DNA from: Acidobacteriota bacterium
GTDB lineage: Bacteria; Acidobacteriota; Vicinamibacteria; Vicinamibacterales; JAKQTR01
Assembly: GCA_026393755.1 (NCBI GenBank)
Contig: JAPKZO010000032.1
Location: forward strand, 151,342-215,341
DNA: 64,000 bases
Reading direction: 5' to 3'
Part shown: positions 1 to 64,000 of the stretch, piece after piece
Numbering within the stretch: position 1 is the first letter of the stretch
Layout: each line of letters begins with the position of its first letter
The notes under the pieces: model-generated
Told to the model about the DNA's origin: nothing
Database searches by the model: none
Seen by the model: only the letters and a program-made list of their open reading frames with translations
Program-made: the position numbers and the translations under genes

Positions 1-2331
1 CAGATCATCGGCGAAACCACGGGCATCGACGCGTTCGACGTGGCATTCGATTCCACGATGCTGCAGTATCTGGTGGTGTGGAGCACGTGGAATCAAGAGG
101 TCAAGGGTGTGCTCCTCAATTCGGCCGGCCAGGCCGCCGGAAGCGCGTTTGTAATCGCGAACGGACTCGCACCGCGCGTCGCATACAGCAGTGCAAGCGG
201 CACGTACCTCGTCACGTATACGAGCGGCGCAACTCGCATGGCGCGTCCGGTGTCGCCTGTGGCTGGCGGCACGGCCACGCTCGGTACACCCTCGACACTC
301 GGCAACCTGAGCTGGGTCTCAGGCAACGCGAACGCCGGCAGTTCAGCAGAGGTGCCCTCGTCGAACACGTTCCTCACGACCTGGTGGGATGGCGCGTCAC
401 ACGTGATGATTCGCAGCATTGGCGAGAGTGGCCCGGTCGCCGCGGCCTCAACGCTCATCACGGAGACGGCGATACCGGAGTTGCCGGAGATCGCGTGCGG
501 GCCAAGCGCATGCCTGGTTGTCGGCCGGACATGGACCAACGCCATCTGGGCTCGTTGGGTTGACCTCACCGGCACCGCGACCACGGCCCGCTTCGACATC
601 GAATCTGGCGGCTCGAGTGCGCGCAGCATGGCTCGAGTGGCGTACAACTCAACCCAGACGACCTGGGTTGTCGCCTGGGTGCGGGACGACATTCCGCAGA
701 CAACCACCGTGGCGGCGGGCGCAGTGACGGCGGGCACAATCCAGCCGGTGGTCCCGAGCGGCACCGGATCGCAGCTCGATCTCGCGTTCAACAACGGGTT
801 GGACGCATTCGGCATCGTGGCCCAAGGCGCGTCATCGGACATCTGGGCGCAGGGCCTCGACGGGGCTGGAACGCCGTTCAACGGAACAGTCCTCACAGCG
901 TCGACTGTGCCGACCACGGATGGAATCCCGGCCCTGACGGCCAATCCGTCCGCAGGCCAGTTCCTGGTGGTCTACCGCCCAACTATCACGACGCTGCGGG
1001 TGCAACTGCTCGGCGAAGTGGCGTCCTCGGGCCTGGCCCCGTTCGGGGCATTCGACACGCCAGCCGATGGCGCAACCGGTCTCCAGGGATCCTTTGCGGT
1101 CACGGGCTGGGCGCTCGACGAAACGGGAATCGCTCGGGTGGAAATCTGGCGCGACCTCGTCAGCGGCGAGCCCTCAAGCAATGCCTACACCAGCGATCCG
1201 ACTCATCCGGCCTACGGCAAGGTGTTCATCGCCAATCCGCTGTTCGTCGCCGGATCGCGACCCGATGTCGAAATCGCGTACAGCAACTATCCCAATGCCG
1301 CCCGCGCAGGTTGGGGCTACCTGCTCCTGTCGTGGGGGTTGTGGGGCCAGGTGGACTCCTCGAGTGCCATCACCTACAAGCTTTACGCATATGGGTACGA
1401 CGTCAACGGGCTGAACACGCTACTCGGAAGCAAGACGATCACCGTCGACAACGCACACGCGACGAAACCGTTCGGTGCGATTGATACGCCGGGGTATGGC
1501 GCGACAGTGTCCGGGGCGTTCTATGGCTTCGGTTGGGCACTGACACCCAACAGGGCTTCATCCTGCTCGGTTGCAAACGGCAGCGTCCTCATGGGGATCG
1601 ATTCCGGGCCGGCTGTTCCGGTGACCTACCTCGGCGCGCGATCAGACATTGCTGCGGCATTCCCGGGCTTCACCGACTCGAGCCACGCGGGAGGTTCCGT
1701 CTGGATCGATACGACGACGCTCAGCGACGGCGTGCACCTGATTGGATGGTTGGTGACCGACGGTTGCGGTGGCCAGGATGGCATCGGCAGCCGGTTCTTT
1801 ACGGTGTCGAACGGCGCGGGTGCTGCGCGTGCCGCCCTCGGGGCGCCGGCAGCGGCCGCCCGCCGTTCAGCGCCAGCGGCCGTGGCCGTGGCCGCCGCGG
1901 CGGTCAGTGCCGAACCCCCCAGCGTCAAGATATCGGGGGGCGCCTGGCAACCGGTGGTGCCCGCCGGCGATGGCCCATCCGTGATCGAGGTTCGCCAGGG
2001 CGGCGCCATCGAGCTACGATTGCCGTCTGCCGGAGGTGGCTACACCGGCCATCAGGACATCCGTGGCGAGCGACGCCATCTCCCGCTGGGCTCCTCGCTT
2101 GACGCGGAAACCGGCGTGTTCTCCTGGCAGCCTGGGCCGGGATTCCTGGGGAACTTCGATCTGGTGTTCCTTGTTCAGGATCGCGAGGTGAGCCGCGTGC
2201 GCGTCGTTGTCAAGCCTGCAATACAGGGCGGGCTCGAGGCGCCTGACGCGGTCGGTGCTGCGGTCCCGGGCGATCGTTCGCCCGGTGCCGCTCGCTCACG
2301 CCCGCCGAAGGGGCCGATCAAGCGCGACTGA
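1..2331 (+). CDS. secreted/cell-surface repeat protein, 5'-partial (frame open to window edge)
   Basis: Frame 1 has no stop from nt 1 to the listed start at 40. The N-terminal ~330 aa show about 7 degenerate blade-like repeats (YLVVWSTW, TYLVTYTS, TFLTTWWD, TWVVAWVRD, QFLVVYRP). Two copies of a beta-sandwich-like module follow (PFGAFDTPADGATGLQGSFAVTGWALD / PFGAIDTPGYGATVSGAFYGFGWALT). No family name recognised with certainty. Confidence 0.6.
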   Translation, partial: QIIGETTGIDAFDVAFDSTMLQYLVVWSTWNQEVKGVLLNSAGQAAGSAFVIANGLAPRVAYSSASGTYLVTYTSGATRMARPVSPVAGGTATLGTPSTLGNLSWVSGNANAGSSAEVPSSNTFLTTWWDGASHVMIRSIGESGPVAAASTLITETAIPELPEIACGPSACLVVGRTWTNAIWARWVDLTGTATTARFDIESGGSSARSMARVAYNSTQTTWVVAWVRDDIPQTTTVAAGAVTAGTIQPVVPSGTGSQLDLAFNNGLDAFGIVAQGASSDIWAQGLDGAGTPFNGTVLTASTVPTTDGIPALTANPSAGQFLVVYRPTITTLRVQLLGEVASSGLAPFGAFDTPADGATGLQGSFAVTGWALDETGIARVEIWRDLVSGEPSSNAYTSDPTHPAYGKVFIANPLFVAGSRPDVEIAYSNYPNAARAGWGYLLLSWGLWGQVDSSSAITYKLYAYGYDVNGLNTLLGSKTITVDNAHATKPFGAIDTPGYGATVSGAFYGFGWALTPNRASSCSVANGSVLMGIDSGPAVPVTYLGARSDIAAAFPGFTDSSHAGGSVWIDTTTLSDGVHLIGWLVTDGCGGQDGIGSRFFTVSNGAGAARAALGAPAAAARRSAPAAVAVAAAAVSAEPPSVKISGGAWQPVVPAGDGPSVIEVRQGGAIELRLPSAGGGYTGHQDIRGERRHLPLGSSLDAETGVFSWQPGPGFLGNFDLVFLVQDREVSRVRVVVKPAIQGGLEAPDAVGAAVPGDRSPGAARSRPPKGPIKRD

Positions 2332-2358
2332 CGCGTCGGCTCCAGACACGCGGAACTG

Positions 2359-3549
2359 ATGCACATCTGTCACGTCACGGCTCATCTTCCTCCCGATCAG
2401 GCCGCCAACTCCCTGCTGCCTTTCCATCTCGGCACATGGGCCCGCGCAGCCGGGGACAGCATCGACTACATTGCCCATCCGCCTCGCACCGTGGACCCGA
2501 GCGGTACCGGAGCGACGGAATCTCAATTGGCGGTGCACGCCGCAGCGCTGCCAGGCAGCGTGACATGGGTGAAGGCGCGGCCACGATCCGGTGGAATCGC
2601 CCACGCGATTGGGCTGTCAGCCATCGCGGATGCCCGCCGCATGCGGGAGATGATCGCGCCGGTGGTAGCCGGTGCGGATATCGTGCACGTCCACAGCAAT
2701 GGCCTGCTGCCGGAACTGGCAGCCTGGATCGCCGGGCGGCAGCGGAAGCCCGTCGTGATGACGCTCTATGGGACCGAGATCTGGCACTACCAACGCCGGT
2801 GGCCGCGTCCCGACTTGTTCACGCGCGCGTATCAGTCGGCGTCTCGCGTGACATTCTACAGCCGCGGGTTGCTGGACTACGCGGTGGGACGAGGACTCCA
2901 GCGAAAAGGGCTGAGTGTGATCTATCCGCCGGTGGCGGATCAGTTCGCCCGGCCTGACAGGGCGAAGCAACAGGCGGTCAGACGATCGCTGGGGATTGCC
3001 GAGCGGTTCGTCCTGTTGAACGTCAAACGCCTGCACCCGCTCGCGGGACAGCGGTACCTGATCGAGGCCATGCCGGCCGTGCTTCGGGACGCGCCCGACA
3101 CAAGGCTCGTGATCTGCGGCACAGGCCCGCTCCGGAGCGAACTCGAGGAGCAGGCGAACGCGTTGGGCGTCGCCAGCCGCGTCACCTTTGCGGGACTGGT
3201 CGACAACCGATCGGTAGCGGACTATTACGCTGCAGCGGATCTGTTCGTCTTGCCATCGCTGCTCGAAGCGTGCCCGACCGTGGCGGTCGAAGCGCTCGCA
3301 AGCGGCACGCCCGTGCTGTCTGCCGATCATCCCGGAGGGGTTGAGCTGGCGAGTCTTTTCGGATCCGATGTGCTGGTCGTGCCTCGCGAGGATCCGGACG
3401 CCATCGCTCGTGCCATCGCTGCGTTTCTGCGCCACCCTGTCCGTGCCACCGCGGGAGCGGCGGCGGTCGTCGCGCGCGAGTTCAGCCCCGGCATCGTCGC
3501 CAGCCGCTTCGCGGCCGTCTATCAGGATGTGCTGACGGAGAGGCGATGA
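2359..3549 (+). CDS. glycosyltransferase, GT4 / group 1 family
   Basis: 396 aa. The C-terminal half has the typical GT-B group-1 signature (FVLPSLLEACPTVAVEALASGTPVLSADHPGG). Confidence 0.85.
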   Translation: MHICHVTAHLPPDQAANSLLPFHLGTWARAAGDSIDYIAHPPRTVDPSGTGATESQLAVHAAALPGSVTWVKARPRSGGIAHAIGLSAIADARRMREMIAPVVAGADIVHVHSNGLLPELAAWIAGRQRKPVVMTLYGTEIWHYQRRWPRPDLFTRAYQSASRVTFYSRGLLDYAVGRGLQRKGLSVIYPPVADQFARPDRAKQQAVRRSLGIAERFVLLNVKRLHPLAGQRYLIEAMPAVLRDAPDTRLVICGTGPLRSELEEQANALGVASRVTFAGLVDNRSVADYYAAADLFVLPSLLEACPTVAVEALASGTPVLSADHPGGVELASLFGSDVLVVPREDPDAIARAIAAFLRHPVRATAGAAAVVAREFSPGIVASRFAAVYQDVLTERR

Positions 3550-3585
3550 GGCGGGTCCCTCTCGCCCGCGCTACAATGACCCGAC

Positions 3586-4305
3586 ATGGACGTTGAGGAT
3601 CCCGGCGCGCGCCGAGGCGAGTACGCGGAACGCGGCGACTACCATCGCACCCCGGACGAACACTGGGATTATCGCCCCACCTATCTCGCCAAGCTCCGCG
3701 CGGTGAAGACGTACCTGGATGGCTTGCCGGCCGGCACGCGTGTGCTGGATGCCGGATGCGGCGAGGGCGTGCTTGTTGATGCGTATGCCGACAGGCTTCG
3801 CATTGAGGGTGTGGACCTGAATTACAGGTCGGCGCGAGTTCAGACAGGATCGGTCACCGCCCTGCCGTTTGGCGATCGAACATTCGAACGCGTGTTGTGC
3901 CTGGACGTGCTCGAGCACTTGAGGCTCGACGAGCAGGCCCACGCCTTCGAAGAGCTGAGTCGCGTGCTGGAACCCGGCGGCGAGGCACTCGTCTCGGTGC
4001 CGAATCTCGCGCACCTCCAGTCCCGCGTGCACTTCCTCTTTACGGGCCGCCTCATCAGGACCGCCAGCGCGGCCAAGCATCCCGGCGATCGCCCAGTGGA
4101 TGAGTATCTCGCGATGGCCTCGCGGGCGGGATTCACCGTGGCACATCGCCGGGGGATCTTCCCCACCGTGCCGGTGCTTACGGCGCTTGTCAGGCGCAAC
4201 CCGGTCAGACTGGAATGGCTGCACACCGCCTTGACGCTGTTGCTGCCCATTCGGGGATGGGCGTTCATCAACCTCATCTGGCTTCGGAAGAGACCCGGGG
4301 CATGA
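3586..4305 (+). CDS. class I SAM-dependent methyltransferase
   Basis: SAM-binding motif I VLDAGCGEGVL and post-I/II motifs (LCLDVLEHL, LEPGGEALVSVPN). The stop overlaps the next start (ATGA at 4302-4305). Confidence 0.85.
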   Translation: MDVEDPGARRGEYAERGDYHRTPDEHWDYRPTYLAKLRAVKTYLDGLPAGTRVLDAGCGEGVLVDAYADRLRIEGVDLNYRSARVQTGSVTALPFGDRTFERVLCLDVLEHLRLDEQAHAFEELSRVLEPGGEALVSVPNLAHLQSRVHFLFTGRLIRTASAAKHPGDRPVDEYLAMASRAGFTVAHRRGIFPTVPVLTALVRRNPVRLEWLHTALTLLLPIRGWAFINLIWLRKRPGA

Positions 4306-6284
4306 TTCGTCTGGTGATCCGCGCGGCGGTCGCCGCCGTGATTGGCGCGATTCTGGGAGTCGTGTTCGTCGTGGCGTCGTACGCGAGAAACCCCGCCATC
4401 GATCTCAACATGGATGCGGACCTGTCGGCGGTCGCGACCGGGTTCTATCCGCCGGAGCACGACGGCCCGCATGCCTTCGTGTGGACCATGCGTCGGGCGG
4501 ATGTCTCGCTCGCAGGCATTGATCGCCGCGTCAACTGGTCGTGCAGCGTGCGATTTCGAGGTGCGCGCTCGAACGCCATTCCACAGCCCCGGCTGACCCT
4601 CGCCGCAGACGGAGGCCCCGGCTCAGTGTTCGAGGCCACCAATGAGTTCTCGGAGGCCGGGATCGCGATACCGATCCGTCGCGGGACATCGGGGCTGACG
4701 CTCTCCCTGACCAGTTCATCGGTGATGGTGCCTGGCCAGTCAGATCCGCGGGCGCTCGGCGTGCAGGTGGATCGGATCGCCTGCCGCCCATCCGAAGGGG
4801 GATTCGTGTTGCCGCCGGCCCGCGCGATGCAGACGGCCGCAATCGGGGGAGGCGCGTTCGGGGCGGCGCTTGCCGGGATGGGACTGCCCGCCGTCGCGGT
4901 GCTCGCGGGCACGGCGTTCGTATCGGCGGCCCAGGCCCACGTCGTTGCCAACGGCATCTCGCCGTTCGGATCGTTGCTCAGCAAGGCCGATGGATTCGTC
5001 GTCTGGATCGCCGGCCTGATGCTCGTCTCGGCATGGCTTTTCGAGGCGGCACGGAAACGGCCATTGCGAAACGCAGCGCGCTTTGTGGTCGTGTGTTCGG
5101 CGGTGTCGCTCTACCTGAAGCTGTTGGCGCTTGTTCAACCGTCCAAACCGCTCGTCGATGCCGTGTTCCACGCGCACCGCTTCGAGTGGGTGCTGGCGGG
5201 TCGCTTTTATTTCACGCAACTCTCCACAAGCGCGACGCCATTCCCATACGCCATCGGGCTGTATTTGTTCGCTGCGCCGTGGTCGTGGATCACGAGGGAC
5301 TACGTCACGCTGCTTCGCGTGGTCGTCTGCGCGACCGAGGTGGCTGCCGGCGCGCTGCTCTATCCGATGATTGTCCGGGCCTGGGGTGACCGGCTGGCCG
5401 GGGCAATTGGCGTGGCGCTCGTGAGTCTGTTGCCGCTGTCGTTTGGCGTCGTCGGCAACGCGAACCTGACGAACGCCTTCGGCCAGTCTGTCGCGCTTGC
5501 GGCGATGGCGCTCGTGACCGTCTGGGCACTCACGCCCGATAAGCCGGGGCAGGTGATTGGCCTGGTACTCGTGTCCACGCTGGCCTTCATCTCGCACATC
5601 AGCACGTTCGCGCTGTTGATGGCCACTCTTGCGGCGACGTGGCTGTTGTTCCGCTGGCTGGGCGGACCGTCGCTCCGGCAAGCCGCCCGGTCGGTCCTGC
5701 TGGCGACGATTGTCGCAGTGCTGCTCGCAGTCGCGCTCTACTGGGGTCACTTCGGCAGCGTCTATCGCACACAGATCTCGCGGTTGGGCATCGCGACGAC
5801 CGTCGTGTCAACGCCGCCTATGTCCGAAGGTGCGACCGGAGCGAACCCGAAGCCCGCTGCCGCGGATCAGCCGGCGCTTGGCCGCACGACGATCCCGTTG
5901 ATGGGCCGCACCATGGAGGCGGCCAGGCAGACGATTGCCAACTTCGGCTGGCCTGTCCTCGTGCTGGCCGCCATCGGCGTGTGGCGGCTGTGGGCTACAC
6001 ACGTCTGTGATCGGCTGGTGCTCGTCGTCGCCGCGTGGGGCGCGACGGGCGCCGCGTTCTTGATGGCGAGCGTCCTGGGCCCGGGGAACGTCCGTTATCA
6101 GCAGGACGCCTGGGAGTTCATCAGCCGGGTCGAGCACGCCACCAGCCCGGCCGCCTTCGTGCTTGCAGGCCTCGGCGCGAGTTGGGCCTGGCATGCTGGA
6201 ATGTGGTGGCGTCTGGTCTCGGGCGCGCTGCTGTTCGGCGCCATGGTTGTGGGCGCCCGTGCCTGGCTCGCCTGGATCCACTAG
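4302..6284 (+). CDS. large polytopic membrane protein, GT-C-like (N-terminal anchor + ~150 aa periplasmic domain + ~11 TM)
   Basis: Start chosen at the ATGA overlap (MIRLVIRAAVAAVIGAILGVV). It has a GFYPPE..FVWT motif domain followed by many hydrophobic helices. Clear paralogue of the CDS at 20873-22825. The enzymatic assignment is inference. Confidence 0.7.
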   Translation: MIRLVIRAAVAAVIGAILGVVFVVASYARNPAIDLNMDADLSAVATGFYPPEHDGPHAFVWTMRRADVSLAGIDRRVNWSCSVRFRGARSNAIPQPRLTLAADGGPGSVFEATNEFSEAGIAIPIRRGTSGLTLSLTSSSVMVPGQSDPRALGVQVDRIACRPSEGGFVLPPARAMQTAAIGGGAFGAALAGMGLPAVAVLAGTAFVSAAQAHVVANGISPFGSLLSKADGFVVWIAGLMLVSAWLFEAARKRPLRNAARFVVVCSAVSLYLKLLALVQPSKPLVDAVFHAHRFEWVLAGRFYFTQLSTSATPFPYAIGLYLFAAPWSWITRDYVTLLRVVVCATEVAAGALLYPMIVRAWGDRLAGAIGVALVSLLPLSFGVVGNANLTNAFGQSVALAAMALVTVWALTPDKPGQVIGLVLVSTLAFISHISTFALLMATLAATWLLFRWLGGPSLRQAARSVLLATIVAVLLAVALYWGHFGSVYRTQISRLGIATTVVSTPPMSEGATGANPKPAAADQPALGRTTIPLMGRTMEAARQTIANFGWPVLVLAAIGVWRLWATHVCDRLVLVVAAWGATGAAFLMASVLGPGNVRYQQDAWEFISRVEHATSPAAFVLAGLGASWAWHAGMWWRLVSGALLFGAMVVGARAWLAWIH

Positions 6285-6308
6285 GGAAGGAAAGGCAGGT
6301 CAACAGTC

Positions 6309-6761
6309 ATGTCATTGATCACCGACGTTAATGCTCGCATCACGCAGGCGATGAAAGCGCATGATTCGGTTGTGCTCTCGGTCTTCCGGATGCTCAAGAC
6401 CGCGCTCGTCAACAAGGAAGTCGAGAAAGGACACGCGCTGGAAGACGCGGAGGCGCGGCAGGTGATCGGCACGATGATCAAGCAGCGGCGCGAGTCGATC
6501 GATCAGTTTCTGAAGGGCGGTCGACAGGATCTGGTGGACAAGGAAACCGCCGAACTGAAGCAGCTGGAGACGCTCATGCCCCCACCCGTCAGCGCCGAGG
6601 ACATCCAGACCGCCATCGATTCGGCCATCGCCACCACCGGGGCGACCGGCATGAAGGACATGGGGCGCCTGATGAAGGCCGTGATGGCCGCCCTGGCCGG
6701 CAACCCTGTCGATGGCAAGACCGTCAACGATCTGGTCAGAAAGAAGCTGGCGGGAGGTTAG
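6309..6761 (+). CDS. yqeY: GatB/YqeY domain protein
   Basis: 150 aa. MSLITDVNARITQAMKAHD..LSVFRMLKTALVNKEVEKG..QRRESIDQF is characteristic of the YqeY family. Confidence 0.9.
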   Translation: MSLITDVNARITQAMKAHDSVVLSVFRMLKTALVNKEVEKGHALEDAEARQVIGTMIKQRRESIDQFLKGGRQDLVDKETAELKQLETLMPPPVSAEDIQTAIDSAIATTGATGMKDMGRLMKAVMAALAGNPVDGKTVNDLVRKKLAGG

Positions 6762-6801
6762 CCGGCAGAACTATTCTCGGGTGTCGCTCGTCATAAGGTT
6801 T

Positions 6802-6868
6802 GACAGGACGGACATCGCTCCGGCCTGTCCTCCTCCCGGGCACTCGCCTCCCGACAAGGTGAGTGCCC
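6802..6868 (+). terminator. two consecutive GC-rich stem-loops after yqeY (possible terminator or structured RNA)
   Basis: GACAGG-a-CGGA-catcgc-TCCG-g-CCTGTC (6802-6829) and GGGCACTC-N15-GAGTGCCC (6838-6868). No U-tract follows. Confidence 0.25.
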
Positions 6869-6998
6869 GCCCCTTCACCTCACCAGCCGCTCAAACCGAC
6901 TCCCGGGGTTCCCGGGCCTGGAGCACCGCGAGTCTGGCATAGCCGAACCAGCGCTATCCCTCTGGGTAGTGACGATTGTGCTACGCTGACCAGCATCG

Positions 6999-8636
6999 AT
7001 GTCCTCTGACCCGTCCGCGCCAGTCTCACCCGGACCATCCCAGGTCGCCCCTCCCCAGCTTGCCAGGTCGGCCGGGGTCATTGGTGCCGCCACCATGACC
7101 AGCCGCATTCTGGGCCTGGTGCGCGATACGGTGATGGCATTCCTGTTCGGCGCGGGCGACCACATGGACGCCTTCAACGTCGCGTTCCGCATCCCCAATC
7201 TGGTCCGCGATCTGTTTGCCGAGGGCGCGATGAGCGCCGCGTTCGTTCCCACATTCACGCACACGCTGACTCTCGAAGGTCGGGAACGAGCCTGGCGGCT
7301 TGGCAACATGGTGATCACGGCCCTGGTTCTGACCACGCTTGCCGTGGTTGTGGTCGGCCTGGTCTTTGCCTGGCCGATTACGACGGCGTTTGCTTCGAAG
7401 TACGCCGCGGTGCCAGGCAAGCTCGAGTTGACGGTGACGCTGACGCGCATCATGTTCCCGTTCCTGGTGCTGGTCGCGCTGGCGGCGGCGCTGATGGGGA
7501 TGCTGAACTCGCTGCACAAGTTCTTCGTGCCGGCGTTCTCCCCGGCGATGTTCAACGTCGGGTCGATTCTGTGCACGATTGGGCTGGTCCCGGTGATGCC
7601 CCTGCTCGGGCTGCCGACTATCGTCGCTCCGGCGATAGGCGTGCTGGTCGGCGGCATGCTCCAGGCGGGCGTCCAATGGCCGGCCTTGCATGCCGAAGGA
7701 TTTCGCTATCGCCCGGGGCTCGATATCCGGGATGCCGGCCTCAGACAGGTGCTGGCGCTGATGGGGCCGGGCGTGGTCGGCCTCGCTGCCGTGCAGATCA
7801 ACCTGCTGGTGAACACGATTCTAGCGACCGGCGAGGGCACCGGCGCTGTGTCCTGCCTGGGGTACGCGTTCAGGCTGATGTACATGCCGATAGGCCTGTT
7901 CGGCGTCTCGATTGCCACCGCCTCGCTGCCGACATTGAGCCGGCAGGCTGCGCGCAACAATCTGGCCGACATGCGCGCCACGGTATCGCGTGGCCTGCGC
8001 CTCATGCTGATGTTGAATGTGCCAGCCACGGTCGGCCTGATGGCTCTGGCAACGCCGATTGTGGCCCTCATCTACGAGCGCGGGCAATTCCTGTCAGCGG
8101 ATACGGCGAACACGGCGGCGGCGTTGATCTTCTACGCGCCGGGGCTGATCGGCTACTCTGCGGTCAAGATGGCGGTGCCGCCCTTCTACGCGTTGAAGGA
8201 CAGCCGAACGCCCGTGATGGTTTCGGTGGCGGCGGTGCTCCTGAACGTGGCCCTCAACGTCGCGCTGGTCCGGGTGATGAGCTTCCGCGGGCTGGCGCTG
8301 GGAACCGCCATCAGCGCCATCTGCAACGCGGCCATCCTGCTCTGGGTGCTGCGCCGACGGCTGGGCGGCCTCGACGGACGTCGTGTCGCAGTGGCCATCG
8401 GTAAAATCTCCGTCGCCTCGGGGCTGATGGGCCTGGCTGCCTGGGGGACCGATTGGGCGATCGCGAGCGCGCAGCCGTTGCATACGCTGCCGATTCTGGC
8501 ACTGCGCGTGGGATTGTCGATCGGCGTAGCCCTCGTGGTGCTGGATATCGCCGCCCGCGCGATTCATATCGAGGAATTCGTCGAGGCGCGGGCCACGGTC
8601 GTGGGGCGGCTGAAGCGCCTGCGGGGCGCGGCGTAG
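6999..8636 (+). CDS. murJ: lipid II flippase MurJ (MviN)
   Basis: The N-terminus SRILGLVRDTVMAFLFGAGDHMDAFNVAFRIPNLVRDLFAEGAMSAAFVPTF is a near-canonical MurJ signature. 545 aa, polytopic. Confidence 0.92.
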   Translation: MSSDPSAPVSPGPSQVAPPQLARSAGVIGAATMTSRILGLVRDTVMAFLFGAGDHMDAFNVAFRIPNLVRDLFAEGAMSAAFVPTFTHTLTLEGRERAWRLGNMVITALVLTTLAVVVVGLVFAWPITTAFASKYAAVPGKLELTVTLTRIMFPFLVLVALAAALMGMLNSLHKFFVPAFSPAMFNVGSILCTIGLVPVMPLLGLPTIVAPAIGVLVGGMLQAGVQWPALHAEGFRYRPGLDIRDAGLRQVLALMGPGVVGLAAVQINLLVNTILATGEGTGAVSCLGYAFRLMYMPIGLFGVSIATASLPTLSRQAARNNLADMRATVSRGLRLMLMLNVPATVGLMALATPIVALIYERGQFLSADTANTAAALIFYAPGLIGYSAVKMAVPPFYALKDSRTPVMVSVAAVLLNVALNVALVRVMSFRGLALGTAISAICNAAILLWVLRRRLGGLDGRRVAVAIGKISVASGLMGLAAWGTDWAIASAQPLHTLPILALRVGLSIGVALVVLDIAARAIHIEEFVEARATVVGRLKRLRGAA

Positions 8637-8637
8637 G

Positions 8638-9792
8638 ATGGGCGAACGTGAATCGCTCAATCCAACCGTCTACCGGATGGCGAGCGCGCACTTCGTCGCC
8701 GACGCCTACTCCAATCTGTATGTGCCCCTCCTGCCGGCACTGATCTCCCGCCTGGGGCTCTCGCTCGCGGCAGCCGGCATGATGGTCATGGTGTACCAAC
8801 TCGCGACCTCGGTCACGCAACTGGGGTTTGGCCGGCTGGCGGATCGCTGGAATCCGCGCGTGCTGCTGGTGGCTGGCCCGCTCCTGTCGGTGGCGGTGCT
8901 GAGCCTGATAGGCCTCGCCTGGTCGCCCGGAACACTGGCGGCCTGCCTCGTCATCGGCGGACTGGGCGGCGCGGCTTTCCATCCCACGGCCGCTGCCGTC
9001 GTCAATCGTCTTGGCGGCAGTCGGCGAGGGCTGGCCATGGCCATTCACATTACGGGCGGATCGATCGGCTACTCGCTGGGACCGATGGTGTTCGCGCCAT
9101 ACGTCGATCGTTTCGGACTGGGATGGACGCCGTGGCTGGCCATCCCCGGACTGATCCTGCTCGGCTTCGTGCTGGCCGGCATGCCGCCGATCAAGCCGTT
9201 CGGTGGTCATGGGCCGAGTGGATTCCGGCAACTACGGCCATTTGCACGACCGTTGTTCTTTCTGTACGCCATCGTCGTGCTGAGAACGCTCACCTCGATG
9301 GGCTTCGCGACGTTCATGCCCGTGCTGTTGACCCGGCGGGGATGGTCGGTTGGGATGGCTGGCGTGGCGATCTCTGTCTACCTGTTTACGGGAAGCGTCG
9401 GTGGATTCCTTGGTGGACCGCTCTCGGATCGGTTCGGAGCGAAGCGGATTATTGGCGCGTCGCTGCTGGTGGCCGTGCCCTTCCTGGCGCTGGCGCCCTC
9501 GATGTCAGGCGGGTGGTTTGTCGTGATGATGGCGGTTGGCGGATTCTTTCTGAATTCCACGCTCCCGGTCAATGTGACCTTCGCCCACCAACTCGCACCG
9601 GTCAGCGCGGCCACGGTGTCGTCGCTCATGATGGGGGTGGCGTGGGGCACCGGCGGCCTCAGCGTGCCCGTGGTTGGAGCCCTGGCGGATCGGTTCGGGA
9701 TTGAACCCACACTGACGTGGCTGGCGCTGGTTCCGCTGGCCGGCGCGGTCTGCGCATGGCCCCTGCCTCAAGGCTCCGGGCATGACGCGTAA
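8638..9792 (+). CDS. MFS transporter
   Basis: 384 aa with ~12 hydrophobic helices and an MFS-like loop motif (GRLADRWNPR). Starts 2 nt after the murJ stop. Confidence 0.8.
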   Translation: MGERESLNPTVYRMASAHFVADAYSNLYVPLLPALISRLGLSLAAAGMMVMVYQLATSVTQLGFGRLADRWNPRVLLVAGPLLSVAVLSLIGLAWSPGTLAACLVIGGLGGAAFHPTAAAVVNRLGGSRRGLAMAIHITGGSIGYSLGPMVFAPYVDRFGLGWTPWLAIPGLILLGFVLAGMPPIKPFGGHGPSGFRQLRPFARPLFFLYAIVVLRTLTSMGFATFMPVLLTRRGWSVGMAGVAISVYLFTGSVGGFLGGPLSDRFGAKRIIGASLLVAVPFLALAPSMSGGWFVVMMAVGGFFLNSTLPVNVTFAHQLAPVSAATVSSLMMGVAWGTGGLSVPVVGALADRFGIEPTLTWLALVPLAGAVCAWPLPQGSGHDA

Positions 9793-9869
9793 CCCGCGCC
9801 CGGCCACACGTGGGACTGTCTCGAAATCGGGTCACGCGGATCAGGGCGGTGGTATCGTTGGAGTCTAAG

Positions 9870-10625
9870 ATGAGTCCGCCTTCTTCACCGTACGCCACGT
9901 ATAGTTTCGGACCCGGCAGGCTGACGCCAGCGGTCAAGGCGCTGATCCTCGCCAACGTGGCGGGATATCTGGCGACGCTGATGGCGCCGTCGTTGACGCT
10001 GTCGCTGGGACTGATCCCGGCGATGGTCGTCGAACGCCTCTGGTTCTGGCAGCCCGTCACCTACATGTTCCAGCACGGAGGGCTGTTCCATCTGCTCTTC
10101 AACATGCTGGCGCTGTGGATGTTTGGCGTCGAACTGGAACGCCTGTGGGGCACGCGCTTCTTCACGACGTACTACGCGGTCGCCGGGATCGGCGCCGCCC
10201 TTACGACGATACTCGCGTCGTTGCTGCCGTTCGGATTTGCCGAAGCGCTGTATGTGTCGGTGACCGTGGGGGCGTCAGGTGCGATCTACGGCCTGCTGCT
10301 CGCGTATGCGCTGACCTATCCGAATCGCCCGATCTACCTCTACATGGTGTTTCCGATCCCGGCGAAGGTGTTCGTGCTCATCATCGGGGTCATTTCGTTC
10401 CTGTCGTCGATCAGCGGATCGCAGTCGGGCGTGGCGCATGCGACGCATCTCGGCGGGATTGCCGCCGGTTATTTCTACCTGGTGTGGCGGCGAGGCACGG
10501 TGGGATCGCAGGTGCGCTCGCAGCTCCTGCGCTGGCGGTTGAACAGGCTGCGAAAGCGCTTCGAGGTGCACGACGGCGGGCGCCGGTCCGACAGGGGCCC
10601 TGGCCCGGACCGCTGGGTGCACTAA
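9870..10625 (+). CDS. rhomboid family intramembrane serine protease
   Basis: Contains GASGAIYGLL (catalytic Ser) and HLGG (catalytic His) motifs plus HLLFNM. ATG at 9870 preceded by GGAG. Confidence 0.85.
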   Translation: MSPPSSPYATYSFGPGRLTPAVKALILANVAGYLATLMAPSLTLSLGLIPAMVVERLWFWQPVTYMFQHGGLFHLLFNMLALWMFGVELERLWGTRFFTTYYAVAGIGAALTTILASLLPFGFAEALYVSVTVGASGAIYGLLLAYALTYPNRPIYLYMVFPIPAKVFVLIIGVISFLSSISGSQSGVAHATHLGGIAAGYFYLVWRRGTVGSQVRSQLLRWRLNRLRKRFEVHDGGRRSDRGPGPDRWVH

Positions 10626-10657
10626 GCGAAGCTGGGGTCAGACCGCGACGTCGCTCC

Positions 10658-11449
10658 CTACAGCGTGCCCCGGACGTAGCCGCCGTCGACGAGCATCGTG
10701 GATCCGGTGATGTAGCTGCCGCGCTCGGACGCCAGGAACACGACGACGCTGGCAAACTCCGCAGGCTCGGCCATACGGCCGAGCGGAATGTTCGAGACCG
10801 CCCGACGCTCAACCGCCTCGGCCGTCACGCCTTCGCGCCGCGCGGTGGCTTCGGCCAATTCAATCACGCGGTCGGTCCGCGTGTAGCCTGGCGCCACGCA
10901 ATTCACCAGGATGCCATCACGCGCCAGTTCGTTGGCCAGCGTCTTCGACAGCCCCGCCACGGCCGGTCGCAGCGCGTTCGACAGGACGAGTCCAGGCACG
11001 GGTTGTTTCGACGAGATCGACGTGACGTTGATGATGCGCCCGCCGCCGCGTTGTTTCATGTGTGGCACAGCGGCATGGCAGAGATGCACGACGCTCATCA
11101 GTACTTCGTCGATCGCCTCTCGCCAGTCGGCCTCGCAGAGCGCATTGAACAGCCCGGGCTTCGGTCCGCCAGAGTTGGTCACGAGAATGTCCAGGCCGCC
11201 GAAGTGCTGGACGGTCTGCTGGACCAGGCGTTCGACGTCCGCGCGGCGCGATAGATCAGCCGCAACGGCAAAGACGTCGCCACCGGTCGCACCGGCGACC
11301 TCCGCAGCAGCCGCCTCGAGTGTCGGCATGTGCCGCGCGCACATGGCAACGCGCGCGCCTTCCGCGGCGAGCGCCAGCGCCGCCGCCTTGCCCAATCCCT
11401 TGCTGGCCGCGCAGACCAGCGCAATCTTCCCGTTGAGCCCAGTATCCAT
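10658..11449 (-). CDS. SDR family oxidoreductase with atypical active-site motif
   Basis: Start at MDTGLNGKIALVCAASKGLGKA (Rossmann G-rich motif). Aligned by eye to FabG, the YxxxK position reads SNALR (Tyr->Ser, Lys->Arg). Confidence 0.85.
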   Translation of the reverse strand: MDTGLNGKIALVCAASKGLGKAAALALAAEGARVAMCARHMPTLEAAAAEVAGATGGDVFAVAADLSRRADVERLVQQTVQHFGGLDILVTNSGGPKPGLFNALCEADWREAIDEVLMSVVHLCHAAVPHMKQRGGGRIINVTSISSKQPVPGLVLSNALRPAVAGLSKTLANELARDGILVNCVAPGYTRTDRVIELAEATARREGVTAEAVERRAVSNIPLGRMAEPAEFASVVVFLASERGSYITGSTMLVDGGYVRGTL

Positions 11450-11552
11450 AACGTTGCCTCGTCTGCTTGGTTCCCGCATCCCCGCCTGTTTCTTCTTGGT
11501 TCGAGGAGCCGTTTCGGAATCCGCCACCCGCCGGCACGGGCGCCCGCGCCGC

Positions 11553-11915
11553 CTACCGCCCGAAATAATCATCCGTCTTGTCCAGCCAGTCCTGCCGAAT
11601 CGGGCTGAACACGTCCACTTCGAAGGTCTCCTCGATCGCCTCGGCCGCGTGCGGGACCCGCGACGGAATGTGCAGCACCTCGTCGGCTCGTACGATCGTC
11701 TCCTCGCCGTTGATGATGAACCGCAGCGCGCCTCGCAGAATGTAGGTCAACTGCTCGGATTCGTGTTCGTGCCGCGGGACGACGGCCCCCTTCTTCAGGT
11801 AGATCTGGGCCAGCATTTCGCGCTCGCCCGTGACGATCTTGCGAGAGATCATCTCGGTGACCTTCTCGAGCGCAATCTCGTCCCACCGGTAGTGCTTCAC
11901 ACCTGGATGCGCCAT
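11553..11915 (-). CDS. cupin domain protein
   Basis: 120 aa with the cupin motif GAVVPRHEHESEQLTYILRG ... HIPSRVPHAAEA. Confidence 0.8.
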   Translation of the reverse strand: MAHPGVKHYRWDEIALEKVTEMISRKIVTGEREMLAQIYLKKGAVVPRHEHESEQLTYILRGALRFIINGEETIVRADEVLHIPSRVPHAAEAIEETFEVDVFSPIRQDWLDKTDDYFGR

Positions 11916-12031
11916 GGACGCGCCGCTCCTTCCTCCCGAGAACTGTCCGTCGCGCCCGCCCGCCCGCAGGCGTCTGGATCGGGCGGCAGCGCAATCACCG
12001 TGGAGGCGCGATTATAGCACCGGGATCCGGA

Positions 12032-12040
12032 TGGTATAAT
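12032..12040 (+). promoter_or_regulatory. candidate extended -10 promoter (TGgTATAAT) for the E1 dehydrogenase gene
   Basis: Perfect TATAAT at 12035-12040 with TG at 12032-12033, in a 209-bp divergent intergenic region. The -35 is weak (TTATAG). Confidence 0.35.
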
Positions 12041-12124
12041 TCCCGCATCCGCAATGAATCCCGCAACGCCGACGTCGAGAGCCCGCGAGGATTTTGAATC
12101 GGGCTGGCTCCCACGCGAGGACCA

Positions 12125-14260
12125 ATGATCGAAACGACGACCCCTGTGGTGGCCGCGGCCGCACCCGGCCAGGCGGATCCCGCGTTCGGCCCCGAGGCGC
12201 TGCGCCAGGCGTACCGCACGATGTACCTGTCGCGGAAGGTCGACGACAAGGAAATCCAGCTCAAGAACCAGAGTCAGATCTTCTTCCAGATCAGCGGCGC
12301 GGGGCACGAGGCCGTGCTCGTCGCGGCCGGGATGTGCCTGAAGCCGTCACACGACTGGTTCTTCCCGTACTATCGCGACCGCGCGCTCTGTCTGATGCTG
12401 GGAGTCTCGCCGTATGACATGTTCCTGCAGGCGGTCGGAGCAGCGGACGATCCGGCGTCAGCGGGCCGCCAGATGCCGTCTCACTGGGGCAGCGCGAGGC
12501 TGAATATTGTCTCGCAAGGCAGCGCCACAGGCTCACAGTGCCTCCACGCCGTCGGGTGCGCGCAGGCAGGCCTGCTGCTGGGAACCCTGCCCGGCATCGA
12601 CGACCGCGAACGCTACTTCAGGTCCGACGAGGTCGCCTACGTATCCGTGGGCGACGGCACCACAAGTGAAGGCGAATTCTGGGAGTCGCTGAACTCGGCG
12701 TGCACGCTGCGCCTCCCGGTCGTCTATCTCGTCGAGGACAACGGCTGGGCCATATCGGTGCCGGTCGAAGTTCAGACGCCGGGAGGCAGCATCTCCCGGC
12801 TCGTCAGCGCCTTTCCTGACCTGCTGGTCGAAACCGTGGACGGCACCGATTTCGTTGAAAGCTACCGGACGCTGTCACGGGCGGTCGTCTACGCCCGCGA
12901 GCGCCGCGGTCCGGCGCTGGTCCACGCATCGGTCATCAGGCCGTATTCGCACTCGCTGTCAGACGATGAGCGCTTGTACAAGACGCCGGCGGAGCGCGAG
13001 CAGGAAGCGCTGCGCGATCCGGTGAAAAAGATGGCCGCCCGGCTCCTCACACAGGGCATTGTGTCAGAACAGGAACTCGAGGCGATCCACGGCGAAGTGG
13101 AGCGCGAAGTGAACGATGCCGCCAAGCGGGCGCTGGCCGCCGCGAAGCCGGCCCGCGAGACCGCCGCGCTGTGGGTGTTTTCCCCGACTGTGGACCCGGC
13201 GTCCGACATATTTGCAGGGCCAGTCGAACCGGAGGGCAAGCCGGACACGATGGTGGCGGCGATCAACCGGACACTCAAGGACGAGCTGACGCGCAATCCA
13301 AGGATCGTGGTGTTCGGCGAAGACGTCGCGGATTGCAGTCGACCGGCCAGCCTCGAAGAAGTTCAGGGCAAGGGCGGCGTCTTCAAAGTGACGCACGGCC
13401 TCCAGCGGATCTTTGGCGCCGATCGAGTATTCAATTCGCCGCTCGCCGAGGCGAACATCATCGGTCGCGCGGTGGGAATGAGCCTGCGCGGACTCAAGCC
13501 GGTCGTCGAAATCCAGTTCTTTGACTACATCTGGCCGGCGATGCAGCAACTGCGCGACGAGATGGCGATGATGCGCTACCGGTCTGGCAACACGTGGTCG
13601 TGCCCGATGGTGGTACGCGTGCCGATCGGGGGTTACCTGCGCGGCGGCGCGCCGTACCACAGCCAATCGGGCGAGGCCATCTTCGCGCACTCGCCGGGCA
13701 TCCGCATCGTTTACCCGTCGAACGCGCAGGACGCGGCCGGCCTGCTTCGCACCGCAATACGGTGCGAAGACCCGGTGCTGTTCCTCGAGCACAAACACCT
13801 GTACCGGCAGACGTACAACAAGGGCGAGTACCTCGGGCGCGAGCATATGGTTCCGTTCGGCAGGGCGGCGGTCAGACGCGACGGATCGGATGTGGTCGTC
13901 TTCACGTGGGGTGCACTCGTGCAGCGCTCGCTGCTGGCGGCTCAGCAGGCCGAGCAGAACGGTGTCAGCGTGGCGGTGGTCGATCTCCGGACGCTGGTGC
14001 CCTGCGATTGGGAGACGATCGGCGCCTGGGTCGCGCGGACCAGCCGCGTGGTGGTCGCGCACGAAGAACAGCTCACGTGTGGATTCGGCGCCGAGATCGC
14101 TGCCCGCATCGGACAGGATCATTTCCAGCACCTCGACGCCCCCGTCCGGCGCGTCGCGTCGCTCGACACGCCGGTCGCCTACTGCCCCGATCTCGAAGAG
14201 GCTATTCTTCCCAACGCGGCGGCCGTGCTCGAGGCGGTTCTCGAGACGGCCCGATACTGA
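12125..14260 (+). CDS. 2-oxoacid dehydrogenase E1 component, fused alpha/beta subunits (TPP-dependent)
   Basis: 711 aa. The N-half has the E1-alpha TPP motif ([20 protein letters not shown]). The C-half is E1-beta/transketolase-like ([44 protein letters not shown]). Confidence 0.88.
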
Positions 14261-14277
14261 CGGCTGACGCCCCTGCC

Positions 14278-15267
14278 CTACTCCTCGGCCGGCGGATCCG
14301 ACGCCGCCTGCCGGCGCGTCCCCCGGCGGGTGACGATCACACCGGCAAGAATCGCTGCGGCGCCTCCGACATTCGACATCGTAATCGGCTCGCCGAGGAA
14401 GATCGCCGCCACCGTCATGGCGACCAGCGGCGTCACGTTTGAATACACCGATGTCCGGATGTTGCCGATCCGCTGCACGGACGTGTACCAGATCAGATAG
14501 GCCACGTTCAGGGCCAGGACCGACGAGAACACGACGGCGGCCCATGCCCAGATGGGGACCCGGCTGATATCCAGCCGAAGCAGCCCCGGGAGCGCAGCCG
14601 GAACATAGAGCACCGTGCCGATGGTCATCGTCAGCCCGGTGACGATAAGCGGCGAGAACCTCTCGAGCAGTGATCGGGAACCAACCGTATAGACCGCCCA
14701 GCACACAACCGCACCGAGCGTCAGGAAGTCCCCGGCGAGCGACGCACCGCCGAAATGGGCTCCGGTGCCGACCACCAGGTAGATGCCGACCACGGACAAC
14801 GCGGCGCCCGCACCCTGGACGCGCGAGATCTTCTCGTGGCCGGCGAGTGCACTGGCAAGGGCGACGGCAACCGGCGAACACCCGAGGATCAGAGAACTGT
14901 TCGAGGCCGTGGTCCTGGCGAGACCGTCCATGAAGCAGAGCTGGTAGACGAAATGCCCCGCGAAGCCGAAGAAGGCAACCCGCAGCCAGTCCTTCCGGGA
15001 CAGCGACGGCCACCCTGTTGCGACAATCGCCGCGAGGAACAGCGTCGACGCGACAACGAGGCGGAGCGCGTTGAACGACTGCGGGGGGATTTCGACCAGC
15101 GCCGCTTTGACCAGACTGAAATTCCCGCCCCAGATGAGGACCATCAGGAGCAGCAGGCCGTCAAACGGCGTCAGCGTAAACCAGCGGCGCACTATGGGAC
15201 CACCGACTCGGTCTCGACCGACGGGGCGGGCCGGCCAACGCCGACCCGCCGCCAGACAGAACGACAA
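14278..15267 (-). CDS. DMT superfamily (EamA-like) transporter
   Basis: 10 predicted TM helices in two EamA-like halves (LIWGGNFSLVKAAL...). The start is uncertain: the listed start is TTG. Confidence 0.8.
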   Translation of the reverse strand: MSFCLAAGRRWPARPVGRDRVGGPIVRRWFTLTPFDGLLLLMVLIWGGNFSLVKAALVEIPPQSFNALRLVVASTLFLAAIVATGWPSLSRKDWLRVAFFGFAGHFVYQLCFMDGLARTTASNSSLILGCSPVAVALASALAGHEKISRVQGAGAALSVVGIYLVVGTGAHFGGASLAGDFLTLGAVVCWAVYTVGSRSLLERFSPLIVTGLTMTIGTVLYVPAALPGLLRLDISRVPIWAWAAVVFSSVLALNVAYLIWYTSVQRIGNIRTSVYSNVTPLVAMTVAAIFLGEPITMSNVGGAAAILAGVIVTRRGTRRQAASDPPAEE

Positions 15268-15281
15268 CGTCGCGACAGAAC

Positions 15282-15629
15282 TCAGGCGCCGAACGGCTTC
15301 AGGAAGAACAGAATCAGCGAGACCAGCAGCACGTAGATCACGAGAGACTCGATCAGGACGAGGCCCAGGATCAGGTTGCCGCGGATATCGTTGGTCGCCG
15401 CGGGGTTGCGGGCGATCGCCTCGACGGCCGCACTGATGCCCTTACCCTGCGCCAGGGCGCCAACCGCAGCGGCGAACGCCAGTGCAAATCCCGCGGTGAT
15501 GATTGACCAGCGCGCCACCTCAACGGCTCTGGACGGGGTCGCCGCCCCAGCCTCCTGCGCGTAAAGCGGGCTCGCCGCGCCCAACGCGACCACACACAAC
15601 AGCAGAACGAGAGCAAATCGCTTCTTCAC
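15282..15629 (-). CDS. atpE: F-type ATP synthase subunit c with N-terminal signal-like extension
   Basis: The C-terminal 75 aa align to c subunits (AQGKGISAAVEAIARNPAATNDIRGNLILGLVLIESLVIYVLLVSLILFF). The GTG start at 15629 lies 8 nt after GGAGG. Confidence 0.88.
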   Translation of the reverse strand: MKKRFALVLLLCVVALGAASPLYAQEAGAATPSRAVEVARWSIITAGFALAFAAAVGALAQGKGISAAVEAIARNPAATNDIRGNLILGLVLIESLVIYVLLVSLILFFLKPFGA

Positions 15630-15666
15630 AACCACAGCCTCCTCAGTAGCTACCAGGGGTTCGCCT

Positions 15667-16476
15667 TCAGGCCGCCACGCGTTCCGCGTGGTGGGCCGCC
15701 TCGTGTCCATGGGCTTCGTCATGTCCGTGCTCGGCCCCCACCGCGCCCCCAAGGTAGATCATCGTCAGCATGACGAAGATGATGGCCTGGAGCACGGCTG
15801 TGATGATGGCCAGAGGCATCATCAGGAAGGGCACCACAAACGGCGCGATGCTGAACAGAATCAGAATAACCAGTTCCTCGCCGAAGATATTGCCGAAAAG
15901 CCGGAGCGACAGCGACAGCACCCTCGAGAAATGGCTGATGATCTCGATGGGCAGCCAGACGACCGACAGCGACCAGTGTGCGCCTGGCGGCACCGCGAAG
16001 TGCTTGAGGTACGACACGATGCCCTGGGCCCTGATGCCCTGGGCGTGATAGTACACCCAGACCGTCACCGCGCACCCGAGCGTCACGTTGATGCTGCTGG
16101 TCGGCGCCATGAGCCCGGGAATGAGCCCCATCAGGTTGCCGAACAGGACGAAGATCCCGATCGTGCCCACCAGGGTCAGGTACGTGCGGCCTGTCGGCCC
16201 CACCATTTCGTCGAGCATCCCGGCCAGACCACCGACGACGTCTTCGAAGACGATCTGGAGCTTGCCTGGGTTCTCGACGCTCAACCTGGACTTGATGACC
16301 AGGGCCAGAATCGCCACTCCGAGCACGATCAGATACACCATCACGATGTAATTCGGGATGGGCTCGGCGGGATTCTGCGCGTGAAACCCCAGCAGGGCCA
16401 GTAGTCCGTTCACCAATGGCCCAAAGACGGCGTTGGCCGCTTGGACGATCCAGAGAGTGTGTTCGAGTCTTTCCAT
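15667..16476 (-). CDS. atpB: F-type ATP synthase subunit a
   Basis: MERLEHT start. Conserved LSLRLFGNIFGEE (essential Arg) and the usual helix pattern. His-rich C-terminal tail. Confidence 0.9.
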   Translation of the reverse strand: MERLEHTLWIVQAANAVFGPLVNGLLALLGFHAQNPAEPIPNYIVMVYLIVLGVAILALVIKSRLSVENPGKLQIVFEDVVGGLAGMLDEMVGPTGRTYLTLVGTIGIFVLFGNLMGLIPGLMAPTSSINVTLGCAVTVWVYYHAQGIRAQGIVSYLKHFAVPPGAHWSLSVVWLPIEIISHFSRVLSLSLRLFGNIFGEELVILILFSIAPFVVPFLMMPLAIITAVLQAIIFVMLTMIYLGGAVGAEHGHDEAHGHEAAHHAERVAA

Positions 16477-16487
16477 ATAAAGGTTTA

Positions 16488-16516
16488 AGGATATCGCATG
16501 CTTCCGCGCCAGTAAA
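16488..16516 (-). promoter_or_regulatory. candidate sigma70-type promoter immediately upstream of atpB (would give a near-leaderless mRNA)
   Basis: Minus strand reads TTTACT-N17-TATCCT, then 11 nt to the ATG. It is an AT-rich patch with no SD before the ATG. Confidence 0.3.
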
Positions 16517-16602
16517 GCTCGTGCCAGCAATCGGCGGGGCGGCGGCCGGCTGGCACGGGGCCCGCGGTGGCGCTATACTCGAACCACAGAGGTGCACCAC
16601 CC

Positions 16603-17382
16603 ATGACATCCTCGCGCCGGCTGACGTACGGACTCGTCGTCTTGCTCGTGCTCGCGGCTGCCTTGCCCGCGAGCGCTGGCGAAGTGTTGTTCTCGATTCG
16701 AGACGGGCGGGTGACGCTCGTCGCGCACAACGCGCTCATCAGCGACATTCTGGCGGTGTGGGAAAAGGAAGGCCGCACGAAGATCGTGGCACGGGAGCGG
16801 GTGCCTGGCATGGTCACCTCCCTTGAGATCGACAACGAACCTGAGTCGGCCGCACTGGCGACGATCTTGCGCCAGGTCACCGGCTACATCGCGGCCAAAC
16901 GCGAGGTGGCCCCGGCCGATGCCTCCATCTATCGCTGCATCGTCATCAACCCTGTCCCGGCGCCGGTGTTGGCGACGAAGACCGCGCCGAGTGGGCGGGC
17001 GATGGCATCTCCGACGCCATCGATTGGGTACCCACCGCAATCGATGGGCGGAGACTACGGCGCGAACCCGCCGACGTTTGTCCCGGCGACAGACGACGGT
17101 GATTACAGCAGCGGCGGGGCGGGACGGCTGCCGATGGCGCCAGGCATGCGTCCTCCCACATTGGCCTCGCCCGCTGGGAGCATCGGGCAACCGCCGTTCA
17201 ATCCGTACGGGGGAACGATGACGCCGCCAGAGACGCAGCGCCCCACCCAGCCGGCGCTGACGCCCACCTTCCCCGGCCTCGGCACCGGGCTGCCAGGAAC
17301 CGTCGTTCCCGCGCCCCGACCTCCGGGCACGCCGGGGCAGCCGGTGCAGAAACCGCCCGGTTCGCCGGATCGGAAACTCTAG
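16603..17382 (+). CDS. secreted protein with a small N-terminal globular domain and Pro-rich tail
   Basis: Signal peptide MTSSRRLTYGLVVLLVLAAALPASAGE. GC3-rich codons. The C-terminal 150 aa is P/G/T-rich. SD GAGGTG lies 9 nt upstream. Confidence 0.6.
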   Translation: MTSSRRLTYGLVVLLVLAAALPASAGEVLFSIRDGRVTLVAHNALISDILAVWEKEGRTKIVARERVPGMVTSLEIDNEPESAALATILRQVTGYIAAKREVAPADASIYRCIVINPVPAPVLATKTAPSGRAMASPTPSIGYPPQSMGGDYGANPPTFVPATDDGDYSSGGAGRLPMAPGMRPPTLASPAGSIGQPPFNPYGGTMTPPETQRPTQPALTPTFPGLGTGLPGTVVPAPRPPGTPGQPVQKPPGSPDRKL

Positions 17383-18833
17383 AACTGGAAGTAGATGAAC
17401 TTCGATCCTTCGAAGTTCCCGAAGAGCACGATCAGGTAGACGAGCAGCCCGACGACGACCCAGCGCACCGGTCCCGGCCACCGGAACACCACGCCGAGGT
17501 TGTCGGCCTTCCATTCCGCAGCCTGAAGCGCCATCAACGGCGCCGCATATGCGAGCAGCGGCCATCCCAGTTTTGCGAGTACGGCGCCGCTGGGATCGAA
17601 GCCAGTGAAGATCACCCGCGTCATCGAGACGACTTGTGTCACCGAGGACGCACGGAAGATCAGCCATCCGTAGCAGGTGAGGCCGAACATGCCTGCGATA
17701 CCCAGTCCTGTCAGGATCGGGCGCGCTTGGCGCCGCCGCGTTCGTCGTCCGCTTGTTGCCAGCTTGAAGGCCACGAGCAGCACGCCTTGGTAAGCACCCC
17801 ACAGGACGAAGGTCCACGCCGCGCCATGCCAGAGGCCTCCGAGCAGCATCGTGATCATGGTGGCGAACGCGTAGATCCAGACGTCGTCTCGCAGGCCGAA
17901 CCAGTTGACGCCGTCAAGACGCCTGGAAAACGCATAGCTCAAGGGGAGAAACAGGTAGTCGCGCAGCCAGGCGGACAGACTCATGTGCCAGTTGGCCCAG
18001 AATTCCTGGGGCGTCCTGACGAAGTACGGGAAGCGGAAGTTGAGATTGAGCTCGATCCCCATCAGTTTCGACGTGCCGATGGCGATGTCGGAGTATCCCG
18101 AGAAGTCGCCGTAGATCTGAAACGCGAACGCCAGCACCGCGAGCACGACCTCGAGTCCGCCCGGGTTCGCGGACCCGGCAAACGTCGCATTGACGAGCGG
18201 AGCCAGATTGTCGGCCACGAACATCTTCTTGAAGAACCCGTAGAGGATGAGCCACAGGCCCTCCGCCACCTGGGTCGACGTGACGATTCGCGGCTTCGAG
18301 ATCTGGGTCAACAGCAGCGACGCCCGCAGGATGGGACCGGCCACCAGGTGCGGAAAGTACGCGACGAACACGCCAAACTCGACAAAGTCGCGTGCGGGCT
18401 CGATGGTGCGCCGGTACACGTCGATCACGTAACTCATCGTGATGAACGTGTAGAACGAGATCCCGATGGGCAGGAGCACGCGAAGCGTGAAGAAATCCAC
18501 CCGGAACCCGAAGACGCCGACGAGCGCGTGCAGGTTCTCGGCGAAGAAGTTGAAGTACTTGAAGAAGCCCAGCATCGAGAGATTGAAGGCCAGGCTCAGG
18601 ATGAGGGCGGCCTTCCGCTGCCGCGGAACCTGGCGGGCGGCGATATAGCGCCCGCAGAAGAAGTCGACAACCGTCGATGCGAGCAGCAGCCCCAGGAATC
18701 GCCAGTCCCATGACGCGTAGAAGTAGTAGCTCGCGGCCAGCAGCAGCCAGTTCTGTCCGCGGTGCGGCAGGTGCCGGTACAGCGCGTAGACCGCCACGAA
18801 GAAGACGATGAAGTGGACCGAGTTGAAGACCAT
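17379..18833 (-). CDS. MBOAT family O-acyltransferase (AlgI/PatA/DltB-like)
   Basis: MVFNSVHFIVFFVAVYALY..., WNWHMSLSAWLRDYLFLPL and GGLWHGAAWTFVLWG motifs with the conserved His residues. Confidence 0.9.
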   Translation of the reverse strand: MVFNSVHFIVFFVAVYALYRHLPHRGQNWLLLAASYYFYASWDWRFLGLLLASTVVDFFCGRYIAARQVPRQRKAALILSLAFNLSMLGFFKYFNFFAENLHALVGVFGFRVDFFTLRVLLPIGISFYTFITMSYVIDVYRRTIEPARDFVEFGVFVAYFPHLVAGPILRASLLLTQISKPRIVTSTQVAEGLWLILYGFFKKMFVADNLAPLVNATFAGSANPGGLEVVLAVLAFAFQIYGDFSGYSDIAIGTSKLMGIELNLNFRFPYFVRTPQEFWANWHMSLSAWLRDYLFLPLSYAFSRRLDGVNWFGLRDDVWIYAFATMITMLLGGLWHGAAWTFVLWGAYQGVLLVAFKLATSGRRTRRRQARPILTGLGIAGMFGLTCYGWLIFRASSVTQVVSMTRVIFTGFDPSGAVLAKLGWPLLAYAAPLMALQAAEWKADNLGVVFRWPGPVRWVVVGLLVYLIVLFGNFEGSKFIYFQF

Positions 18834-19966
18834 CAGCGCGCGCCCTCGGCTGAAGGAACCAGCCCGGCCGATTCAAGAAAGACCCTGAGCGCTTCCGCGA
18901 TCGCCTCATGGCCGCGCGGCGTGAAGTGTGCGGTGTCCGTGAAGTAGACATCGCCGCCCCGCGACGCCTCACGCAGGGCGGGAAGCGTGTCCAACGTCGG
19001 CAACTTGAGGTCCGACAGCGTCGTCTTGAACCGCTCGGTCGCGCCGTCCCTCAGCAGCGTCTGACCCGCCTCGGCCACGCCTTTCTCCTGATAGCGGAAA
19101 TCATCGTCATCAACCTGGAAGCGCGCCGGAAAGAGGACGAGCGCGGTCTTCGCGTGTTGCGCGGATGCCACCGCGGTCATCCTGGACACGGACTCGCGAA
19201 TCAGGCCAAGTCCTTCGTCGACTTCCGGCGGCGGCTGCTGCAGATAGGCCCTGAGCGGCGGGTACACATCGGGGGTACGGCCGAAGTGGCCGACGAGCGT
19301 CAACACGCGAAGCCGTACGATTTGCAGCACCATGCTCCGCCGCACGAGGCGGCGCGCCCATACGCCAATCGTCTCTGCAGCCGGCGCAACCCCCGATTCG
19401 CTCGCCGGGACTCCGGCCAGTCGATAGGCGGACGCCCGGGCCTGCATCACGTCGTTGCCCGGGTACAGCCCGATCAGCACGACGTCAGGGTCGAAGGCCC
19501 TCGCGACGTAGTTGTAGAAAAGGTACTTCTCCACGGGTCCATAGCCCTGAACGCCTGCGTTGATGACGCGGTAGTGAAGACCCCCACCGGAATGCGTGGC
19601 GTTCAGTCGAGCCTCGAGCAGCTTGCAGAAGGTCTGGCTCGACTCCACCTGTACCGCCATGACGAGCGAATCGCCCAGCACGAGGATGCGGCGCTCATTG
19701 AGCGCCTTCGGCCCGATCTCCGCGTCTCGGACGCCCTGCCCGTTGATGGAAATCGTGGTCTCGTACTCGGAGGTGCGAAATCGCGTCTGCGCGCCCGGCC
19801 GGAGCCGGTGGCCAATGCGTGGATCCGTCATGAAGAGCCGCTGGAATTCGGGCGCGGCCTCGGATCCGCCGGCCAGCCGGAGCGCAATCTCGAACGTCGC
19901 GAATTCGCAGGCCACGATGGCCGCGATGACGAACCATCGTGATTTGAGGACGACTCTGGGGCGCAT
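18833..19966 (-). CDS. membrane-anchored SGNH/GDSL hydrolase-type (acyl)esterase/transferase
   Basis: N-terminal TM (WFVIAAIVACEFATF), block I ILVLGDSLV and block V DTAHFTPRGHEAI. The stop overlaps the MBOAT start (TGATG). Confidence 0.8.
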   Translation of the reverse strand: MRPRVVLKSRWFVIAAIVACEFATFEIALRLAGGSEAAPEFQRLFMTDPRIGHRLRPGAQTRFRTSEYETTISINGQGVRDAEIGPKALNERRILVLGDSLVMAVQVESSQTFCKLLEARLNATHSGGGLHYRVINAGVQGYGPVEKYLFYNYVARAFDPDVVLIGLYPGNDVMQARASAYRLAGVPASESGVAPAAETIGVWARRLVRRSMVLQIVRLRVLTLVGHFGRTPDVYPPLRAYLQQPPPEVDEGLGLIRESVSRMTAVASAQHAKTALVLFPARFQVDDDDFRYQEKGVAEAGQTLLRDGATERFKTTLSDLKLPTLDTLPALREASRGGDVYFTDTAHFTPRGHEAIAEALRVFLESAGLVPSAEGAR

Positions 19967-19985
19967 CAATGGACCGGGCTTAAGG

Positions 19986-20450
19986 TTACCACGATCGTTT
20001 CTGCGGCTGGCGGACGAGCCTGACGGCTTCGATCGCGATGGCAACGACTGGAACGGTCACGCCGACGAACAGCCCAATCGGATCGGCGCGCAGCGGACCG
20101 AGCGCAACAACCGCTACCGCCGCGACGAGGGCGTACCGACTGACGAACCTGACCGTCGCCCGCGTGATTGCGCGCCGCGCGTTCGGCGGCGGCGCACTGT
20201 CCTCTCCGGCCGGAGGGGCCGCCCGCCAGATGCTGGCGTCCACCATCGACCGGACCGCCGCGTACCCGATTGCCATCATCCCGGCGCCGGCCAGCACGCC
20301 GTACGCCAGGCCGGGACGGCCGCGGTCAACGACCAGTGCCCCGAGAATGGCGACAACACAGATCACGGCCGTATCGCGTTTGATGCGGCGCAACGAATCA
20401 TCGCGTTCGCGGTACTTGCCCATGGAGACTGCGTCGGCAGGGACGCTCAC
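19986..20450 (-). CDS. atpI: ATP synthase protein I-like small membrane protein
   Basis: 154 aa with 4 hydrophobic segments. GTGA overlap with the upstream atpZ-like gene. The assignment rests on position and architecture and is moderate only. Confidence 0.55.
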   Translation of the reverse strand: MSVPADAVSMGKYRERDDSLRRIKRDTAVICVVAILGALVVDRGRPGLAYGVLAGAGMMAIGYAAVRSMVDASIWRAAPPAGEDSAPPPNARRAITRATVRFVSRYALVAAVAVVALGPLRADPIGLFVGVTVPVVAIAIEAVRLVRQPQKRSW

Positions 20451-20773
20451 TGCTCGCGCTGCCCATCCTCATCGACCGGTGTCGCTGGCGGCAACTCCGC
20501 CGGCGGCGCCCCGTCTGCGCTGTCCCGAGCCGGCGGCGTCGTGCCGGGAGGAAACGCCTGCGACACGGTACGGAAGACATTGAGAACGCCTGCAGCCAGG
20601 CCCAGGAAGAAACCTAAGATCGTCAGCACTGGTCCCGTGTGCAACCACGCGTCCAGCCTGTTGCCGATCCAGAACCCCATGACCAGCGCAAGCACGAACG
20701 ACAGCCCGACCGTGCTCAGCGCGCCGGCCGAGCGAAGGGCCTCCCGGCTGTTCTTCATCGAACGATTGGTCAT
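20447..20773 (-). CDS. atpZ: AtpZ/AtpQ-type (ATPase gene 1 family) small membrane protein
   Basis: ALRSAGALSTVGLSFVLALVMGFWIGNRLDAWLHTGPVLTILGFFLGLAAGVLNVFR matches the two-TM pattern I recall for this family. Confidence 0.7.
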   Translation of the reverse strand: MTNRSMKNSREALRSAGALSTVGLSFVLALVMGFWIGNRLDAWLHTGPVLTILGFFLGLAAGVLNVFRTVSQAFPPGTTPPARDSADGAPPAELPPATPVDEDGQREQ

Positions 20774-20872
20774 CGGTCAGGACCCGGACAGAAACAAGTG
20801 TCGCACAGATGCTCCGTTCCTCGTCCCCGGAGCGCCGAACTCCACGTCCGGGCCGCGCGAATCCGGGCACGT

Positions 20873-22825
20873 TCAGGCGGGTGGCAGGATCACCGGCGGC
20901 AATTCGACGAACACATTGACGAGCGTCGCCACGCCGACCCACGCGACACCCAGACATACGATCCCCGCAGCCAGCCTGAGCGGCAGATGGCGCGAGTCGA
21001 ATCCCCGGGCGATGGCAAGCCCCCCGGCCAGTGCGACAAACGGCTGCATGGCCAGCGTGGCCCGCACCTCAAGCGGCGTGACTATGCCCAGAACCGCAAA
21101 TACGGCGCACACCATCAGCCAGCCCCACATGGCCAGCGTGAGCGCGTCGCGCCGCTTCTCTCGAACGAAGACGAATACGCCCGCCGCGGCAGCCGCCAGC
21201 AACGCGTACGAGTAGCTCCACAACAGGAATCGGAAGAAGGTCGCGACCCGCCCACCCTGCTGTGACACGGTCGGCACCATCGATCGCCGCGAGGTTTCGC
21301 CCGCGAGGATCCGGTGGACGGTCGTCTCGTACACGGTCTGGAAATGCTGGTAGTAGAGGAGGTACGACGCGACGATCGCGAGCCCCAGCGCGAAGGCAAA
21401 CCAGCCGCGCGCCGCCTTCACGTCACGCCCGGTGCCGAACGACCAGGCGGCAACGACGCCCGCCGCCAGTACCGGGCCGAGGAGCGCCGTGCCGAAGTGG
21501 GACATGAAGCCACCTGCCAGCAGGAGCGACACCACGGTCGACCAGAGCCAGGCTGGGCGGGATCCGACCAGGCACACCCCGAACAGCACCGCCGCCGAGA
21601 CGACACTCTGCGCGAATGCGTTGCTCAGATTGCCCGTCGCCATCGTCTGGACGCCAACCGGAGCCAGCATATAGAAGAGCGCGGCGGCGCAGGCCGCACT
21701 CGGGAGACGCCAGATCCGCAGACCCGCAAACAGAATCGCCAGGGCCGCGATCGCATCCGCGACAAGCCCGATGCCCCTCAGCAGTCCGACGTGATTGGCA
21801 ATCGCTTTCCAGAACGGCACGGCCAGCACGAACATCCCGGGCGCGTACGGGAATTCGAAGTACGGGGGTGGCGTCACCGATGTAAAGAAGAAGTTGCCGG
21901 CAGCCACGTAGTCGGCGCGGTGCGCCTGGAACATGCTGTCGCCGATCGGCGCGTTGGGGTGCAGGAACAGGACGAGCCGCAAGAGGGTGATGACGACGAT
22001 CAAGAAGACGGTCGTCGGTACGAGGCGTGTCCGAGCGTGCCGCCTGGCGGCAGACCGTGCGCCGATCACCGCGCCGGCAACGAGCGCCCACACGGCCAGC
22101 GGCGCGAACGCGTCCGAGAAGTCACACAGGAACGCCGCATCGCGCACGAGCAGCCACGCGTGCCAGCCCGTGGTGGCTACGGCCGCCCCCACAATCACCG
22201 GCCACGAGCATCCCGCGACCGCCGCGCCTGCGCCGTAGAATGCCGCGGCCGCGACCGACTGCCCGAGTGCTCTTGTCGGCAGCGGGAACCGGCCCGTCTC
22301 GGGCGCGAGCGCGAACGCCTCGACGATGAACCCGAGTGTCCGCTTGTCCTGGGGTCCGGGCACGAACGTTCGTGCCGCCGTCATCGTGACCGAGGCGGTG
22401 TCGCGCGTGGCCGGCGGAATCTCGACCGCGATCGCCATTCGATGATCGAGCAGGTCGAAGGGGATGGGACGCCTGGCGCCGTCGACCAGCAGTTCAACTG
22501 GCAGCGGGGCCGACGGTCCGCCTCTCGCCACGATCGTCAGCCGATAGCCGACGTGGCGATCCAGCCGCCGCACGCTGACGACCGCGGACCTTCGTGTCCA
22601 CGCGAACGCCGGCACGCTCTCGGGGTACTCCACGGGGTAGAATCCGCCGGTCTTGAACCAAGCCGGCGAGGTCGAGAGCCAGTCGTTGCCTTCCGAGACC
22701 GATCGCACCAGCTCCCGTGGACCGGCGGCATACCACCAGGCCGTTGGCACGGCCAGTCCAATCAGGGCCGAGAGCGCCGTAGCTCCCACGACGCGTACAA
22801 GCCAGCCCCGCATGCTTCGCCTCAT
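20873..22825 (-). CDS. large polytopic membrane protein, paralogue of 4302-6284 (GT-C-like)
   Basis: Shared blocks: GFYPVEY..FAWTRR / GFYPPEH..FVWTMRR; VPGPQDKRTLGF / VPGQSDPRALGV; FQAHRADYVAAGNFFFT / FHAHRFEWVLAGRFYFT; GNLSNAFAQSV / ANLTNAFGQSV; YYQHFQTVYETT / YWGHFGSVYRTQ. The start is uncertain: ATG at 22825 or 22813, GTG at 22900. Confidence 0.7.
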   Translation of the reverse strand: MRRSMRGWLVRVVGATALSALIGLAVPTAWWYAAGPRELVRSVSEGNDWLSTSPAWFKTGGFYPVEYPESVPAFAWTRRSAVVSVRRLDRHVGYRLTIVARGGPSAPLPVELLVDGARRPIPFDLLDHRMAIAVEIPPATRDTASVTMTAARTFVPGPQDKRTLGFIVEAFALAPETGRFPLPTRALGQSVAAAAFYGAGAAVAGCSWPVIVGAAVATTGWHAWLLVRDAAFLCDFSDAFAPLAVWALVAGAVIGARSAARRHARTRLVPTTVFLIVVITLLRLVLFLHPNAPIGDSMFQAHRADYVAAGNFFFTSVTPPPYFEFPYAPGMFVLAVPFWKAIANHVGLLRGIGLVADAIAALAILFAGLRIWRLPSAACAAALFYMLAPVGVQTMATGNLSNAFAQSVVSAAVLFGVCLVGSRPAWLWSTVVSLLLAGGFMSHFGTALLGPVLAAGVVAAWSFGTGRDVKAARGWFAFALGLAIVASYLLYYQHFQTVYETTVHRILAGETSRRSMVPTVSQQGGRVATFFRFLLWSYSYALLAAAAAGVFVFVREKRRDALTLAMWGWLMVCAVFAVLGIVTPLEVRATLAMQPFVALAGGLAIARGFDSRHLPLRLAAGIVCLGVAWVGVATLVNVFVELPPVILPPA

Positions 22826-22914
22826 CTGTGATTCCGGAGACTTGCGCGCTGAGTGCGCGTCGATTCCGGGCCGACGTCCCCCCCGGGCGGGCCGACGCAC
22901 GGTCGTGAATCGCC

Positions 22915-24390
22915 CTAGAACGACGTCGCCGTGGCGGCGACCACGCCGAGCGTCCTGGCCGACGCCTCGGCCAGCTCAAAGAGCGGCCGCGGGTAGACTC
23001 CCAGGATGATCGTGGCGGCCAGCGCCACCACCAGCACCGCCGCGAGCGCGGGGGCCGGTCTCGGATCAGAGCCGGTGGGATCGCCCTTCATGAACATGAA
23101 CACGACGATACGAAGGTAGTAGTAGAGCGAGATGGCGCTGTTGAGGACGCCGATGACGGCGAGCCAGTAGTACTGCGCGTCGATGGCCGCGCTGAACAGC
23201 CAGAACTTGCCCATGAACCCGGCGGTCGGCGGAATGCCCCCCAGCGACAGCATGAAGATCAGCATGGCCAGGGCGCCGAACGGCTGCCGCGCAAACAGGC
23301 CGCTCAGATCCTTGAGTTCGTCGCCGATGGCGTCGGCTCGGCGCATCATGATGACGACGGCGAAGGCGCCGATCTGCATGAAGGCGTAGACCGCCAGGTA
23401 GATCATCATCGCCGTGACGCCGCGCGGCGTACCGGCGACGACGCCGATCAACAGGTACCCGGCGTGCGCGATCGACGAGTACGCCAGCATGCGCTTGATG
23501 TTGGTCTGCGTCAGCGCGGCGACGTTGCCCACTGTCATCGTGACGATCGCCATGGCGTAGAACAGCATCTTCCAGTCGTCGGCCATCGATGGGACGCCTT
23601 CGAAGAAGATCCTGAGCAGCATGGCGAACGAGGCCGCCTTTGATCCGACCGAGAGGAAGGCGGTAATCGGCGTCGGCGCGCCCTCGTACACGTCCGGCGC
23701 CCACATATGGAACGGCACCGCCGCGATCTTGAAACCCATGCCGGCGACCACGAGGATGACCGCCAGGACGAGCCACGGATCGCGGCCGTGCTCGGCGATC
23801 TTGATGGCGAGCACGTGCAGGTTGGTGGTGCCAGACATCCCGTACAGCAGGGACATCCCGTACAGCAGCAGTCCAAGCGAGAACGTGCCCAGGAGGAAGT
23901 ACTTGACCGCCGCTTCGTTCGACAGGCGGTTGGACTTGAGCATCCCGGCCAGGATGTAGAACGCGATCGCCATCGTCTCGAGGCCGATGAAGAGCGTGAT
24001 CAGGTCCGTGCCGCCTGCCATGAACATCATGCCGATCGTCGCGCACAGCACCATGAACACGTACTCGCCGTGCCGGGTCCCCTCGATGTCGAGGTACCGC
24101 ACCGACATCAGCAGCGTCAGCGCCGCCGAGAGCAGGAAGATCGCCTTGAAGAACGTGCCGAACGCGTCGACGGCGACCACGCCGTGGGCGAGGCTCACAG
24201 GCGGCCCGCCGGCCACCGACGCGAGCGTGATCCCGGACGCCGCCAGCGCCGCGATGCCGAGCCACGACATGATCCGCTGATGCGGCCGCGGAATGAACGT
24301 GTTCACCACGAGCAGCACGAGCGTGGCGCCGGTGAGCACCAGCTCCGGCAGCAGGTAGTAGAGATCCGAGGTCGAGAACCAGGCTGGCAT
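22915..24390 (-). CDS. nuoN: NADH-quinone oxidoreductase subunit N
   Basis: Contains EAAVKYFLLGTFSLGLLLYG and KIAAVPFHMWAPDVYEGAPTPITAF. The start overlaps the nuoM stop (TGATG). Confidence 0.92.
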   Translation of the reverse strand: MPAWFSTSDLYYLLPELVLTGATLVLLVVNTFIPRPHQRIMSWLGIAALAASGITLASVAGGPPVSLAHGVVAVDAFGTFFKAIFLLSAALTLLMSVRYLDIEGTRHGEYVFMVLCATIGMMFMAGGTDLITLFIGLETMAIAFYILAGMLKSNRLSNEAAVKYFLLGTFSLGLLLYGMSLLYGMSGTTNLHVLAIKIAEHGRDPWLVLAVILVVAGMGFKIAAVPFHMWAPDVYEGAPTPITAFLSVGSKAASFAMLLRIFFEGVPSMADDWKMLFYAMAIVTMTVGNVAALTQTNIKRMLAYSSIAHAGYLLIGVVAGTPRGVTAMMIYLAVYAFMQIGAFAVVIMMRRADAIGDELKDLSGLFARQPFGALAMLIFMLSLGGIPPTAGFMGKFWLFSAAIDAQYYWLAVIGVLNSAISLYYYLRIVVFMFMKGDPTGSDPRPAPALAAVLVVALAATIILGVYPRPLFELAEASARTLGVVAATATSF

Positions 24391-26147
24391 CAGTCGCGCC
24401 CTCCTGTCGGGCTCCCCTCGGGGCCCGGCCCCGGTTTCTTCGTTGCCCCCTTCGACTCGGACCCTTTCGCAGACTCGTTCAGGGCCGGGACTGAAGCCTT
24501 GGGCTCGCTCGGGGCCGGTTTGGCGGCCGTCCCGGCGGCGGCATCGCACGGCGCCATCGACACAAACGGGTTGGCGGGCTTGGCGGCCGGTGTCTCGCCG
24601 CAGTCATTCGGCTTCGCCGCCGCCTTCGCCACCGCGGGTGCCGCATACGCCGAGTTCAGCCTTGCGATGACGGTCTTGACCGTCGGGTCAATCTTCTCGA
24701 GGAACGGCGTCGGATAGATGCCAATCCACACGGCCAGAATGATGAGCGGCGCGAAGGTCATGAACTCGCGGAAATTCAGGTCCAGCAGTTTCTCGTTCTT
24801 CGGATTCTCGATCTTGCCGAACATCGTCCGCTGATACAGCCACAGCATGTACGCCGCGCCCAGCACAACGCCGCTTCCCGCCAGCGTCGCCCAGAGCATG
24901 CCGTGTCCGGGCACCATGAAGACCCCCGCCAGGATCAGGAACTCGCCGATGAACCCGTTCAGCGTCGGCAACCCGATCGACGACATCGTCATGATCATGA
25001 AGATCGCGGCGTAGATGGGCATCACCTTCGACAGCCCGCCGTACTCGGAGATCTGGCGCGTGTGCCGCCGTTCGTAGACGACGCCGACGAGCAGGAAAAG
25101 GGCGCCGGTCGAAATGCCGTGGTTAAGCTGCTGGATAATGCTGCCGGCCATGCCGACCGGATTGAGCGCGAACATGCCCAGCGTCACCATGCCCATGTGG
25201 CTGACGCTGGAGTACGCGACCAGCCGCTTCCAGTCCTTCTGCGCCATCGCCACCAGCCCACCATAGATGATGCCGATGATCGAAAGCGTCACCATCATCG
25301 GCACGAACGTGCGGGATGCGTCGGGCAGGATCGGCAGGCTGAACCGGATGAAGCCGTACGTGCCCATCTTCAGGAGGATGGCCGCCAGAATCACGGACCC
25401 GGCCGTTGGCGCGTCGGTGTGCGCATCAGGCAACCAGGTGTGGAACGGGAACATCGGGACCTTGATGGAGAACCCGAGGAAGAATGCCAGGAACAGCCAC
25501 CACTGCAGGCCGGTGGGAATGTTCGCCGCTTGATACTTCGTGATGTCGAACGACCAGACCTGCGTCACTTCGTGATAGTGGAAGTAGAGCGCCAGAATGC
25601 CGAGCAGCATGACCACGCTGCCGACCAGCGTGTACAGGAAGAACTTGATCGCCGAGTAGAGCCGCCGATCGCTGCCCCAGATGCCGATCAGGAAGTACAT
25701 CGGCACCAGCATCACTTCCCAGAACAGGAAGAACAGCAGGAAGTCCAGCGAGATGAAGGCGCCAATCATCCCGCTCTGGAGGACGAGCAGGAAGATGTAG
25801 TACTCCTTGACCCGCTCGGTGATGGCCGTCCACGACGACAGGATGGCGATGACGCCCATCAGTGTCGTCAGCAGGATCAGCAGCACGCTGAACCCGTCCA
25901 CGCCCAGGAAGTACTCCGCCCCGATCGACGGAATCCAGGGGCACCGCTCGACGAACTGGAACTGCGCGCCAGCCGGGTTGTACGCGAACCACAGCGGCAG
26001 CGACACCACGAACCCGATGAACGCGACGATGTTCGCGATCCACCGGATGAGGTTCGTCTGCTGCCGGCTCACGAACAACAGCAGCACAGCCCCGAGAAGC
26101 GGGGTGAACAGAATGATCGAGAGAAGATGGGAGTTGGCGTCGTTCAC
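24390..26147 (-). CDS. nuoM: NADH-quinone oxidoreductase subunit M with ~87-aa low-complexity C-terminal tail
   Basis: Contains FHTWLPDAHTDAPTAGSVILAAILLKMGTYGFIRF. GTG start at 26147. Confidence 0.92.
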   Translation of the reverse strand: MNDANSHLLSIILFTPLLGAVLLLFVSRQQTNLIRWIANIVAFIGFVVSLPLWFAYNPAGAQFQFVERCPWIPSIGAEYFLGVDGFSVLLILLTTLMGVIAILSSWTAITERVKEYYIFLLVLQSGMIGAFISLDFLLFFLFWEVMLVPMYFLIGIWGSDRRLYSAIKFFLYTLVGSVVMLLGILALYFHYHEVTQVWSFDITKYQAANIPTGLQWWLFLAFFLGFSIKVPMFPFHTWLPDAHTDAPTAGSVILAAILLKMGTYGFIRFSLPILPDASRTFVPMMVTLSIIGIIYGGLVAMAQKDWKRLVAYSSVSHMGMVTLGMFALNPVGMAGSIIQQLNHGISTGALFLLVGVVYERRHTRQISEYGGLSKVMPIYAAIFMIMTMSSIGLPTLNGFIGEFLILAGVFMVPGHGMLWATLAGSGVVLGAAYMLWLYQRTMFGKIENPKNEKLLDLNFREFMTFAPLIILAVWIGIYPTPFLEKIDPTVKTVIARLNSAYAAPAVAKAAAKPNDCGETPAAKPANPFVSMAPCDAAAGTAAKPAPSEPKASVPALNESAKGSESKGATKKPGPGPEGSPTGGRD

Positions 26148-26189
26148 TGCTGCCGTCCTGGATTAAGGGTCACCCGAATCAACATCCGC

Positions 26190-28577
26190 CTACCGCGACA
26201 TCAGGTAGATGCTCACAAATGCAAACACGCCGAACAACATGACGAGCGCGTAGTTCTGAATCAGCCCGGTCTGGAGGCGGCGGAACACGAAGCTCCCCTC
26301 TTCCAGCACGGCCCCGACGAAGTTCACCAGACCATCGACGACGTACTGATCGATGACGTGCGAGAACCGCGACCACAACATGGTCATCCAGCCCGTGCCG
26401 TTGACGGCACCGTCGACCACCTGCGCGTCGAACACCCACAAGCCACGGGCCGACGCCATTGTGCCGGCAATCGCCGTGGCGGCGTAGAACTCGTCCACGT
26501 AGTACTTGTTGGAGAGCACGCGATGAGCGCCCGCCCACCGTTGGGCCAGCCGGTCGGCAATCTCGGGCGCCCGCACGTAGAAGCGATACGCGACCATGAT
26601 GCCGATGACGCCCATCAGAACCGAGACCGCCATCAGGCCCATCTCGCCCCACCACGAGATGTGCGGCTCGCCTTCACCCTCGACTGCTGCAGCATGTGCA
26701 GCGGTAGCCGCTTCACCATGCGATTCGACCGTGGATGCAGGTGCGCCCTTCGATCCGCCTTCGCCCCCTTCGGGGGCCGCGGCGTGACTGGCCGTTCCGG
26801 CCAGCTCCGCGGTGGTTGCGGGCTTGCTCAGGGTTCTCGCTTCGTTCGTGGCGGATGCCGTCGCGTGTTCCGCCCCGACCGCCTGGGCCACGAAACTCGG
26901 CTCGAGGAAGTGCTCGATGTCGTTGTTGCCGTTGAGCGCCGCCGGCACGCCCACGAAGCCCGCGAGGAGCGCGCCCACCGCCAGGATCATGAGCGGAATG
27001 GTCATCGACTTCGGCGACTCGTGCGGCCCGTGCCATCCGCCTTCGCCGTGTCCACCAGTGCCGTGACCGGCTACGGCGTGACCGTGGGTTCCACCGCCGC
27101 CGTGGCTGTCGTCAGCGGCGTGGCCCGCCCCATGGCCGGCTGACGCCACCGGGCCGTGGCCCGTGGTGGTGCGTCCATGGCCGCCCGCTTCCTCGAACGC
27201 CGGGCCGCGGTACGTCCCGAAGAACGTCATCGACATCAGGCGATACATGTAGAACGCCGTCATCAGGGCCGTGACCACCGCGACGCCCCAGATGATTCTG
27301 TTGCTCTGGTACGCCCGGAACAGGATCTCGTCCTTGCTGAAGAACCCGGAGAGCGGCGGGATGCCCGCGATCGCCAGCGTGCCGATGAGCATCGTCACGT
27401 ACGTCACCGGGAGGTACTTCTTCAGCCCGCCCATGTGCCGCATGTCCTGCTGGCCGGCCATTGCGTGGATGACCGATCCCGAACAGAGGAAGAGCAGCGC
27501 CTTGAAGAACGCGTGCGTCATCAGGTGGAACGCGCCGGCCGCGTACGCCCCGACGCCCATGGCCAGGAACATGAAGCCGAGCTGCGACACGGTCGAATAC
27601 GCGAGCACCCGCTTGATGTCGTTCTGGACGAGGCCGATGGTCGCCGCCATGAACGCGGTGGCCACGCCGATAATCGCCACGATCTGCATCGTTTCCGGCG
27701 AATGCGAGAAGAGCACGGCGTTGCGGCCCACCATATACACGCCGGCCGTGACCATCGTCGCCGCGTGGATCAGGGCGGAGACCGGCGTCGGGCCTTCCAT
27801 CGCGTCGGGCAACCAGACGTACAGCGGAATCTGGGCCGACTTGCCGGTGGCCCCGATAAACAGGAGCAGCGTGATGAGCGACAGCGTGCCAAACCCGGCG
27901 CTCTCGACGGGCATCGACCCGGCCGCATTCGCCACGGCGCGGAAATCCAGCGTGCCGAACACCGAGAAGATGAGGAATATCCCGAGGATGAAGCCCCAGT
28001 CTCCGATGCGGTTGACGATAAAGGCTTTCTTACCGGCGTCAGATGCGCTCTTCTTCTCGTAGTAATAGCCGATCAAGAGGTACGAACAGAGCCCCACGCC
28101 CTCCCACCCGACGAACATCACGACGAAGTTGTCGCCGAGCACGAGCATCAGCATGAAGAACACGAAGAGGTTGAGGTATGTGAAGAAGCGCGCGTAGGCG
28201 CCTCTCGACTCTCCGTGCATGTAGCCGACCGAATAGACGTGGATCAGGAACCCGATCCCGGTGACCACGAGGATCATCATCGCGGAGAGCGGGTCGAGCC
28301 GGAATCCCCAGGGAATGCTGAAGCTGCCGATCGTGCCGTCTCGCAGCTGCAGGGGCAGCGCGGAGATCCAGGTCAGCGGGCGCACGACGTACTCGCGCGC
28401 CTCGGGCCCGAGCGTGAGCAATTCGAAGAAGGCGTAGAACGACAGTGCCAGCGCGCCGGCCATCGTCGCACACGCCAGCAGGCCCGCCGCGCGCTTGCTG
28501 AAGTAGCGCACGCCGACGACGCCATTGACGAGGGCGCCAAACGCGGGCAACAGAGGAATCAGCCAGATCAGGTGCAT
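26190..28577 (-). CDS. nuoL: NADH-quinone oxidoreductase subunit L (795 aa, unusually long)
   Basis: MHLIWLIPLLPAFGALVNG start 5 nt after the nuoK stop. Canonical antiporter-like core (WLPDAMEGPTPVSALIHAATMVTAGVY), an HESP motif and a C-terminal lateral-helix region. Confidence 0.92.
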   Translation of the reverse strand: MHLIWLIPLLPAFGALVNGVVGVRYFSKRAAGLLACATMAGALALSFYAFFELLTLGPEAREYVVRPLTWISALPLQLRDGTIGSFSIPWGFRLDPLSAMMILVVTGIGFLIHVYSVGYMHGESRGAYARFFTYLNLFVFFMLMLVLGDNFVVMFVGWEGVGLCSYLLIGYYYEKKSASDAGKKAFIVNRIGDWGFILGIFLIFSVFGTLDFRAVANAAGSMPVESAGFGTLSLITLLLFIGATGKSAQIPLYVWLPDAMEGPTPVSALIHAATMVTAGVYMVGRNAVLFSHSPETMQIVAIIGVATAFMAATIGLVQNDIKRVLAYSTVSQLGFMFLAMGVGAYAAGAFHLMTHAFFKALLFLCSGSVIHAMAGQQDMRHMGGLKKYLPVTYVTMLIGTLAIAGIPPLSGFFSKDEILFRAYQSNRIIWGVAVVTALMTAFYMYRLMSMTFFGTYRGPAFEEAGGHGRTTTGHGPVASAGHGAGHAADDSHGGGGTHGHAVAGHGTGGHGEGGWHGPHESPKSMTIPLMILAVGALLAGFVGVPAALNGNNDIEHFLEPSFVAQAVGAEHATASATNEARTLSKPATTAELAGTASHAAAPEGGEGGSKGAPASTVESHGEAATAAHAAAVEGEGEPHISWWGEMGLMAVSVLMGVIGIMVAYRFYVRAPEIADRLAQRWAGAHRVLSNKYYVDEFYAATAIAGTMASARGLWVFDAQVVDGAVNGTGWMTMLWSRFSHVIDQYVVDGLVNFVGAVLEEGSFVFRRLQTGLIQNYALVMLFGVFAFVSIYLMSR

Positions 28578-28582
28578 ACCAC

Positions 28583-28885
28583 TCACCACCGCATCAGGTT
28601 CATCTCGTCGATGTTGATGGTTTCCTTGTTGCGGTAGAACGCGAGGATGATGCCCAGGCCCACCGCGGCCTCGGCCGCCGCCACGCAGATGACGAACACG
28701 GCGAAGACCTGCCCGGTCACGTCTCCAAGTTGCCGCGAGAATGCGATCAGGTTGATGTTCACCGCATTGAGCATCAACTCCATCGACATGAGAATGATGA
28801 TGATGTTGCGGCGCGTCATCACGCCGACGACGCCGAGCATGAAGAGCGCCGCCGAGAGCACCAGGTAATGTGTCTGCGTAACCAT
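28583..28885 (-). CDS. nuoK: NADH-quinone oxidoreductase subunit K
   Basis: 100 aa: [48 protein letters not shown]. It is the last part of the long 28583-30337 ORF. SD AGAGGA. Confidence 0.92.
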
Positions 28886-28893
28886 CTGATCCT

Positions 28894-29394
28894 CTACTGC
28901 TGCCGCTTGGCCAGCACGATGGCGCCAATCATCGCCACCAGCAACAGCACCGACGCCACCTCGAACGGCACCAGGTAGTCGGTGTACAGGGCGCGGCCAA
29001 CCTGCTCGATGTTCTTGGCGTCCAGCGTTCCCCCGAAGCCCGACGGCTTGAGCCATCCATAGGCGCCAATCGCCATGAGTTCCGCGAACACGGCCAGCGC
29101 CATCACCAGGCCCAGCCGGCCGAGCCGGCGCGGATCGACGTGCAGCTCGGGCGGGCGCTTCAGGTTCACCAGCATCACCACGAACAGGTACAGGACGACG
29201 ATGCCGCCGGCGTAGACCATCACCTGGATGACGGCCAGGAACGGAGCCTCCAGCACCACGTACAGCGCCGCGACGCACAGGAAATCGGCCACCAGAAACA
29301 GCACGCTGTGCACGGTGCTCTTCGCCGTGATGACGAGCACGGCGAATCCGAGTATCAGCGCGGCGAAGATGTAGAACACAACGGCTTCGGCCAT
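28894..29394 (-). CDS. nuoJ: NADH-quinone oxidoreductase subunit J
   Basis: Contains [24 protein letters not shown]. 166 aa. Confidence 0.9.
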
Positions 29395-29412
29395 AGTTCT
29401 CCGCGAGGGGCG

Positions 29413-30441
29413 CTATCGGTTCAGCAGCACCTTCAAGAAGCCGGTCACCACCACGTTCAGGATGGCCAGCGGAATCAGCCACTTCCAGCCCAGTCGCATC
29501 AGCTGGTCGTACCGGTAGCGCGGGTACGTCGCGCGCACCCACAGGAAGACGTACAGGAAGAGGAACGTCTTCAAGCAGAACCAGATCCAGCCCGGCACGA
29601 TCCCGAGCCACCACAGCCACGACACGTTCGGGAACGGCTGCAGCCAGCCGCCGAAAAACAGCGTCGTCGCCACCGCCGACACCACGATCATGTTCGCGTA
29701 TTCGGCCAGGAAGAAGAACGCGAACCGCATCCCGGAATACTCGGTGTGGAAGCCGGCCACCAGTTCCTGCTCGGCTTCCGGCAGGTCGAACGGCGCGCGG
29801 TTGGTCTCGGCCAGCCCGCCGACACAGTAGATGAAGAACGCGACCGGCTGCATGAACGCGAACCACATCCCCGCCTTCGCCTGCGCGGCCACAATCCCCA
29901 CCATACTCAGGGTGCCCGCCAGCATGATGACCGTGACCAGCGTCATCGTCACCGCGATCTCGTAGCTGATGAGCTGGGCGGACGCCCGCAGGCTGGCAAT
30001 CAGCGGATACTTGCTGTTCGACGACCAGCCGCCGAGGATGATGCCGTAGATCCCGAGCGAGGCCACCGAGACGATGTAGAGCATGCCGACGTTCACGTCG
30101 GCGATGCGGCCAGAAATCGGCAGCCCGAACAGCTTCATCTCGTTCGACGCGAACGGGATGACGGCAAACGCGATGAGCGCCGGCACCAGCACCATGATCG
30201 GCGCCGCCGTGAACACCCACTTGTCGGCCATCACCGGCGTGATGTCTTCCTTGACGAACAGCTTCAGCACATCGGCCAGCGGCTGCAGGATGCCGTGCGG
30301 CCCTACGCGCATCGGGCCGAGCCGCACCTGCACCCACGCCTGCACCTTGCGCTCGAGTAGGACGATGTACATCACCGTCGCCAGCACCGCCGCCAGGACG
30401 ATGACAATCTTGATGAGCGGGAAAACGACGGCTTCAGTCAT
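29413..30441 (-). CDS. nuoH: NADH-quinone oxidoreductase subunit H
   Basis: Contains [40 protein letters not shown] and [23 protein letters not shown]. Confidence 0.93.
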
Positions 30442-30454
30442 GGGTCGTGATTAC

Positions 30455-31594
30455 CTACCGATCCACCTCGCCAAGCACGATGTCGATGGTGCCAATAAGC
30501 GCCACGACATCGGCAATCAGGTGGCCCCTCACCAGCTGCCGGAGCGCCTGCAGATTGCAGAACGACGGCGGCCTGACCCGGAACCGGTACGGGCTGACCG
30601 ACTTGCCGTCGCTCACGATGAAGTACCCGAGCTCGCCCTTCGGCGCTTCGATCGCGTGATAGGTCTCGCCCGCCGGGGGCTTGATCAGGCGCGGCACCTT
30701 GCCCATCACCGGCCCCTCGGGAAGCCCCTCGACCGCCTGGCGGATGATCCGCAACGACTGGCGGAACTCCTCGAGGCGGACCAGGTAGCGATCATACGTG
30801 TCGCCCTTGACCCCGATGGGAATGTCGAAATCCATCTCCGCGTAGGCGGCGTACGGCTCGTCCTTCCGGACGTCGCGCACCACACCCGACGCGCGCAGGG
30901 GCGGACCGCACATCCCGATGGCAATCGCGTCGGCCGCCGAAATGACGCCGACGTTGATGGTGCGCTCCATCCAGATCCGGTTGCTCGTCAGCAACTGCTC
31001 GTACTCGGGCAGCTTCTGCTCCTGGATCTCGCAGAACCGCAGCACCTTCTTGTCCCAGCCCTCCGGCACGTCGGCCGGCTGGCCGCCGATGCGCATGCAG
31101 TTGTACGTCAGCCGCGCGCCGCAGTACTCCTCGAACAGGTCGAGCACCAGTTCGCGTTCCCGCAATCCGTAGAGCAGCACGGTCAGCGCGCCGATGTCGG
31201 CGGCGTGCGTGCCCAGCCAGAGCAGATGGCTCGCGACGCGCTGAAGCTCGGAAAGGATCGTGCGGATGTACTTCGCCCGGCGCGGCACCTCGAGCGACAT
31301 CAACTTCTCAACCGTCTCGACGTAGCCAAGGTTGTTGGTCGCCGCCGCGCAGTAATCCATCCGGTCCGTAATCAGGACAATCTGCGTCCAGTCCCGGTTC
31401 TCGCAGAGCTTCTCGACGCCGCGGTGCAGGTAGCCGATGACGGCGTCACAATCGACGACCTTCTCGCCGTCGAGCTTCAGCACAAGCCGCAGCACGCCAT
31501 GCGTGCTGGGGTGCTGGGGCCCCATATTGATGACCAGTTCGTCGGTGTCGAACATCGGGCGGGCGGGTTCTCGCTGCATGGTCACGGTGCTCAC
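30455..31594 (-). CDS. nuoD: NADH-quinone oxidoreductase subunit D
   Basis: Contains [35 protein letters not shown] and the C-terminal [31 protein letters not shown] overlap with the nuoC stop. Confidence 0.93.
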
Positions 31595-32172
31595 TCGATG
31601 TCGGCCTCAACCGCCGTCTGCCTTGCCTTCAACCAGTCCTGCGGGTTCTCCATCAGGAGCTCACCAGGTCCCTCTAGCGGGTAGTCCTTGCGCTGCGGAT
31701 GCCCCTGCCAGTCGAGCGGCATCAGAATCCGCCGGAGATCCGGATGCCCGGTAAACGGCACGCCGAACATGTCGTACACCTCGCGCTCCAGCCAGTTCGC
31801 GGCGGGCCACAGACCGGTCACCGACGGCACGGATTCGCCATCCGCCAGGTGCACCTTGACGCGCAGCCGATGCCGCAGCCCGATCGAGTAGAAGCTCAGG
31901 ATCAGATCAAACCTCTTGCCGGGCCGGGCCGGCCAATCGCTCGCCGTCAGATCGGACAGGTAGTTGAACTCGCACTCGGGCGCATCGCGCAGGAAGGCCG
32001 CCACGTCCAGCAGCCGGTCGGCAGCCACGACGACCGACCAATCGCCGACCCAGAAACTCACCTGTTCGACCGCACCCGGCAGGCCGGCCTGTAGAGCCGC
32101 GATGAAGGGCGGCATCGCCATCTCGGCTGGCGGCGCCTGATCGGGCGGCATCTTTACAATTTCTTCGGACAT
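31591..32172 (-). CDS. nuoC: NADH-quinone oxidoreductase subunit C
   Basis: Contains [37 protein letters not shown] at 32172 preceded by GGAGAG. Confidence 0.9.
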
Positions 32173-32185
32173 TACCGCTCTCCGA

Positions 32186-32566
32186 CTACGCCCATTCCAA
32201 GGCGCCCTCACGCCAGGCATAAACATACCCGACCACGAGGATGAACAGAAACACCATCATCTCGATGAATCCAAACCACAACAGCGAATCCATGATGACG
32301 GCATAGGGATAGAGGAACACCGTCTCCACGTCGAAGATCAGGAACAGCATGGCCACCATGAAGTACCGCACGCTGTAGCGGTCACGCGCGTCGGTCTTCG
32401 GCTCGATCCCGCACTCGTACGGATCGAGCTTGACCTTGCCCGCCCGGTGCGGCGCAACGAGTCGGGCCACCAGCAGGGTGCCCACCCCAAACGCAATCGC
32501 GACCAGGATGTAGATGAGAATCGGAATCCACGCGTTGACCATCGACGTATCACCCGGGAGGGACAA
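32186..32566 (-). CDS. nuoA: NADH-quinone oxidoreductase subunit A
   Basis: Contains YECGIEPKTDARDRYSVRYFMVAMLFLIFDVETVFLYP. The start may instead be the ATG at 32542 (MVNAW); the listed start is TTG. Confidence 0.9.
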   Translation of the reverse strand: MSLPGDTSMVNAWIPILIYILVAIAFGVGTLLVARLVAPHRAGKVKLDPYECGIEPKTDARDRYSVRYFMVAMLFLIFDVETVFLYPYAVIMDSLLWFGFIEMMVFLFILVVGYVYAWREGALEWA

Positions 32567-32662
32567 CAGGAACGCCAGCCTCTCGCACCGGCGCGTTCAA
32601 CACCACAGCCCACGGGTTATAACACGCGCCTCAAAGATCGGTCAAGAAGGCCAAGTGGCGTG

Positions 32663-32692
32663 CTGACAATCATTTCGAGCTTTCGCTATACT
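32663..32692 (+). promoter_or_regulatory. candidate sigma70-type promoter for the VWA gene pair
   Basis: CTGACA-N18-TATACT, 37 nt upstream of the GTG start at 32730, in the 163-bp divergent nuoA/VWA intergenic region. Confidence 0.4.
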
Positions 32693-32729
32693 GATTAACG
32701 AGCCTGCCTCCAACAAGGATGAATGAGCC

Positions 32730-33647
32730 GTGAACCTGACGCTGCTGCGCGCGCCTCGTCGGCTGGTGTTTCCCGTTCTGACGCTTGCGTTGTTCACCGC
32801 ACTTCTCCCCGGCCGTGCGGCCGCTCAGGCGCTCGAACGCGACATCTTCGTATCCGTACTTGATCGCTCAGATAAACCGGTGCCGAATCTCGGACCGCGC
32901 GATTTCGCCATCCGCGAGGATGGCCGCCTGCGCGAGGTCCTGAGAGTGCGCCGGGCGACCGAGCCGATTGATCTGGCGGTGCTGGTCGACACCAGCGCGG
33001 CCGCCGGAGCACAAATCAGCGATTTGCGTCTCGGGCTCGAGGCGTTCGTCAGAAGAATGCTCCCGCAGGCGCACATCGCGCTGGTTGAGTTCGGCGAGCG
33101 CCCCCATGTGCTGACCGATTACACGAGCAACGCCGCACTGCTGGCGCAGGGCGTCGGGCGGATCTTCTCGATTGCGGGGTCCGGCGCCTACGCACTCGAC
33201 GCGATCGTTGACACGCTGAACGGGATGAAGAAACGAGAGGCCGAGCGATCGGCGATCCTCGTCGTCTGGCTGGGCGGCTATGAATTCAGCAACCTGGCGT
33301 ACAGCCGCGTACTGGACTTGCTTGCCGAACAGGGCCCGGCGCTTCACGTGCTCACGGTCTCGGCTGGCGTTCCCCCCGACATGATGACGGTCGACGGGCA
33401 GAGCCGCGAACACGTGTTTGACGCCGGCACACGCACGAGCGGAGGCAGCCGGCGGAACGTGCAGTCGTCGATGGCCATCCAGGACGCGCTGGGTCGGGTC
33501 GCGACAGAACTGCTCTCGCAGTACCGCGTCACCTATGCGAGACCGCAGATGCTGATTCCACCCGAAACGATCGACGTGCGTGCGACCAGATCCGGTCTGA
33601 CCGCACGCGGCACGCCGGTCCGGGTCAAGACGAGTCCACCCAGGTGA
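32730..33647 (+). CDS. secreted VWA domain protein (Acidobacteria-type VWFA-related family, recalled as TIGR03436)
   Basis: Signal peptide followed by FVSVLDRSDKPVPNLGPRDFAIREDGRLREV...LAVLVDTSAA, the hallmark N-terminal region of this family. Confidence 0.8.
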   Translation: MNLTLLRAPRRLVFPVLTLALFTALLPGRAAAQALERDIFVSVLDRSDKPVPNLGPRDFAIREDGRLREVLRVRRATEPIDLAVLVDTSAAAGAQISDLRLGLEAFVRRMLPQAHIALVEFGERPHVLTDYTSNAALLAQGVGRIFSIAGSGAYALDAIVDTLNGMKKREAERSAILVVWLGGYEFSNLAYSRVLDLLAEQGPALHVLTVSAGVPPDMMTVDGQSREHVFDAGTRTSGGSRRNVQSSMAIQDALGRVATELLSQYRVTYARPQMLIPPETIDVRATRSGLTARGTPVRVKTSPPR

Positions 33648-34594
33648 TGTTCCGATCACGAACGGTCGCCCTGGCCCTGGTGCTGGCCGCGGCCGCATCG
33701 GTGGTTCTCGCCGGGCGGCCGACGCCGCAGGGCAACACGCCGTTACAAAGCGGGGCGTTCCGCAGCGGCGTCGACGTCGTCGCACTCAACGTGACCGTCA
33801 CCGATGCCGCCGGACGATACGTCATGGATCTGTCCCGGGACAACTTCTTCGTCTACGAGGATGGCACCAGACAGGACGTCACCTTCTTCAGCCGCACCAG
33901 CCTGCCGCTCGCCATCTCCCTGCTGGTCGATACAAGCGCCAGCATGGAAGACAAGATGGCGACGGTCCGCGCGGCAGCCACCGGATTCGTCGCGCGCCTT
34001 CGGCCCGAAGATCGGACGCAGCTCATCGAGTTCGACAGCCGCGTCAATGTCCTGCTGCCGTTCACCAGCGCTCATCCGGATCTGAATCGCGCCATCGCGT
34101 CGCTCGAGACCGGCGGGTCGACCGCGCTCTACAACGCGGTCTACATCTCGCTCAAGGAACTCAAGAAGAACCAGGCGCGCAGTGCCGACGAACTCCGGCG
34201 CCAGGCCATCGTGCTGCTGACCGACGGCGAGGATACGTCGAGCCTGGTTCCGTTTGAGGAAGTCCTCGAGCAGACGAAGCGGTCCGAAACCGCGGTCTAT
34301 GCCATCGGCCTGCGCGCGCAGGATTCGAATATCGGCAAGGAACACAGCGAGGCGGAGTACGTCCTCCGCCAGATCACCAGCCAGACTGGGGGCCGCGTGT
34401 TCTTTCCCGAGACGGTTGCGGACCTTCCCGGCATCTACAACCAGATCTGGCAGGAGCTCTCGAGCCAGTACCTGGTGGGCTACTCGTCGAAGAATCCTCG
34501 CCGGAACGGCGCGTGGCGCCAGGTGGTCGTCCGCGTCGAGCGCCCAGGCACGACGTCGAGGACCCGGCAAGGCTACTACGGGCCTTCGCTCTGA
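33647..34594 (+). CDS. secreted VWA domain protein (same family, tandem paralogue)
   Basis: Contains VALNVTVTDAAGRYVMDLSRDNFFVYEDGTRQDVTFF...ISLLVDTSASMEDKM (MIDAS DxSxS). Start overlaps the previous stop (GTGATG). Confidence 0.8.
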   Translation: MFRSRTVALALVLAAAASVVLAGRPTPQGNTPLQSGAFRSGVDVVALNVTVTDAAGRYVMDLSRDNFFVYEDGTRQDVTFFSRTSLPLAISLLVDTSASMEDKMATVRAAATGFVARLRPEDRTQLIEFDSRVNVLLPFTSAHPDLNRAIASLETGGSTALYNAVYISLKELKKNQARSADELRRQAIVLLTDGEDTSSLVPFEEVLEQTKRSETAVYAIGLRAQDSNIGKEHSEAEYVLRQITSQTGGRVFFPETVADLPGIYNQIWQELSSQYLVGYSSKNPRRNGAWRQVVVRVERPGTTSRTRQGYYGPSL

Positions 34595-34634
34595 TATGCT
34601 ACGTTCGCCTGGCCGGCAGCCGGGCAGGTGTCCC

Positions 34635-36176
34635 ATGCCCAACCGTCCAATGGTGTGTTTTATCGGGGCGGGCCCGGGCGATCCGGGCCTGATCACTGTG
34701 CGAGGCGCCGACAGCCTCGGGCAGGCTGACGTGGTTGTCTACGACCGGCTCGTTCACCCGTCTCTACTGCAGTATGCCAGGCCTGATGCCGAGCGGATCG
34801 ACGTCGGGCGTGCGGCGCCACAGGGTACGGCCCGCGACGCGATTGCCTACCTCCTGCTCGAGAAGGTCCGCGAAGGCAAGCGGGTGGCACGCCTGAAGTG
34901 GGGTGATCCGTTTGTGTTCGACGATGGAGGCGAGGAAGCCCTGTTTCTCCACGAACATGGGGTGACGTTCGAGGTGGTGCCGGGTATTCCCGCGGCCGTC
35001 GGTGGCCCCGCCTACGCGGGCGTCGCGGTCACGTATCGAGGAGGCGGAGATACACTCACGCTGGTGCGCGGCAACGAGGACGCGGCAGAGGACACGCCGG
35101 ACCTCGATTGGGCGAGCCTCGCCAGACTCGACGGCACCATCGTCTGCTACGCCGGCCCCCGACAGCTTCCGGCCATGCTCGCGGCGCTGCGGGCCAATGG
35201 ACGGCCTGCCGAGGAGCCGGTGGCCCTGATCTACAACGCCACGCTGCCCACGCAGCGCACGATCGCCGGCACGCTGGCCTCGCTCGCCGACGCGGCCCTG
35301 CCCGCCGACACCCGGCCGGCCATCGTCGTCGTCGGACGCGTGGCCGCCCTGCGTGAGCACATGCGGTGGTTCGACGTGCGCCCGTTGTCGGGACGGCGGG
35401 TGGTGGTGACCCGGCCGCGCGAGCAGGCCCGCGAACTGGTCGACCTGCTCGAAGATCAGGGTGCCGATGTGATCGTGGCACCGACCGTCCGCATGGCGCC
35501 GCCGACAGATTATGCCGCGCTCGATGAGGCCTGTGGGAAGGTCGGCACGTTTGACTGGGTTGTGCTGCCGACACTGGCCGGGACCGACGTCTTCCTTCGA
35601 CGGCTGCTGGCGGGGCCTGGTGACGTCCGCAGCCTCCATGGCGTGGGCATCTGCGCGATTGGCCAGACGTCGGTCGATCGGTTCGCGGCGCTTGGCGTTC
35701 GGGTCGATGCCCAGCCGTCTGAGTACCGGCCCGAGGGCATCGTCGAGGCGCTGTCCGACACGCGCCGGCTCGACGGCCGTCGAATCCTGATTCCGCGCGC
35801 CGAAGGCGTCCGCGACGTGCTGGCGGCCGAGCTCCGGAGAGCCGGCGCGGAAGTGACCGAGGTCGCCGCGTATCGGATTGTGAAGGTGCTGCCCGGCGAT
35901 CCGGGCGAGCCCGATCTGTACAAGAAGCTGCTCGAGCAGCAGGTCGATATCCTCGTGTTCGGCAACCCGTCGACCGCCGGCGAATTCGTCGACAGTTACG
36001 GTGCCGAGGCGCTGGTTGATCTGCTGCCGACGACACTGGTCGCGTGCATCGGCCCTGTGACCGCGCAGGCGCTGCAGGCGCATGGGATCCACACGGACAT
36101 CGTCGCCGACGCTCATACGAGCGCGGGGTTGGTCGCGGCCATTGTGCGTCATGTGCGCGCGATGAAATCGGCGTAG
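34635..36176 (+). CDS. cobA-hemD: uroporphyrinogen-III C-methyltransferase / uroporphyrinogen-III synthase fusion
   Basis: N-half: VCFIGAGPGDPGLITVRGADSLGQADVVVYDRLV (SUMT motif). C-half is HemD-like (RRVVVTRPREQARELVDLLEDQGADVIVAPT). Confidence 0.88.
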   Translation: MPNRPMVCFIGAGPGDPGLITVRGADSLGQADVVVYDRLVHPSLLQYARPDAERIDVGRAAPQGTARDAIAYLLLEKVREGKRVARLKWGDPFVFDDGGEEALFLHEHGVTFEVVPGIPAAVGGPAYAGVAVTYRGGGDTLTLVRGNEDAAEDTPDLDWASLARLDGTIVCYAGPRQLPAMLAALRANGRPAEEPVALIYNATLPTQRTIAGTLASLADAALPADTRPAIVVVGRVAALREHMRWFDVRPLSGRRVVVTRPREQARELVDLLEDQGADVIVAPTVRMAPPTDYAALDEACGKVGTFDWVVLPTLAGTDVFLRRLLAGPGDVRSLHGVGICAIGQTSVDRFAALGVRVDAQPSEYRPEGIVEALSDTRRLDGRRILIPRAEGVRDVLAAELRRAGAEVTEVAAYRIVKVLPGDPGEPDLYKKLLEQQVDILVFGNPSTAGEFVDSYGAEALVDLLPTTLVACIGPVTAQALQAHGIHTDIVADAHTSAGLVAAIVRHVRAMKSA

Positions 36177-36190
36177 CCGGACGCGAGCCA

Positions 36191-38065
36191 TTGCCCAGTC
36201 GCCATCGACCGCCCGGAATCTGGATCAGGCTGGCCGACGCGCTCACGCTTGCGCTTCTTGCGCTTGCAGGCTTCGCCTTTGTCACCGGCGGCGTACGCGG
36301 AAGCGTCTTCGGCGTCATGGTCTCGGTCACGGCCGCGTGGCGCCCGGCACTGTGGGCGGTCCTGATTGCTGCCCTTCGCCACGCCATCTTCCGTGATGAC
36401 AATCTGTGGCGCCGGGTGAAACGCCGGCTCTGCCCTCTCGGCGACGTCTACATCGACCAACACGCCGCCACTCGCCTCACTGCTGCCGAGTTGCTGGGCG
36501 TGACTGCGCTGATGGCGGCGCTGACGCTCGTAATGACCTGCCCGCAAGTGCTCCGGATGGGTGCGGTCAGGGATCTCGGCGACCCGCTGTTCTCGATCTG
36601 GCGGCTGTCGTGGATTGCTCACCAGATCGTGAGTGATCCGCTGAACCTGTTCGACGGGAACCTGTACTACCCCAACCGATTGACGCTCGCCTATTCGGAT
36701 TCGATGGTGCTCCCGGGCGTCATCACCGCCCCGTTCTTCTGGCTTGGTGTCCCGGCCGTGCCGCTCTATAACGCGGTGGTGCTGGCCTCGTTTGTCGCCG
36801 CCGGTGTTTCGATGTACGTGCTGGTTCGGTCGCTGACCGGGCAACCAACCGCGGCGCTGGTGTCGGGCGTCGTCTTCGCGTTCTATCCCTTCAGATTTCA
36901 GCACTACAACCACCTGGAACTGCTCTTGCCGTGCTGGATGCCGCTCGGATTGCTGGCGTTGCACCGGACGCTCGAGCGAGGCCGGCTGCGGGATGGACTG
37001 ATGACGGGTGGCGCGGTCGCCGCTCAGTTGCTTTCGTGCATGTACTTCGGGGTGTTCTTTGCGGCGTACCTCGTGCCAGTCGGCGCCGCGCTGGCCATCG
37101 GTGGCCGTCGCGTGGGCCGGGCGGTGAAGCCTCTGGCTGCCGGAGCGCTGGTGGCCGCGGTGCTCGTCATTCCGATGGTGTCGCCCTATCTGCACGTCCG
37201 GCAACAACTGGGGGAACGCAACCTGGACCAGGTCGAGCACTACAGTTCGAGACCCGGGGATTATCTGGTGGCGAACGAGACGAACGCCACGTGGGGAGGT
37301 CTTCTCGGTCGTGGAGATCATGGACCCGAGGACTCGTTTCCCGGGGTGCTCGTCGTAATTCTGGCGCTGGTCGCCATTTGGCCTCCCCTCTCTGTTCCGC
37401 GGATCGCCTACGCCCTCGGCGTCCTCTTCGCATTCAATCTGTCGCTTGGGTCGAATGGGAAGGTCTTTCCGGCGCTCTATTGGGCGTTGGTCCCGTTCCG
37501 CGGCCTGAGAGCGCCGGGACGCATGTCGATGCTCGTCGGACTGTCGCTCGCCGTACTCAGTGGCTACGGCGTCGCGCGCCTGAACGCGTACCTGCGTCGG
37601 CCATGGATCCGGATCGTGTTCGCCGGAGCACTTTCGGCGATCGTGCTTCTCGAATCTCGCTCAATGCTCCCGTTGGAACAGGTCGCGCCGCCAAGTGCCG
37701 TGTACCAGTGGTTTGACGGCCGGCCGCCGGGGGTTGTGGCCGAACTTCCTGCGGAGCCTGGACTCGACGCCCAATACACGTATCTGTCGACGGTTCACTG
37801 GCAGCCGATTGTGAATGGATACAGCGGCGTGTCGTTGCCGTCGTTCGAGGAATTCAGGCCGCCGATGAGGACGTTCCCGGACGATTCCTCGGTTCGATTG
37901 CTCCAAAGCCGCCACGTCGATTACGTCGTGCTGCACGAGGAGTACTATGGCCGCCAGGCCTACCGCGCGGTCGTCGAGGCGCTCGACCGGCGATCGGATC
38001 TGCGAGAGCGCGCCCGCGCCGTCACCGACGGATACGAAGCCCGGATCTACCAGGTCGTCAGATAG
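36191..38065 (+). CDS. large polytopic membrane protein with C-terminal soluble domain (GT-C-like, family not named)
   Basis: Contains PLFSIWRLSWIAHQI..LFDGNLYYPNRLTLAYSDSMVLPG and many TM helices. The start is uncertain: TTG at 36191 was chosen because the ORF's first 43 codons overlap cobA-hemD. Confidence 0.65.
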   Translation: MPSRHRPPGIWIRLADALTLALLALAGFAFVTGGVRGSVFGVMVSVTAAWRPALWAVLIAALRHAIFRDDNLWRRVKRRLCPLGDVYIDQHAATRLTAAELLGVTALMAALTLVMTCPQVLRMGAVRDLGDPLFSIWRLSWIAHQIVSDPLNLFDGNLYYPNRLTLAYSDSMVLPGVITAPFFWLGVPAVPLYNAVVLASFVAAGVSMYVLVRSLTGQPTAALVSGVVFAFYPFRFQHYNHLELLLPCWMPLGLLALHRTLERGRLRDGLMTGGAVAAQLLSCMYFGVFFAAYLVPVGAALAIGGRRVGRAVKPLAAGALVAAVLVIPMVSPYLHVRQQLGERNLDQVEHYSSRPGDYLVANETNATWGGLLGRGDHGPEDSFPGVLVVILALVAIWPPLSVPRIAYALGVLFAFNLSLGSNGKVFPALYWALVPFRGLRAPGRMSMLVGLSLAVLSGYGVARLNAYLRRPWIRIVFAGALSAIVLLESRSMLPLEQVAPPSAVYQWFDGRPPGVVAELPAEPGLDAQYTYLSTVHWQPIVNGYSGVSLPSFEEFRPPMRTFPDDSSVRLLQSRHVDYVVLHEEYYGRQAYRAVVEALDRRSDLRERARAVTDGYEARIYQVVR

Positions 38066-38089
38066 TCGCCCCGTCCCCGTCGCCTCTCC

Positions 38090-39418
38090 CTACCGCTTCC
38101 GCCCCTTGAGCAGCACCGCCACCTCATCCGGCCTCGCGTTGTTGTAGTCCATCCGCACGCGGCCGTCAGGGGTCATCGTCACAACGGCGGGGATGGAGCT
38201 CGCGGTGAGATACCACCCGGCCGGCAGGACGACGGCATTGCGCGGGCGGCCCAGGCTCCGATCCCAGACGAACTGGTCGCCTTCCATGTAGTACCGACTC
38301 TGGTCTGCGTAGGTCTCGCTGATACGCAGGCGCACCGACTGGCCCTGTCGCACGGCCGGGAACCGGATCACCACGATCTCGGAATCAGGCTGGACCGGAT
38401 CGCCGACATCGAGCTTGGCCGCAATGATCTCCCGGCCCGCGATCGTCTCGACCTTCAGTTCCTCGCCGGTATCGAGCAGCCGCGCCGCAGGGCTGGACGC
38501 CTTGCTGCCCGCGCGCACGACGTTGAAGTACGCCGCGACGCCGGGGCGCGACTCGGTGTAGTCGTGGTAGAGCGCGAACGCGTGCGTGTCGGGTTGCTGC
38601 AGGAAGTACACGATCTCGCGATCCTGATGGGCGCGCTCGTCCAGCCGCGAGGCCATCGAGGGCCCCGATGCCGCAATCGCCCGTGCCACGGGGGATGTGG
38701 CACGATCCGCCCGTGTTGTGGGATCCAGGGCGGACACCCTCGGCGACGCCGTCGTCTTCGGGAGCGGCCGCGCCCTCACGACAAGCGGGGCTTCTCCCGG
38801 AGATGCATTGAGGAAGCTGATATTGATGCGGCCGTCGCCCTCGGTCAACACCTGCGACGGCACGTTGCACGCCACCAGTTCGTATCCCGGCGGCAGCACG
38901 ACCGCGTTCCGCTTGATCCCCAAGCCCCGGTTGAACACGATGAGGTCGCCCTCGCGGTAGTAGGACTTCGGATCCTTGTAGGTCTTGTCGATGCGCAGGC
39001 GGGTTTCGCCCTTCTCAGGCACCGGCCTGGCCAGCGTCACCTGGATGTAGTTGGCTTCCAGGTCCGCGTTGGCCTGGCCGGCCGCTCGCGCCTCGGCCCC
39101 GGTCACCACCTTGAACGGAAGCGGCTGCCCGGTCATCTGATCGAAGACCGCCTCGTCGCTGACCTCGCTGCCCTTGCGGATCACGTTGAAGAAGAAGCGG
39201 GCGCCGGGCCGGGTGGCAGTGACCTCGTAGACGATTTTGAACTGCGCCGTTTCGGGGGCCTGCAGTTCGTATCGGGTATAGTCGTCGCCCTCGTGACGTT
39301 CGACGATGGGCGAGGCGGGCGGCGCTGATTGGGCGTTCGCGGCCAACACGGCCGCCAGCAGAATGGCGCCAACGACGAACATCGACACGACGTGGCGGCG
39401 AGAAGCTGGGCTAAGCAT
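38090..39418 (-). CDS. secreted protein made of two tandem homologous ~200-aa domains
   Basis: ATG at 39418 preceded by GGAGGA. Signal peptide ..AAVLAANAQS. Internal repeat: RPGARFFFNVIRKGS / RPGVAAYFNVVRAGS and RLRIDKTYKDPKSYYREGDLIVFNRGLGIKRNAVVLPPGYEL / RLRISETYADQSRYYMEGDQFVWDRSLGRPRNAVVLPAGWYL. Confidence 0.7.
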   Translation of the reverse strand: MLSPASRRHVVSMFVVGAILLAAVLAANAQSAPPASPIVERHEGDDYTRYELQAPETAQFKIVYEVTATRPGARFFFNVIRKGSEVSDEAVFDQMTGQPLPFKVVTGAEARAAGQANADLEANYIQVTLARPVPEKGETRLRIDKTYKDPKSYYREGDLIVFNRGLGIKRNAVVLPPGYELVACNVPSQVLTEGDGRINISFLNASPGEAPLVVRARPLPKTTASPRVSALDPTTRADRATSPVARAIAASGPSMASRLDERAHQDREIVYFLQQPDTHAFALYHDYTESRPGVAAYFNVVRAGSKASSPAARLLDTGEELKVETIAGREIIAAKLDVGDPVQPDSEIVVIRFPAVRQGQSVRLRISETYADQSRYYMEGDQFVWDRSLGRPRNAVVLPAGWYLTASSIPAVVTMTPDGRVRMDYNNARPDEVAVLLKGRKR

Positions 39419-39647
39419 ACGGATCCTCCGGACTTGGAGGATATGGTGTATCACGTTTTCTCTCAATCGGCTCATGGTGCAGCGGCCGTGTGAGCGCGGC
39501 GTCGGCGAGACACGACCTCTCTCCTCTCACTGGCCTCTCACTGAGCCGCAACCGGCTTGTGCTGCCGCCAAGCAGCGATTTCGGCGGGAGACCTGGCGCC
39601 CGACCTCGAGGGCCGCACGCGTCTCGTAGTAACCACGACCCGCTGGC

Positions 39648-40100
39648 TCATAGCCGATTTGCACGTAGTGTGCGCGCGGCGTCGCGCACGTCGGGCGCGG
39701 CGGCGATTTCCACGGCGTGCTGGAGCTCATGGCCCAGCACGGCGAGGAGCTCGGACTGGACGCCAGGGATCGCGACTCTGATCCTGACGTGCCTGACAAC
39801 GGGCGTCGCGGCGATGACGCGCGCATCTCCATTGAGGCCTTTCTTCGGCAACGTGTGCGCCTCGATCCCGACGATGAGGTCAGTGGACTGGAGGTCGGTC
39901 ACCAAGCGCGCGATCGTCGGCGACACCGCCACGGCCGCTTCGAGCAGGCGCCGGGCCTCACCATCAAGGCAGCGGACGCGCGAGTTGGGCGAGAACACGA
40001 ACGCTGCCGGAGCAGGTGCGTCCTGTGCGGCGACGGGATTCGTCACGGTTGCGAGCATCAGTAGGGCGGCAGCAAGAACGCCGATCGTGTGGGTGCGCAT
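39648..40100 (-). CDS. small secreted HExxH-motif protein (putative metallopeptidase-like), possibly frameshifted at its 3' end
   Basis: ATG at 40100 lies 8 nt after AAGGAGG. Signal peptide MRTHTIGVLAAALLMLATVTNPVAAQ. Contains LGHELQHAVE. A second frame (39527-39700) continues with a plausible sequence. Confidence 0.6.
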   Translation of the reverse strand: MRTHTIGVLAAALLMLATVTNPVAAQDAPAPAAFVFSPNSRVRCLDGEARRLLEAAVAVSPTIARLVTDLQSTDLIVGIEAHTLPKKGLNGDARVIAATPVVRHVRIRVAIPGVQSELLAVLGHELQHAVEIAAAPDVRDAARTLRANRL

Positions 40101-40244
40101 CGCTCGGACCTCCTTGGTCATGAGCGAAATGTGCGCCTTCCAGCACGAGCCTGAAATGGACGGAAAGTCCCCTGATCAGGGAACGTACGTCCCTATCTAA
40201 GTAGATGATTTTGAAGGAGTTACTCCGGGATGTCCCCGGCTGGA

Positions 40245-40943
40245 CTATCCGGCGGGATCGGTAAGAGTCGCACTGTGTTCCGGCGGGTCGTGCACGACGA
40301 TCACTGCGGCGCCAATGCGAATTTCATCGCCATGAAGCAGGCGCCTCAAGCCCTCGACGCGCTCACCGTTGACGAACGTTCCGTTGTGGCTGCCCAGATC
40401 TTCGAGCATCAGGCCGATGTCATCGACGAAGAGGCGGGCGTGACGCCGGGAGACCACTGACGAGTCGATCCAGATCGCGGAGTCCGGCTCGCGCCCGATG
40501 AAGTGTGTTCCCGACGAAAGCGGGATAGCCCGATCGTTCCACACCAGGCGAACGAGGCGCGCCGACGCGATACGCCCGCCGACCGACGGCGAGGTGCCGG
40601 CTGCCTCAACGCGTTCAACGGAAGCAATGAACCGGTACCCGCGCCGTTCGAGCGTCTCGACAAATCGCGGGCTCTCGGCCAAATCCCCAAGCGCACGACG
40701 GATCTTGCCGACCGCCTTGTTCAGGCCGTGGTCGAAGTCGACGAACACCGCGTCGGCCCACAACGCGGCGCGCAGTTCGTCGCGCGTCACGAGGTCGCCC
40801 GGGCGCGCCACGAGTATGGCCAGCACCTGGAACGGCTGATCCTGCAGCGCGATCCTGACGCCGCGCTTGCGCAGTTCACCTGTCTTGAGATCCAGCTCAA
40901 ACAGACCGAAGCGGACGAGGCGCGGAAGTGATTCCGGAGTCAT
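40245..40943 (-). CDS. transcriptional regulator: OmpR/CadC-type winged helix + FHA domain
   Basis: N-terminus: FGLFELDLKTGELRKRGVRIALQDQPFQVLAILVARPGDLVTRDEL...ETLERRGYRF. C-terminus is FHA-like (FIGREPDSAIWIDSSVVSRRHARL...LGSHNGTFVNGERV). Confidence 0.8.
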   Translation of the reverse strand: MTPESLPRLVRFGLFELDLKTGELRKRGVRIALQDQPFQVLAILVARPGDLVTRDELRAALWADAVFVDFDHGLNKAVGKIRRALGDLAESPRFVETLERRGYRFIASVERVEAAGTSPSVGGRIASARLVRLVWNDRAIPLSSGTHFIGREPDSAIWIDSSVVSRRHARLFVDDIGLMLEDLGSHNGTFVNGERVEGLRRLLHGDEIRIGAAVIVVHDPPEHSATLTDPAG

Positions 40944-41163
40944 TGGTGTCGGATCCGGCCGCGGGTGCGCGACAGGCTCGACGACGGCGTCGATGCGACT
41001 GTACAGAAAACCGGCGGCCGATTCCAGCAGAGAGAACGGCTGCGGTCGCCATTGAGCGTCCCCGCCGGCGAGCGCGGGCCGCCGCCCTTTCGGGCGCAGA
41101 CACCGAGGGCCGCTCCGCCCGTTTCTGTCCGTCCGCTCGCCTCCGCTCCGAGGTGATGACATA

Positions 41164-41394
41164 ATGCCCTTGATGCGACAAGTGGGACATCGGTCTCCAA
41201 ACGGAGACGCACTGGCCGACCAGCGAGCGCTCACCAGAACGGCCGCCGTCCTTCGCGCCACCACGGCGCTTGTCCCGCGCGGCGTGTATCGCTTCCGCAA
41301 CTTCGACGAGGCTGATCGGTGGCTGATGGACACGATCCGGCGTACGCACGCGCACCTGAACCCGACGATCTCGTCCGGCTCTGCCGGGCGCTGA
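41164..41394 (+). CDS. small hypothetical protein (76 aa)
   Basis: ATG lies 8 nt after GAGGTG. The C-terminal motif GVYRFRNFDEADRWL looks like a conserved small-protein motif I cannot name. It overlaps the next ORF by 76 nt. Confidence 0.35.
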   Translation: MPLMRQVGHRSPNGDALADQRALTRTAAVLRATTALVPRGVYRFRNFDEADRWLMDTIRRTHAHLNPTISSGSAGR

Positions 41395-41819
41395 ACGACG
41401 CCGGGGCCCGGTACGTACTGATCGGCGGATTCGCCGTGATCGCCCACGGCGCCGCCCGCTTTACCAAAGACATCGATCTCCTGGTCGACGACGCGCCGGA
41501 GAACGTGGCGCGCGTCAAACGGGGGATGGCCATCCTGGCCGACAATGCCGCCGCCGAGGTCGCCGACACTGACCTGCGCGAGTTCGTCGTGGTGCGCGTG
41601 GCCGACGAGTTCCTCGTTGATCTGATGGGCCGTGCCTGCGGCTTGTCTTACGCGGACGTCGTCGCCGACGCGGAGTCGCGCCAACTTGAAGGAGTGTCGG
41701 TTCTGGTCGCGAGCCCGGCCACACTCATCAGAACTAAACAGACCGCCCGCGCACAGGACGCTCTCGACCGGGCTTTTCTTGAAGGGGTGATTCGGGATCG
41801 GGACACGGGCATCGGGTGA
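41319..41819 (+). CDS. small nucleotidyltransferase-fold protein (AbiEii/MNT-like core)
   Basis: ARYVLIGGFAVIAHGAARFTKDIDLLVD resembles the GG..hG..R.T.DiD nucleotidyltransferase motif. GTG start lies 7 nt after GAGG. Confidence 0.6.
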   Translation: MADGHDPAYARAPEPDDLVRLCRALNDAGARYVLIGGFAVIAHGAARFTKDIDLLVDDAPENVARVKRGMAILADNAAAEVADTDLREFVVVRVADEFLVDLMGRACGLSYADVVADAESRQLEGVSVLVASPATLIRTKQTARAQDALDRAFLEGVIRDRDTGIG

Positions 41820-41864
41820 TGCGCCCGCCGAGGGCGTGTCGGTCGCCCGCGCGCCCCGAACGGC

Positions 41865-44519
41865 CTACTTCGGCGCCGCGTCGGACCTTCCGGTCGCATT
41901 CCCTCCCGGCGTGTGCTCGTCGGCGAGGTCGGCGTGCTCGGGATACAGCTTCCGGATGCAATCGGGGCAGATTCCATGACTGAACGCCGCCTCGGAGTGG
42001 TCCCGCACGTACTGCTCGATCTGATTCCAGTAACCGCCGTCGTCGCGGACCCGTTTGCACGACGCACAGATCGGCAGCAGCCCGCGGAGGGTCTTGATAT
42101 GAGCCACCGCCTCGTCGACCTTGGCCTGCAGGACGCGCTGCCGCTTGCGGAGTTGCCCGGTGCGCAGCCGATAGAGACCGACGCAGGATGCGACCAGCGT
42201 CAGCGCAGCACAGCCGTAGAACAGGAAGGTCTGATAGAAATGCGGCTCGAGCACGAAGTCGAATGACGCCGGGGTCCCGCTCCAGACTCCGTCGTCGTTC
42301 GCCGCCTTCACCAGGAAGCGATGAGAGCCGTACGGGATGCTTGTGTAAGACGCAGAACGCTGCGCGCCCGCGTCGATCCATTTCCGGTCAAAGCCTTCGA
42401 GCCGATAGACGAACCGCATCCGTGCCGGCGCGACGAAACTCAACCCTGTAAAGCGGAACTCAAATCGCTGGCTCCCCGCCTGGATGTGGTCGCCCGGCTC
42501 GATCGGCCGCCCGTCCACAATCACGTCTTCGACGAGAACCGGGGGCGGCTTGGGGTTTCTCCGCAGATTGGCTGGATCAACCGACGCAAGGCCCTTGAGC
42601 GTCGCGAACCAGAGCCGCCCGTCATCGGTCCTCCACCCTCCGGGACTGCCGCCGTTGCATTCGCGGCTCTTCATTCCGTCGGCTTCCGTGTACGTCGTGG
42701 ACGCAATTGATGTGGCCCGGCCGTCCGAAAACGCCTCGAGTGCCTGCTTGCTGACGCGGAAGATCCCGGTATTACAGCTGAGCCACAGGTTCCCCAGCTG
42801 ATCGTCGACGATCTGGAATGACGTGTCGCTGAAGAACCCGTCGCGCGTGCCGTACGCGGTGATGCGCCCGTTCTTGAACCGGTTCAGACCGCCGCCGTAC
42901 GTCGCTATCCAGAGCGTGCCGTCGTCGTCAAAGTGCAGCGACCTGGCAAAGTTGTTCGAGAGTCCTTGCGAGACGGTGTACGTGTGAAAGACGCCGTCCT
43001 TGAAGTGATTCAGTCCGCCGTAGCTGCCAATCCACAACGACCCGTCTTTGTCCTGCACCATGGCCCTCACCCGGTTTTCTGCCAAACCGTCACGGGTGGT
43101 GTAGGTGACGAGACGATCACCGTCGATGTAACTCAGACCGCCCCCGTTGGTTCCGACCCAGATCCGGCCATCTCGATCCTCGAACACGACACGGACGGAG
43201 AAACCGGGAAGGCCTCGTGATTGGTCATAGACCTCAAACACGCCCTGCCTGTACCGGTAGAGCTGTCGTTCCGTGCCAATCCACAGATTTCCCTGCCTGT
43301 CCTCGAGGAGCGCCCGGACGATCGTGCCGGCCAGATGCCCGCGGGTATCCAGAGGCGTGAATCGGCCGTCCTTGAAGTGGTATACGCGGCCGTTGCCGGA
43401 TCCCGCCCAAAGACCGCCGTCCCGGCTTCCCGTGACGGCGTACACGTCATCGGACGGCCCGAGTTGTGGCCCGTACGTTGTGAAGCTCGCATCCCGCCAG
43501 CGGTCGAGGCCGCCGCCGTTGGTGCCTATCCAGTAGCTGCCCTCGCGATCCTGCATGATGGCGGTCACGTCGTCATTGGCCAGGCCGTCGCGCGAGGTGA
43601 GCGTGCTGACGGCACCTTTTTCGAGTCGAGCCAGTCCTCCGCGGGTACCCACCCAGACGACCGCCGCGTCGTCGACATGGAGCGTCCGAACGACATCGTT
43701 GGGCAGCCCCCCGCGCCGAACCGTGTAGGTGGCCGCTTTACCCTCACGCCATCTGGTCAAGCCCTGGGTGGTTCCGATCCAGATATTGCCCTGGCGATCG
43801 CCGGCCAGGGCCGTGACCGAATCGCCGGCCACGCCGTTGCGACTGGTATAGGTCACGAATTTCCCGTTGTCGAACCGGCTGACGCCGACGGCGGTTCCCA
43901 CCCACACGACGCCGCGCACGTCGGCGATGACGGAGGTGGTGGAGCGGCTGCCCAGGCCGTCAGCGGTTGTAAACGTCGTGAAACCACTTTTCGCGGACCA
44001 GCGGCTGACGCCCCCGCCTTCTGTCGCAATCCAGATCGCTCCGTCGAAGTCTTCAGCCAGATCCATCACCGAGTCGCTCGACAAGCCGTCTGTCGTCCTG
44101 AAGAGCCTGAACTGTCCGTCCTTCATGCTGATCAATCCGCCGCCATATGTGCCAAGCCAGAGTGTCCCGTCCCGGGCCTCGAGGAGCGCCTCCACGTGGT
44201 TGCTGCGGAACTGTGGCGTGTTCCGGCTGCCGTACACGGTAAAGCGGACCCCGTCAAAGCGGACGAGGCCTTCCTGGGTCCCGATCCACAGGTAGCCGTC
44301 GCGTGTCTGCACCACGGCCTGGATGGAGTTCTGGGGCAATCCGTCGGCCGCCTGCCAGTTCTCGTGACTGAACTGACTGATCAGATGGGTTGGAGTCTGC
44401 GCGGAAAGATTGGTGACACAGCCCAGCAACAACAATCCAACGCAGCACGACAGGCACAAGCTCCCGACTGCGGCACTGTGGCGTTCGGCACACCTTGCCC
44501 GGCGATTCGTCGATTTCAT
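41865..44519 (-). CDS. periplasmic beta-propeller sensor (two-component regulator propeller repeats + Y_Y_Y-like domain), TM, coiled coil, C-terminal Cys-rich module; no kinase/GGDEF output
   Basis: Repeated DG.LWIGT..GL..F motifs span ~650 aa, followed by the TM FLFYGCAALTLVASCVGLY. The protein ends LPICASCKRVRDDGGYWNQIEQYVRDHSEAAFSHGICPDCIRKLYPE. Confidence 0.85.
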   Translation of the reverse strand: MKSTNRRARCAERHSAAVGSLCLSCCVGLLLLGCVTNLSAQTPTHLISQFSHENWQAADGLPQNSIQAVVQTRDGYLWIGTQEGLVRFDGVRFTVYGSRNTPQFRSNHVEALLEARDGTLWLGTYGGGLISMKDGQFRLFRTTDGLSSDSVMDLAEDFDGAIWIATEGGGVSRWSAKSGFTTFTTADGLGSRSTTSVIADVRGVVWVGTAVGVSRFDNGKFVTYTSRNGVAGDSVTALAGDRQGNIWIGTTQGLTRWREGKAATYTVRRGGLPNDVVRTLHVDDAAVVWVGTRGGLARLEKGAVSTLTSRDGLANDDVTAIMQDREGSYWIGTNGGGLDRWRDASFTTYGPQLGPSDDVYAVTGSRDGGLWAGSGNGRVYHFKDGRFTPLDTRGHLAGTIVRALLEDRQGNLWIGTERQLYRYRQGVFEVYDQSRGLPGFSVRVVFEDRDGRIWVGTNGGGLSYIDGDRLVTYTTRDGLAENRVRAMVQDKDGSLWIGSYGGLNHFKDGVFHTYTVSQGLSNNFARSLHFDDDGTLWIATYGGGLNRFKNGRITAYGTRDGFFSDTSFQIVDDQLGNLWLSCNTGIFRVSKQALEAFSDGRATSIASTTYTEADGMKSRECNGGSPGGWRTDDGRLWFATLKGLASVDPANLRRNPKPPPVLVEDVIVDGRPIEPGDHIQAGSQRFEFRFTGLSFVAPARMRFVYRLEGFDRKWIDAGAQRSASYTSIPYGSHRFLVKAANDDGVWSGTPASFDFVLEPHFYQTFLFYGCAALTLVASCVGLYRLRTGQLRKRQRVLQAKVDEAVAHIKTLRGLLPICASCKRVRDDGGYWNQIEQYVRDHSEAAFSHGICPDCIRKLYPEHADLADEHTPGGNATGRSDAAPK

Positions 44520-44654
44520 CAGCGCCTTTGGAGCATCACCGCGGCAAGCATCAGTCCTCACGCCAATAGAAGAGATTACTCTCCACGAAGGCGGATTGCC
44601 AGATCGATCGAGACATGCCTGTGTGATTCCAGATCGCGGGCGACGCCGGTGTTT

Positions 44655-45983
44655 CTAGTGCCCGCCCGGGATGAAGCGCTCAAACCAGGAGAAGCGCGCA
44701 AGGTCGTTGTAGACCACCGTTACCATCAGCAGCATCAGCGCCACGAAACCGGCCATCATCATCCGTTCTTTGACCTTCAGGCTGAAGTTGCGGCGGGCCA
44801 CCGATTCGATCGCCATGATGAAGATGTGGCCGCCGTCGAGGATCGGAATCGGCAGCAGGTTCAGCAGGCCGAGGTTCAGGCTGAGCGAGGCCATGAACGA
44901 GAAGAGCGCCAGCCAGCCGAGCGCCGCGTAGTCGCCTGACAACTGCGCAATGGCGACGGGCCCCATCAGCTGGGAGGGAGACGTCTCGCGCGTGAACAGG
45001 CCGCCGAGCGTGCGCGCAATCAGGCCGCTGAACTGGATATTGCGATCGATGCTCATCCGGAGCGCGCCGAGGATCCCGGGCTGCACGAGCTTGACCGCGT
45101 CCAGAATGTTGACGCCAATCACGCCAATGGTTCCCTGGCGCCGCGGTGTCACGGTGATGTCGAGCGGGGCACTGGCCCGCATGACGCGAAGCGTCATCGG
45201 CACATCCGGGAACTTGCGAATCGCCGTCGACAACTGGCCCGAAAACACGATCGTCTCGCCGTTGGCGGTCAGGACGATGTCGCCGATCCTGACGCCGGCC
45301 TTTTCTGCCGGCCCGCCGCTCTCGAGAGTCACGATGCTTGGATGGACATCCGGCAACACGCCGATGTCGCCCACCTGCATCCTGGTCTGCCCGACCGGCG
45401 TCACCGTGATGACCGTGTCGCGTCCTTCGCGCAGCAGCGTAATCGGCACCTCGCGATTCGCGCGACCGCCAATCGACAGGTAGAAGTCCTCCCACGTGGC
45501 CACCGGCTGGGTCCCGACCTTGATGATTCGATCGCCCGGTTTGATCCCGCTCTGTTCCGCCGGCGACTTCGGGGTGACAGCGCCGACGACGACCGGCGCG
45601 TCCTGGAACGCGGGCACCTGTGCGCCCTGCGCGTTCACCACCCACATCAACGCCACCGCCAGCACGATGTTCATCAACGGGCCGGCAACCAGAATGCGGA
45701 ACCGGTCCCACCGGCTGCGTCCGAGGAATTCGCCCGGGCCGCCCGAGAGCGGCTCCTCCGGGTTCTCGCCCGCCATCTTGACGTAGCCGCCCAGTGGGAA
45801 GGCGCTGATGCAGTACTCAATGTCGTTGCGCCGGAACTTCAGCAGTTTCGGGCCAAATCCGATCGAGAACGTGATTACCTTGACGCCAAGCCAGCGTGCA
45901 ACCAGGAAGTGTCCAAATTCGTGCACGAATACGAGGACGCCGAGCACAAACACGAAGGCAACAAGCGAGTTCAGTGAATTCAT
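44655..45983 (-). CDS. rseP: RIP metalloprotease RseP (site-2 protease)
   Basis: Contains MNSLNSLVAFVFVLGVLVFVHEFGHFLVAR (HExxH in TM1), PDZ-like middle region and NLLPIPILDGGH. Confidence 0.92.
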   Translation of the reverse strand: MNSLNSLVAFVFVLGVLVFVHEFGHFLVARWLGVKVITFSIGFGPKLLKFRRNDIEYCISAFPLGGYVKMAGENPEEPLSGGPGEFLGRSRWDRFRILVAGPLMNIVLAVALMWVVNAQGAQVPAFQDAPVVVGAVTPKSPAEQSGIKPGDRIIKVGTQPVATWEDFYLSIGGRANREVPITLLREGRDTVITVTPVGQTRMQVGDIGVLPDVHPSIVTLESGGPAEKAGVRIGDIVLTANGETIVFSGQLSTAIRKFPDVPMTLRVMRASAPLDITVTPRRQGTIGVIGVNILDAVKLVQPGILGALRMSIDRNIQFSGLIARTLGGLFTRETSPSQLMGPVAIAQLSGDYAALGWLALFSFMASLSLNLGLLNLLPIPILDGGHIFIMAIESVARRNFSLKVKERMMMAGFVALMLLMVTVVYNDLARFSWFERFIPGGH

Positions 45984-45998
45984 GACCAAGAGGAACCC

Positions 45999-47192
45999 TC
46001 ACCCTTGATTGTAACCCCGGACCAGTTCCTGGGCGAACTCTCGAGCCCAGGTGTCGGCGTCGCGGACTTCGGCGAGGGTGGCGGCGGTCCGACCGGCATG
46101 ATCGTCAATCGCGCGCTCGATCACTTCGGCAATCTCCACAAAACGGAGGCGGCCGGCCAGGAATGCGGCCACGGCCACCTCGTTGGCGGCATTGAGCACA
46201 ACCGGCAGGCTTCCCCCGGCTCGAAGAGCGCGGTAGGCCAGGCCGAGGCACGGAAAGCGCGCGTGATCGGGCGGCAGGAAGTCGAGAGGGCCGCACCTCA
46301 CGAGGTCGAGCGATGGCAGCGGACTGCTCCAGCGCGCCGGATACGAGAACGCATACTGGATCGGCAGGCGCATGTCTGTAACGCCCAGTTGCGCGATGAT
46401 CGAGCCATCGCACAATTCCACCATGGAATGCACGACGGACTGCGGATGCACGAGGACGTCGATCTGGTCGGGGCCCGCCCCGAACAGCCAGTGCGCCTCG
46501 ATCACCTCGAGCCCCTTGTTCATCAGCGTCGCCGAGTCGATCGTGATCTTGCGCCCCATGCGCCAGGTCGGGTGGCGCAGGGCGTCTTCGGGGCCGACCT
46601 TCTTCAGTTCTGCCGCGGAATGCCCGCGGAACGGGCCGCCAGATGCCGTCAGAATCAACCGCCTGATCTCCGCCTGATCGCGACCGTGGAGGCACTGATG
46701 AATGGCGTTGTGCTCGCTGTCGACAGGCAGAATGGCGACGCCGCGGCGCCTGGCCGCCTCGGTGACAATCCCGCCGGCCATCACGAGCACTTCCTTGTTG
46801 GCCAGCGCGATGGTCTTGCCGGCCTCGATCGCCGCGAGTACGGCTTCGAGGGCGGCGGTGCCGGACGAGGCGCACAGCAGCACGTCGACGTCCGGGTGTG
46901 TGGCCACTGCGAGCAGGCCTTCGGCCCCGGCGGCGCAGACGACGGGGCGCAAAGTCCCGAAGCGATGCATGGCCGCCTCGAGCGCGTGGGCGGTGGCCAT
47001 CGCCAGCACGCGCGGTCGGTGATGTTCGACCTGGGCGGCCAGCAGCGTCGAGTTGCTTCCGGCGGCCAGCCCCACAATCTCGAGGCGGTCCGGGTGCGCC
47101 TCGACAACCGATAACGCGCTGCGGCCGATCGATCCGGTCGATCCGAGGATGGCCACGCGGATCTTCGGGGCGTGCGATCGGACGCGGCTCAC
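45999..47192 (-). CDS. dxr: 1-deoxy-D-xylulose-5-phosphate reductoisomerase
   Basis: Contains IRVAILGSTGSIGRSALSVV, NKEVLVMAG, DSEHNAIHQCL and HPQSVVHSMVE. GTG start overlaps the cdsA stop (GTGA). Confidence 0.93.
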   Translation of the reverse strand: MSRVRSHAPKIRVAILGSTGSIGRSALSVVEAHPDRLEIVGLAAGSNSTLLAAQVEHHRPRVLAMATAHALEAAMHRFGTLRPVVCAAGAEGLLAVATHPDVDVLLCASSGTAALEAVLAAIEAGKTIALANKEVLVMAGGIVTEAARRRGVAILPVDSEHNAIHQCLHGRDQAEIRRLILTASGGPFRGHSAAELKKVGPEDALRHPTWRMGRKITIDSATLMNKGLEVIEAHWLFGAGPDQIDVLVHPQSVVHSMVELCDGSIIAQLGVTDMRLPIQYAFSYPARWSSPLPSLDLVRCGPLDFLPPDHARFPCLGLAYRALRAGGSLPVVLNAANEVAVAAFLAGRLRFVEIAEVIERAIDDHAGRTAATLAEVRDADTWAREFAQELVRGYNQG

Positions 47193-47977
47193 GTCAGCAG
47201 CCTCAGAAACAGGTAGAACCCCGGTCCGACGAGCAGCAGCGCGTCGATGCGGTCGAGCACGCCGCCGTGGCCGGGAATCAGTCCGGAACTGTCCTTCACG
47301 TGCGCGCTGCGCTTCAGCAGCGACTCAAACAGATCGCCGGCAAGCCCAAGCGCCACCATGACGGCTCCGGCGCCGGCAAGCCACCAGATCGGGAGCGCAG
47401 GAAGCCAGATTCGGCCAAGGACGATCATGACCGCCACGCCGGCGACAAACCCGCCTGCGGCGCCTTCGATCGTCTTCTTGGGGCTGATCGTCGGGGAGAG
47501 CTTGTGCCTGCCGAACAGCCGCCCGGCGTAGTATTGCGCGCTGTCTGACACCCACACGACGATCAACACGAGCATGAGGGCCTCGCGGCCGAACATGCCG
47601 CGGATAGCCACCAGACAGCCGAGCGGCAGGCCCAGATAGACGACCGAGAACAGCGCCGCCGCGGCCGAGGCCGGCACGTGCGACGCCGGTTGATACGCGC
47701 CGAGCACGGCCGCCGAGATTGCGATCAGGATGGCGACCAGGACGAGATCGGCAGGCGTCGGCCCAGGCCAGGCGAACGCCGCCGCCGTGACCATGGCAGC
47801 GGCGCAGGCCGGGACGCGCGGGATGAGCACGCCCGTCTTCTCGTACAGGTCCGCGTATTCGACAAAGGCGGCCACAAGCACGGCCTCGACGAGCAGCAGG
47901 ACCACCCACTGCGGCGCAAACAGGACGCACGAGACGACAAGGGGGATTAGAACGACGGCGCTGAGGATGCGAGTCAC
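47189..47977 (-). CDS. cdsA: phosphatidate cytidylyltransferase
   Basis: C-terminal signature SDSAQYYAGRLFGRHKL..ISPKKTIEGAAGG...KRSAHVKDSSGLIPGHGGVLDRID. GTG start at 47977 overlaps the uppS stop. Confidence 0.85.
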   Translation of the reverse strand: MTRILSAVVLIPLVVSCVLFAPQWVVLLLVEAVLVAAFVEYADLYEKTGVLIPRVPACAAAMVTAAAFAWPGPTPADLVLVAILIAISAAVLGAYQPASHVPASAAAALFSVVYLGLPLGCLVAIRGMFGREALMLVLIVVWVSDSAQYYAGRLFGRHKLSPTISPKKTIEGAAGGFVAGVAVMIVLGRIWLPALPIWWLAGAGAVMVALGLAGDLFESLLKRSAHVKDSSGLIPGHGGVLDRIDALLLVGPGFYLFLRLLT

Positions 47978-48765
47978 CGGGCCACGCGAGCATGAGCCGG
48001 TGGCGCGATGCCGCCGTAGCGCCGATCGCGTTTCTGGAAGTCGGCGACGGCCTCCAGCAGGTCGCGGCGGCGGAAATCCGGCCACAACACGTCGGTGACG
48101 TAAATCTCCGCGTAGGCAATCTGCCACAAGAGGAAGTTGCTGACACGCATCTCGCCGCTGGTCCGGATCAGCAGATCGGGGTCTGGCTGGCCGGCCGTGT
48201 AGAGAAACTCACCGAAGCGACGCTCGTCGAGGTCCTCGATCCGGACCCCGGTCTCAACGATGCGGCGGGCGGCATCCACGATTTCGGCGCGCCCGCCGTA
48301 GTTCAGGGCGATGTTGAAGAACATCCCGGTTGATGACGCCGTGGAGTCAACCGCCCTGACCAGTTCCTTCTGCACGTCGGAGGGCAGGCCTTCGAACCTG
48401 CCGATCACCCGGAACCGGATGTTGTTGCCGATGAGCGTGTTCAACTCGAGGCGCAGGTAGCGCTTGAGCAACGTCATCAGCGTCTTGACTTCAACTTGAG
48501 GGCGCTTCCAGTTCTCAACCGAAAACGCGTAGAGCGTCAGCACCTGGATCCCGAGCCGCGCGCAGGTTTCGACCGTGTCGCGCACGGCCTCAATGCCGGC
48601 ATGATGGCCCTTGACGCGCGGCAGATGGCGCTGTGCCGCCCACCGGCCATTGCCGTCCATGATGACGGCGATGTGAGCCGGAAGCCGATCAAAGTCGATG
48701 GCCCGCGCCAGCGCCTCGTCAGACGAGCCAGCCTTCACCCAGGCCAGGAGTTCTTCACGCGACAT
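47974..48765 (-). CDS. uppS: isoprenyl transferase (undecaprenyl diphosphate synthase)
   Basis: Contains HIAVIMDGNGRWA, LTLYAFSVENWKRP, RTSGEMRVSNFLLWQIAYAE. Confidence 0.92.
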   Translation of the reverse strand: MSREELLAWVKAGSSDEALARAIDFDRLPAHIAVIMDGNGRWAAQRHLPRVKGHHAGIEAVRDTVETCARLGIQVLTLYAFSVENWKRPQVEVKTLMTLLKRYLRLELNTLIGNNIRFRVIGRFEGLPSDVQKELVRAVDSTASSTGMFFNIALNYGGRAEIVDAARRIVETGVRIEDLDERRFGEFLYTAGQPDPDLLIRTSGEMRVSNFLLWQIAYAEIYVTDVLWPDFRRRDLLEAVADFQKRDRRYGGIAPPAHARVAR

Positions 48766-48796
48766 GCGGATAACCTGATGGACGCAAGCTCTAATC

Positions 48797-49630
48797 TTAC
48801 CGACTTCCTGCACCAGGCGCCACCGCCGGACGGTAATCAACGCGGACGAGCACCAGGCCGCGCGGCGGTGCGGTCGGGCCTGCCTCGCGACGGTCTGGGC
48901 GGCCCAGAAGCGCCGCAATTGAATCGACGGCGCGGCGATGATCCCCGACTTCAACCAGCGTTCCGACAACCGCCCGGACCATGTGGCGGAGAAATCCATC
49001 GGCTTCGATCCGCACGACGACCGGATGGCCCTGGCTGTCGCTGGTGACGGATTCGAATGGTGACGCGACCCCGGCCGATCGCACCGCCCCGACGGCGACC
49101 CTGGCGGACCAGATCGTCCGCACGCTCGTCTTGACATCACTTCCAGCGGATTGGAACGCCGCAAAATCGTGGCGTCCCTCGAGCAGCCGGGCGGCGGCGT
49201 CCATCGCGGCAACATCCAGCACGCGCGGAACATGCCAGCACGACGCCCTGAGCAGCGGTGGCAGCACGTCGCCCTGCCAGATCCAATACTCGTACGTCTT
49301 GCCCGACGCGCTGAACCGGGCATGGAACTGGTCGGCCACGTCCTCGACACTGACGACCCGGACATCAGGAGGGAGAATCGCGTTGAGCGCTCGCTTCAGG
49401 GTTGGCTGATCCAGCGAGGTCGCAACCCGGGCGCTCGCAACCTGGCCCAGGGCATGGACACCGGCATCCGTGCGGCCGGCGCCGGCCACCACGACTGGCG
49501 CCCCATCAATCCGGCTGAGCGCCTCTTCGATCAATCCCTGAATGGACTGGCCGTTGGTCTGCCGTTGCCAACCCGCATAGGCGGAGCCGTCATAGGAGAG
49601 CGTGAGTTTCAGGACACGGGGCATCGACAT
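48797..49630 (-). CDS. truA: tRNA pseudouridine(38-40) synthase
   Basis: Contains LKLTLSYDGSAYAGWQRQ and AGAGRTDAGVHALGQV (catalytic Asp). Confidence 0.9.
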   Translation of the reverse strand: MSMPRVLKLTLSYDGSAYAGWQRQTNGQSIQGLIEEALSRIDGAPVVVAGAGRTDAGVHALGQVASARVATSLDQPTLKRALNAILPPDVRVVSVEDVADQFHARFSASGKTYEYWIWQGDVLPPLLRASCWHVPRVLDVAAMDAAARLLEGRHDFAAFQSAGSDVKTSVRTIWSARVAVGAVRSAGVASPFESVTSDSQGHPVVVRIEADGFLRHMVRAVVGTLVEVGDHRRAVDSIAALLGRPDRREAGPTAPPRGLVLVRVDYRPAVAPGAGSR

Positions 49631-49639
49631 CCACTCTTA

Positions 49640-50215
49640 CTACTTCCCCGTCCTCGACCCCGGTTTCGTCACCGGGATCCCCTGCGCGCACAGCGGGCAG
49701 GCCTCGGGCTTGTAGGTCGGCGGCGTCAGCGCGGCCAGCGCCGAAAATGGCACGTCAACCGGCGACCCGCTTCCACTGCGATTGATGACGGCGCCGGCTG
49801 CCACCACGGTGGCCCCGGCAGCCCGAGCCACGTCCATGGTCTCGCGGGTCGAGCCCCCAGTGGTCACGACGTCTTCGACGACCACCACTCGATCGTCGGG
49901 TGCCAGGCCGAACCCCCGTCTCAGCGTCAACACACCCTCGACGCGCTCGGCAAAGAGAGCCCGCACGCCCAGCGCCCGGGCCACCTCGTGGCCGATGATC
50001 AGGCCGCCAAGCGCGGGGGACAGCACCGCGGTCGCGCCCAAACCGGGCATCAGGGCCGCCAGCGCCCGACCCAGTTGTTCGGCTTCGGCGGGATGCTGCA
50101 GCACCAGCGCGCACTGAAGGTACGCCGGGCTGTGCAGGCCCGACGAGAGCCTGAAGTGCCCTTCGAGCAGCGCACCCAGGCGCCGAAACTGGCCCAGCAC
50201 ATCTTCCTGATTCAT
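49640..50215 (-). CDS. pyrE: orotate phosphoribosyltransferase
   Basis: Contains EGHFRLSSGLHSPAYLQCA and the PRPP loop VVVVEDVVTTGGST. C-terminal CPLC. Confidence 0.88.
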   Translation of the reverse strand: MNQEDVLGQFRRLGALLEGHFRLSSGLHSPAYLQCALVLQHPAEAEQLGRALAALMPGLGATAVLSPALGGLIIGHEVARALGVRALFAERVEGVLTLRRGFGLAPDDRVVVVEDVVTTGGSTRETMDVARAAGATVVAAGAVINRSGSGSPVDVPFSALAALTPPTYKPEACPLCAQGIPVTKPGSRTGK

Positions 50216-50448
50216 TTCCGGAGCCCCCCGGTGAAACGGCCCTCGACCCGTCAAACGGTCGTGTTCCTAGCCTTCGTGAATGGTCCGGGCTAGTATACCC
50301 GGAGCGGATTTGCTGAACCGTGGTCCAACCTGATCCGTCTATATCCAGAGGACAGTCGTGTCCGAAGGGCGCGCCCGCGAGGACTCGCGCCGGCAAGCCG
50401 GCTGGGCCGATTAGGGAAGTTATCGCACAAGCCCTGGAGTCGATGGCA

Positions 50449-52038
50449 ATGCCTCAACAGCTTTCTCGTGCCGCACGGATCAGTCTCGTCGTGCTTTCGA
50501 TCATCGGCCTCTCGGCGTCCGCCTTCGCGCAGACGTCCGCCCCGGTGCCGGCTGGGTCGGCCCAACCGCTGTCACTCGAAGAGGCGGTCAAGCTGGCCCT
50601 CGAGAACAATTTGAACGTCCGGGTCGAGAGAATCAATCCGCAATTGCAGGACCTGTCGATCGCCCAGGCCCGGACGGCGTGGACGCCCAACCTGACGTCG
50701 ACGGTGCGGAATGGCCGGACGGTCAGCCCCATCACCAGTTTCTTCGCTGGGGCAAGCAACCAACTGGTCCGCGATTCGTTCTCGGCCAATGTCGGCGCCA
50801 ATCAACTGCTGCCGTGGGGCGCCAACTACACGGTGTTGTGGGACGCCTCGCGTGGAAAGTCGAACAGCGTCTACGACAGCCCGAACCCCTCGCTTGCGTC
50901 GAATCTCAATTTCACGTTCACCCAGCCCCTGGTCCGCAACCGGCAGGTTGACAACGCCCGGCAGCAACTCACTGTCACGCGGATGAACCGGGAAATTTCT
51001 GATGTGTCGCTGCGCCAGACGGTGCTGGCGACGATCCGCAACGTGAAGTACGCCTACTGGAATCTGAAGGCCTCCGCGGCGGCGTATGTCGTCGCCCAGC
51101 AGTCGCTCGACCTGGCCAAGGAATCGCTCCGGAACAACCGGTCGCGAGTCGAAATCGGGACGATGGCGCCCATTGATATTGTCGAGGCCGAGGCCGAGGT
51201 GGCGCGGCGCGACGAGGCGGCCATTGTCGCCGAATCGAACGTGCGTCGGGCCGAGGACGCGCTGCGGACGCTGATCCTGGATCCGAAGTCCGCAACCTTC
51301 TGGGCCGTGAAGTTCGACCTCACGGACCAGCCGGTGTTTGCGCCGCCCACTGTTGACGTGGAAGGCGCGGTCAAGGCGGCACTCGAGAAACGGACGGACT
51401 TGCGCTCGGCGCGCAAGAACCTCGATCTGACTGAATCGAACATCAAGTTCCAGCGCAACCAGATACTGCCCGACGTCAATGCCCAGGTGGCGTACGGACT
51501 CACCGGATCGGGAGGCACGGAGCTGACCTTCGGCGAAGGCGGTTTCCCGCCGCCGGTGATCGGCCAGGTCAAAGAGGGGCTTGGCAAGGTGTTGAGCCGG
51601 TTGTTCAGCAACGATTTCCACGGCTGGTCGTTCGCGGTCAACGTGTCTTACCCGATCGGCACGAGCATCGCCGAGGCGAACCTGGCCCGGACGAGGCTGC
51701 AGCTGTCGCAGGCGCGAATCCAACTGCAGAACCTCGAACTGCAGGTGACCAGTTCGGTGCGCGATGTGGCCAGGCAGGTCGAAACCAACCAGAAACGCGT
51801 GGTGTCCACCCAGGCAACCGAGCGGTTGATGGCGCGGCGGCTGGAAGCTGAGCAGAAGAAGTACGCCGCCGGCATGTCGACCACGTTCCTGGTCTTCCAG
51901 GCCCAGCGCGACCTGGCCGATGCGCGGTATTCGGCGCTGGCGGCGCTGCTCAACTACAACACTTCGCTCGTGGATCTTGAGACGGTTCAGGAAGCGCCCA
52001 CGGCGGGCGGCTCGTCGATTTCAGTCGGCGGCCAGTAG
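50449..52038 (+). CDS. TolC family outer membrane efflux protein
   Basis: Signal peptide ..SIIGLSASAFAQ, then LSLEEAVKLALENNLNVRV and two OEP-type repeats. ATG at 50449 lies 9 nt after GGAG; the alternative start is 50443. Confidence 0.85.
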   Translation: MPQQLSRAARISLVVLSIIGLSASAFAQTSAPVPAGSAQPLSLEEAVKLALENNLNVRVERINPQLQDLSIAQARTAWTPNLTSTVRNGRTVSPITSFFAGASNQLVRDSFSANVGANQLLPWGANYTVLWDASRGKSNSVYDSPNPSLASNLNFTFTQPLVRNRQVDNARQQLTVTRMNREISDVSLRQTVLATIRNVKYAYWNLKASAAAYVVAQQSLDLAKESLRNNRSRVEIGTMAPIDIVEAEAEVARRDEAAIVAESNVRRAEDALRTLILDPKSATFWAVKFDLTDQPVFAPPTVDVEGAVKAALEKRTDLRSARKNLDLTESNIKFQRNQILPDVNAQVAYGLTGSGGTELTFGEGGFPPPVIGQVKEGLGKVLSRLFSNDFHGWSFAVNVSYPIGTSIAEANLARTRLQLSQARIQLQNLELQVTSSVRDVARQVETNQKRVVSTQATERLMARRLEAEQKKYAAGMSTTFLVFQAQRDLADARYSALAALLNYNTSLVDLETVQEAPTAGGSSISVGGQ

Positions 52039-52081
52039 TTGCATCATCGCGGCCGGGAAAGATTGCTGTACACTCCCCCTC

Positions 52082-52834
52082 GTGTCCGGCTTAACCGTCA
52101 CGATCGTTACGCTCAACGAGTCGGCGAACATCGCCGCGGCCCTCGAGTCGGTCTCGTGGGCCGACGAAATCGTGGTCGTTGACGCTCAGAGTACGGATGA
52201 CACGGTCGCCATTGCCAGGCGATTCACCGATCGCGTCGTGACGCGGGAGTGGCCCGGATACGTCGCGCAAAAGAACTACGCCGCCTCCATTGCCTCCGGC
52301 GACTGGATCTTCTCGCTCGACGCGGACGAACGTGTCACGCCGGAGCTGGCCCGCGAGATCAAGACACTCCTGAAAGGCGATCTTCCGTGCGCCGGATACC
52401 GCGTACCTCGCGTGAGCCATTATCTGGGTCGCTGGATTCGGTCCACCGATTGGTACCCTGATTACCAGCTCCGGCTGTACGACCGGCGGCGCGCCCGCTG
52501 GACCGGCCGGTACGTTCACGAGTCGGTCAACGCCGAGGGCCAGGTCGCCCGCCTTGGCTCGGCTCTGCAGCATTACCCGTACCGGGACGTGTCACACCAT
52601 CTGGCCACGATCGATCGGTACTCGAGTCTCTCGGCACGCCAGATGTTCGAGGATGGGCGACGCGCCAGTGCCGTTCAGCTCGCGTTCCACCCGCCCGCGG
52701 CGTTTCTGCGCAACTACCTGGCCCGCGGCGGCGTTCGCGACGGCGCGGCAGGGTTGATTGTGTCGATACTGAATTCGTACTACGTGTTCCTGAAGTTCGT
52801 GAAGTTATGGGAGATGGGAAGAAGTAAGAAGTAA
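52082..52834 (+). CDS. glycosyltransferase family 2
   Basis: VTIVTLNESANIAAALESVSWADEIVVVDAQSTDDT...FSLDADERV (DxD). GTG start chosen after the TolC stop. Confidence 0.85.
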   Translation: MSGLTVTIVTLNESANIAAALESVSWADEIVVVDAQSTDDTVAIARRFTDRVVTREWPGYVAQKNYAASIASGDWIFSLDADERVTPELAREIKTLLKGDLPCAGYRVPRVSHYLGRWIRSTDWYPDYQLRLYDRRRARWTGRYVHESVNAEGQVARLGSALQHYPYRDVSHHLATIDRYSSLSARQMFEDGRRASAVQLAFHPPAAFLRNYLARGGVRDGAAGLIVSILNSYYVFLKFVKLWEMGRSKK

Positions 52835-53967
52835 TGCCCTTTTCCCTCCACATCGACACCGCGGTCTCCTGGCGCGGAGGACAGAGCCAGGTTCTCCAGA
52901 CGGTGATGGGCCTCCGCGCGCGCGGCCACCGCGCCGCGCTGGTAGCTCATCCGAAAGGAGAACTCGCCCGCCGGGCCCAGGAGGGACACGATCTGATTCG
53001 CCTGGCGCCGCTGCATGAAGTCGATTTCGGGGCGGCGCTCAAGTTGTCGCGCGTGCTGCGCGAATTGAATCCTGACGTCGTTCACGCGCACGATCCGCAT
53101 GCGGTGGCAATGACGGCGATGGCGCTGTCGATGTTCGGCCGCGAGAGACGGCCGGCGTTTGTCGTCGCGCGCCGCGTCGATTTCCATCTCAAGCAGAACT
53201 CCTTTTCCCGCTGGAAATACAAGTTGGCCGACTGCGTCGTGTGCTCGTCGAATGCGATTCGGGCGATGGTCGTCGAGGATGGCATCCCGGATGATCGCGT
53301 GATCACGGTCTACGAGGGCGTCGATGTCGATCGGATCGCCGCCATTCCCGCGGCAGACGTCCACACGGAACTCTGGCTGCCGCCGCACGCGCCCGTTGTC
53401 GGCAACGTCGCGGCGCTCGTCGCGCACAAGGGCCAGCGATATCTCATCGAGGCGGTGCCCCTCATCGTCCAGCGACTGCCCGACGTGCAAGTGCTTCTCT
53501 TCGGCGAAGGCGAGCTTCGATCGCAGCTGCAGCGGCAGATCAAGGCGCTGGGGCTCGATCATCACGTCCGGCTCGTCGGCTTTCAGCCCAACGTGCTCGC
53601 GCTCATCAAGAGTCTGGATGTGTTCGTCATGAGTTCGATCACCGAGGGCCTCGGGACGTCGATCCTGGATGCGATGGCCTCGTCCAAACCCGTCGTGGCG
53701 ACCGACGCGGGAGGCATCCCGGAAGTCGTGGAGCACGGGGTCACCGGGCTGCTGGTGCCCGCCCAGAAACCCGCCGCGATGGCCGAGGCCATCCTGCGTC
53801 TGCTCAACGACGCGCCGCTCCGGACGCAGATGGGCAACGCGGGCTTGGAACGGGTGCGGGCCCGATTCAGCGTGGATCGGATGGTGGACGAGACGCTTGC
53901 GGTCTACGAGCGCGCGGCCGGCATGCGCCCCGCAGCGGGCAATGGGAGTCCCCCGCCGGCCGATTGA
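52834..53967 (+). CDS. glycosyltransferase, GT4 / group 1 family
   Basis: Contains FVMSSITEGLGTSILDAMASSKPVVATDAGGIPEVV. TAATG overlap with the previous gene. Confidence 0.85.
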   Translation: MPFSLHIDTAVSWRGGQSQVLQTVMGLRARGHRAALVAHPKGELARRAQEGHDLIRLAPLHEVDFGAALKLSRVLRELNPDVVHAHDPHAVAMTAMALSMFGRERRPAFVVARRVDFHLKQNSFSRWKYKLADCVVCSSNAIRAMVVEDGIPDDRVITVYEGVDVDRIAAIPAADVHTELWLPPHAPVVGNVAALVAHKGQRYLIEAVPLIVQRLPDVQVLLFGEGELRSQLQRQIKALGLDHHVRLVGFQPNVLALIKSLDVFVMSSITEGLGTSILDAMASSKPVVATDAGGIPEVVEHGVTGLLVPAQKPAAMAEAILRLLNDAPLRTQMGNAGLERVRARFSVDRMVDETLAVYERAAGMRPAAGNGSPPPAD

Positions 53968-54814
53968 ATCCGCACAAGTTCAGCATCCCGAGGTGGCACA
54001 GCGCAAAGTCGTAGCGCACCGGATCATCAGGATCGAGTGTCCGCAGGGAGGCCGTGATGTCGGCGGCCATCCGCCAGCCCGGTGTCCGATAGGTCGTCAG
54101 GCCCAGGCACTGGCCAACGCGAACGACGTGCACGTCGAGCGGGATGATCAGGCGCGACGCCGAAACGCGCTTCCAGACGCCGAGGTCGATCCCGTCGCGA
54201 CGCACCATCCAGCGAAGAAACAGGTTCAGGCGCTTGCACGCGCTCCCGGCCGAGGGCCGCGCGAAGAAGGTGTGGACACCGGGCCGTCCTGCGGTGCGCC
54301 CGTACACGCGCCTCAGATCAACCTGTTTCGCACGCTCACAGAAGCGATCAAGCCCCGGACCAATATCCGGCGACGAGGGTGTATCGCCGTCAATAAAGAA
54401 CTGCTCGAGCGATCCGGCATCCTCCAGCAGCTGCTTCAGCGTCCAGAGCAGCGCTGCAAGGTCCCGCCCGCGCGTCCAGCGATGCCCGAGATGTTCAAGT
54501 CGTGCGGCGTCGCGCTCCGGCTCGAACCGCCGGACGAACGCCGACGGCGACGGTCCCATCACCTCAAGCAAGGCATCGATCGAGGCCAGGATGCCGGCCA
54601 CACGGCCAAACGCGAGGCCGGCTGCACAGAAAGCGACAATTTCGGTGTCGGCCGGATCGGTGAAGGGGCGCACCCGCTCGATCGGATCGCTGATGCGCCC
54701 GCTCCAATCACACTCGCGGTACAACCGGTCGAGCGCGGGCTTGAGATGGCGGACGTTTGCCGTGTGGCCCCCTAAAACGCGCTGATCGCCCGTCCCTCGC
54801 GACATAGCGGGCAC
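53867..54814 (-). CDS. TIGR02757/DUF2400 family protein (recalled name)
   Basis: Contains FLRWMVRRDGIDLGVW, IPLDVHV, YDFALCHLG and a C-terminal Cys pair. Its 3' end overlaps the convergent GT4 gene by ~100 nt. Start uncertain. Confidence 0.75.
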   Translation of the reverse strand: MPAMSRGTGDQRVLGGHTANVRHLKPALDRLYRECDWSGRISDPIERVRPFTDPADTEIVAFCAAGLAFGRVAGILASIDALLEVMGPSPSAFVRRFEPERDAARLEHLGHRWTRGRDLAALLWTLKQLLEDAGSLEQFFIDGDTPSSPDIGPGLDRFCERAKQVDLRRVYGRTAGRPGVHTFFARPSAGSACKRLNLFLRWMVRRDGIDLGVWKRVSASRLIIPLDVHVVRVGQCLGLTTYRTPGWRMAADITASLRTLDPDDPVRYDFALCHLGMLNLCGFNRPAGDSHCPLRGACRPRARRPQASRPPSDPR

Positions 54815-55392
54815 GAGGCAACCGGGTAGTTATCCGGCGCCCGGTACTCGGCCACGGCCACATTCGGGACCCCGAGATTGACGATGGCTTCGAGCCGATC
54901 ACAGATCTCCACGGTGCCGATCACGATGCCCCCGGCCTGTGCGACCAGCGCGGCGCACCGCTCAAACGTCTGGCCGGTGTTGCGCACATCGTCGGCGATC
55001 AACACCCGCTTGCCCGCCATCTGCGCGCCGTAGAACGGACGCAGCGTGTGGCCGCCGGCGTGGTCGGGCGCAAAGGGCGCGAACAGCCGCGCCGGTTCCG
55101 TCAGTTTGCGCCGGCTGTCGAGCAGGCCGGCAATCGTGTGCGCCAGCAGCGCCCCGCCGGTGGCAGGTCCGGCCACCACGTCGGCCTGTTCGATCATCGC
55201 CGCCGGCATGAGATCAATCAGATCCTGGGCGAACCGCCAGATCGTCGAGGGAAACCTGAACAACTGGTGCGGGTTCAGATACACCCTGCCGTGGTACCCA
55301 TTGCCATAGTCGAAGTGGCCGTCGAGCATGAGCACACCTGCCCGCTGCAGTTCGTCGAACGCCTTCTGGCGGATCTCGTCACGACCTCTCAC
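54772..55392 (-). CDS. divergent type I phosphoribosyltransferase (PyrE-like paralogue)
   Basis: PRPP loop KRVLIADDVRNTGQT and C-terminal CPLC as in pyrE. The N-terminal region DGHFDYGNGYHGRVYLNPH is divergent from canonical PyrE. GTGA overlap with the pyrC stop. Confidence 0.75.
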   Translation of the reverse strand: MRGRDEIRQKAFDELQRAGVLMLDGHFDYGNGYHGRVYLNPHQLFRFPSTIWRFAQDLIDLMPAAMIEQADVVAGPATGGALLAHTIAGLLDSRRKLTEPARLFAPFAPDHAGGHTLRPFYGAQMAGKRVLIADDVRNTGQTFERCAALVAQAGGIVIGTVEICDRLEAIVNLGVPNVAVAEYRAPDNYPVASCPLCREGRAISAF

Positions 55393-56709
55393 ACCTCTCT
55401 CCTCTCCAGGCCGGCGGCCTGAGATACGGCGGCATTGGCAAAGACGACGCGGCCCCCGATGAAGGTGGCGGCCACTCCGCCCCGAAGCGGCCACCCGTCA
55501 AATGGCGTGTTCCTGGCCTTGGAGCGGAACGCGGCGGCGGACACGATCACCTGAAGGTCTGGAGCCAGAATCGTGATGTCCGCGGTGTCTCCAGGCGCAA
55601 TCCGCCCGCCAGGCAGCTTGAGAATCCTGGCCGGGTTCACTGAAAGCAGCTCAACCAGCCGGCCCATGCCGATGACGCCGGCGTGGACCAGGCCGTCGAT
55701 GCAGAGCGACACGGCCGTCTCGAGGCCGACGATGCCGAACGACGCGCGGTCGAATTCCACTCTCTTGTCGTCGGCGTGATGCGGCGCATGATCGGTCGCC
55801 ACGACGTCGATCGATCCGTCTCTGATCCCGGCCAGCAGCGCGTCCCGGTCGGTGTCGCCCCGGAGCGGCGGATTCATCTTCAGGTTGGTGTCGTAGATGA
55901 GCGGGGCCCGAAGCCGCTCGTCGGAGAGGGTGAAGTGGTGCGGCGTCACCTCGCAGGTGACGCGGGCACCGCGCGACTTCCCGGCGCGCACCGCGCGCAC
56001 CGCGCCGGCCGTGCTCAGGTGGGCGATGTGGACGTGCCCGCCGGTGGCGTGGGCCAGGACGATGTCGCGCTCGACCATCACGTCTTCGGCCGCCGCCGGG
56101 ATGCCCCGCAACCCCAGTTGAGCGGCGTGGAATCCCTCGTGAGCCACGCCCTCTCCGGCGAGCGACCGGTCTTCGCAGTGGTCGATGATGGGCATGTCGA
56201 ACATGCCGGCGTACTCGAGCGCACGCCGCATCAGCGCCGCGGTGGCCACCGGCCGACCGTCATCGGAAAAGGCGACGCACCCGGCTTCTCGCATGTCGGC
56301 GATCTCGGCCAGGTGCTCCCCGTTCGATCCGTTCGACACGGCGCCGATCGGGTACACGCGGGCCAGATTCGCCGCGGCGGCCTGCTTCAGGATGAAGCGC
56401 GTCACGCTCGCGTTATCGTTGACCGGGTTCGTGTTCGGCATGCACGCGACGGCGGCAAAGCCGCCAGCCACCGCGGCCGCCGTGCCGCTGGCGACCGTCT
56501 CCTTGTGTTCATAGCCCGGCTCGCGCAAGTGCACGTGCATGTCGATCAGGCCCGGCACAACGACCAGCGACGGACCCAGTTCCACGATGTGGGCCCCGGC
56601 GGCCGCCTCGGCGGGAATCGACGTGTCCACCCGGGAGATTCGATCGCCGTCCACCAGCACGTCGCGAATCCCATCGATGCCGGATGCCGGGTCGACGACG
56701 CGGGCGCCT

Positions 56710-56726
<17 letters not shown>
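55389..56726 (-). CDS. pyrC: dihydroorotase
   Basis: Contains [35 protein letters not shown]. Confidence 0.92.
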
Positions 56727-58382
<1,656 letters not shown>

Positions 58383-58399
58383 TCACGATGTGCCTCTTT

Positions 58400-58416
58400 G
58401 TGGCCTCTCGGGCCAC
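58400..58416 (-). promoter_or_regulatory. hairpin GUGGCC-CGAGA-GGCCAC: candidate PyrR-binding loop or terminator of the upstream gene
   Basis: On the minus-strand RNA, GCCCGAGAGGCC matches 9/12 positions of the PyrR box I recall (UCCAGAGAGGCU). It lies 27 nt after the upstream stop and ~190 nt before the pyrR ATG. Confidence 0.3.
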
Positions 58417-58442
58417 CGTTAAAGAGCTACCTAAGTATACCG

Positions 58443-60185
58443 CTACCGCTCGTATGTGGGGATGTACGTAATCGGCCGGTGCGTCGTGAAGTCCCGGCTG
58501 AAGATGTCGGTCCTGGCAAATCCATCCATGTCGCGGCCCACCGGCAGTCCGAAGAAGTACAACACCGTCGGTACGAGGTCGACAATCGACGCCCGGGCAT
58601 ATCGGCCAGGCGTGACGGCCGACCCGAACACAAACATGAATCCATCCGGCGCGCGCTCGTGAGTACCGGTCGGCACGGGGTTGCCAAATGTCCTCTCCAG
58701 CAACTGTTTCCCGATGTCCATCGGGTCCATGCCGAAGCCGGACATCACGATCAACAGGTCTCCCGGCCGCATCCCGGCAATCGCCCGGCCCACAGCGGCG
58801 TCGGCGGCTGCGTAGAATCCGCCGAGTGCGAGGTTGTATCGCTCGACGTCCTCGGCGGACACATCGCCAAACGGATTGGGCTGCGCATAGCGAAGCAGAT
58901 AGTGCCCCGCCGCATCAAGACATCTGTACCGAACGGCTCGGAACCGGCTGGGGAAGGATCCCTCCAGATCGGTGGCCATCCGCTCGTACGCGCGGTCTGA
59001 ACGGCACGTGCTCGCGATCAGTTCGCTCGCATCGCTGCGGGCCGGCGCCGGCGCTCCCCGCGTATCGACTCCGGGATTGGTGAGCGCGGCAGCGGCCACA
59101 CTCGCCGCTTCGCGCGGCCAGGCGCCCTCGGTGTTGTCGAGGTCGACGCTCGATCCCGCCAACTGCGCGAACTCATCGCTCACCTGGTACCCACGCAGTT
59201 CGCGCGCCGGCTGCGTGACGGACCAGTTGATGATCCCGACTGGGACGCCCTGCTGGCTGAGGATGTTCCAGAGTGATCGCGCCGTCAGGTCGCGGCTCGT
59301 ATGAAGCTGCTGTCGAAGGAAACCAAACCGCACGAGCGCGTGCGCAAAACACGAATCCGGCAGCACCTCGATCGCGTCCGTGCCGCCAACGGGCCAGTAC
59401 GTGGCCGCCGACCTGATGCCGGTCTTCACCGGCAGTTTGCCCGTCGCCGCGGCGGTCCACACCGTGCCTGGCTGAGTGGGACGGATCGTCGCGACGTGCA
59501 TGAACGCCGCCGACTGAGCCAGCCGTCCGAAATGCGGCAGACGTCCATCGGCGGCTCCCGGCGCGATGACATCGAGCGAGGCGCCTTCAAACAGCAGCAG
59601 GGTGACCCGGCTTTCGCCCGCTGCTTCGGCCGTCGCGGCGAGGCCGCCCGCGTCGCGCGGCGGTCTGGTGGCATCGGTGCCGGGGCCCCGAAACGTCATC
59701 GGCACGGCCACCGACGCCATCAGAAGCAACGCCAGCAGGACCGGTTCGTACTTCGAGCCCAGGGGGGCCCTCCATCGATGCCAGATTGCCAGCATCAGCA
59801 TGAAGGCGGCACACAGCGTGAGGGCCACCGCCCCGCCCGTCATCCGCAGCACGGTCGACGGGTCGAGCACGGGACCAAAGCCCTGCAGGTTCGTCCAAGT
59901 CAGAGCTGCGCCCGTCCCCGCGCCAATCGCGCAGAGCCACACGAGCACGCGGAAGCTGATCCAGCCGGGCGAGATCGGCTCGGCCGCCACCACCTGGTGC
60001 ACCACGATCAACCCATAGAAGACAGCCGCGACGTTGAGGCCGTAGGAGGCGACCAGCGTCAGTACAAGCGCCGGAAAGCCTGCCAGCGAGTAGTGCGGGT
60101 TGAGTTGCAGCATGAGCACGGCGATGTACAGCGCGACGGCCACGCCGGCAATGACCGCATTGGTGAGCATTCGAAGATATCGCAC
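58443..60185 (-). CDS. membrane-anchored alkaline phosphatase superfamily protein (type I phosphodiesterase/nucleotide pyrophosphatase-like)
   Basis: ~5 N-terminal TM helices, then an AP-superfamily core (LLLFEGASLDVI.., TIRPTQPGTVWTAAATG, LLIVMSGFGM, GTHERAPDGFM, IVDLVPTVLYFFGLP). Confidence 0.75.
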   Translation of the reverse strand: MRYLRMLTNAVIAGVAVALYIAVLMLQLNPHYSLAGFPALVLTLVASYGLNVAAVFYGLIVVHQVVAAEPISPGWISFRVLVWLCAIGAGTGAALTWTNLQGFGPVLDPSTVLRMTGGAVALTLCAAFMLMLAIWHRWRAPLGSKYEPVLLALLLMASVAVPMTFRGPGTDATRPPRDAGGLAATAEAAGESRVTLLLFEGASLDVIAPGAADGRLPHFGRLAQSAAFMHVATIRPTQPGTVWTAAATGKLPVKTGIRSAATYWPVGGTDAIEVLPDSCFAHALVRFGFLRQQLHTSRDLTARSLWNILSQQGVPVGIINWSVTQPARELRGYQVSDEFAQLAGSSVDLDNTEGAWPREAASVAAAALTNPGVDTRGAPAPARSDASELIASTCRSDRAYERMATDLEGSFPSRFRAVRYRCLDAAGHYLLRYAQPNPFGDVSAEDVERYNLALGGFYAAADAAVGRAIAGMRPGDLLIVMSGFGMDPMDIGKQLLERTFGNPVPTGTHERAPDGFMFVFGSAVTPGRYARASIVDLVPTVLYFFGLPVGRDMDGFARTDIFSRDFTTHRPITYIPTYER

Positions 60186-60236
60186 GTCGCTCAGGCTCCG
60201 GCCCGTACTTTACACCTCCAACGGTATACTTTCTCC

Positions 60237-61055
60237 ATGGCTGCTCCGGTCGATGTGCACGCCGAGGTGCTTTCGAACACCCACCTGTCGGCGGACTACA
60301 ACGTACTCGTGCTAGCGGCCCCGGCGATCGCGGCGTCGGCACGGGCCGGTCAGTTCGTGATGGTCCGGACCGTGGGCGGCACGGACCCGCTGCTTCGGCG
60401 GCCATTCTCGGTCTTCGAGGTGCTCCGGCGAGCCGACGCCACACCGTACGCGATATCGGTTTTCTGCAAGCGCGTCGGCGCCGCTACGTCGCGCCTGTTC
60501 GAGGCGGCGGTCGGTGATCACCTCGACTGTCTCGGTCCGCTCGGCAAGCCCTTCGCCACAGTCGGCCCGCCGTCGGAGGCATGGATGGTGGCCGGAGGCG
60601 TGGGCCTGGCGCCGTTCGCCACGCTCACCGAAGAGCTTCGGTCAGCGGGCACGAGGACGCGGCTCTTCTACGGCGGCCGCAGCCACACAGACCTGTTCTA
60701 TCTTGACTGGTTCGAGAGCCGTGGCGTCGCACTTGAACTGGCGACCGAAGACGGCAGCCGCGGCACCGACGGCCGCGTGACCGTGCCGCTCGAGCGCGCG
60801 CTCTCGGCGCAGCCCGCATCAGCCGGCCTCACGCTGTACGCCTGCGGGCCTGAACCCATGCTCAAGGCGGTCGCCGATCTGGCCCGCCGCTACCAACGCC
60901 CGTCCCAGCTGTCGACCGAGCGGATCATGGGATGCGGCATGGGCGGATGCTACAGCTGCGTGATCCGTGTTCGAGACGAAGACGGGCACGCGCACTTTGT
61001 GCGCTCGTGTCTGAACGGCCCGGTGTTTCGTGGCGATGATCTGGTGTGGGAATGA
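60237..61055 (+). CDS. pyrK: dihydroorotate dehydrogenase electron-transfer subunit
   Basis: FAD/NAD-binding fold (RRPFSV, GGVGLAP) and a C-terminal 2Fe-2S Cys cluster (CGMGGCYSCV...C). Confidence 0.9.
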   Translation: MAAPVDVHAEVLSNTHLSADYNVLVLAAPAIAASARAGQFVMVRTVGGTDPLLRRPFSVFEVLRRADATPYAISVFCKRVGAATSRLFEAAVGDHLDCLGPLGKPFATVGPPSEAWMVAGGVGLAPFATLTEELRSAGTRTRLFYGGRSHTDLFYLDWFESRGVALELATEDGSRGTDGRVTVPLERALSAQPASAGLTLYACGPEPMLKAVADLARRYQRPSQLSTERIMGCGMGGCYSCVIRVRDEDGHAHFVRSCLNGPVFRGDDLVWE

Positions 61056-61975
61056 AGGCTGATCTGAGCGTCTGCATCGGCTCGCTGGTGCTGAAGAACC
61101 CCGTCATCCCAGCCAGCGGCTGTTTCGGTTACGGCCTCGAGTACGCGGACGTGGTCGACCTGGCGAGCCTCGGTGCTATCGCCGTCAAGGGCCTCTTTCT
61201 AGCTGAACGAGAGGGTCATCCGCCGCCGCGGATCGTCGAAACGCCGTCGGGCATGCTGAACGCGATCGGGCTCCAGGGCATCGGCGTCCACCGGTTCGTC
61301 CGTGAGAAGATGCCGGAGTTGCGGCGTCTCGGCGCGGTGGTCATCGTCAACATCTGTGGATCGACCATTAGTGAGTATGTGGAACTGGCCCGCATCCTCT
61401 CGGATGTCGAGGGCGTCGCAGCGCTCGAGCTGAACATTTCGTGTCCCAACATCAAGGAAGGGGGCATTCAGTTCGGTTGCGATCTCGCCAGCACCCATGC
61501 CGTCGTCAGCGCCGTGCGCCAGGCGACGCGACTGCCGATCATCCCGAAGCTGACGCCCAATGTGTCCAGTGTGTCGTCATTCGCCAAGGCGGCCGAAGAG
61601 GCGGGCGCCGACGCGGTATCGCTCGTCAATACGTTTCTGGCGATGGCCATCGACGTCGAGACGCGGCGGCCAAGACTCTCCAATGTCGTGGGTGGATTGA
61701 GCGGACCCGCCATCAGGCCAATCGCCGTGCGGATGGTGTACGACTGCGCGCGCGCCGTGCACATCCCGATTATCGGCATGGGGGGCATCGCCTCCGCGCG
61801 GGATGTTCTCGAGTTCATGATCGCCGGTGCGACCGCCGTGCAAGTGGGCACGGCGTGCTTTGTCGATCCGTTCATCTGGACGAAGTTGATCGCTGGTCTC
61901 GACGAGTACCTCGAGCGGCACGGCATCGAACGCGTCGCCGACCTGGTGGGGACGTTGAACATCGATCGCGACTAG
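61052..61975 (+). CDS. pyrD: dihydroorotate dehydrogenase (class 1B catalytic subunit)
   Basis: Contains LKNPVIPASGCFGYG, NAIGLQGIGV, LELNISCPN and GGIASARD. ATGA overlap with pyrK. Confidence 0.92.
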   Translation: MKADLSVCIGSLVLKNPVIPASGCFGYGLEYADVVDLASLGAIAVKGLFLAEREGHPPPRIVETPSGMLNAIGLQGIGVHRFVREKMPELRRLGAVVIVNICGSTISEYVELARILSDVEGVAALELNISCPNIKEGGIQFGCDLASTHAVVSAVRQATRLPIIPKLTPNVSSVSSFAKAAEEAGADAVSLVNTFLAMAIDVETRRPRLSNVVGGLSGPAIRPIAVRMVYDCARAVHIPIIGMGGIASARDVLEFMIAGATAVQVGTACFVDPFIWTKLIAGLDEYLERHGIERVADLVGTLNIDRD

Positions 61976-62044
61976 ATACGGTTTCACGCTCTGCGCTTAG
62001 GGGTGTCAGAACCGGGTGTACACCGTTCTGGGGACGCTGTTGGC

Positions 62045-62785
62045 ATGACTGCTCAGAATCCGATCATTGTCGCGCTGGATGTGGACAGCCCGTCGAGCGC
62101 GCTGGCTCTGGCTGACCGGTTGCGGGGCGTGGTTGGCGCCGTCAAAGTCGGCAGCCAGTTATTCACCGCAGCCGGGCCTGAAATCATCCGCCGCCTCACC
62201 GAGCGCGGCCACCGGGTCTTCCTCGATCTGAAGTACCACGACATCCCGAACACCGTCGCGGCAGCGGCAGCCGAGGCAGCCAGACTCGGCGCCTGGATGA
62301 TCGATGTGCACGCCAGCGGAGGTCTCGCGATGATGAAGGCGGCCGGCGAAGCCGCGCGGGCGAGCGCGGCCGCGGCCGGCGTGACGCCCCCGCTCATCAT
62401 TGCCATCACGGTCCTGACGAGCTTCGATCAGAACACGATCGCGTCAGTCGGCATCCAGCGGTCGATTCTCGATCAGGTCGACGCGCTCGCCTGGCTCGCC
62501 CAGGAGGCGGGACTGGACGGCGTGGTGGCCTCGCCGCACGAGGTGGCTCGCCTGCGCGCGGACCGCGGCGATCAGTTCGTGCTGGTCACGCCCGGCATCC
62601 GGGCGCACGATCCCGACGACGCCGGCCGCAAGCGCGATGATCAGGCCCGGACGATGACGGCTGGCGCAGCGATGGCCGCTGGCGCCAGCTTCATCGTCGT
62701 TGGCCGGCCGATCATCGCCGCGCCAGATCCACTCGCGGCCGCGAAGGCTCTGGCGGAGGAGGCGGGCGTTACTTTGCCGAGATGA
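62045..62785 (+). CDS. pyrF: orotidine 5'-phosphate decarboxylase
   Basis: Contains IIVALDV, VKVGSQLF and FLDLKYHDIPNTV. Confidence 0.92.
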   Translation: MTAQNPIIVALDVDSPSSALALADRLRGVVGAVKVGSQLFTAAGPEIIRRLTERGHRVFLDLKYHDIPNTVAAAAAEAARLGAWMIDVHASGGLAMMKAAGEAARASAAAAGVTPPLIIAITVLTSFDQNTIASVGIQRSILDQVDALAWLAQEAGLDGVVASPHEVARLRADRGDQFVLVTPGIRAHDPDDAGRKRDDQARTMTAGAAMAAGASFIVVGRPIIAAPDPLAAAKALAEEAGVTLPR

Positions 62786-63350
62786 CGAAGTGGCCGCGCC
62801 GGTTCTGCGACCAGCAGGCCTCGTTCTCCTCGGAACAGGACGGCGACTCCTTCCCCTTACTCACGACCATCACGCGATCGGCCGCAATCCCGAGACTGGC
62901 CACGTAGTCGCGGACAGCCGCCGCCCGGCGCTCCCCGAGCGCCATGTTGTATTCGCTGGTGCCCCGTGCGTCGCAATGTCCCTCGATCACGATCTTGGCG
63001 CCGGTCCAGCGCTTGAGCCAGTCAGCGTTCTTCTGCACCGCCGCGCGGGCATCGTCACGCAGGACCGCCTGGTCGTAATCAAAGAACACGTCCTGTAGCG
63101 GCTTCTCCGCATTGAGGTCGGCGAGGCTCTTCCGGGCGAACAACTCGTCTTCGGTCAACGGTCTTGGCGCCGGCGGGGGCGGGGGTGGCGGCGGAGGTGG
63201 TGGCGGGGGCGGCGGCGGCGGCGGTATCACGGGTGGCGGCGGGGGCGGCGGCGTCGGCGCGGTCACCGGAGCCTTCTTCGAACACGATACCGATGCTCCG
63301 ACGGCCGCGCAGGCCACCGCGAGCACGAGGATTCGAACAAAGCGGGTCAT
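62769..63350 (-). CDS. pal: peptidoglycan-associated lipoprotein (OmpA-family C-terminal domain) with long polyproline linker
   Basis: Lipoprotein-like signal (ILVLAVAC / SVSC) and an OmpA-like core (VFFDYDQAVLRDDA..IEGHCDARGTSEYNMALGERRA). SD AAGGAGAG. Confidence 0.9.
   Translation of the reverse strand: MTRFVRILVLAVACAAVGASVSCSKKAPVTAPTPPPPPPPVIPPPPPPPPPPPPPPPPPPAPRPLTEDELFARKSLADLNAEKPLQDVFFDYDQAVLRDDARAAVQKNADWLKRWTGAKIVIEGHCDARGTSEYNMALGERRAAAVRDYVASLGIAADRVMVVSKGKESPSCSEENEACWSQNRRGHFVISAK
63159..63257 (-). repeat. (CCN)n coding repeat: Pro7-Val-Ile-Pro18 within pal
   Basis: Codon-by-codon reading gives 18 consecutive Pro codons at 63171-63224 and 7 at 63231-63251. The plus strand is a CGG/GGG/TGG-rich tract. 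Confidence 0.9.
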
Positions 63351-63440
63351 CAGGCTCTCTCCTTGTGATTGTCGGGGGCCGGTCATGCACGCAGACCGGC
63401 CGGCGAGGACAAACCGCCTACCAGTACGATTCTCAACTGG

Positions 63441-63469
63441 AATCTACGGCTTTCCGGCCGTGCTGTCAA
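63441..63469 (-). promoter_or_regulatory. candidate sigma70-type promoter for pal
   Basis: Minus strand reads TTGACA-N17-TAGATT, ~90 nt upstream of the pal ATG. Confidence 0.4.
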
Positions 63470-63632
63470 ACGCGCGTCCGTCTGCGCGCTCGACACACAT
63501 GATGAATCACCTGGTGTCCGACCACGTCCCGTCGCATCCGCTGAACTCCACAGTACAATGCACGCGTGGATCGACTGCTTGAAGCCACATCGCGCGCCGA
63601 ACGCGACGATGGAGTCGCCCGACGTGAGAGAG

Positions 63633-64000
63633 TCACCGAGGCTGCCTGAGCCGTGCTGCCCGATCCGCGGCGCCCCGCCGTTCCAGTTGGTCAGCCAGAG
63701 CGGCGCGGGCGGGTTCGTAGGAAGGATCTACCGAGAGCGCCTCGGCAAAGCGCGCAACTGCGGCGTGCTCATCTCCGCTGTCGCGGCTCAGGAGCCCCAG
63801 ATTGAAGTAGACGGAGGGTGATCTGGGGTCCACGCGTATCGCCGATTCGAACGCGTCCCGCGCTTCGTTGCCGCGTCCCATCGATGCCAGCGACGCGCCC
63901 AGCAGGGCCCAGGCGCGTGCGTGCGCCGGATCGGCTTCCAGAACGACTCGGGCCAGCCTCGCCGCTTCATCAGATCGGCCTTCGAAGAAATGCAGCACGG
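63633..64000 (-). CDS. TPR repeat protein, 5'-partial (runs off window)
   Basis: TPR-like helices (EAARLARVVLEADPAHARAWALLGASLASMGRGNEARDAFESAIRVDP..). The frame is open to nt 64000. Confidence 0.7.
   Translation of the reverse strand, partial: VLHFFEGRSDEAARLARVVLEADPAHARAWALLGASLASMGRGNEARDAFESAIRVDPRSPSVYFNLGLLSRDSGDEHAAVARFAEALSVDPSYEPARAALADQLERRGAADRAARLRQPR

Follow-up and report, generated by a model that had tools for sequence, protein, structure and literature searches.

Introduction

Canonical 14-subunit NDH-1, known from Escherichia coli (nuoA-N) and Thermus thermophilus (Nqo1-14), is encoded by a single operon that includes nuoB, nuoE, nuoF, nuoG and nuoI. The 11-subunit enzymes, among them that of Desulfitobacterium hafniense, have no nuoEFG between nuoD and nuoH (Moparthi and Hagerhall, 2011; PMC11238625); they combine a short NuoD with conserved Q-module and pump residues, and their 11 genes form one nuoABCDHIJKLMN operon (PMC11238625). 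The electron donor of complex I lacking the N-module is still an open question (PMC11238625). Complex I genes may also be distributed over several loci, as in cyanobacterial NDH-1 and in NUO-2 of Nitrospina gracilis, where nuoACHIJKLMN is accompanied by nuoEGD and by solitary nuoB2 and nuoF2 (PMC3578206).

For the Acidobacteriota, “nuoACDHJKLMN operons” have been named in MAGs whose nuoB and nuoI reside on separate scaffolds (Hausmann et al., 2018, ISME J 12:1729, PMC6018796, supplement and Table S2b). Single MAGs of that study hold nuoACD(EFG)HJ... operons plus nuoB and nuoI on other scaffolds, and in almost all MAGs one of the operons includes nuoEFG. For SbA1, Table S2b lists three operons alongside three nuoB and two nuoI; for SbA5, it lists a single operon devoid of nuoB and nuoI, along with one orphan copy of each gene. 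In a 2025 HMM survey, most Acidobacteriota were reported to have a complete complex I, and many clades had “split” clusters; Spero et al. (2015) made no mention of Acidobacteria or of unlinked nuoB.

Here we describe a nine-gene nuo operon from a 64-kb stretch of acidobacterial DNA, referred to below as the window. It shares the phylum, the gene order and the missing nuoB and nuoI with the operons of Hausmann et al. (2018); however, their MAGs come from subdivisions 1 and 3, whereas the present operon belongs to the Vicinamibacterales, and their nuoB and nuoI stand under different scaffold tags, whereas in Vicinamibacteria the two genes are adjacent, and a ferredoxin gene often precedes them. 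The absence of nuoEFG between nuoD and nuoH, the short NuoD and the conserved Q-module and pump residues are common to this locus and the 11-subunit enzymes, but nuoB and nuoI are not part of the operon here. Canonical NDH-1 has homologous A, C, D, H and J-N subunits with the same functional residues, at 30-52% identity to the present proteins, although its NuoD has a greater length or is fused with NuoC. NUO-2 of Nitrospina offers a precedent for a solitary nuoB, but its operon keeps nuoI and loses nuoD; both there and in cyanobacteria a different subset of genes was split off, in a different phylum.

Results

Searches with Pfam and NCBIfam profiles identified nine tightly spaced ORFs on the minus strand at 22915-32566 as NuoA-C-D-H-J-K-L-M-N (Table 1), in agreement with the gene calls of the first-pass annotation, and all seven membrane subunits (NuoA, NuoH and NuoJ-N) were among them. 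The assignment to Acidobacteriota made in that annotation was also correct, the nearest NuoD homologues being named Acidobacteriota or Vicinamibacterales. Some starts have alternatives: NuoA of relatives is a 118-aa form, for which the corresponding start here is ATG 32542; the nuoC reading frame is open up to 32226; and nuoD could begin at ATG 31579, giving 374 aa. NuoD matched the short-NuoD model NF008974 end to end with 512.7 bits, just under the cut-off of 522 bits, and had strong PDB matches to 49-kDa subunits. NuoL carries two low-complexity inserts, one rich in His/Gly (approximately aa 458-525) and one rich in Ala/Glu/Thr (approximately aa 562-640), and NuoM ends in an Ala/Pro/Lys-rich tail of about 90 aa. 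A promoter and terminator scan returned nothing exceeding shuffled expectation.

Table 1. Genes of the nuo operon and its neighbors in the window
Gene	Position	Strand	Protein	Profile match	Remark
nuoA	32186-32566	-	126 aa from TTG	Pfam Oxidored_q4, 7e-38	
nuoC	31591-32172	-	193 aa from ATG 32172	Pfam Complex1_30kDa, 2.6e-46; TIGR01961	
nuoD	30455-31594	-	379 aa from GTG	Pfam Complex1_49kDa, 2.3e-98	short form
nuoH	29413-30441	-		Pfam NADHdh, 1.4e-124	
nuoJ	28894-29394	-		Pfam Oxidored_q3, 1.4e-41	
nuoK	28583-28885	-		Pfam Oxidored_q2, 2.2e-32	
nuoL	26190-28577	-	795 aa	TIGR01974, 1.3e-213	
nuoM	24390-26147	-	585 aa	TIGR01972, 3.7e-192	
nuoN	22915-24390	-	491 aa	TIGR01770, 1.5e-138	
two VWA-domain genes	32730-34594	+		Pfam VWA/VWA_2	divergent from the operon; context, not enzyme
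atpZ-like and atpI-like genes	19986-20773	-		ATPase_gene1, 3.7e-16; ATP-synt_I, weak match	context

The junctions recomputed from the ORF coordinates agree with the sizes given earlier: gaps of 13 nt (A/C), 13 nt (D/H), 18 nt (H/J), 8 nt (J/K), 5 nt (K/L) and 42 nt (L/M), and overlaps of 4 nt (C/D) and 1 nt (M/N), with the nuoN start and the nuoM stop codon sharing an ATGA. The D/H gap therefore leaves no room for nuoEFG and the H/J gap none for nuoI, and a gene of approximately 470 nt or more could be accommodated at none of the junctions of the operon. Logan unitigs from independent metagenome runs cross A/C (X3, 31939-32350, 0 differences), D/H (X2, 30367-30593, 0 differences) and H/J (X5, 29361-29791, 10 differences), and the junctions are thus not assembly errors. 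The same gene order spans deep divergence: it was found in eight other assemblies of Vicinamibacterales relatives, among which are long-read contigs of 0.6-6.2 Mb (NuoD 80-96% identical; other subunits down to 62-70% identity in the seven relatives read to ±10 kb). These two lines of evidence already refute a loss of nuoB, nuoEFG and nuoI through faulty assembly or binning or through recent deletion.

The five missing genes were also absent from the surroundings of the operon. Queries with E. coli NuoB, NuoE, NuoF, NuoG and NuoI (tblastn, six frames, whole 64-kb window) gave no match better than E = 0.14, and neither Vicinamibacteria NuoB and NuoI queries nor a NuoB HMM found anything better than this value in six frames of the window. 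None of the nine proteins contains an Oxidored_q6 (NuoB) or Fer4 (NuoI) domain according to Pfam and NCBIfam. The N-terminus of NuoC, the inserts of NuoL and the tail of NuoM were considered as possible sites of a hidden fused NuoB or NuoI domain, and the searches detected none. The absence noted earlier for the operon thus extends across the whole window, and the ±10 kb flanks of the seven related operons contained no NuoB, I, E, F or G either.

The catalytic and pumping residues of the encoded subunits are intact. The quinone-site motifs of NuoD, which had been recognized in the first reading, are present at aa 25-33 (GPQHPSTHG) and aa 77-81 (DRMDY). Comparison with E. coli at 18 positions of NuoL, M, N, K and A showed all of them to be conserved, including NuoL E159/K246/K415/D416 (aligned to E. 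coli E144/K229/K399/D400), NuoM E144/K229/K260/E402, NuoN E138/K221/K251/K395, NuoK E36/E72 and NuoA D79/E81. NuoD had a weak, N-terminal match to the Pfam family NiFeSe_Hases. An identity as a group-4 [NiFe]-hydrogenase of the Mbh-Mbx-Fpo type was rejected, as NuoD has QHPSTHG and a C-terminal GEVDR in place of the N- and C-terminal CxxC motifs with which the hydrogenase large subunit binds NiFe, and these motifs together with the full Nuo complement also dismiss an Mrp identity.

In relatives (L002-L005, L105-L107), the VWA pair is likewise the conserved upstream neighbor of the nuo operon. The atpZ-like and atpI-like genes lie downstream of it, and each of the seven relatives read to ±10 kb has an ATPase_gene1 gene close to nuoN.

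In Vicinamibacteria, nuoB and nuoI form a conserved two-gene cassette apart from the nine-gene operon, with a gap of 5-6 nt between the genes. The NuoB proteins have all four N2 cysteines, the NuoI proteins have two CxxCxxCxxxCP motifs, and both are about 86-100% identical across the order. The cassette has the same neighbors on more than 40 contigs, including contigs of 6.1, 6.4 and 7.0 Mb; it is flanked by lipA, TPR/aspartyl-protease genes and tricorn genes, and in many Vicinamibacteria a 7Fe-type ferredoxin gene, absent in L092, lies just upstream. No nuoEFG was seen near any cassette. Among the NuoD and NuoB matches compared (P0229, P0129, P0243, P0124, P0274, P0076, P0070 and P0056 were included in the same-contig comparison), the cassette and the nine-gene operon were not found on one contig or in one Vicinamibacterales MAG; matches to both proteins share the samples ERZ28763718, ERZ25074053 and ERZ26167216, never on the same contig. 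A tblastn search of PLSDB with NuoB revealed no acidobacterial NuoB on plasmids; its matches provided diverse NuoB sequences for alignment A1, and replicons of Synechocystis, Haloarcula and Eleftheria also bore orphan nuoB copies.

A survey of 80 nuoB loci, obtained from a scan of genome contigs, showed the canonical A-B-C-D-E-F-G-H-I... order in all 49 loci titled as actinobacteria. The 26 acidobacterial loci comprised 20 with an orphan nuoB, two with a nuoB-nuoI group, three with nuoB but without nuoI, and one complete 11-gene operon. One of the two nuoB-nuoI groups is a Vicinamibacteraceae locus (L017). This locus has a GC content of 50% and is divergent at the DNA level.

Discussion

According to our analysis, the operon most probably belongs to an ordinary split-locus enzyme of the complex I type, whose nuoB and nuoI are located elsewhere on the chromosome. 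The nine genes would provide the membrane arm in its entirety (NuoA, NuoH and NuoJ-N) and the cofactor-free Q-module subunits NuoC and NuoD of a predicted proton-pumping quinone reductase. No complex I-family enzyme is known to work without the Fe-S subunits NuoB (cluster N2) and NuoI (N6a/N6b). These two subunits would not be replaced but made from a second chromosomal locus, corresponding to the cassette of other Vicinamibacteria, which we infer for this very genome as well, and the products of both loci may be expected to join post-translationally into an ordinary L-shaped complex. The first-pass annotation had supposed that the Fe-S module is encoded elsewhere, possibly for use by several membrane arms; the separate conserved locus in related genomes bears out the former part for NuoB and NuoI, but not the sharing. 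It had also considered the arrangement undescribed, which does not hold, because nuoACDHJKLMN operons of Acidobacteria were already named by Hausmann et al. (2018); the split layout is the norm in this phylum and is not new.

Sequence similarity places the enzyme nearest to the “11-subunit” clade, which lacks NuoEFG: NuoD and NuoH share 60 and 56% identity, respectively, with their counterparts in an EFG-less acidobacterial operon (L061), compared with 41-51% for EFG-containing operons. In accordance with this affinity, electrons would enter either through an unlinked NuoEFG module or from a non-NADH donor; the latter, e.g., reduced ferredoxin, appears somewhat more likely, and the identity of the donor is likewise something that we infer. 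A full 14-subunit NADH:quinone oxidoreductase, in which B, I, E, F and G all come from unlinked loci and dock onto the membrane and Q modules, is an unlikely alternative, consistent with the complete complex I of most Acidobacteriota in the 2025 survey and with the nuoEFG found in nearly every MAG of Hausmann et al. (2018). However, nuoEFG in those MAGs is located within a different nuoACDEFGHJ... operon and is not free-standing, and the short type of NuoD, the clearly closer relationship of NuoD and NuoH to the EFG-less operon, and the lack of nuoEFG near the operons of relatives or near any cassette argue against a 14-subunit enzyme.

It seems improbable that at least two paralogous membrane arms share one nuoB-nuoI pair that is kept outside the operons for separate regulation (e.g., by iron or oxygen). 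Such an arrangement would suit the physical, and presumably transcriptional, independence of the cassette and the several nuoACDH... operons often present in Acidobacteria; against it, orphan nuoB and nuoI genes in Table S2b of Hausmann et al. (2018), e.g., in SbA1 and SbA5, are roughly as numerous as the operons, and the sharing proposed at first reading thus gains no support. We consider it very unlikely that an unrecognized protein takes the place of NuoB and NuoI, as had also been suggested, or that the nine subunits are an Fe-S-free, redox-independent cation/proton transporter. Both ideas draw solely on the absence of nuoB and nuoI from the operon, whereas no further ORF is present in the operon, the conserved flanks code for VWA proteins and AtpZ rather than redox proteins, NuoC and NuoD with their intact quinone-site motifs would serve no purpose in the absence of cluster N2, and the lineage possesses genuine, strongly conserved NuoB and NuoI with every cluster ligand in place.

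Conclusion

Overall, our analysis warns against over-reading the gene content of an operon: nuo operons that lack nuoB and nuoI are normal in Acidobacteriota and indicate neither a cofactor-free nor a novel enzyme, and pathway-completeness tools looking for a single cluster will score the split layout wrongly. A modest by-product is the recognition of nuoB-nuoI in Vicinamibacteria as a conserved cassette of its own, frequently with a ferredoxin gene directly upstream. [quoted passage not shown] In the search for that donor, the linkage of nuoB-nuoI with ferredoxin may serve as a testable lead in cultivable Vicinamibacteria.

Gene content and conservation of the nuo operon

According to Pfam and NCBIfam assignments, the operon consists of nine co-directional ORFs encoding NuoA, C, D, H, J, K, L, M and N, each matching solely its own family (E-values from 7e-38 to 1e-124). 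With start codons chosen to agree with relatives, the A/C, D/H and H/J gaps measure 13, 13 and 18 nt and the J/K, K/L and L/M gaps 8, 5 and 42 nt, while C/D and M/N overlap by 4 and 1 nt, respectively; these sizes agree with the first-pass annotation, and a gene of at least about 470 nt fits in no junction. In complex I, the core subunits that carry cofactors are precisely B, E, F, G and I. None of the nine proteins contains a fused Oxidored_q6 or Fer4 domain in Pfam or NCBIfam. Six-frame tblastn searches of the 64 kb with E. coli NuoB, E, F, G and I (NC_000913; best E = 0.54) and of the whole window with Vicinamibacteria NuoB and NuoI (best E = 0.14) gave no match, nor did a NuoB profile HMM run on all six frames of the window. 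The reported absence of all five genes from the operon is confirmed.

The layout is no artefact. In independent metagenome runs from freshwater and peat, Logan unitigs extend over the operon and bridge the A/C, D/H and H/J junctions, which rules out the assembly errors that had been considered there. The nearest NuoD homologues share 96% identity and carry the names Acidobacteriota or Vicinamibacterales. As to the synteny comparison that had been proposed, the order A-C-D-H-J-K-L-M-N, preceded by two VWA genes, was identical in all eight loci read around such homologues (MAGs GCA_037133015.1, GCA_040960765.1, GCA_040961345.1 and GCA_040960975.1 from NCBI, and ENA long-read contigs up to 6.2 Mb, among them the 6.23-Mb ERZ28763718:ctg125758), and an atpZ-like gene lay near nuoN in 7/7 loci read to ±10 kb. 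By tblastn, NuoB, I, E, F and G were absent from the ±10 kb flanks of seven relatives' operons. Because these features persist although other subunits fall to 62–70% identity in those seven relatives, the layout is old and stable. Sequence near-identical to positions 26000–33000 turns up in metagenomes from freshwater, peat, groundwater, permafrost, soil and sediment; the source organism belongs to a Vicinamibacterales lineage that is uncultured and widespread.

The membrane ORF that follows nuoN may be co-transcribed with the operon. In relatives, an atpZ-like gene comes after nuoN instead, followed by a similar ORF of about 640 aa without a Pfam match (contig L105). The atpZ-like, atpI-like and atpB genes downstream of the nuo operon are separated in the window by genes for a GDSL hydrolase and an MBOAT acyltransferase. 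NuoL (795 aa) carries two low-complexity inserts, one strikingly His/Gly-rich (GHGRTTTGHG...HGHAVAGHGTGGHGEGGWHGPHE) and the other Ala/Glu/Thr-rich, which are lineage-variable, as NuoL length differs among relatives (697 to 779 aa). NuoM ends in an Ala/Pro/Lys-rich tail of ~90 aa that matches no family; NuoM of relatives has 534–585 aa.

Features of the window and of loci in other genomes
Feature	Location	Strand	Remarks
nuoA-C-D-H-J-K-L-M-N	22915–32566	−	nine genes
NuoL inserts	26669–27206	−	aa ~458–640
NuoM C-terminal tail	24390–24662	−	aa ~496–585
A/C unitig	31939–32350		0 differences
D/H unitig	30367–30593		0 differences
H/J unitig	29361–29791		from a close strain
675-aa ORF	20873–22900	−	apparently multi-pass membrane protein; no Pfam match; starts 14 nt past nuoN stop codon
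atpZ-like, atpI-like, atpB (ATP synthase a subunit)	15667–20773	−	downstream of nuo operon
Large ORFs	40–2331, 4215–6284, 34764–39475, 49151–50293		coding-like GC3; no Pfam match at E ≤ 0.001
nuoB-nuoI cassette (examples)	L017:3785–5106; L093:9712–11013; L095–L104; L109–L118		conserved gene order
nuoB-nuoI-nuoB	L037:8860–10447		uncultured Acidobacteriota MAG

Location of nuoB and nuoI in Acidobacteriota

The first-pass annotation could not place the arrangement among described ones, but its novelty is not supported: seven of seven peatland acidobacterial MAGs "harbour one or more nuoACDHJKLMN operons," with nuoEFG also included in one operon per MAG (Hausmann et al., 2018, ISME J; PMC6018796, supplement). 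Table S2b of that study assigns nuoB and nuoI to other scaffolds of the same MAGs (in SbA1, nuoB is SBA1_120039, 270046 and 1080008, and nuoI is SBA1_820058 and 1030003); the arrangement is therefore documented and its co-occurrence within a genome shown in these MAGs. The window operon is a further member, from Vicinamibacterales, of this known split-operon layout. A 2025 HMM survey reported that most Acidobacteriota have a complete complex I and that many clades have "split" clusters, and NUO-2 of Nitrospina gracilis likewise has a solitary nuoB. No functional study of nuoACDHJKLMN with unlinked nuoB and nuoI was found in the literature.

One genome per GTDB species was scanned with a NuoB alignment headed by its consensus, and the best 80 nuoB loci were sorted by tblastn with all Nuo subunits. 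Among these, all 49 loci titled actinobacteria were canonical (A-B-C-D-E-F-G-H-I-J-K...). In 20 of the 26 Acidobacteriota loci nuoB was solitary, its flanks containing no further nuo gene, and two were nuoB-nuoI groups (L017 from Vicinamibacteraceae and L037). Three Pyrinomonadaceae operons (L013, L018, L035) read A-B-C-D-E-F-G-H-J-K-L, with B in place and I missing between H and J, and represent an intermediate state of the split; one locus (L061) was a complete EFG-less A-B-C-D-H-I-J-K-L-M-N operon. The two NuoB paralogues of L037 (73% and 71% identity to Vicinamibacteria NuoB) flank one NuoI-like gene, with no other nuo gene within 10 kb. Synechocystis plasmid pSYSG (L009), a Haloarcula marismortui plasmid (L010) and an Eleftheria terrae replicon (L011) likewise carry a solitary nuoB with no nuo genes next to it.

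In L017, NuoB (178 aa) has four of four cysteines of the N2 cluster, and two CxxCxxCxxxCP motifs are present in NuoI (156 aa); the genes are spaced by 6 nt (5–6 nt across cassette members). This NuoB has thousands of homologues, one carrying the name Vicinamibacterales NuoB. Across more than 40 contigs, including those of 6.1, 6.4 and 7.0 Mb, nuoI comes after nuoB wherever the contig reaches that far, lipA lies on one side on the opposite strand, a TPR/aspartyl-protease gene and a tricorn-like gene lie on the other, and no further nuo genes are nearby. Most cassette contigs carry a gene for an 87-aa 7Fe-type ferredoxin 25–45 nt upstream of nuoB; L092 (GC 0.71) has the cassette without it. Five ENA proteins of 237–278 aa (P0133, P0135, P0142, P0159, P0175) combine NuoB and Fer4 domains and are either NuoB-NuoI read-through fusions or long-read frameshift artefacts.

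Predicted enzyme type and function

Of the two explanations put forward for the missing subunits, a module encoded elsewhere is borne out for NuoB and NuoI by the separate nuoB-nuoI loci in the lineage and the other scaffolds in the MAGs of Hausmann et al., and replacement by an unknown partner is not supported. Among the Vicinamibacterales relatives compared, nuoB-nuoI and the nine-gene operon were not placed together on any one contig or in any one MAG; for this order, the predicted location of both genes at another locus rests on the lineage-wide pattern and on the same-genome evidence in other Acidobacteria (Hausmann et al.).

In NuoL, M, N, K and A, every canonical residue of the proton pathway that was checked is conserved. 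NuoD carries the His and Tyr motifs of the quinone site (GPQHPSTHG and DRMDY, as first annotated) and has none of the hydrogenase Cys motifs. Since these residues and motifs are intact, both the membrane arm and the scaffold of the Q module look fully functional; for activity they depend on NuoB and NuoI. This NuoD belongs to the short type: NF008974 aligns end to end, and TIGR01962 is broken into two stretches. Identity to the EFG-less operon L061 is 60% for NuoD and 56% for NuoH, whereas identity to EFG-containing operons of Pyrinomonadaceae and Actinomycetota is only 41–51%. The one lead that deserves to be kept is the conserved ferredoxin-nuoB-nuoI cassette, which may serve a complex I without the N-module as its electron-input module.

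Follow-up and report, generated by a model that had tools for sequence, protein, structure and literature searches.

The nuo operon and its NuoL

The window, by which we mean the whole 64-kb stretch of DNA that was analysed, contains a nuo operon on the minus strand in the order nuoA-C-D-H-J-K-L-M-N (Table 1). The genes upstream of nuoL span 28583..32566, and the same order was found in relatives. The nuoL gene is placed between nuoK and nuoM, as in nuo operons. Its product matched PF00361 (Proton_antipo_M) with 301.7 bits and PF00662 (Proton_antipo_N) with 73.4 bits and therefore contains the core of chain 5 of NADH-quinone oxidoreductase. The best PDB matches were NdhF1, NuoL and Nqo12 with E-values of 1e-135 to 1e-109 (NdhF1, 2e-135; Paracoccus NuoL, 7e-133). 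The C-terminal extension, consisting of TM15, an amphipathic lateral helix (HL) and TM16, was recognised by alignment to the HL of NdhF1 and NuoL and by the helices of the AF2 model, which cover the residues 642-669, 671-768 with short breaks, and 772-794. The model also has two long disordered inserts, by which the window NuoL differs from canonical NuoL.

Table 1. Positions of the nuo genes and of the C-terminal features of NuoL in the window.
Feature	Position	Strand	Description
nuoN	22915..24390	minus	Pfam PF00361; phmmer
nuoM	24390..26147	minus	Sole copy in the operon; 585 aa, core of about 490 aa and low-complexity tail; Pfam PF00361; phmmer
nuoL	26190..28577	minus	795 aa; start MHLIW at 28577, stop at 26190 (included); 14-TM antiporter core, TM15, HL, TM16
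TM16 (L772-R795)	26193..26264	minus	C-terminal anchor of HL; AF2 helix 772-794; QNYA....G motif
HL unit 2 (V746-G771, VVDGLVNFVGAVLEEGSFVFRRLQTG)	26265..26342	minus	Corresponds over its full length to the one unit of canonical NuoLs; canonical-unit HMM positions 2-30
HL unit 1 (V720-Y745, VVDGAVNGTGWMTMLWSRFSHVIDQY)	26343..26420	minus	Extra 26-residue module; positions 1-22 of the canonical-unit HMM, 26.4 bits
HL first part (about P671-V715)	26433..26567	minus	Contains the conserved KYYVDE anchor motif; helical in the AF2 model, start amphipathic
TM15 (M646-V668)	26574..26642	minus	HL departs from here; AF2 helix 642-669; alignable with the corresponding TM in NdhF1, NuoL and Nqo12
nuoK	28583-28897	minus	Pfam
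nuoJ	28894-29394	minus	Pfam
nuoH	29413-30441	minus	Pfam
nuoD	30455-31594	minus	Pfam
nuoC	31591-32226	minus	Pfam
nuoA	32186-32566	minus	Pfam

The first-pass annotation had counted a single nuoM in the operon, and the phmmer classification of the window genes bore this out. Besides nuoL, nuoM and nuoN, no fourth antiporter-like gene was found in the six frames of the 64-kb window. Since these three genes abut one another, there is no room for a fourth between them. Directly downstream of nuoN, a 675-aa membrane protein is encoded that was considered as an extra subunit and rejected; it has no Pfam match and stands beside nuoN in no relative. The genes nuoB, nuoI and nuoEFG were not found in the operon, and nuoB and nuoI were not found in the 64-kb window either. 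There is no room for nuoB between A and C or for nuoI between H and J, since the genes of each pair adjoin or overlap. In the window as in the relatives, the operon is not a complete 14-subunit (or 11-subunit) one with nuoB and nuoI encoded together with the core subunits.

The lateral helix contains two 26-residue units

The length of HL was measured between two marks, the KYYVDE anchor and the QTG motif that precedes TM16. This stretch has 81 residues in the window NuoL and 56-58 in canonical NuoLs. Among about 144 NuoLs the length was bimodal, with 78 proteins at 56-58 aa and 52 at 81-82 aa; an additional 13 had 91-92 aa. In a broader cross-bacterial sample an HL of 56-58 aa was found, among the matches listed, in Alphaproteobacteria, Geobacterales, Nitrospirota and Ignavibacteria. 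The canonical NuoL, Nqo12, ND5 and NdhF proteins (PDB 3rko, 4hea, 8qby, 8e9g, 6hum) share with the window NuoL the 14-TM core, the TM15-HL-TM16 arrangement and the motifs KYYVDE and xDxxV(I/V)DGxVNG...RxLQTG, but they have a single 26-residue unit where the window NuoL has two. The NuoL and NdhF structures in the PDB likewise contain one unit only. Unit 1 was present in every long form and in none of the 78 short ones. The cluster representatives in the protein search comprised many diverse long forms, and the named cluster members were all Holophagae/Acidobacteria.

The C-terminus of the window NuoL reads FDAQ-VVDGAVNGTGWMTMLWSRFSHVIDQY-VVDGLVNFVGAVLEEGSFVFRRLQTG-LIQNYA, with the RxLQTG motif at the end of unit 2. 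This is exactly the reading that the first-pass annotation had quoted, and the two units precisely frame the span 26265-26420 that it had assigned to two consecutive 26-aa units. Its distances from VNG to RxLQTG had to be corrected from 16-18 to 12 residues in canonical NuoLs and from 41 to 38 residues here, whereas the difference of 26 was right. An equal spacing in canonical NuoLs had been named as the observation that would speak against a tandem duplication. The canonical spacing is shorter by 26 residues and these proteins, solved structures included, have a single unit, so the claim of a 26-residue duplication stands.

The two copies were compared as 30-aa units, each consisting of the 26-aa unit and the four preceding residues (xDxx). 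They are 30% identical in an ungapped alignment, with the identity concentrated in xDxxVVDGxVNxxG. The pair scored z=4.0 against 20,000 shuffles, 7 of which reached the observed score, and it was by far the best-scoring 30-mer pair within NuoL (19, against 8 for the runner-up). The canonical 30-aa unit was also modelled as an HMM from 76 short-form NuoLs. This HMM matched the short forms once and the window NuoL twice, 26 aa apart, at the residues 716-737 (26.4 bits) and 743-771 (20.6 bits). At the DNA level no repeat was seen, the copies being identical in 31/78 positions (40%), and the duplication is therefore neither recent nor derived from the assembly.

It is very improbable that the VVDGxVN motifs are a matter of chance or convergence and that an unrelated insertion gave rise to the extra residues. 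The dissimilar C-terminal halves of the two units and their low DNA identity would fit such an origin. However, six different long forms each gave independent matches of the canonical-unit HMM to both copies (20-26 bits), the upstream xDxx is repeated along with each unit, and the insert has exactly the length of the canonical unit. In addition, the single unit of the M. smegmatis NuoL (8e9g_L) can be aligned to either copy, best to unit 2. We conclude that an ancient tandem duplication copied the 26-residue HL module, in which xDxx-VVDGxVNxxG precedes about 13 helical residues. As an alpha-helix, the 26 added residues would extend HL by about 39 Å. The insert was predicted to be helical in the AF2 model, unbroken over the residues 730-768 and without a hairpin, at a pLDDT of only about 50 in HL.

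Conservation and spread of the long helix

In 85 close homologues the column identity was 0.77 for unit 1, taken over the residues 716-745 (the unit and the four preceding residues), 0.80 for unit 2 and 0.80 for the first part of HL, as compared to 0.24-0.48 in the low-complexity inserts. Within the 56-residue two-unit region, all 85 were free of indels. Across the other classes the anchor-to-anchor length of 81-82 was kept, as were the conserved positions D..VVDG.VNG.GW.T......S...D of unit 1. To judge from these alignments, the two-unit helix is under purifying selection in the window's lineage that is as strong as in the rest of HL.

About 70 operons combine the long HL with a single nuoM; they come from Binatia and from five or more classes of Acidobacteriota. 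Wherever the stretch from nuoL to nuoN was complete, nuoM was single in these acidobacterial and Binatia operons; two nuoM genes occurred in only 2 long-HL operons. The long HL is not peculiar to the window genome, but phylum-wide in Acidobacteriota. Eight further loci with apparent pairs of nuoM (L004, L038, L090, L099, L101, L149, L157, L173) were rejected because each pair comes from one gene, as split or overlapping ORFs, and their spacing from nuoL to nuoN was near the one-nuoM length wherever it was measured. Most of these loci are contigs of MFD-series MAGs. Another locus, L152, has a spacing like that of operons with two nuoM genes; it was discarded since the gene between nuoM and nuoN encodes a CitMHS_2 transporter and not an antiporter-like protein.

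All acidobacterial operons with a long HL lack nuoB, nuoI and nuoEFG. The acidobacterial nuoACDHJKLMN operon is thus unable to be a self-sufficient complex I and already depends on genes elsewhere.

Relationship to 2M complex I

Complex I with two NuoM subunits, termed 2M, was reportedly described by Chadwick et al. 2018 (ISME J 12:2668); examples are Nitrospira, Acidobacterium capsulatum (ACP_2565-2576) and Anaerolinea. The A. capsulatum 2M operon contains nuoB and nuoI, and the window operon has neither. Many 2M operons are without nuoEFG, as is the window operon. In 2M complex I, NuoL is lengthened (PMC6606698). The 26-aa insertion in HL of the Nitrospira 2M NuoL is thought to accommodate a fourth pump (PMC9040806; PMC6606698), and from one antiporter-like subunit to the next, HL links their TMH7s (PMC7419157). 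The HL of the window NuoL is lengthened by about the same 26 residues at the same position. A second nuoM, which would make up the L-M-M-N order of 2M complex I, is found neither in the window operon nor elsewhere in the 64-kb window.

Two operons, L127 and L156, have the gene order L-M-M-N, with three PF00361 proteins encoded after nuoL, and both units recur in their NuoL, whose HL is 81 aa long. The distance from the end of nuoL to the end of nuoN is 4.6 kb in both, as compared to a median of about 3.1 kb in related loci. The statement in the first-pass annotation that complex I variants with two NuoM subunits have an extension of this size is thereby confirmed, in agreement with the published descriptions (PMC9040806, PMC6606698). 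In both operons the insert is a duplicated VVDGxVN unit homologous to that of the window. Of the 26 positions in the window's unit 1, 12 are identical in unit 1 of L127 and 8 in the window's own unit 2. Across lineages, the mean identity of the 30-aa units was 0.49 between units 1 and 0.24 between unit 1 and unit 2, which shows that the insert is homologous in operons with one and with two nuoM genes. This similarity at the level of the units favours one origin of the insert. A neighbour-joining tree of the NuoL core contained no single clean clade of long-HL proteins; the tree carries no support values and hence does not bear on a single or multiple origin.

In the NuoM tree, the window NuoM groups with the NuoMs of the long-HL operons and with both NuoMs of the 2M operons (about 52-57% identity), apart from the NuoMs of short-HL operons. 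The QNYA....G motif of TM16 is common to the short, long and 2M forms of NuoL, which suggests that TM16 docks to the same kind of surface in all of them.

Long HLs beside a single NuoM and rows with other numbers of antiporter-like modules have both been described. Complex_I_1 and Complex_I_2 of 'Ca. Manganitrophaceae' have the HL insertion in NuoL with no second NuoM described (Yu et al. 2022, PMC9040806). By this description they resemble the window operon, from whose genome they differ by phylum (Nitrospirota). In the 'green' complex I of rhizobia, NuoL is replaced by two MrpD-like subunits, and in the Mrp antiporters, with their MrpA subunit, a helix of the HL type braces the row (PMC7419157; PMC9040806). 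Like the enzyme that we propose below, these systems deviate from a row of three antiporter-like modules. However, their number of subunits is changed by replacing or splitting L and not by duplicating the HL module. Among the matches listed, L284 and L292 have the layout of the 'green' complex.

Possible partners encoded elsewhere

In the related MAG MFD05942.bin.1.97, the long-HL operon (L003) and a second operon (L167), ABCDEFHJKLMN with a short HL in its NuoL, lie on different contigs. The NuoM of the second operon is distant from that of the long-HL operon, with separate groups in the NuoM tree, and given this distance it may be unfit for the long-HL complex. A NuoB scan detected solitary nuoB genes in Terriglobia; their surroundings, up to a distance of 10 kb, showed no antiporter-like gene. 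A profile scan with the NuoMs of the long clade showed no extra NuoM in the relevant MAGs among the matches listed.

The function of the additional length

We propose that the enzyme encoded in the window may have four antiporter-like modules in the order L-M-X-N, and give this an even chance of being correct. HL would run on the cytoplasmic face along the row of antiporter-like subunits with its far end pinned by TM16, and would thus act as a strap with a length matched to the number of subunits. One extra HL module would then provide the space for one extra subunit X. This X could be the operon's own NuoM, present twice, or else a paralogue whose gene lies elsewhere. With four modules, one more proton could be translocated per cycle or reverse electron flow could be driven more strongly, as has been proposed for 2M complexes. 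This proposal is based on the homology of the insert to that of true L-M-M-N operons and on its length of exactly one module. It also draws on the common group of NuoMs, the conservation and predicted helicity of the insert, the shared TM16 motif and the reliance of the operon on genes elsewhere. The numbers count against it, as about 70 long-HL operons have a single nuoM and only 2 have two; an essential fourth subunit would be expected in the operon more often. Further points against it are that neither the 64-kb window nor the surroundings of the solitary nuoB genes showed an extra antiporter-like gene, that the NuoM of the second operon is distant, and that the pLDDT of HL is low. A further-reaching version, which we think unlikely, takes HL as a molecular ruler. 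In Acidobacteriota, one nuoM product would fill two adjacent positions (L-M-M-N), such that three genes yield four pump modules and 5 H+/2e-, and the long helix with one nuoM gene would be an intermediate that preceded the two-gene 2M operons, which arose by a later duplication of nuoM. In a variant of this version, the fourth module would be borrowed from the second nuo operon, as nuoB and nuoI must be.

It is quite possible, if somewhat less probable than the four-module arrangement, that only three antiporter-like subunits (L-M-N) are present and that the extra HL module has another role. It could carry TM16 about 39 Å further, past NuoN to NuoK/J/A (or NuoH), and clamp the membrane arm, or it could bind a partner that is not antiporter-like, or lipid. 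We know of no precedent for this. The single nuoM in essentially all acidobacterial long-HL operons, the 64-kb window without an extra antiporter-like gene and the insert-bearing NuoL of the single-NuoM Manganitrophaceae complexes (Yu et al., PMC9040806) are all in line with three subunits, and the strong conservation shows that the insert is used for something without telling what. However, in true L-M-M-N operons the homologous insert matches one more subunit, its length is that of one canonical module without lineage-specific drift, and a TM16 motif as in the short forms argues against docking on a different subunit. A third explanation would be a relic, where one nuoM was lost from an L-M-M-N ancestor and the longer helix is tolerated as functionless slack. 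The common NuoM group of the 2M and single long-HL proteins fits an old duplication of nuoM that was followed by such a loss. Slack, however, is expected to drift and to gain indels, whereas the two-unit region has kept its length within the close homologues and across the other classes, has retained the unit 1 positions, and matches the rest of HL in its conservation, which is far above that of the two disordered inserts. We therefore regard a relic as improbable.

Ever since complex I structures became available, there has been debate over whether the NuoL HL is a coupling rod or a passive strap or ruler. The 26-residue extension is already known from 2M variants; here it is found beside only three antiporter-like genes in the operon. 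A helix that is longer by one module in an operon with three antiporter-like genes is a clean natural test of the role of HL. If the enzyme has four modules, the length of the helix sets the number of subunits, and a very abundant soil phylum would have a higher H+/e- stoichiometry than has been assumed. With three modules instead, the helix could be put to use for a different contact, and the annotation rule that a 26-aa insertion means 2M would be unsafe. Either way, the NuoL insertion alone is insufficient ground for annotating a 2M complex.

The C-terminal lateral helix of NuoL

The window has a G+C content of 65% and its source belongs to the order Vicinamibacterales (Acidobacteriota). 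The closest loci in a species-level genome collection were from Vicinamibacterales and Acidobacteriota MAGs (NuoL identity 63-88%), and the best solved relatives of its NuoL were cyanobacterial NdhF1, Paracoccus NuoL and Thermus Nqo12. The C-terminal peptide that the first-pass annotation had quoted as a tandem repeat in the amphipathic lateral helix (HL) matched this protein exactly.

The two repeat units have the motif xDxx-VVDGxVNxxG in common. Compared without gaps as 30-residue units, consisting of the 26 residues and the four before them, they reached z=4.0 against shuffles and were the top-scoring 30-mer pair of the entire NuoL. A unit HMM was made from the single 30-residue unit of 76 canonical NuoLs. 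It matched once in canonical NuoLs; in the window NuoL and five other long forms it matched twice, 26-27 residues apart, with 20-26 bits each. Measured from V(I/V)DG to LQTG, a canonical unit has 26 residues, so the long form corresponds to exactly two units. The single unit of M. smegmatis NuoL could be aligned to either copy, and the NuoL/NdhF proteins with solved structures have one unit. Only 31 of 78 nucleotides are identical between the copies, so the duplication is old and no assembly artefact.

Features of the window and conservation within NuoL
Feature	Position	Strand	Column identity (85 homologues)	Remarks
nuo operon	22915-32566	minus		nine genes, nuoA-C-D-H-J-K-L-M-N
nuoL	26190-28577	minus		795 aa; Pfam domains of complex I chain 5; probable duplication in C-terminus
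His/Gly-rich insert	~27024-27203		0.48	NuoL residues 459-518, low complexity, between last core TMs
Ala/Glu/Thr-rich insert	~26658-26894		0.24	NuoL residues 562-640, low complexity, ahead of TM15
HL first part			0.80	
HL unit 1, V720-Y745	26343-26420	minus	0.77	identity for residues 716-745
HL unit 2, V746-G771	26265-26342	minus	0.80	
TM16	26193-26264	minus	0.85	directly after unit 2
NuoM C-terminal tail	24390-~24680			~95 residues, rich in Ala/Pro/Lys, past 14-TM core
Multi-pass membrane protein	20873-22900	minus		675 aa; begins 12 nt after nuoN
atpI-like to atpE stretch	15282-20773	minus		downstream of nuo
atpI-like gene	20447-20773	minus		
Unknown protein	18833-20044			403 aa
MBOAT acyltransferase	17379-18833			
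atpB	15667-16530	minus		
atpE	15282-15752	minus		
Pyrimidine biosynthesis cluster	55389-62785			dihydroorotase-like, aspartate carbamoyltransferase, phosphoribosyltransferase (pyrR-like), dihydroorotate dehydrogenase, OMP decarboxylase

The HL length was measured between the anchors KYYVDE and QTG in 144 NuoLs and fell into sharp classes: 56-58 residues (78 proteins), 81-82 (52, including the window with 81), 85 (one) and 91-92 (13, all Terriglobales). Among the matches listed from an arbitrary cross-bacterial sample, 56-58 residues were found in Alphaproteobacteria, Geobacterales, Nitrospirota, Ignavibacteria and others; lengths of 81-82 or 91 were confined to Acidobacteriota and MAGs without classification. 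The claim that canonical NuoLs lack the wide spacing between DGxVNG and RxLQTG therefore stood, as canonical forms have one unit. The spacings that had been given, 16-18 residues for canonical forms and 41 for this NuoL, were actually 12 and 38, with the difference of 26 correct. The 91-92-residue helices of the Terriglobales/Korobacteraceae (L090, L093, L096, L097, L100, L102-L105, L109-L111, L118) combine the 26-residue duplication with ~9 further residues in the segment before it, and their second unit is altered to IIDGxGVNGPAILARxLSYPxRLxQWG.

Conservation was analysed in 85 full-length NuoL homologues with 68-88% identity. The 56-residue two-unit region was free of indels in all of them. 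The conserved positions of unit 1, the extra module, were the same in different classes, and its identity was 0.49 between lineages versus 0.24 to unit 2. The insert thus goes back to a common origin and is under purifying selection. Both low-complexity inserts of NuoL were weakly conserved and predicted to be disordered (pLDDT <50); several MAG assemblies (L014, L024-L026) have frameshifts and N-runs at the His/Gly run.

In the AF2 model of the window NuoL (mean pLDDT 72), helices were placed at 702-726 and 730-768 and TM16 at 772-794. The insert was predicted to be helical and to continue into unit 2 without a hairpin. The HL reached a pLDDT of only ~50, as expected of a strap modelled without its partners.

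Long-helix operons with a single nuoM

The operon has one nuoM, as the first-pass annotation had stated, and the whole 64 kb contain three antiporter-like ORFs. No nuoB, nuoI or nuoEFG was found anywhere in the 64-kb window. The operon thus cannot give a working enzyme on its own, and at least the Fe-S subunits must come from elsewhere. The 675-residue membrane protein behind nuoN had no Pfam match, and no related locus had it beside nuoN.

The same nine genes were present in every Vicinamibacterales long-helix locus, and their order was shared by all related long-helix loci. A long HL with a single nuoM was also found in Terriglobia, Bryobacterales, the Solibacter/Korobacter groups, Holophaga, Pyrinomonadaceae, Thermoanaerobaculia and one Binatia MAG. 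Roughly 70 long-helix operons, in part among the matches listed, had a single nuoM, versus 2 with two. The layout is no oddity of a single genome. Apparent M-M pairs in other loci were split ORFs of one gene.

A canonical short-helix operon was usually also present. Many Terriglobia have both operons in a tail-to-tail arrangement (L063, L080, L082, L084, L085, L088, L089, L107, L134, L240, L243, L251), and L159 has them in tandem. The related MAG MFD05942.bin.1.97 carries a long operon (L003) and, on a different contig, an A-B-C-D-E-F-H-J-K-L(short)-M-N operon (L167), which seems to be without nuoG and nuoI. Solitary nuoB genes with unrelated neighbours occurred in Terriglobia/Acidobacteriaceae (L179, L194, L203, L224 and ~30 other loci), and nuoB-nuoI pairs in a few other phyla. 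Such genes may be the source of the B subunit absent from the nine-gene operon.

Other layouts were seen as well. One Ignavibacteriaceae MAG has a short-helix operon that is canonical except that its nuoM and nuoN are separated by a gene for a CitMHS_2-family transporter (L152:13619-15049, Pfam 474.8 bits). In an Inquilinaceae MAG (L284) and Ensifer adhaerens SD006 (L292), M, N, A, C and D come after two L-like genes. This matches the layout reported for the rhizobial 'green' complex I with two MrpD-like subunits in NuoL's place.

Comparison with 2M complex I

Hallmarks of the 2M complex I are a second NuoM and a longer NuoL (PMC6606698). The NuoL insertion is described as 26 residues within the amphipathic helix, thought to allow that helix to span four pumps (PMC9040806). 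In agreement with this literature, two Deltaproteobacteria/Thermodesulfobacteriota MAG loci (L127, L156) with the order B-C-D-H-I-J-K-L-M-M-N encode, like the window, an 81-residue two-unit HL (SFDLGVIDGIVNSAAWITRFISWVSHKFDIYVVDGLVNS...RRMQTG). Their nuoL-to-nuoN spacing is 4.6 kb (median 3.1 kb), and in L127 three PF00361 genes follow nuoL. Both the tandem duplication and its homology with the 2M type are, in our view, very probable.

In a neighbour-joining tree, the NuoMs of long-helix operons and both NuoMs of the 2M operons grouped together, apart from those of short-helix operons. Pairwise identities among M1, M2 and the window NuoM are all ~52-57%, compatible with loss of an M as well as with gain of one.

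Role of the additional helix module

The HL lies on the cytoplasmic face, where it links each antiporter-like subunit to the next through their TM7 regions, with TM16 as its anchor (PMC7419157). Measured from where TM15 ends, a canonical HL would comprise ~75 residues, which gives each of the three subunits a stretch of ~26. It is reportedly ~110 Å long for three subunits, as Efremov and Sazanov described in 2011. The duplication would add a fourth stretch of ~39 Å.

We favour a four-module enzyme L-M-X-N, in which X would be either another copy of the NuoM encoded here or a paralogue with its gene elsewhere, because the insert has its homologue in true four-pump operons, its length is conserved to the residue and the TM16 anchor motif is identical in short, long and 2M NuoLs. 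We give this reading an even chance. Its main rival, a possibility we take seriously, is an enzyme with three modules; the additional helix unit would then extend beyond NuoN or have a different binding partner. The extension could also be a functionless relic, but the conservation of unit 1 speaks against this, and we think it unlikely. That the helix was lengthened without a duplication is highly improbable in view of the paired matches to the unit HMM.

The 26-residue extension and its tie to a fourth pump are already published, and a NuoL with the insert but without a second NuoM was noted in Manganitrophaceae (PMC9040806). Our literature searches, which did not reach the text of Chadwick et al., found no paper on the acidobacterial case. 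The content of Chadwick et al. aside, three points may be new: that the insert repeats the canonical 26-residue HL unit in tandem, that it is homologous between single-M and 2M operons, and that the long-helix, single-M operon without nuoB and nuoI is a phylum-wide acidobacterial trait.

Follow-up and report, generated by a model that had tools for sequence, protein, structure and literature searches.

A transmembrane propeller sensor ending in an undescribed Cys4 module that occupies the output slot of bacterial signalling proteins

A propeller sensor with a short cytoplasmic tail

The window, the stretch of 64,000 nucleotides analysed here, carries on its minus strand a gene for a transmembrane sensor (Table 1). 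The longest ORF at this position, 41865..44561, has 898 aa when counted from the farthest GTG (44561). The public gene call has 854 aa, implying a start near 44429 (TTG), which would leave the signal peptide without the greater part of its hydrophobic stretch; the longer start given in Table 1 fits the orthologues P0280 and P0283 (878-882 aa). No conserved synteny of the gene was found beyond a 78% orthologue, and an AbiEii-like ORF (41319-41819, plus strand) converges on it, 45 nt from the stop.

Table 1. Coordinates within the window of the sensor gene and its features
Feature	Position	Strand	Details or evidence
Whole gene, TM propeller sensor with C-terminal Cys4 module	41865..44519	-	884 aa from ATG at 44519
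N-terminal signal peptide or signal anchor (HSAAVGSLCLSCCVGLLLLGCVTNLSA followed by QT), preceded by basic N-terminus	44400..44480	-	Hydropathy scan
Periplasmic tandem beta-propeller, Reg_prop repeats	42438..44399	-	Pfam PF07494, 9 stretches, E=2.6e-63
Membrane-proximal Y_Y_Y domain, residues 709-770 of the 898-aa ORF	42252..42437	-	Pfam PF07495, E=2.8e-14
Single TM helix (TFLFYGCAALTLVASCVGLY), then basic cytoplasmic stretch (RLRTGQLRKRQR)	42171..42230	-	Hydropathy scan
Cytoplasmic linker helix, 30 aa, a/d heptad pattern into first CxxC	42081..42170	-	Family heptad occupancy
Cys4 module LLPICASCKRVRDDGGYWNQIEQYVRDHSEAAFSHGICPDCIRKLYPE, 46 aa	41937..42080	-	Profile, alignment, invariance
CxxC-x29-CxxC core of Cys4 module	41958-42068	-	
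Putative metal ligands, Cys codons	42066-42068, 42057-42059, 41967-41969, 41958-41960	-	
C-terminal tail, 23 aa (HADLADEHTPGGNATGRSDAAPK)	41868..41936	-	Non-conserved in alignments
Stop codon	41865-41867	-	

The protein consists of a signal peptide, a Reg_prop propeller, a Y_Y_Y domain, one TM helix, a heptad helix and the Cys4 module. The Reg_prop score is 202 bits against a cut-off of 20.4, which meets the criterion of multiple repeats. The Y_Y_Y domain scores 53 bits against a cut-off of 26.6 and is followed by the single TM helix, which meets the criterion for the sensor family. A hydropathy scan found only two hydrophobic segments, residues 28-54 (the signal or anchor, ending in NLSA before QT) and 778-797 (the TM helix), and a positive-inside pattern around the latter can be read from the sequence.

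No conventional output domain was found. In the window protein, which has 101 residues after the TM helix, Pfam gave no match at E<=1 to HisKA/DHp plus HATPase_c and no match to GGDEF, which among its relatives is present only in longer paralogues. HTH families were also absent at E<=1 from the protein and from the tail alone. A kinase hidden by a frameshift was excluded, as the three downstream frames and the overlapping ORFs hold just the AbiEii-like gene and a wHTH+FHA gene; it is also countered by the relatives, since all 48 of those of up to 910 aa end in the module and a short tail.

An earlier note on this locus had described a propeller/Y_Y_Y sensor of a kind usually fused to a histidine kinase, GGDEF or LuxR output, in which a single TM helix is followed by a coiled-coil-like segment of about 30 aa and then a Cys/His module. 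The sensor assignment is upheld by the two Pfam families, and the order of parts by hydropathy, heptads and the tail, which matches the quoted sequence exactly (...RGLLPICASCKRVRDDGGYWNQIEQYVRDHSEAAFSHGICPDCIRKLYPEH). The usual fusions are also confirmed: relatives carry HisKA/HATPase, GGDEF or Ser/Thr kinase domains, and the GerE/LuxR type occurs in BguR.

The Cys4 module and its place in the output slot

We define the module family as G-[LI][LIV]P[IV]C-x2-C-K-x-[IV]-R-D-D-x-G-x-W ... E-x-Y ... C-x2-C with a 29-residue spacer, and further require a preceding heptad helix and a C-terminal position. The window tail meets this definition, agreeing with all invariant positions. Without exception, the 182 module copies have the four Cys, one Trp and a spacer of 29; the four Cys are also kept in 48/48 short relatives of the window protein. 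Neither of the two His is fully conserved, their overall frequencies being 81% and 87%, and they are often missing from the first copy in two-copy proteins. We therefore take the core of the module to be the Cys4 plus KxxRDDxGxW. Used alone as a query, the 58-aa tail returned relatives at E ~1e-26, which, with thousands of profile-matched clusters, indicates that the tail is not a chance feature.

Proteins with 46% identity in their sensor parts share 72% identity in the module, and module identity across phyla is about 70%. The module has a mean net charge of -0.6 (range -5 to +4), and the median distance from its end to the C-terminus is 17 aa across the family. About 30 of the top 150 proteins have two modules. 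The His of the FSHG motif is present in 118/118 single-copy proteins; in two-copy proteins it is lost in 20/32 first copies and kept in 27/32 second copies, while the Cys4 core is retained in both. The spacing of the module from the preceding domain is also fixed: the distance from the PAS end to the first Cys is exactly 35 aa in 107 of 110 PAS-linked members. Over 244 family members, positions -28, -21, -17, -14, -10, -7 and -3 have a hydrophobic occupancy of 0.8-1.0, a clean heptad pattern that extends to the first Cys knuckle. The high conservation of the module could in part come from the small size of the fold rather than from a partner surface.

Among 1.84 billion representatives the module profile matched 24,184 clusters (50%-identity protein clusters) at E<=1e-3, of which 19,879 remained at E<=1e-10 and 4,920 at E<=1e-30. 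The module lies nearly always at the extreme C-terminus and is found across many bacterial phyla, including Thermodesulfobacteriota, Nitrospirota, Spirochaetota, Chloroflexota, Acidobacteriota, Planctomycetota, Gemmatimonadota and many candidate phyla. Its carriers are at present labelled merely 'PAS domain S-box protein', 'response regulator' or 'ligand-binding sensor domain-containing protein'. The first tail search returned solely proteins of 55-101 aa, many of which start with the end of a PAS domain. The possibility of stand-alone mini-proteins was mostly rejected: in the one case checked, on a 4.6-Mb contig, the mini-protein sits 13 nt after a 537-aa PAS gene and therefore represents a split gene call. 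A link to mobile elements or defence was rejected on phage and plasmid searches, with no match among 50,697 phage records and a single match among 72,556 plasmid records, in an unannotated stretch between IS21 and IS91 transposase genes.

In two independent domain censuses, one of 127 representative proteins and the other of 72 genes taken from species genomes, only PAS, GAF, HAMP, REC, Cache, CHASE, MASE (including MASE6), SBP, PocR or propeller domains precede the module, and in neither census does it occur together with HisKA/HATPase, GGDEF/EAL or HTH. The 120 closest relatives of the window protein divide in the same way: the module ends every one of the 48 that have up to 910 aa, whereas 71 of the 72 longer ones lack it and have histidine kinase, GGDEF or Ser/Thr-kinase domains instead. 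In response regulators of about 215 aa it is the sole domain after REC. Four REC-module loci from different lineages (L016, L017, L076 and L080) show such genes next to kinases: at three of them a histidine kinase gene immediately precedes the REC-module gene, and at the remaining one a kinase gene and another receiver gene come before it. The module thus pairs exclusively with input or receiver domains and stands in the output slot.

Neither sequence nor structure searches related the module to a known family. Nothing in Pfam or NCBIfam exceeded the family cut-off for the tail, so membership of the zinc-ribbon or zinc-finger families is not met. When 86 diverse modules were compared with curated families, the only matches were sub-threshold and covered just a knuckle (DUF3039 in 51/86, best E=1e-3; zf-C4pol in 28/86). 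Neither phmmer nor a profile search gave a significant match to PDB sequences, and Foldseek with two module models found no match in the PDB at E<1. Matches to bL36, the glutaredoxin active site and Fur/PerR are weak and cover one knuckle only. AlphaFold models (pLDDT 71 and 74) show the first CxxC as part of a hairpin, while a helix begins at the second; these are metal-free monomers of moderate confidence in which Cys geometry was not measured. An HNH/His-Me finger nuclease (CxxC...H...CxxC) was considered and dropped, because the models show a helix where the beta-beta-alpha-metal fold requires strands; it also has no Pfam or PDB support. The searchable literature contained no text with fragments of the module motif, and literature searches on response-regulator outputs, zinc ribbons and MASE6 brought up no description of the module.

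The earlier note had read the tail as a Cys/His module recurring at the C-terminus of diverse sensors in several phyla and lacking functional characterisation. The recurrence is borne out by the profile and domain censuses, and the lack of characterisation by the absence of a family model, a solved structure or the motif in the searchable literature. The Cys part of the pattern held without exception and the His part only partially. None of the three outcomes named as refuting (a function already assigned, Cys/His loss in orthologues, a hidden kinase) was met. Its description as a zinc-ribbon-type output or interaction domain fits the evidence, with metal binding and the downstream route remaining inferred. 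The module is a real, undescribed output-slot domain, already common and found without a name, structure or function in the databases and literature searched; its downstream action is not identified.

Possible modes of action

Neighbour clustering over 80 loci did not find a dedicated partner gene; generic histidine kinase and response regulator genes were the sole recurrent neighbours (28 loci). The module genes are followed by genes of differing kinds (MetOD1, CheR/CheB, an MshEN-T2SSE ATPase, a PLP enzyme), and those downstream of REC-module operons vary from locus to locus.

The best explanation in our view, as likely to be right as wrong, is that zinc modules pair on a dimeric coiled coil and bind a partner which the carriers have in common. 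The product of the window gene would be a one-component-style transmembrane receptor whose periplasmic propeller and Y_Y_Y domain bind an unidentified ligand, with a glycan or some other molecule from the envelope as the probable candidate. From there the signal would pass the single TM helix and then a rigid helix whose length is fixed and which most likely forms a parallel coiled-coil dimer, ending in the C-terminal module of about 46 aa. In this module the two CxxC knuckles most likely come together around one structural zinc, as Zn(Cys)4, and would scaffold a small alpha/beta unit with a conserved polar face (K, R, D, D, E and the His of DH and FSHG) as its working face. At the tip of the dimeric helix two modules would lie next to each other; shifts in helix register or spacing caused by the signal may alter the paired surface and so switch the binding of a conserved partner common to many module-bearing sensors. 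By analogy, the scheme may be compared with CheA/CheW, shared among many chemoreceptors.

The support we offer for a shared partner or functional surface is the higher identity of the module than of the sensor, its identity across phyla and its near-neutral mean charge. For rigid coupling it is the 35-aa PAS-Cys distance and the heptads up to the knuckle; for the metal site, the invariant Cys, the fixed spacer and the hairpin/helix placement in the models; and for pairing, the two-copy proteins and the pattern of the FSHG His. Binding of one Zn by the four Cys is inferred from invariance and model topology only, without metal data, and iron in place of zinc, or redox-active thiols, remains possible. 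Dimerisation is likewise inferred, from the heptads and the two-copy proteins, and has not been shown. The lack of a partner gene, the heterogeneous neighbours, the absence of metal data and the moderate confidence of the monomer models count against this explanation.

Two alternatives seem unlikely. The module might be a nucleic-acid-binding zinc finger, and its carriers membrane-tethered or soluble one-component regulators of transcription (or RNA), like BguR or ToxR with a zinc finger replacing the HTH. DNA binding is typical of most response-regulator outputs. BguR has a GerE HTH in the same slot of an identical architecture, within the module a KKxR stretch is conserved and aromatic residues are invariant, and a different Cys4 output, HalOD2, is a predicted DNA or RNA binder (PMC5847659). 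However, the mean net charge is slightly negative, a near-identical surface across paralogues and phyla misfits many sensors with their own regulons, and the heterogeneous neighbourhoods show no operator-style tie to neighbouring genes. Alternatively, the module might be a redox- or metal-sensing element, an extra input or gate rather than an output, either an Fe(Cys)4 centre like that of rubredoxin or a thiol switch built on Zn(Cys)4, of the type found in RsrA, Hsp33 or PerR. In favour of this are the four invariant Cys, with a CPxC knuckle among them, the matches, weak and short of significance, to the Zn(Cys)4 region at the C-terminus of Fur/PerR and to the glutaredoxin active-site motif, and the numerous anaerobes among the carriers (e.g. 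Thermodesulfobacteriota, Nitrospirota and Anaerolineae). Against it, thousands of sensors, including REC-only response regulators in histidine kinase operons, would be left without an output, and the module is always C-terminal and substitutes for the kinase or cyclase domains of paralogues. It is also present in Acidobacteriota and Gemmatimonadota, which are mainly aerobic lineages. A redox gate and an output role can moreover coexist.

Two further alternatives we consider very unlikely. The module might have no downstream target and be a zinc-stapled cap that merely stabilises the dimeric helix, the proteins acting through their sensor and TM parts as accessory or decoy receptors and the REC forms as phosphate sinks. 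In its favour, no partner gene was found, and structural Zn(Cys)4 sites lock the dimerisation domains of Fur/PerR, although the matches here are weak. Against it, a mere cap would have no use for about 10 polar residues kept invariant on its surface (K, R, D, D, E, H), nor would it explain why the module is so much better conserved than the sensor. The FSHG His is dispensable for the fold in first copies and yet invariant in single-copy proteins, which suggests a function beyond stability. Finally, paired modules might form a small ligand-binding or catalytic site with His/Asp/Glu and possibly a second metal, the output being chemical (e.g. a nucleotide messenger being bound or turned over) instead of the recruitment of a protein, a reading for which the resemblance of the conserved DH...E...SH and DD/E to a metal or active site, the likeness of one-copy His loss in covalent pairs to the degenerate sites of pseudo-dimeric enzymes, and MshEN-domain ATPases adjoining module genes in two loci (MshEN domains bind c-di-GMP) speak, but the domain is very small, Pfam, PDB and Foldseek showed no similarity to a known enzyme or messenger-binding fold, and two MshEN neighbours are anecdotal.

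Beyond the shared-partner explanation, a bolder reading is that the helix and Cys4 module are the output domain of a widespread unrecognised route, in which many sensors (PAS, GAF, HAMP, Cache and propeller types, and REC receivers that take their input from histidine kinases) converge on one conserved cellular target, as yet unidentified. We put this forward as speculation that falls a little short of an even chance. If true, it would amount to a signalling currency comparable in scope, in the carrier phyla, to GGDEF/c-di-GMP or MCP-CheA coupling. Censuses of bacterial signal transduction sort proteins by output domain, and module carriers are presumably counted in them as output-less. With some 20,000 or more 50%-identity clusters, comprising one-component sensors and true response regulators, the carriers would represent a signalling layer with an unidentified read-out. 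The module is small, autonomous and sharply defined, so its metal content, structure and partners are directly testable, and the fixed 35-residue PAS coupling is attractive for engineered light- or ligand-switchable versions that expose the downstream phenotype.

Comparison with known systems

The BguR-type regulators of marine Bacteroidota are membrane-spanning one-component proteins (bioRxiv 10.64898/2026.01.10.698779). BguR and the window protein share a signal peptide, a tandem beta-propeller, Y_Y_Y, a single TM helix, an alpha-helical linker and a small C-terminal output, and both are without phosphorelay domains. BguR ends in a DNA-binding GerE HTH; in the window protein this place is taken by the Cys4 module, which lacks both an HTH and a basic character and whose target is unidentified; the BguR/SusR-type criterion of a C-terminal HTH is not met. 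Reg_prop/Y_Y_Y histidine kinases and hybrid two-component systems (e.g. Bacteroides HTCS) have a homologous sensor (40-50% identity) and the same TM topology, but carry HisKA, HATPase_c and often REC/HTH, none of which is present in the window protein.

HalOD2 is an uncharacterised halobacterial response-regulator output with two conserved CXXC motifs, predicted to be a zinc finger (PMC5847659). It has 20-25 residues between the CXXC motifs and a HalX-like N-terminal part, and is found in few halobacteria (PMC5847659), while the Cys4 module has a fixed spacer of 29, a coiled-coil lead-in and a bacteria-wide distribution. The definition of HalOD2 is therefore not met, although no direct sequence comparison was made. 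In ZAS anti-sigma factors HxxxCxxC lies in an N-terminal cytoplasmic helical bundle, whereas the module has HxxCxxC, is C-terminal and is modelled as alpha/beta; membership is not met, and there is no PDB or Pfam match. DksA/TraR proteins consist of a coiled coil and then a Cys4 zinc site that supports interaction with RNA polymerase. Their spacing is CxxC-x17-CxxC against x29 in all 182 module copies, so the criterion is not met; topology and context differ as well, and no DksA/TraR entry appeared at E<=10 in the module profile search of PDB sequences, a set expected to include DksA. The Zn(Cys)4 sites of Fur/PerR resemble the module in having two CxxC about 30-40 residues apart in a small alpha/beta unit tied to dimerisation. 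The matches to them fall on the second knuckle of the module and are non-significant (E ~0.6-1.6), and the Fur/PerR sites belong to a larger DNA-binding regulator, whereas the Cys4 module is terminal on sensors.

The sensor gene and its surroundings

The window gene encodes a propeller/Y_Y_Y transmembrane sensor of a known kind, whose output is a widespread domain that we found described nowhere. The architecture is shown by Pfam, which matches Reg_prop in nine stretches (E=2.6e-63) and also Y_Y_Y, and by a hydropathy scan in which only two hydrophobic segments appear, an N-terminal signal/anchor and a single TM helix. An earlier note, made without database searches, had proposed such a sensor with a single TM helix followed by a short Cys/His module, and this held. 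The public gene call (P0278) has 854 aa, placing the start at ~44429, which would cost the signal peptide most of its hydrophobic stretch. The ATG at 44519 is favoured because orthologues measure 878-882 aa. A frameshift hiding a downstream kinase would have refuted the earlier note; no kinase-like sequence was found downstream of the sensor gene in any frame, and the long antisense ORF there contains only the winged-helix and FHA domains of the next gene. Overall, the observation was real and its interpretation is supported.

Features of the sensor gene, its product and the neighbouring genes (nucleotide positions in the window; residues per the 898-aa ORF)
Feature	Position	Strand	Basis or remark
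Sensor ORF	41865..44561	-	898 aa from farthest GTG
Sensor ORF, ATG start	44519	-	884 aa; start proposed in earlier note
N-terminal signal/anchor	residues 28-54	-	hydropathy scan; end NLSA/QT
Y_Y_Y domain	residues 709-770	-	Pfam
Single TM helix	residues 778-797	-	hydropathy scan; basic stretch after
Helix, 30 residues	between TM helix and module	-	sequence
Cys4 module LLPICASCKRVRDDGGYWNQIEQYVRDHSEAAFSHGICPDCIRKLYPE	41937-42080	-	matches sequence quoted in earlier note
C-terminal tail, 23 residues	3' of module	-	sequence; non-conserved, then stop codon
AbiEii toxin/DUF2204 nucleotidyltransferase-like ORF	41319-41819	+	166 aa; E about 2e-6, above cut-off
Winged-helix (Trans_reg_C) + FHA gene	40245 to about 41000	-	domain match; EmbR-like domain logic
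uppS-cdsA-dxr-rseP housekeeping cluster	44655-49365	-	directly upstream of sensor
ORF, 673 aa	36044-38065	+	no Pfam match at E<=0.01; multi-pass membrane protein by sequence appearance
ORF, 461 aa	38090-39475	-	no Pfam match at E<=0.01
ORF, 157 aa	39648-40121	-	no Pfam match at E<=0.01

The AbiEii-like ORF is convergent with the sensor, 45 nt from its stop codon. The housekeeping cluster, in which rseP alone was checked with Pfam and dxr, cdsA and uppS were named by reading translations, lies 135 nt from the sensor ATG. Because no sigma-70-like promoter came up when the region was scanned by a simple method, and none of the three terminator-like matches there falls inside the 135-nt gap, the sensor may be co-transcribed with this cluster. 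Orthologues at 61% and 48% identity do not share the neighbourhood. Only the 78% orthologue (locus L084) also has a nearby winged-helix+FHA gene, with a Ser/Thr kinase between, which could reflect either a lineage-specific link or inherited synteny. The L084 kinase carries PD40/Tricorn repeats. In the window, the mechanical ORF of the winged-helix+FHA gene reaches 41684 on the strand opposite the AbiEii-like gene.

A large, unannotated domain family

The tail of the protein represents a real and very large domain family for which neither Pfam nor NCBIfam holds a model. As sole query, the 58-aa tail retrieved relatives with E near 1e-26 and roughly 70% identity, from bacteria of several phyla going by their source names. 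A module profile run against all 1.84 billion protein representatives matched 24,184 clusters with a cut-off of E<=1e-3; 19,879 of these reach E<=1e-10 and 4,920 reach E<=1e-30. In the 182 module copies of the best 150 matches, four Cys and one Trp are invariant and the CxxC-to-CxxC spacer is always 29; numbered from the first Cys, K5, R8, D10, G12 and E18 are present at >=96% and D9 and Y20 at ~90%. The two His occur in 81% and 87% of copies and are thus not universal, which leaves Cys4 plus KxxRDDxGxW as the invariant core. In the best 150 matches a median of 17 residues separates the module end from the C-terminus. The earlier claim that this Cys/His pattern recurs at the C-termini of diverse sensors in several phyla therefore held, with the Cys never lost and the His pair variable.

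A genome scan gave at least 597 module loci in species-representative genomes, most in Thermodesulfobacteriota, with others in Nitrospirota, Spirochaetota, Chloroflexota, Acidobacteriota, Gemmatimonadota, Planctomycetota, Verrucomicrobiota, Ignavibacteriae, Calditrichota, Zixibacteria, Marinimicrobia and further phyla. The 50,697 phage records gave no match and the 72,556 plasmid records a single one, which lies in unannotated sequence flanked by IS21 and IS91 transposase genes. This match (Dongshaea marina plasmid NZ_CP028898.1, 4001-4138; locus L086) lies downstream of a GAF-domain gene and is probably the remnant of an insertion-disrupted sensor. Many module proteins of 55-100 aa that seem to stand alone are either fragments or the result of split gene calls; on a 4.6-Mb contig, P0047 (locus L081, 5001-5258) follows a 537-aa PAS gene at a distance of 13 nt. 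What makes the family interesting is its great size, its sharp definition and how directly it can be tested.

The structure prediction suggested in the earlier note was run without Zn. Two AlphaFold2 runs of the metal-free monomer, with 26 and 86 sequences, gave models of moderate confidence (pLDDT 71 and 74). Both predict the first CxxC within a short hairpin, after which a helix begins at the invariant Trp, and the second CxxC at the N-terminus of a further helix. Since this arrangement is typical of zinc-knuckle/treble-clef-like sites, the models are naturally read as holding one Zn(Cys)4; the module is likely a Cys4 metal site, with metal binding inferred. With Foldseek neither model matched a PDB structure at E<1, searching PDB sequences with a profile returned only non-significant knuckle matches (bL36, the glutaredoxin CPxC and the Fur/PerR C-terminal CxxC), and when 86 diverse modules were scanned permissively against Pfam, all zinc-ribbon matches were sub-threshold. 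The zinc-ribbon-type domain previously suggested is thus compatible with the models, while zinc remains inferred and no curated family threshold was passed.

The module in the output slot

Four lines of evidence, namely partner domains, exchange among paralogues, response regulators and rigid coupling, agree that the module occupies the output slot, and it is very likely an output domain. In 127 representative module proteins, Pfam identified only input/transmitter families (PAS 76, MASE6 18, REC 11, HAMP 8, GAF 7, also Cache, CHASE, PocR and Reg_prop/Y_Y_Y), and no HisKA/HATPase, GGDEF, EAL or HTH beside the module. An independent census of 72 genes from genome loci gave the same picture and added 7TM, SBP_bac_3, MASE3 and VUPS. 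Of the window protein's 120 best full-length relatives, 48 measure <=910 aa and every one of these ends in the module, while 71 of the 72 longer ones lack it and have HK, GGDEF or Ser/Thr-kinase domains on the homologous propeller sensor instead. Genes of about 215 aa encoding REC, a helix and the module occur in Anaerolineales, Deltaproteobacteria MAG, Dehalococcoidia and Neomarinimicrobiota loci immediately after a histidine kinase gene; in locus L076 the module gene is preceded by a kinase gene and another receiver gene. These adjoining genes are separated, or overlap, by no more than a few tens of bases. In 107/110 cases the first Cys stands exactly 35 residues, or five heptads, after the PAS C-terminal DIT..K motif; a/d hydrophobic occupancy is 0.8-1.0 at -28, -21, -17, -14, -10, -7 and -3, and the heptad pattern reaches the first knuckle.

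At the Neomarinimicrobiota locus L080 (699-7628), a gene for a 1617-aa hybrid kinase, the REC-helix-module gene, CheR and CheB follow one another with 2-5 nt gaps or short overlaps. Gene order places this regulator inside a methylation-type chemosensory-like operon.

Possible function and comparison with known systems

In the mechanism we propose, ligand would bind at the periplasmic propellers and the signal would cross the membrane in the TM helix, continue along a dimeric coiled coil of fixed length and shift two zinc-stapled modules relative to each other, and a conserved polar module face would engage or release a shared downstream partner. Within the same proteins the module is 72% identical vs 46% for the sensor, and its identity between phyla is about 70%. 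Of the top 150 family members, about 30 have two modules (P0121-P0148 and others). One of these, P0124, continues from its first module straight into a signal-anchor-like TM, then a propeller sensor, another TM and the second module, a topology inferred to leave both modules cytoplasmic. P0124, listed together with P0277, is a fusion of two complete sensor-module units. The FSHG His, present in 118/118 single-copy proteins, is lost in 20/32 first copies and kept in 27/32 second copies, while both copies retain the Cys4/KxxRDDxGxW core. This suggests that modules work in pairs and that the His is a functional site and not part of the fold; we incline, by inference, towards pairing.

For the partner, all ORFs within 6 kb of 80 module loci were clustered, and the only recurrent neighbour class was generic histidine kinases/response regulators (28 loci). 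The neighbourhood survey thus yielded no dedicated partner gene. Genes directly 3' of short module genes vary (MetOD1, CheR+CheB, MshEN-T2SSE ATPase, PLP enzyme, transposase). An MshEN+T2SSE gene (type II/IV secretion or pilus ATPase) overlaps the module gene end in L073 (6138-7958), and in L081 (7770-10258) a second one sits 2.5 kb away from the module gene; these are the only two cases. The empty search may fit a hub partner encoded elsewhere, or equally no partner at all, and we regard a protein partner as slightly the less probable case.

Among the alternatives, a redox or metal-sensing switch is unlikely, though compatible with an output role. A nucleic-acid-binding finger is also unlikely, disfavoured by the module's mean net charge of -0.6, which better suits a conserved protein/ligand surface common to many paralogous sensors. 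A purely structural cap and a small ligand-binding or catalytic site are both very unlikely.

Topical literature searches returned no description of the module, and six of its motif fragments had no occurrence in the searchable literature; most subscription journals lie outside it, and absence is no proof. To this extent the earlier statement that no functional characterisation is known held, and within the literature and databases searched the module is described nowhere and its mechanism is undetermined. The output domain falls below the threshold of every curated zinc-finger family tested; it differs from DksA/TraR in spacing, from ZAS anti-sigma domains in motif and position, and from HalOD2, a halobacterial response-regulator output (PMC5847659), in spacing and taxonomy. 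HisKA/HATPase is absent (Pfam), and the window protein is therefore not a member of the histidine kinases/HTCS. In architecture, BguR from marine Bacteroidota comes closest, a membrane one-component regulator with a signal peptide, tandem propeller, Y_Y_Y, TM and helical linker, which ends in a GerE HTH (bioRxiv 10.64898/2026.01.10.698779). The window protein has the BguR layout up to the last domain, where the Cys4 module replaces the GerE HTH.
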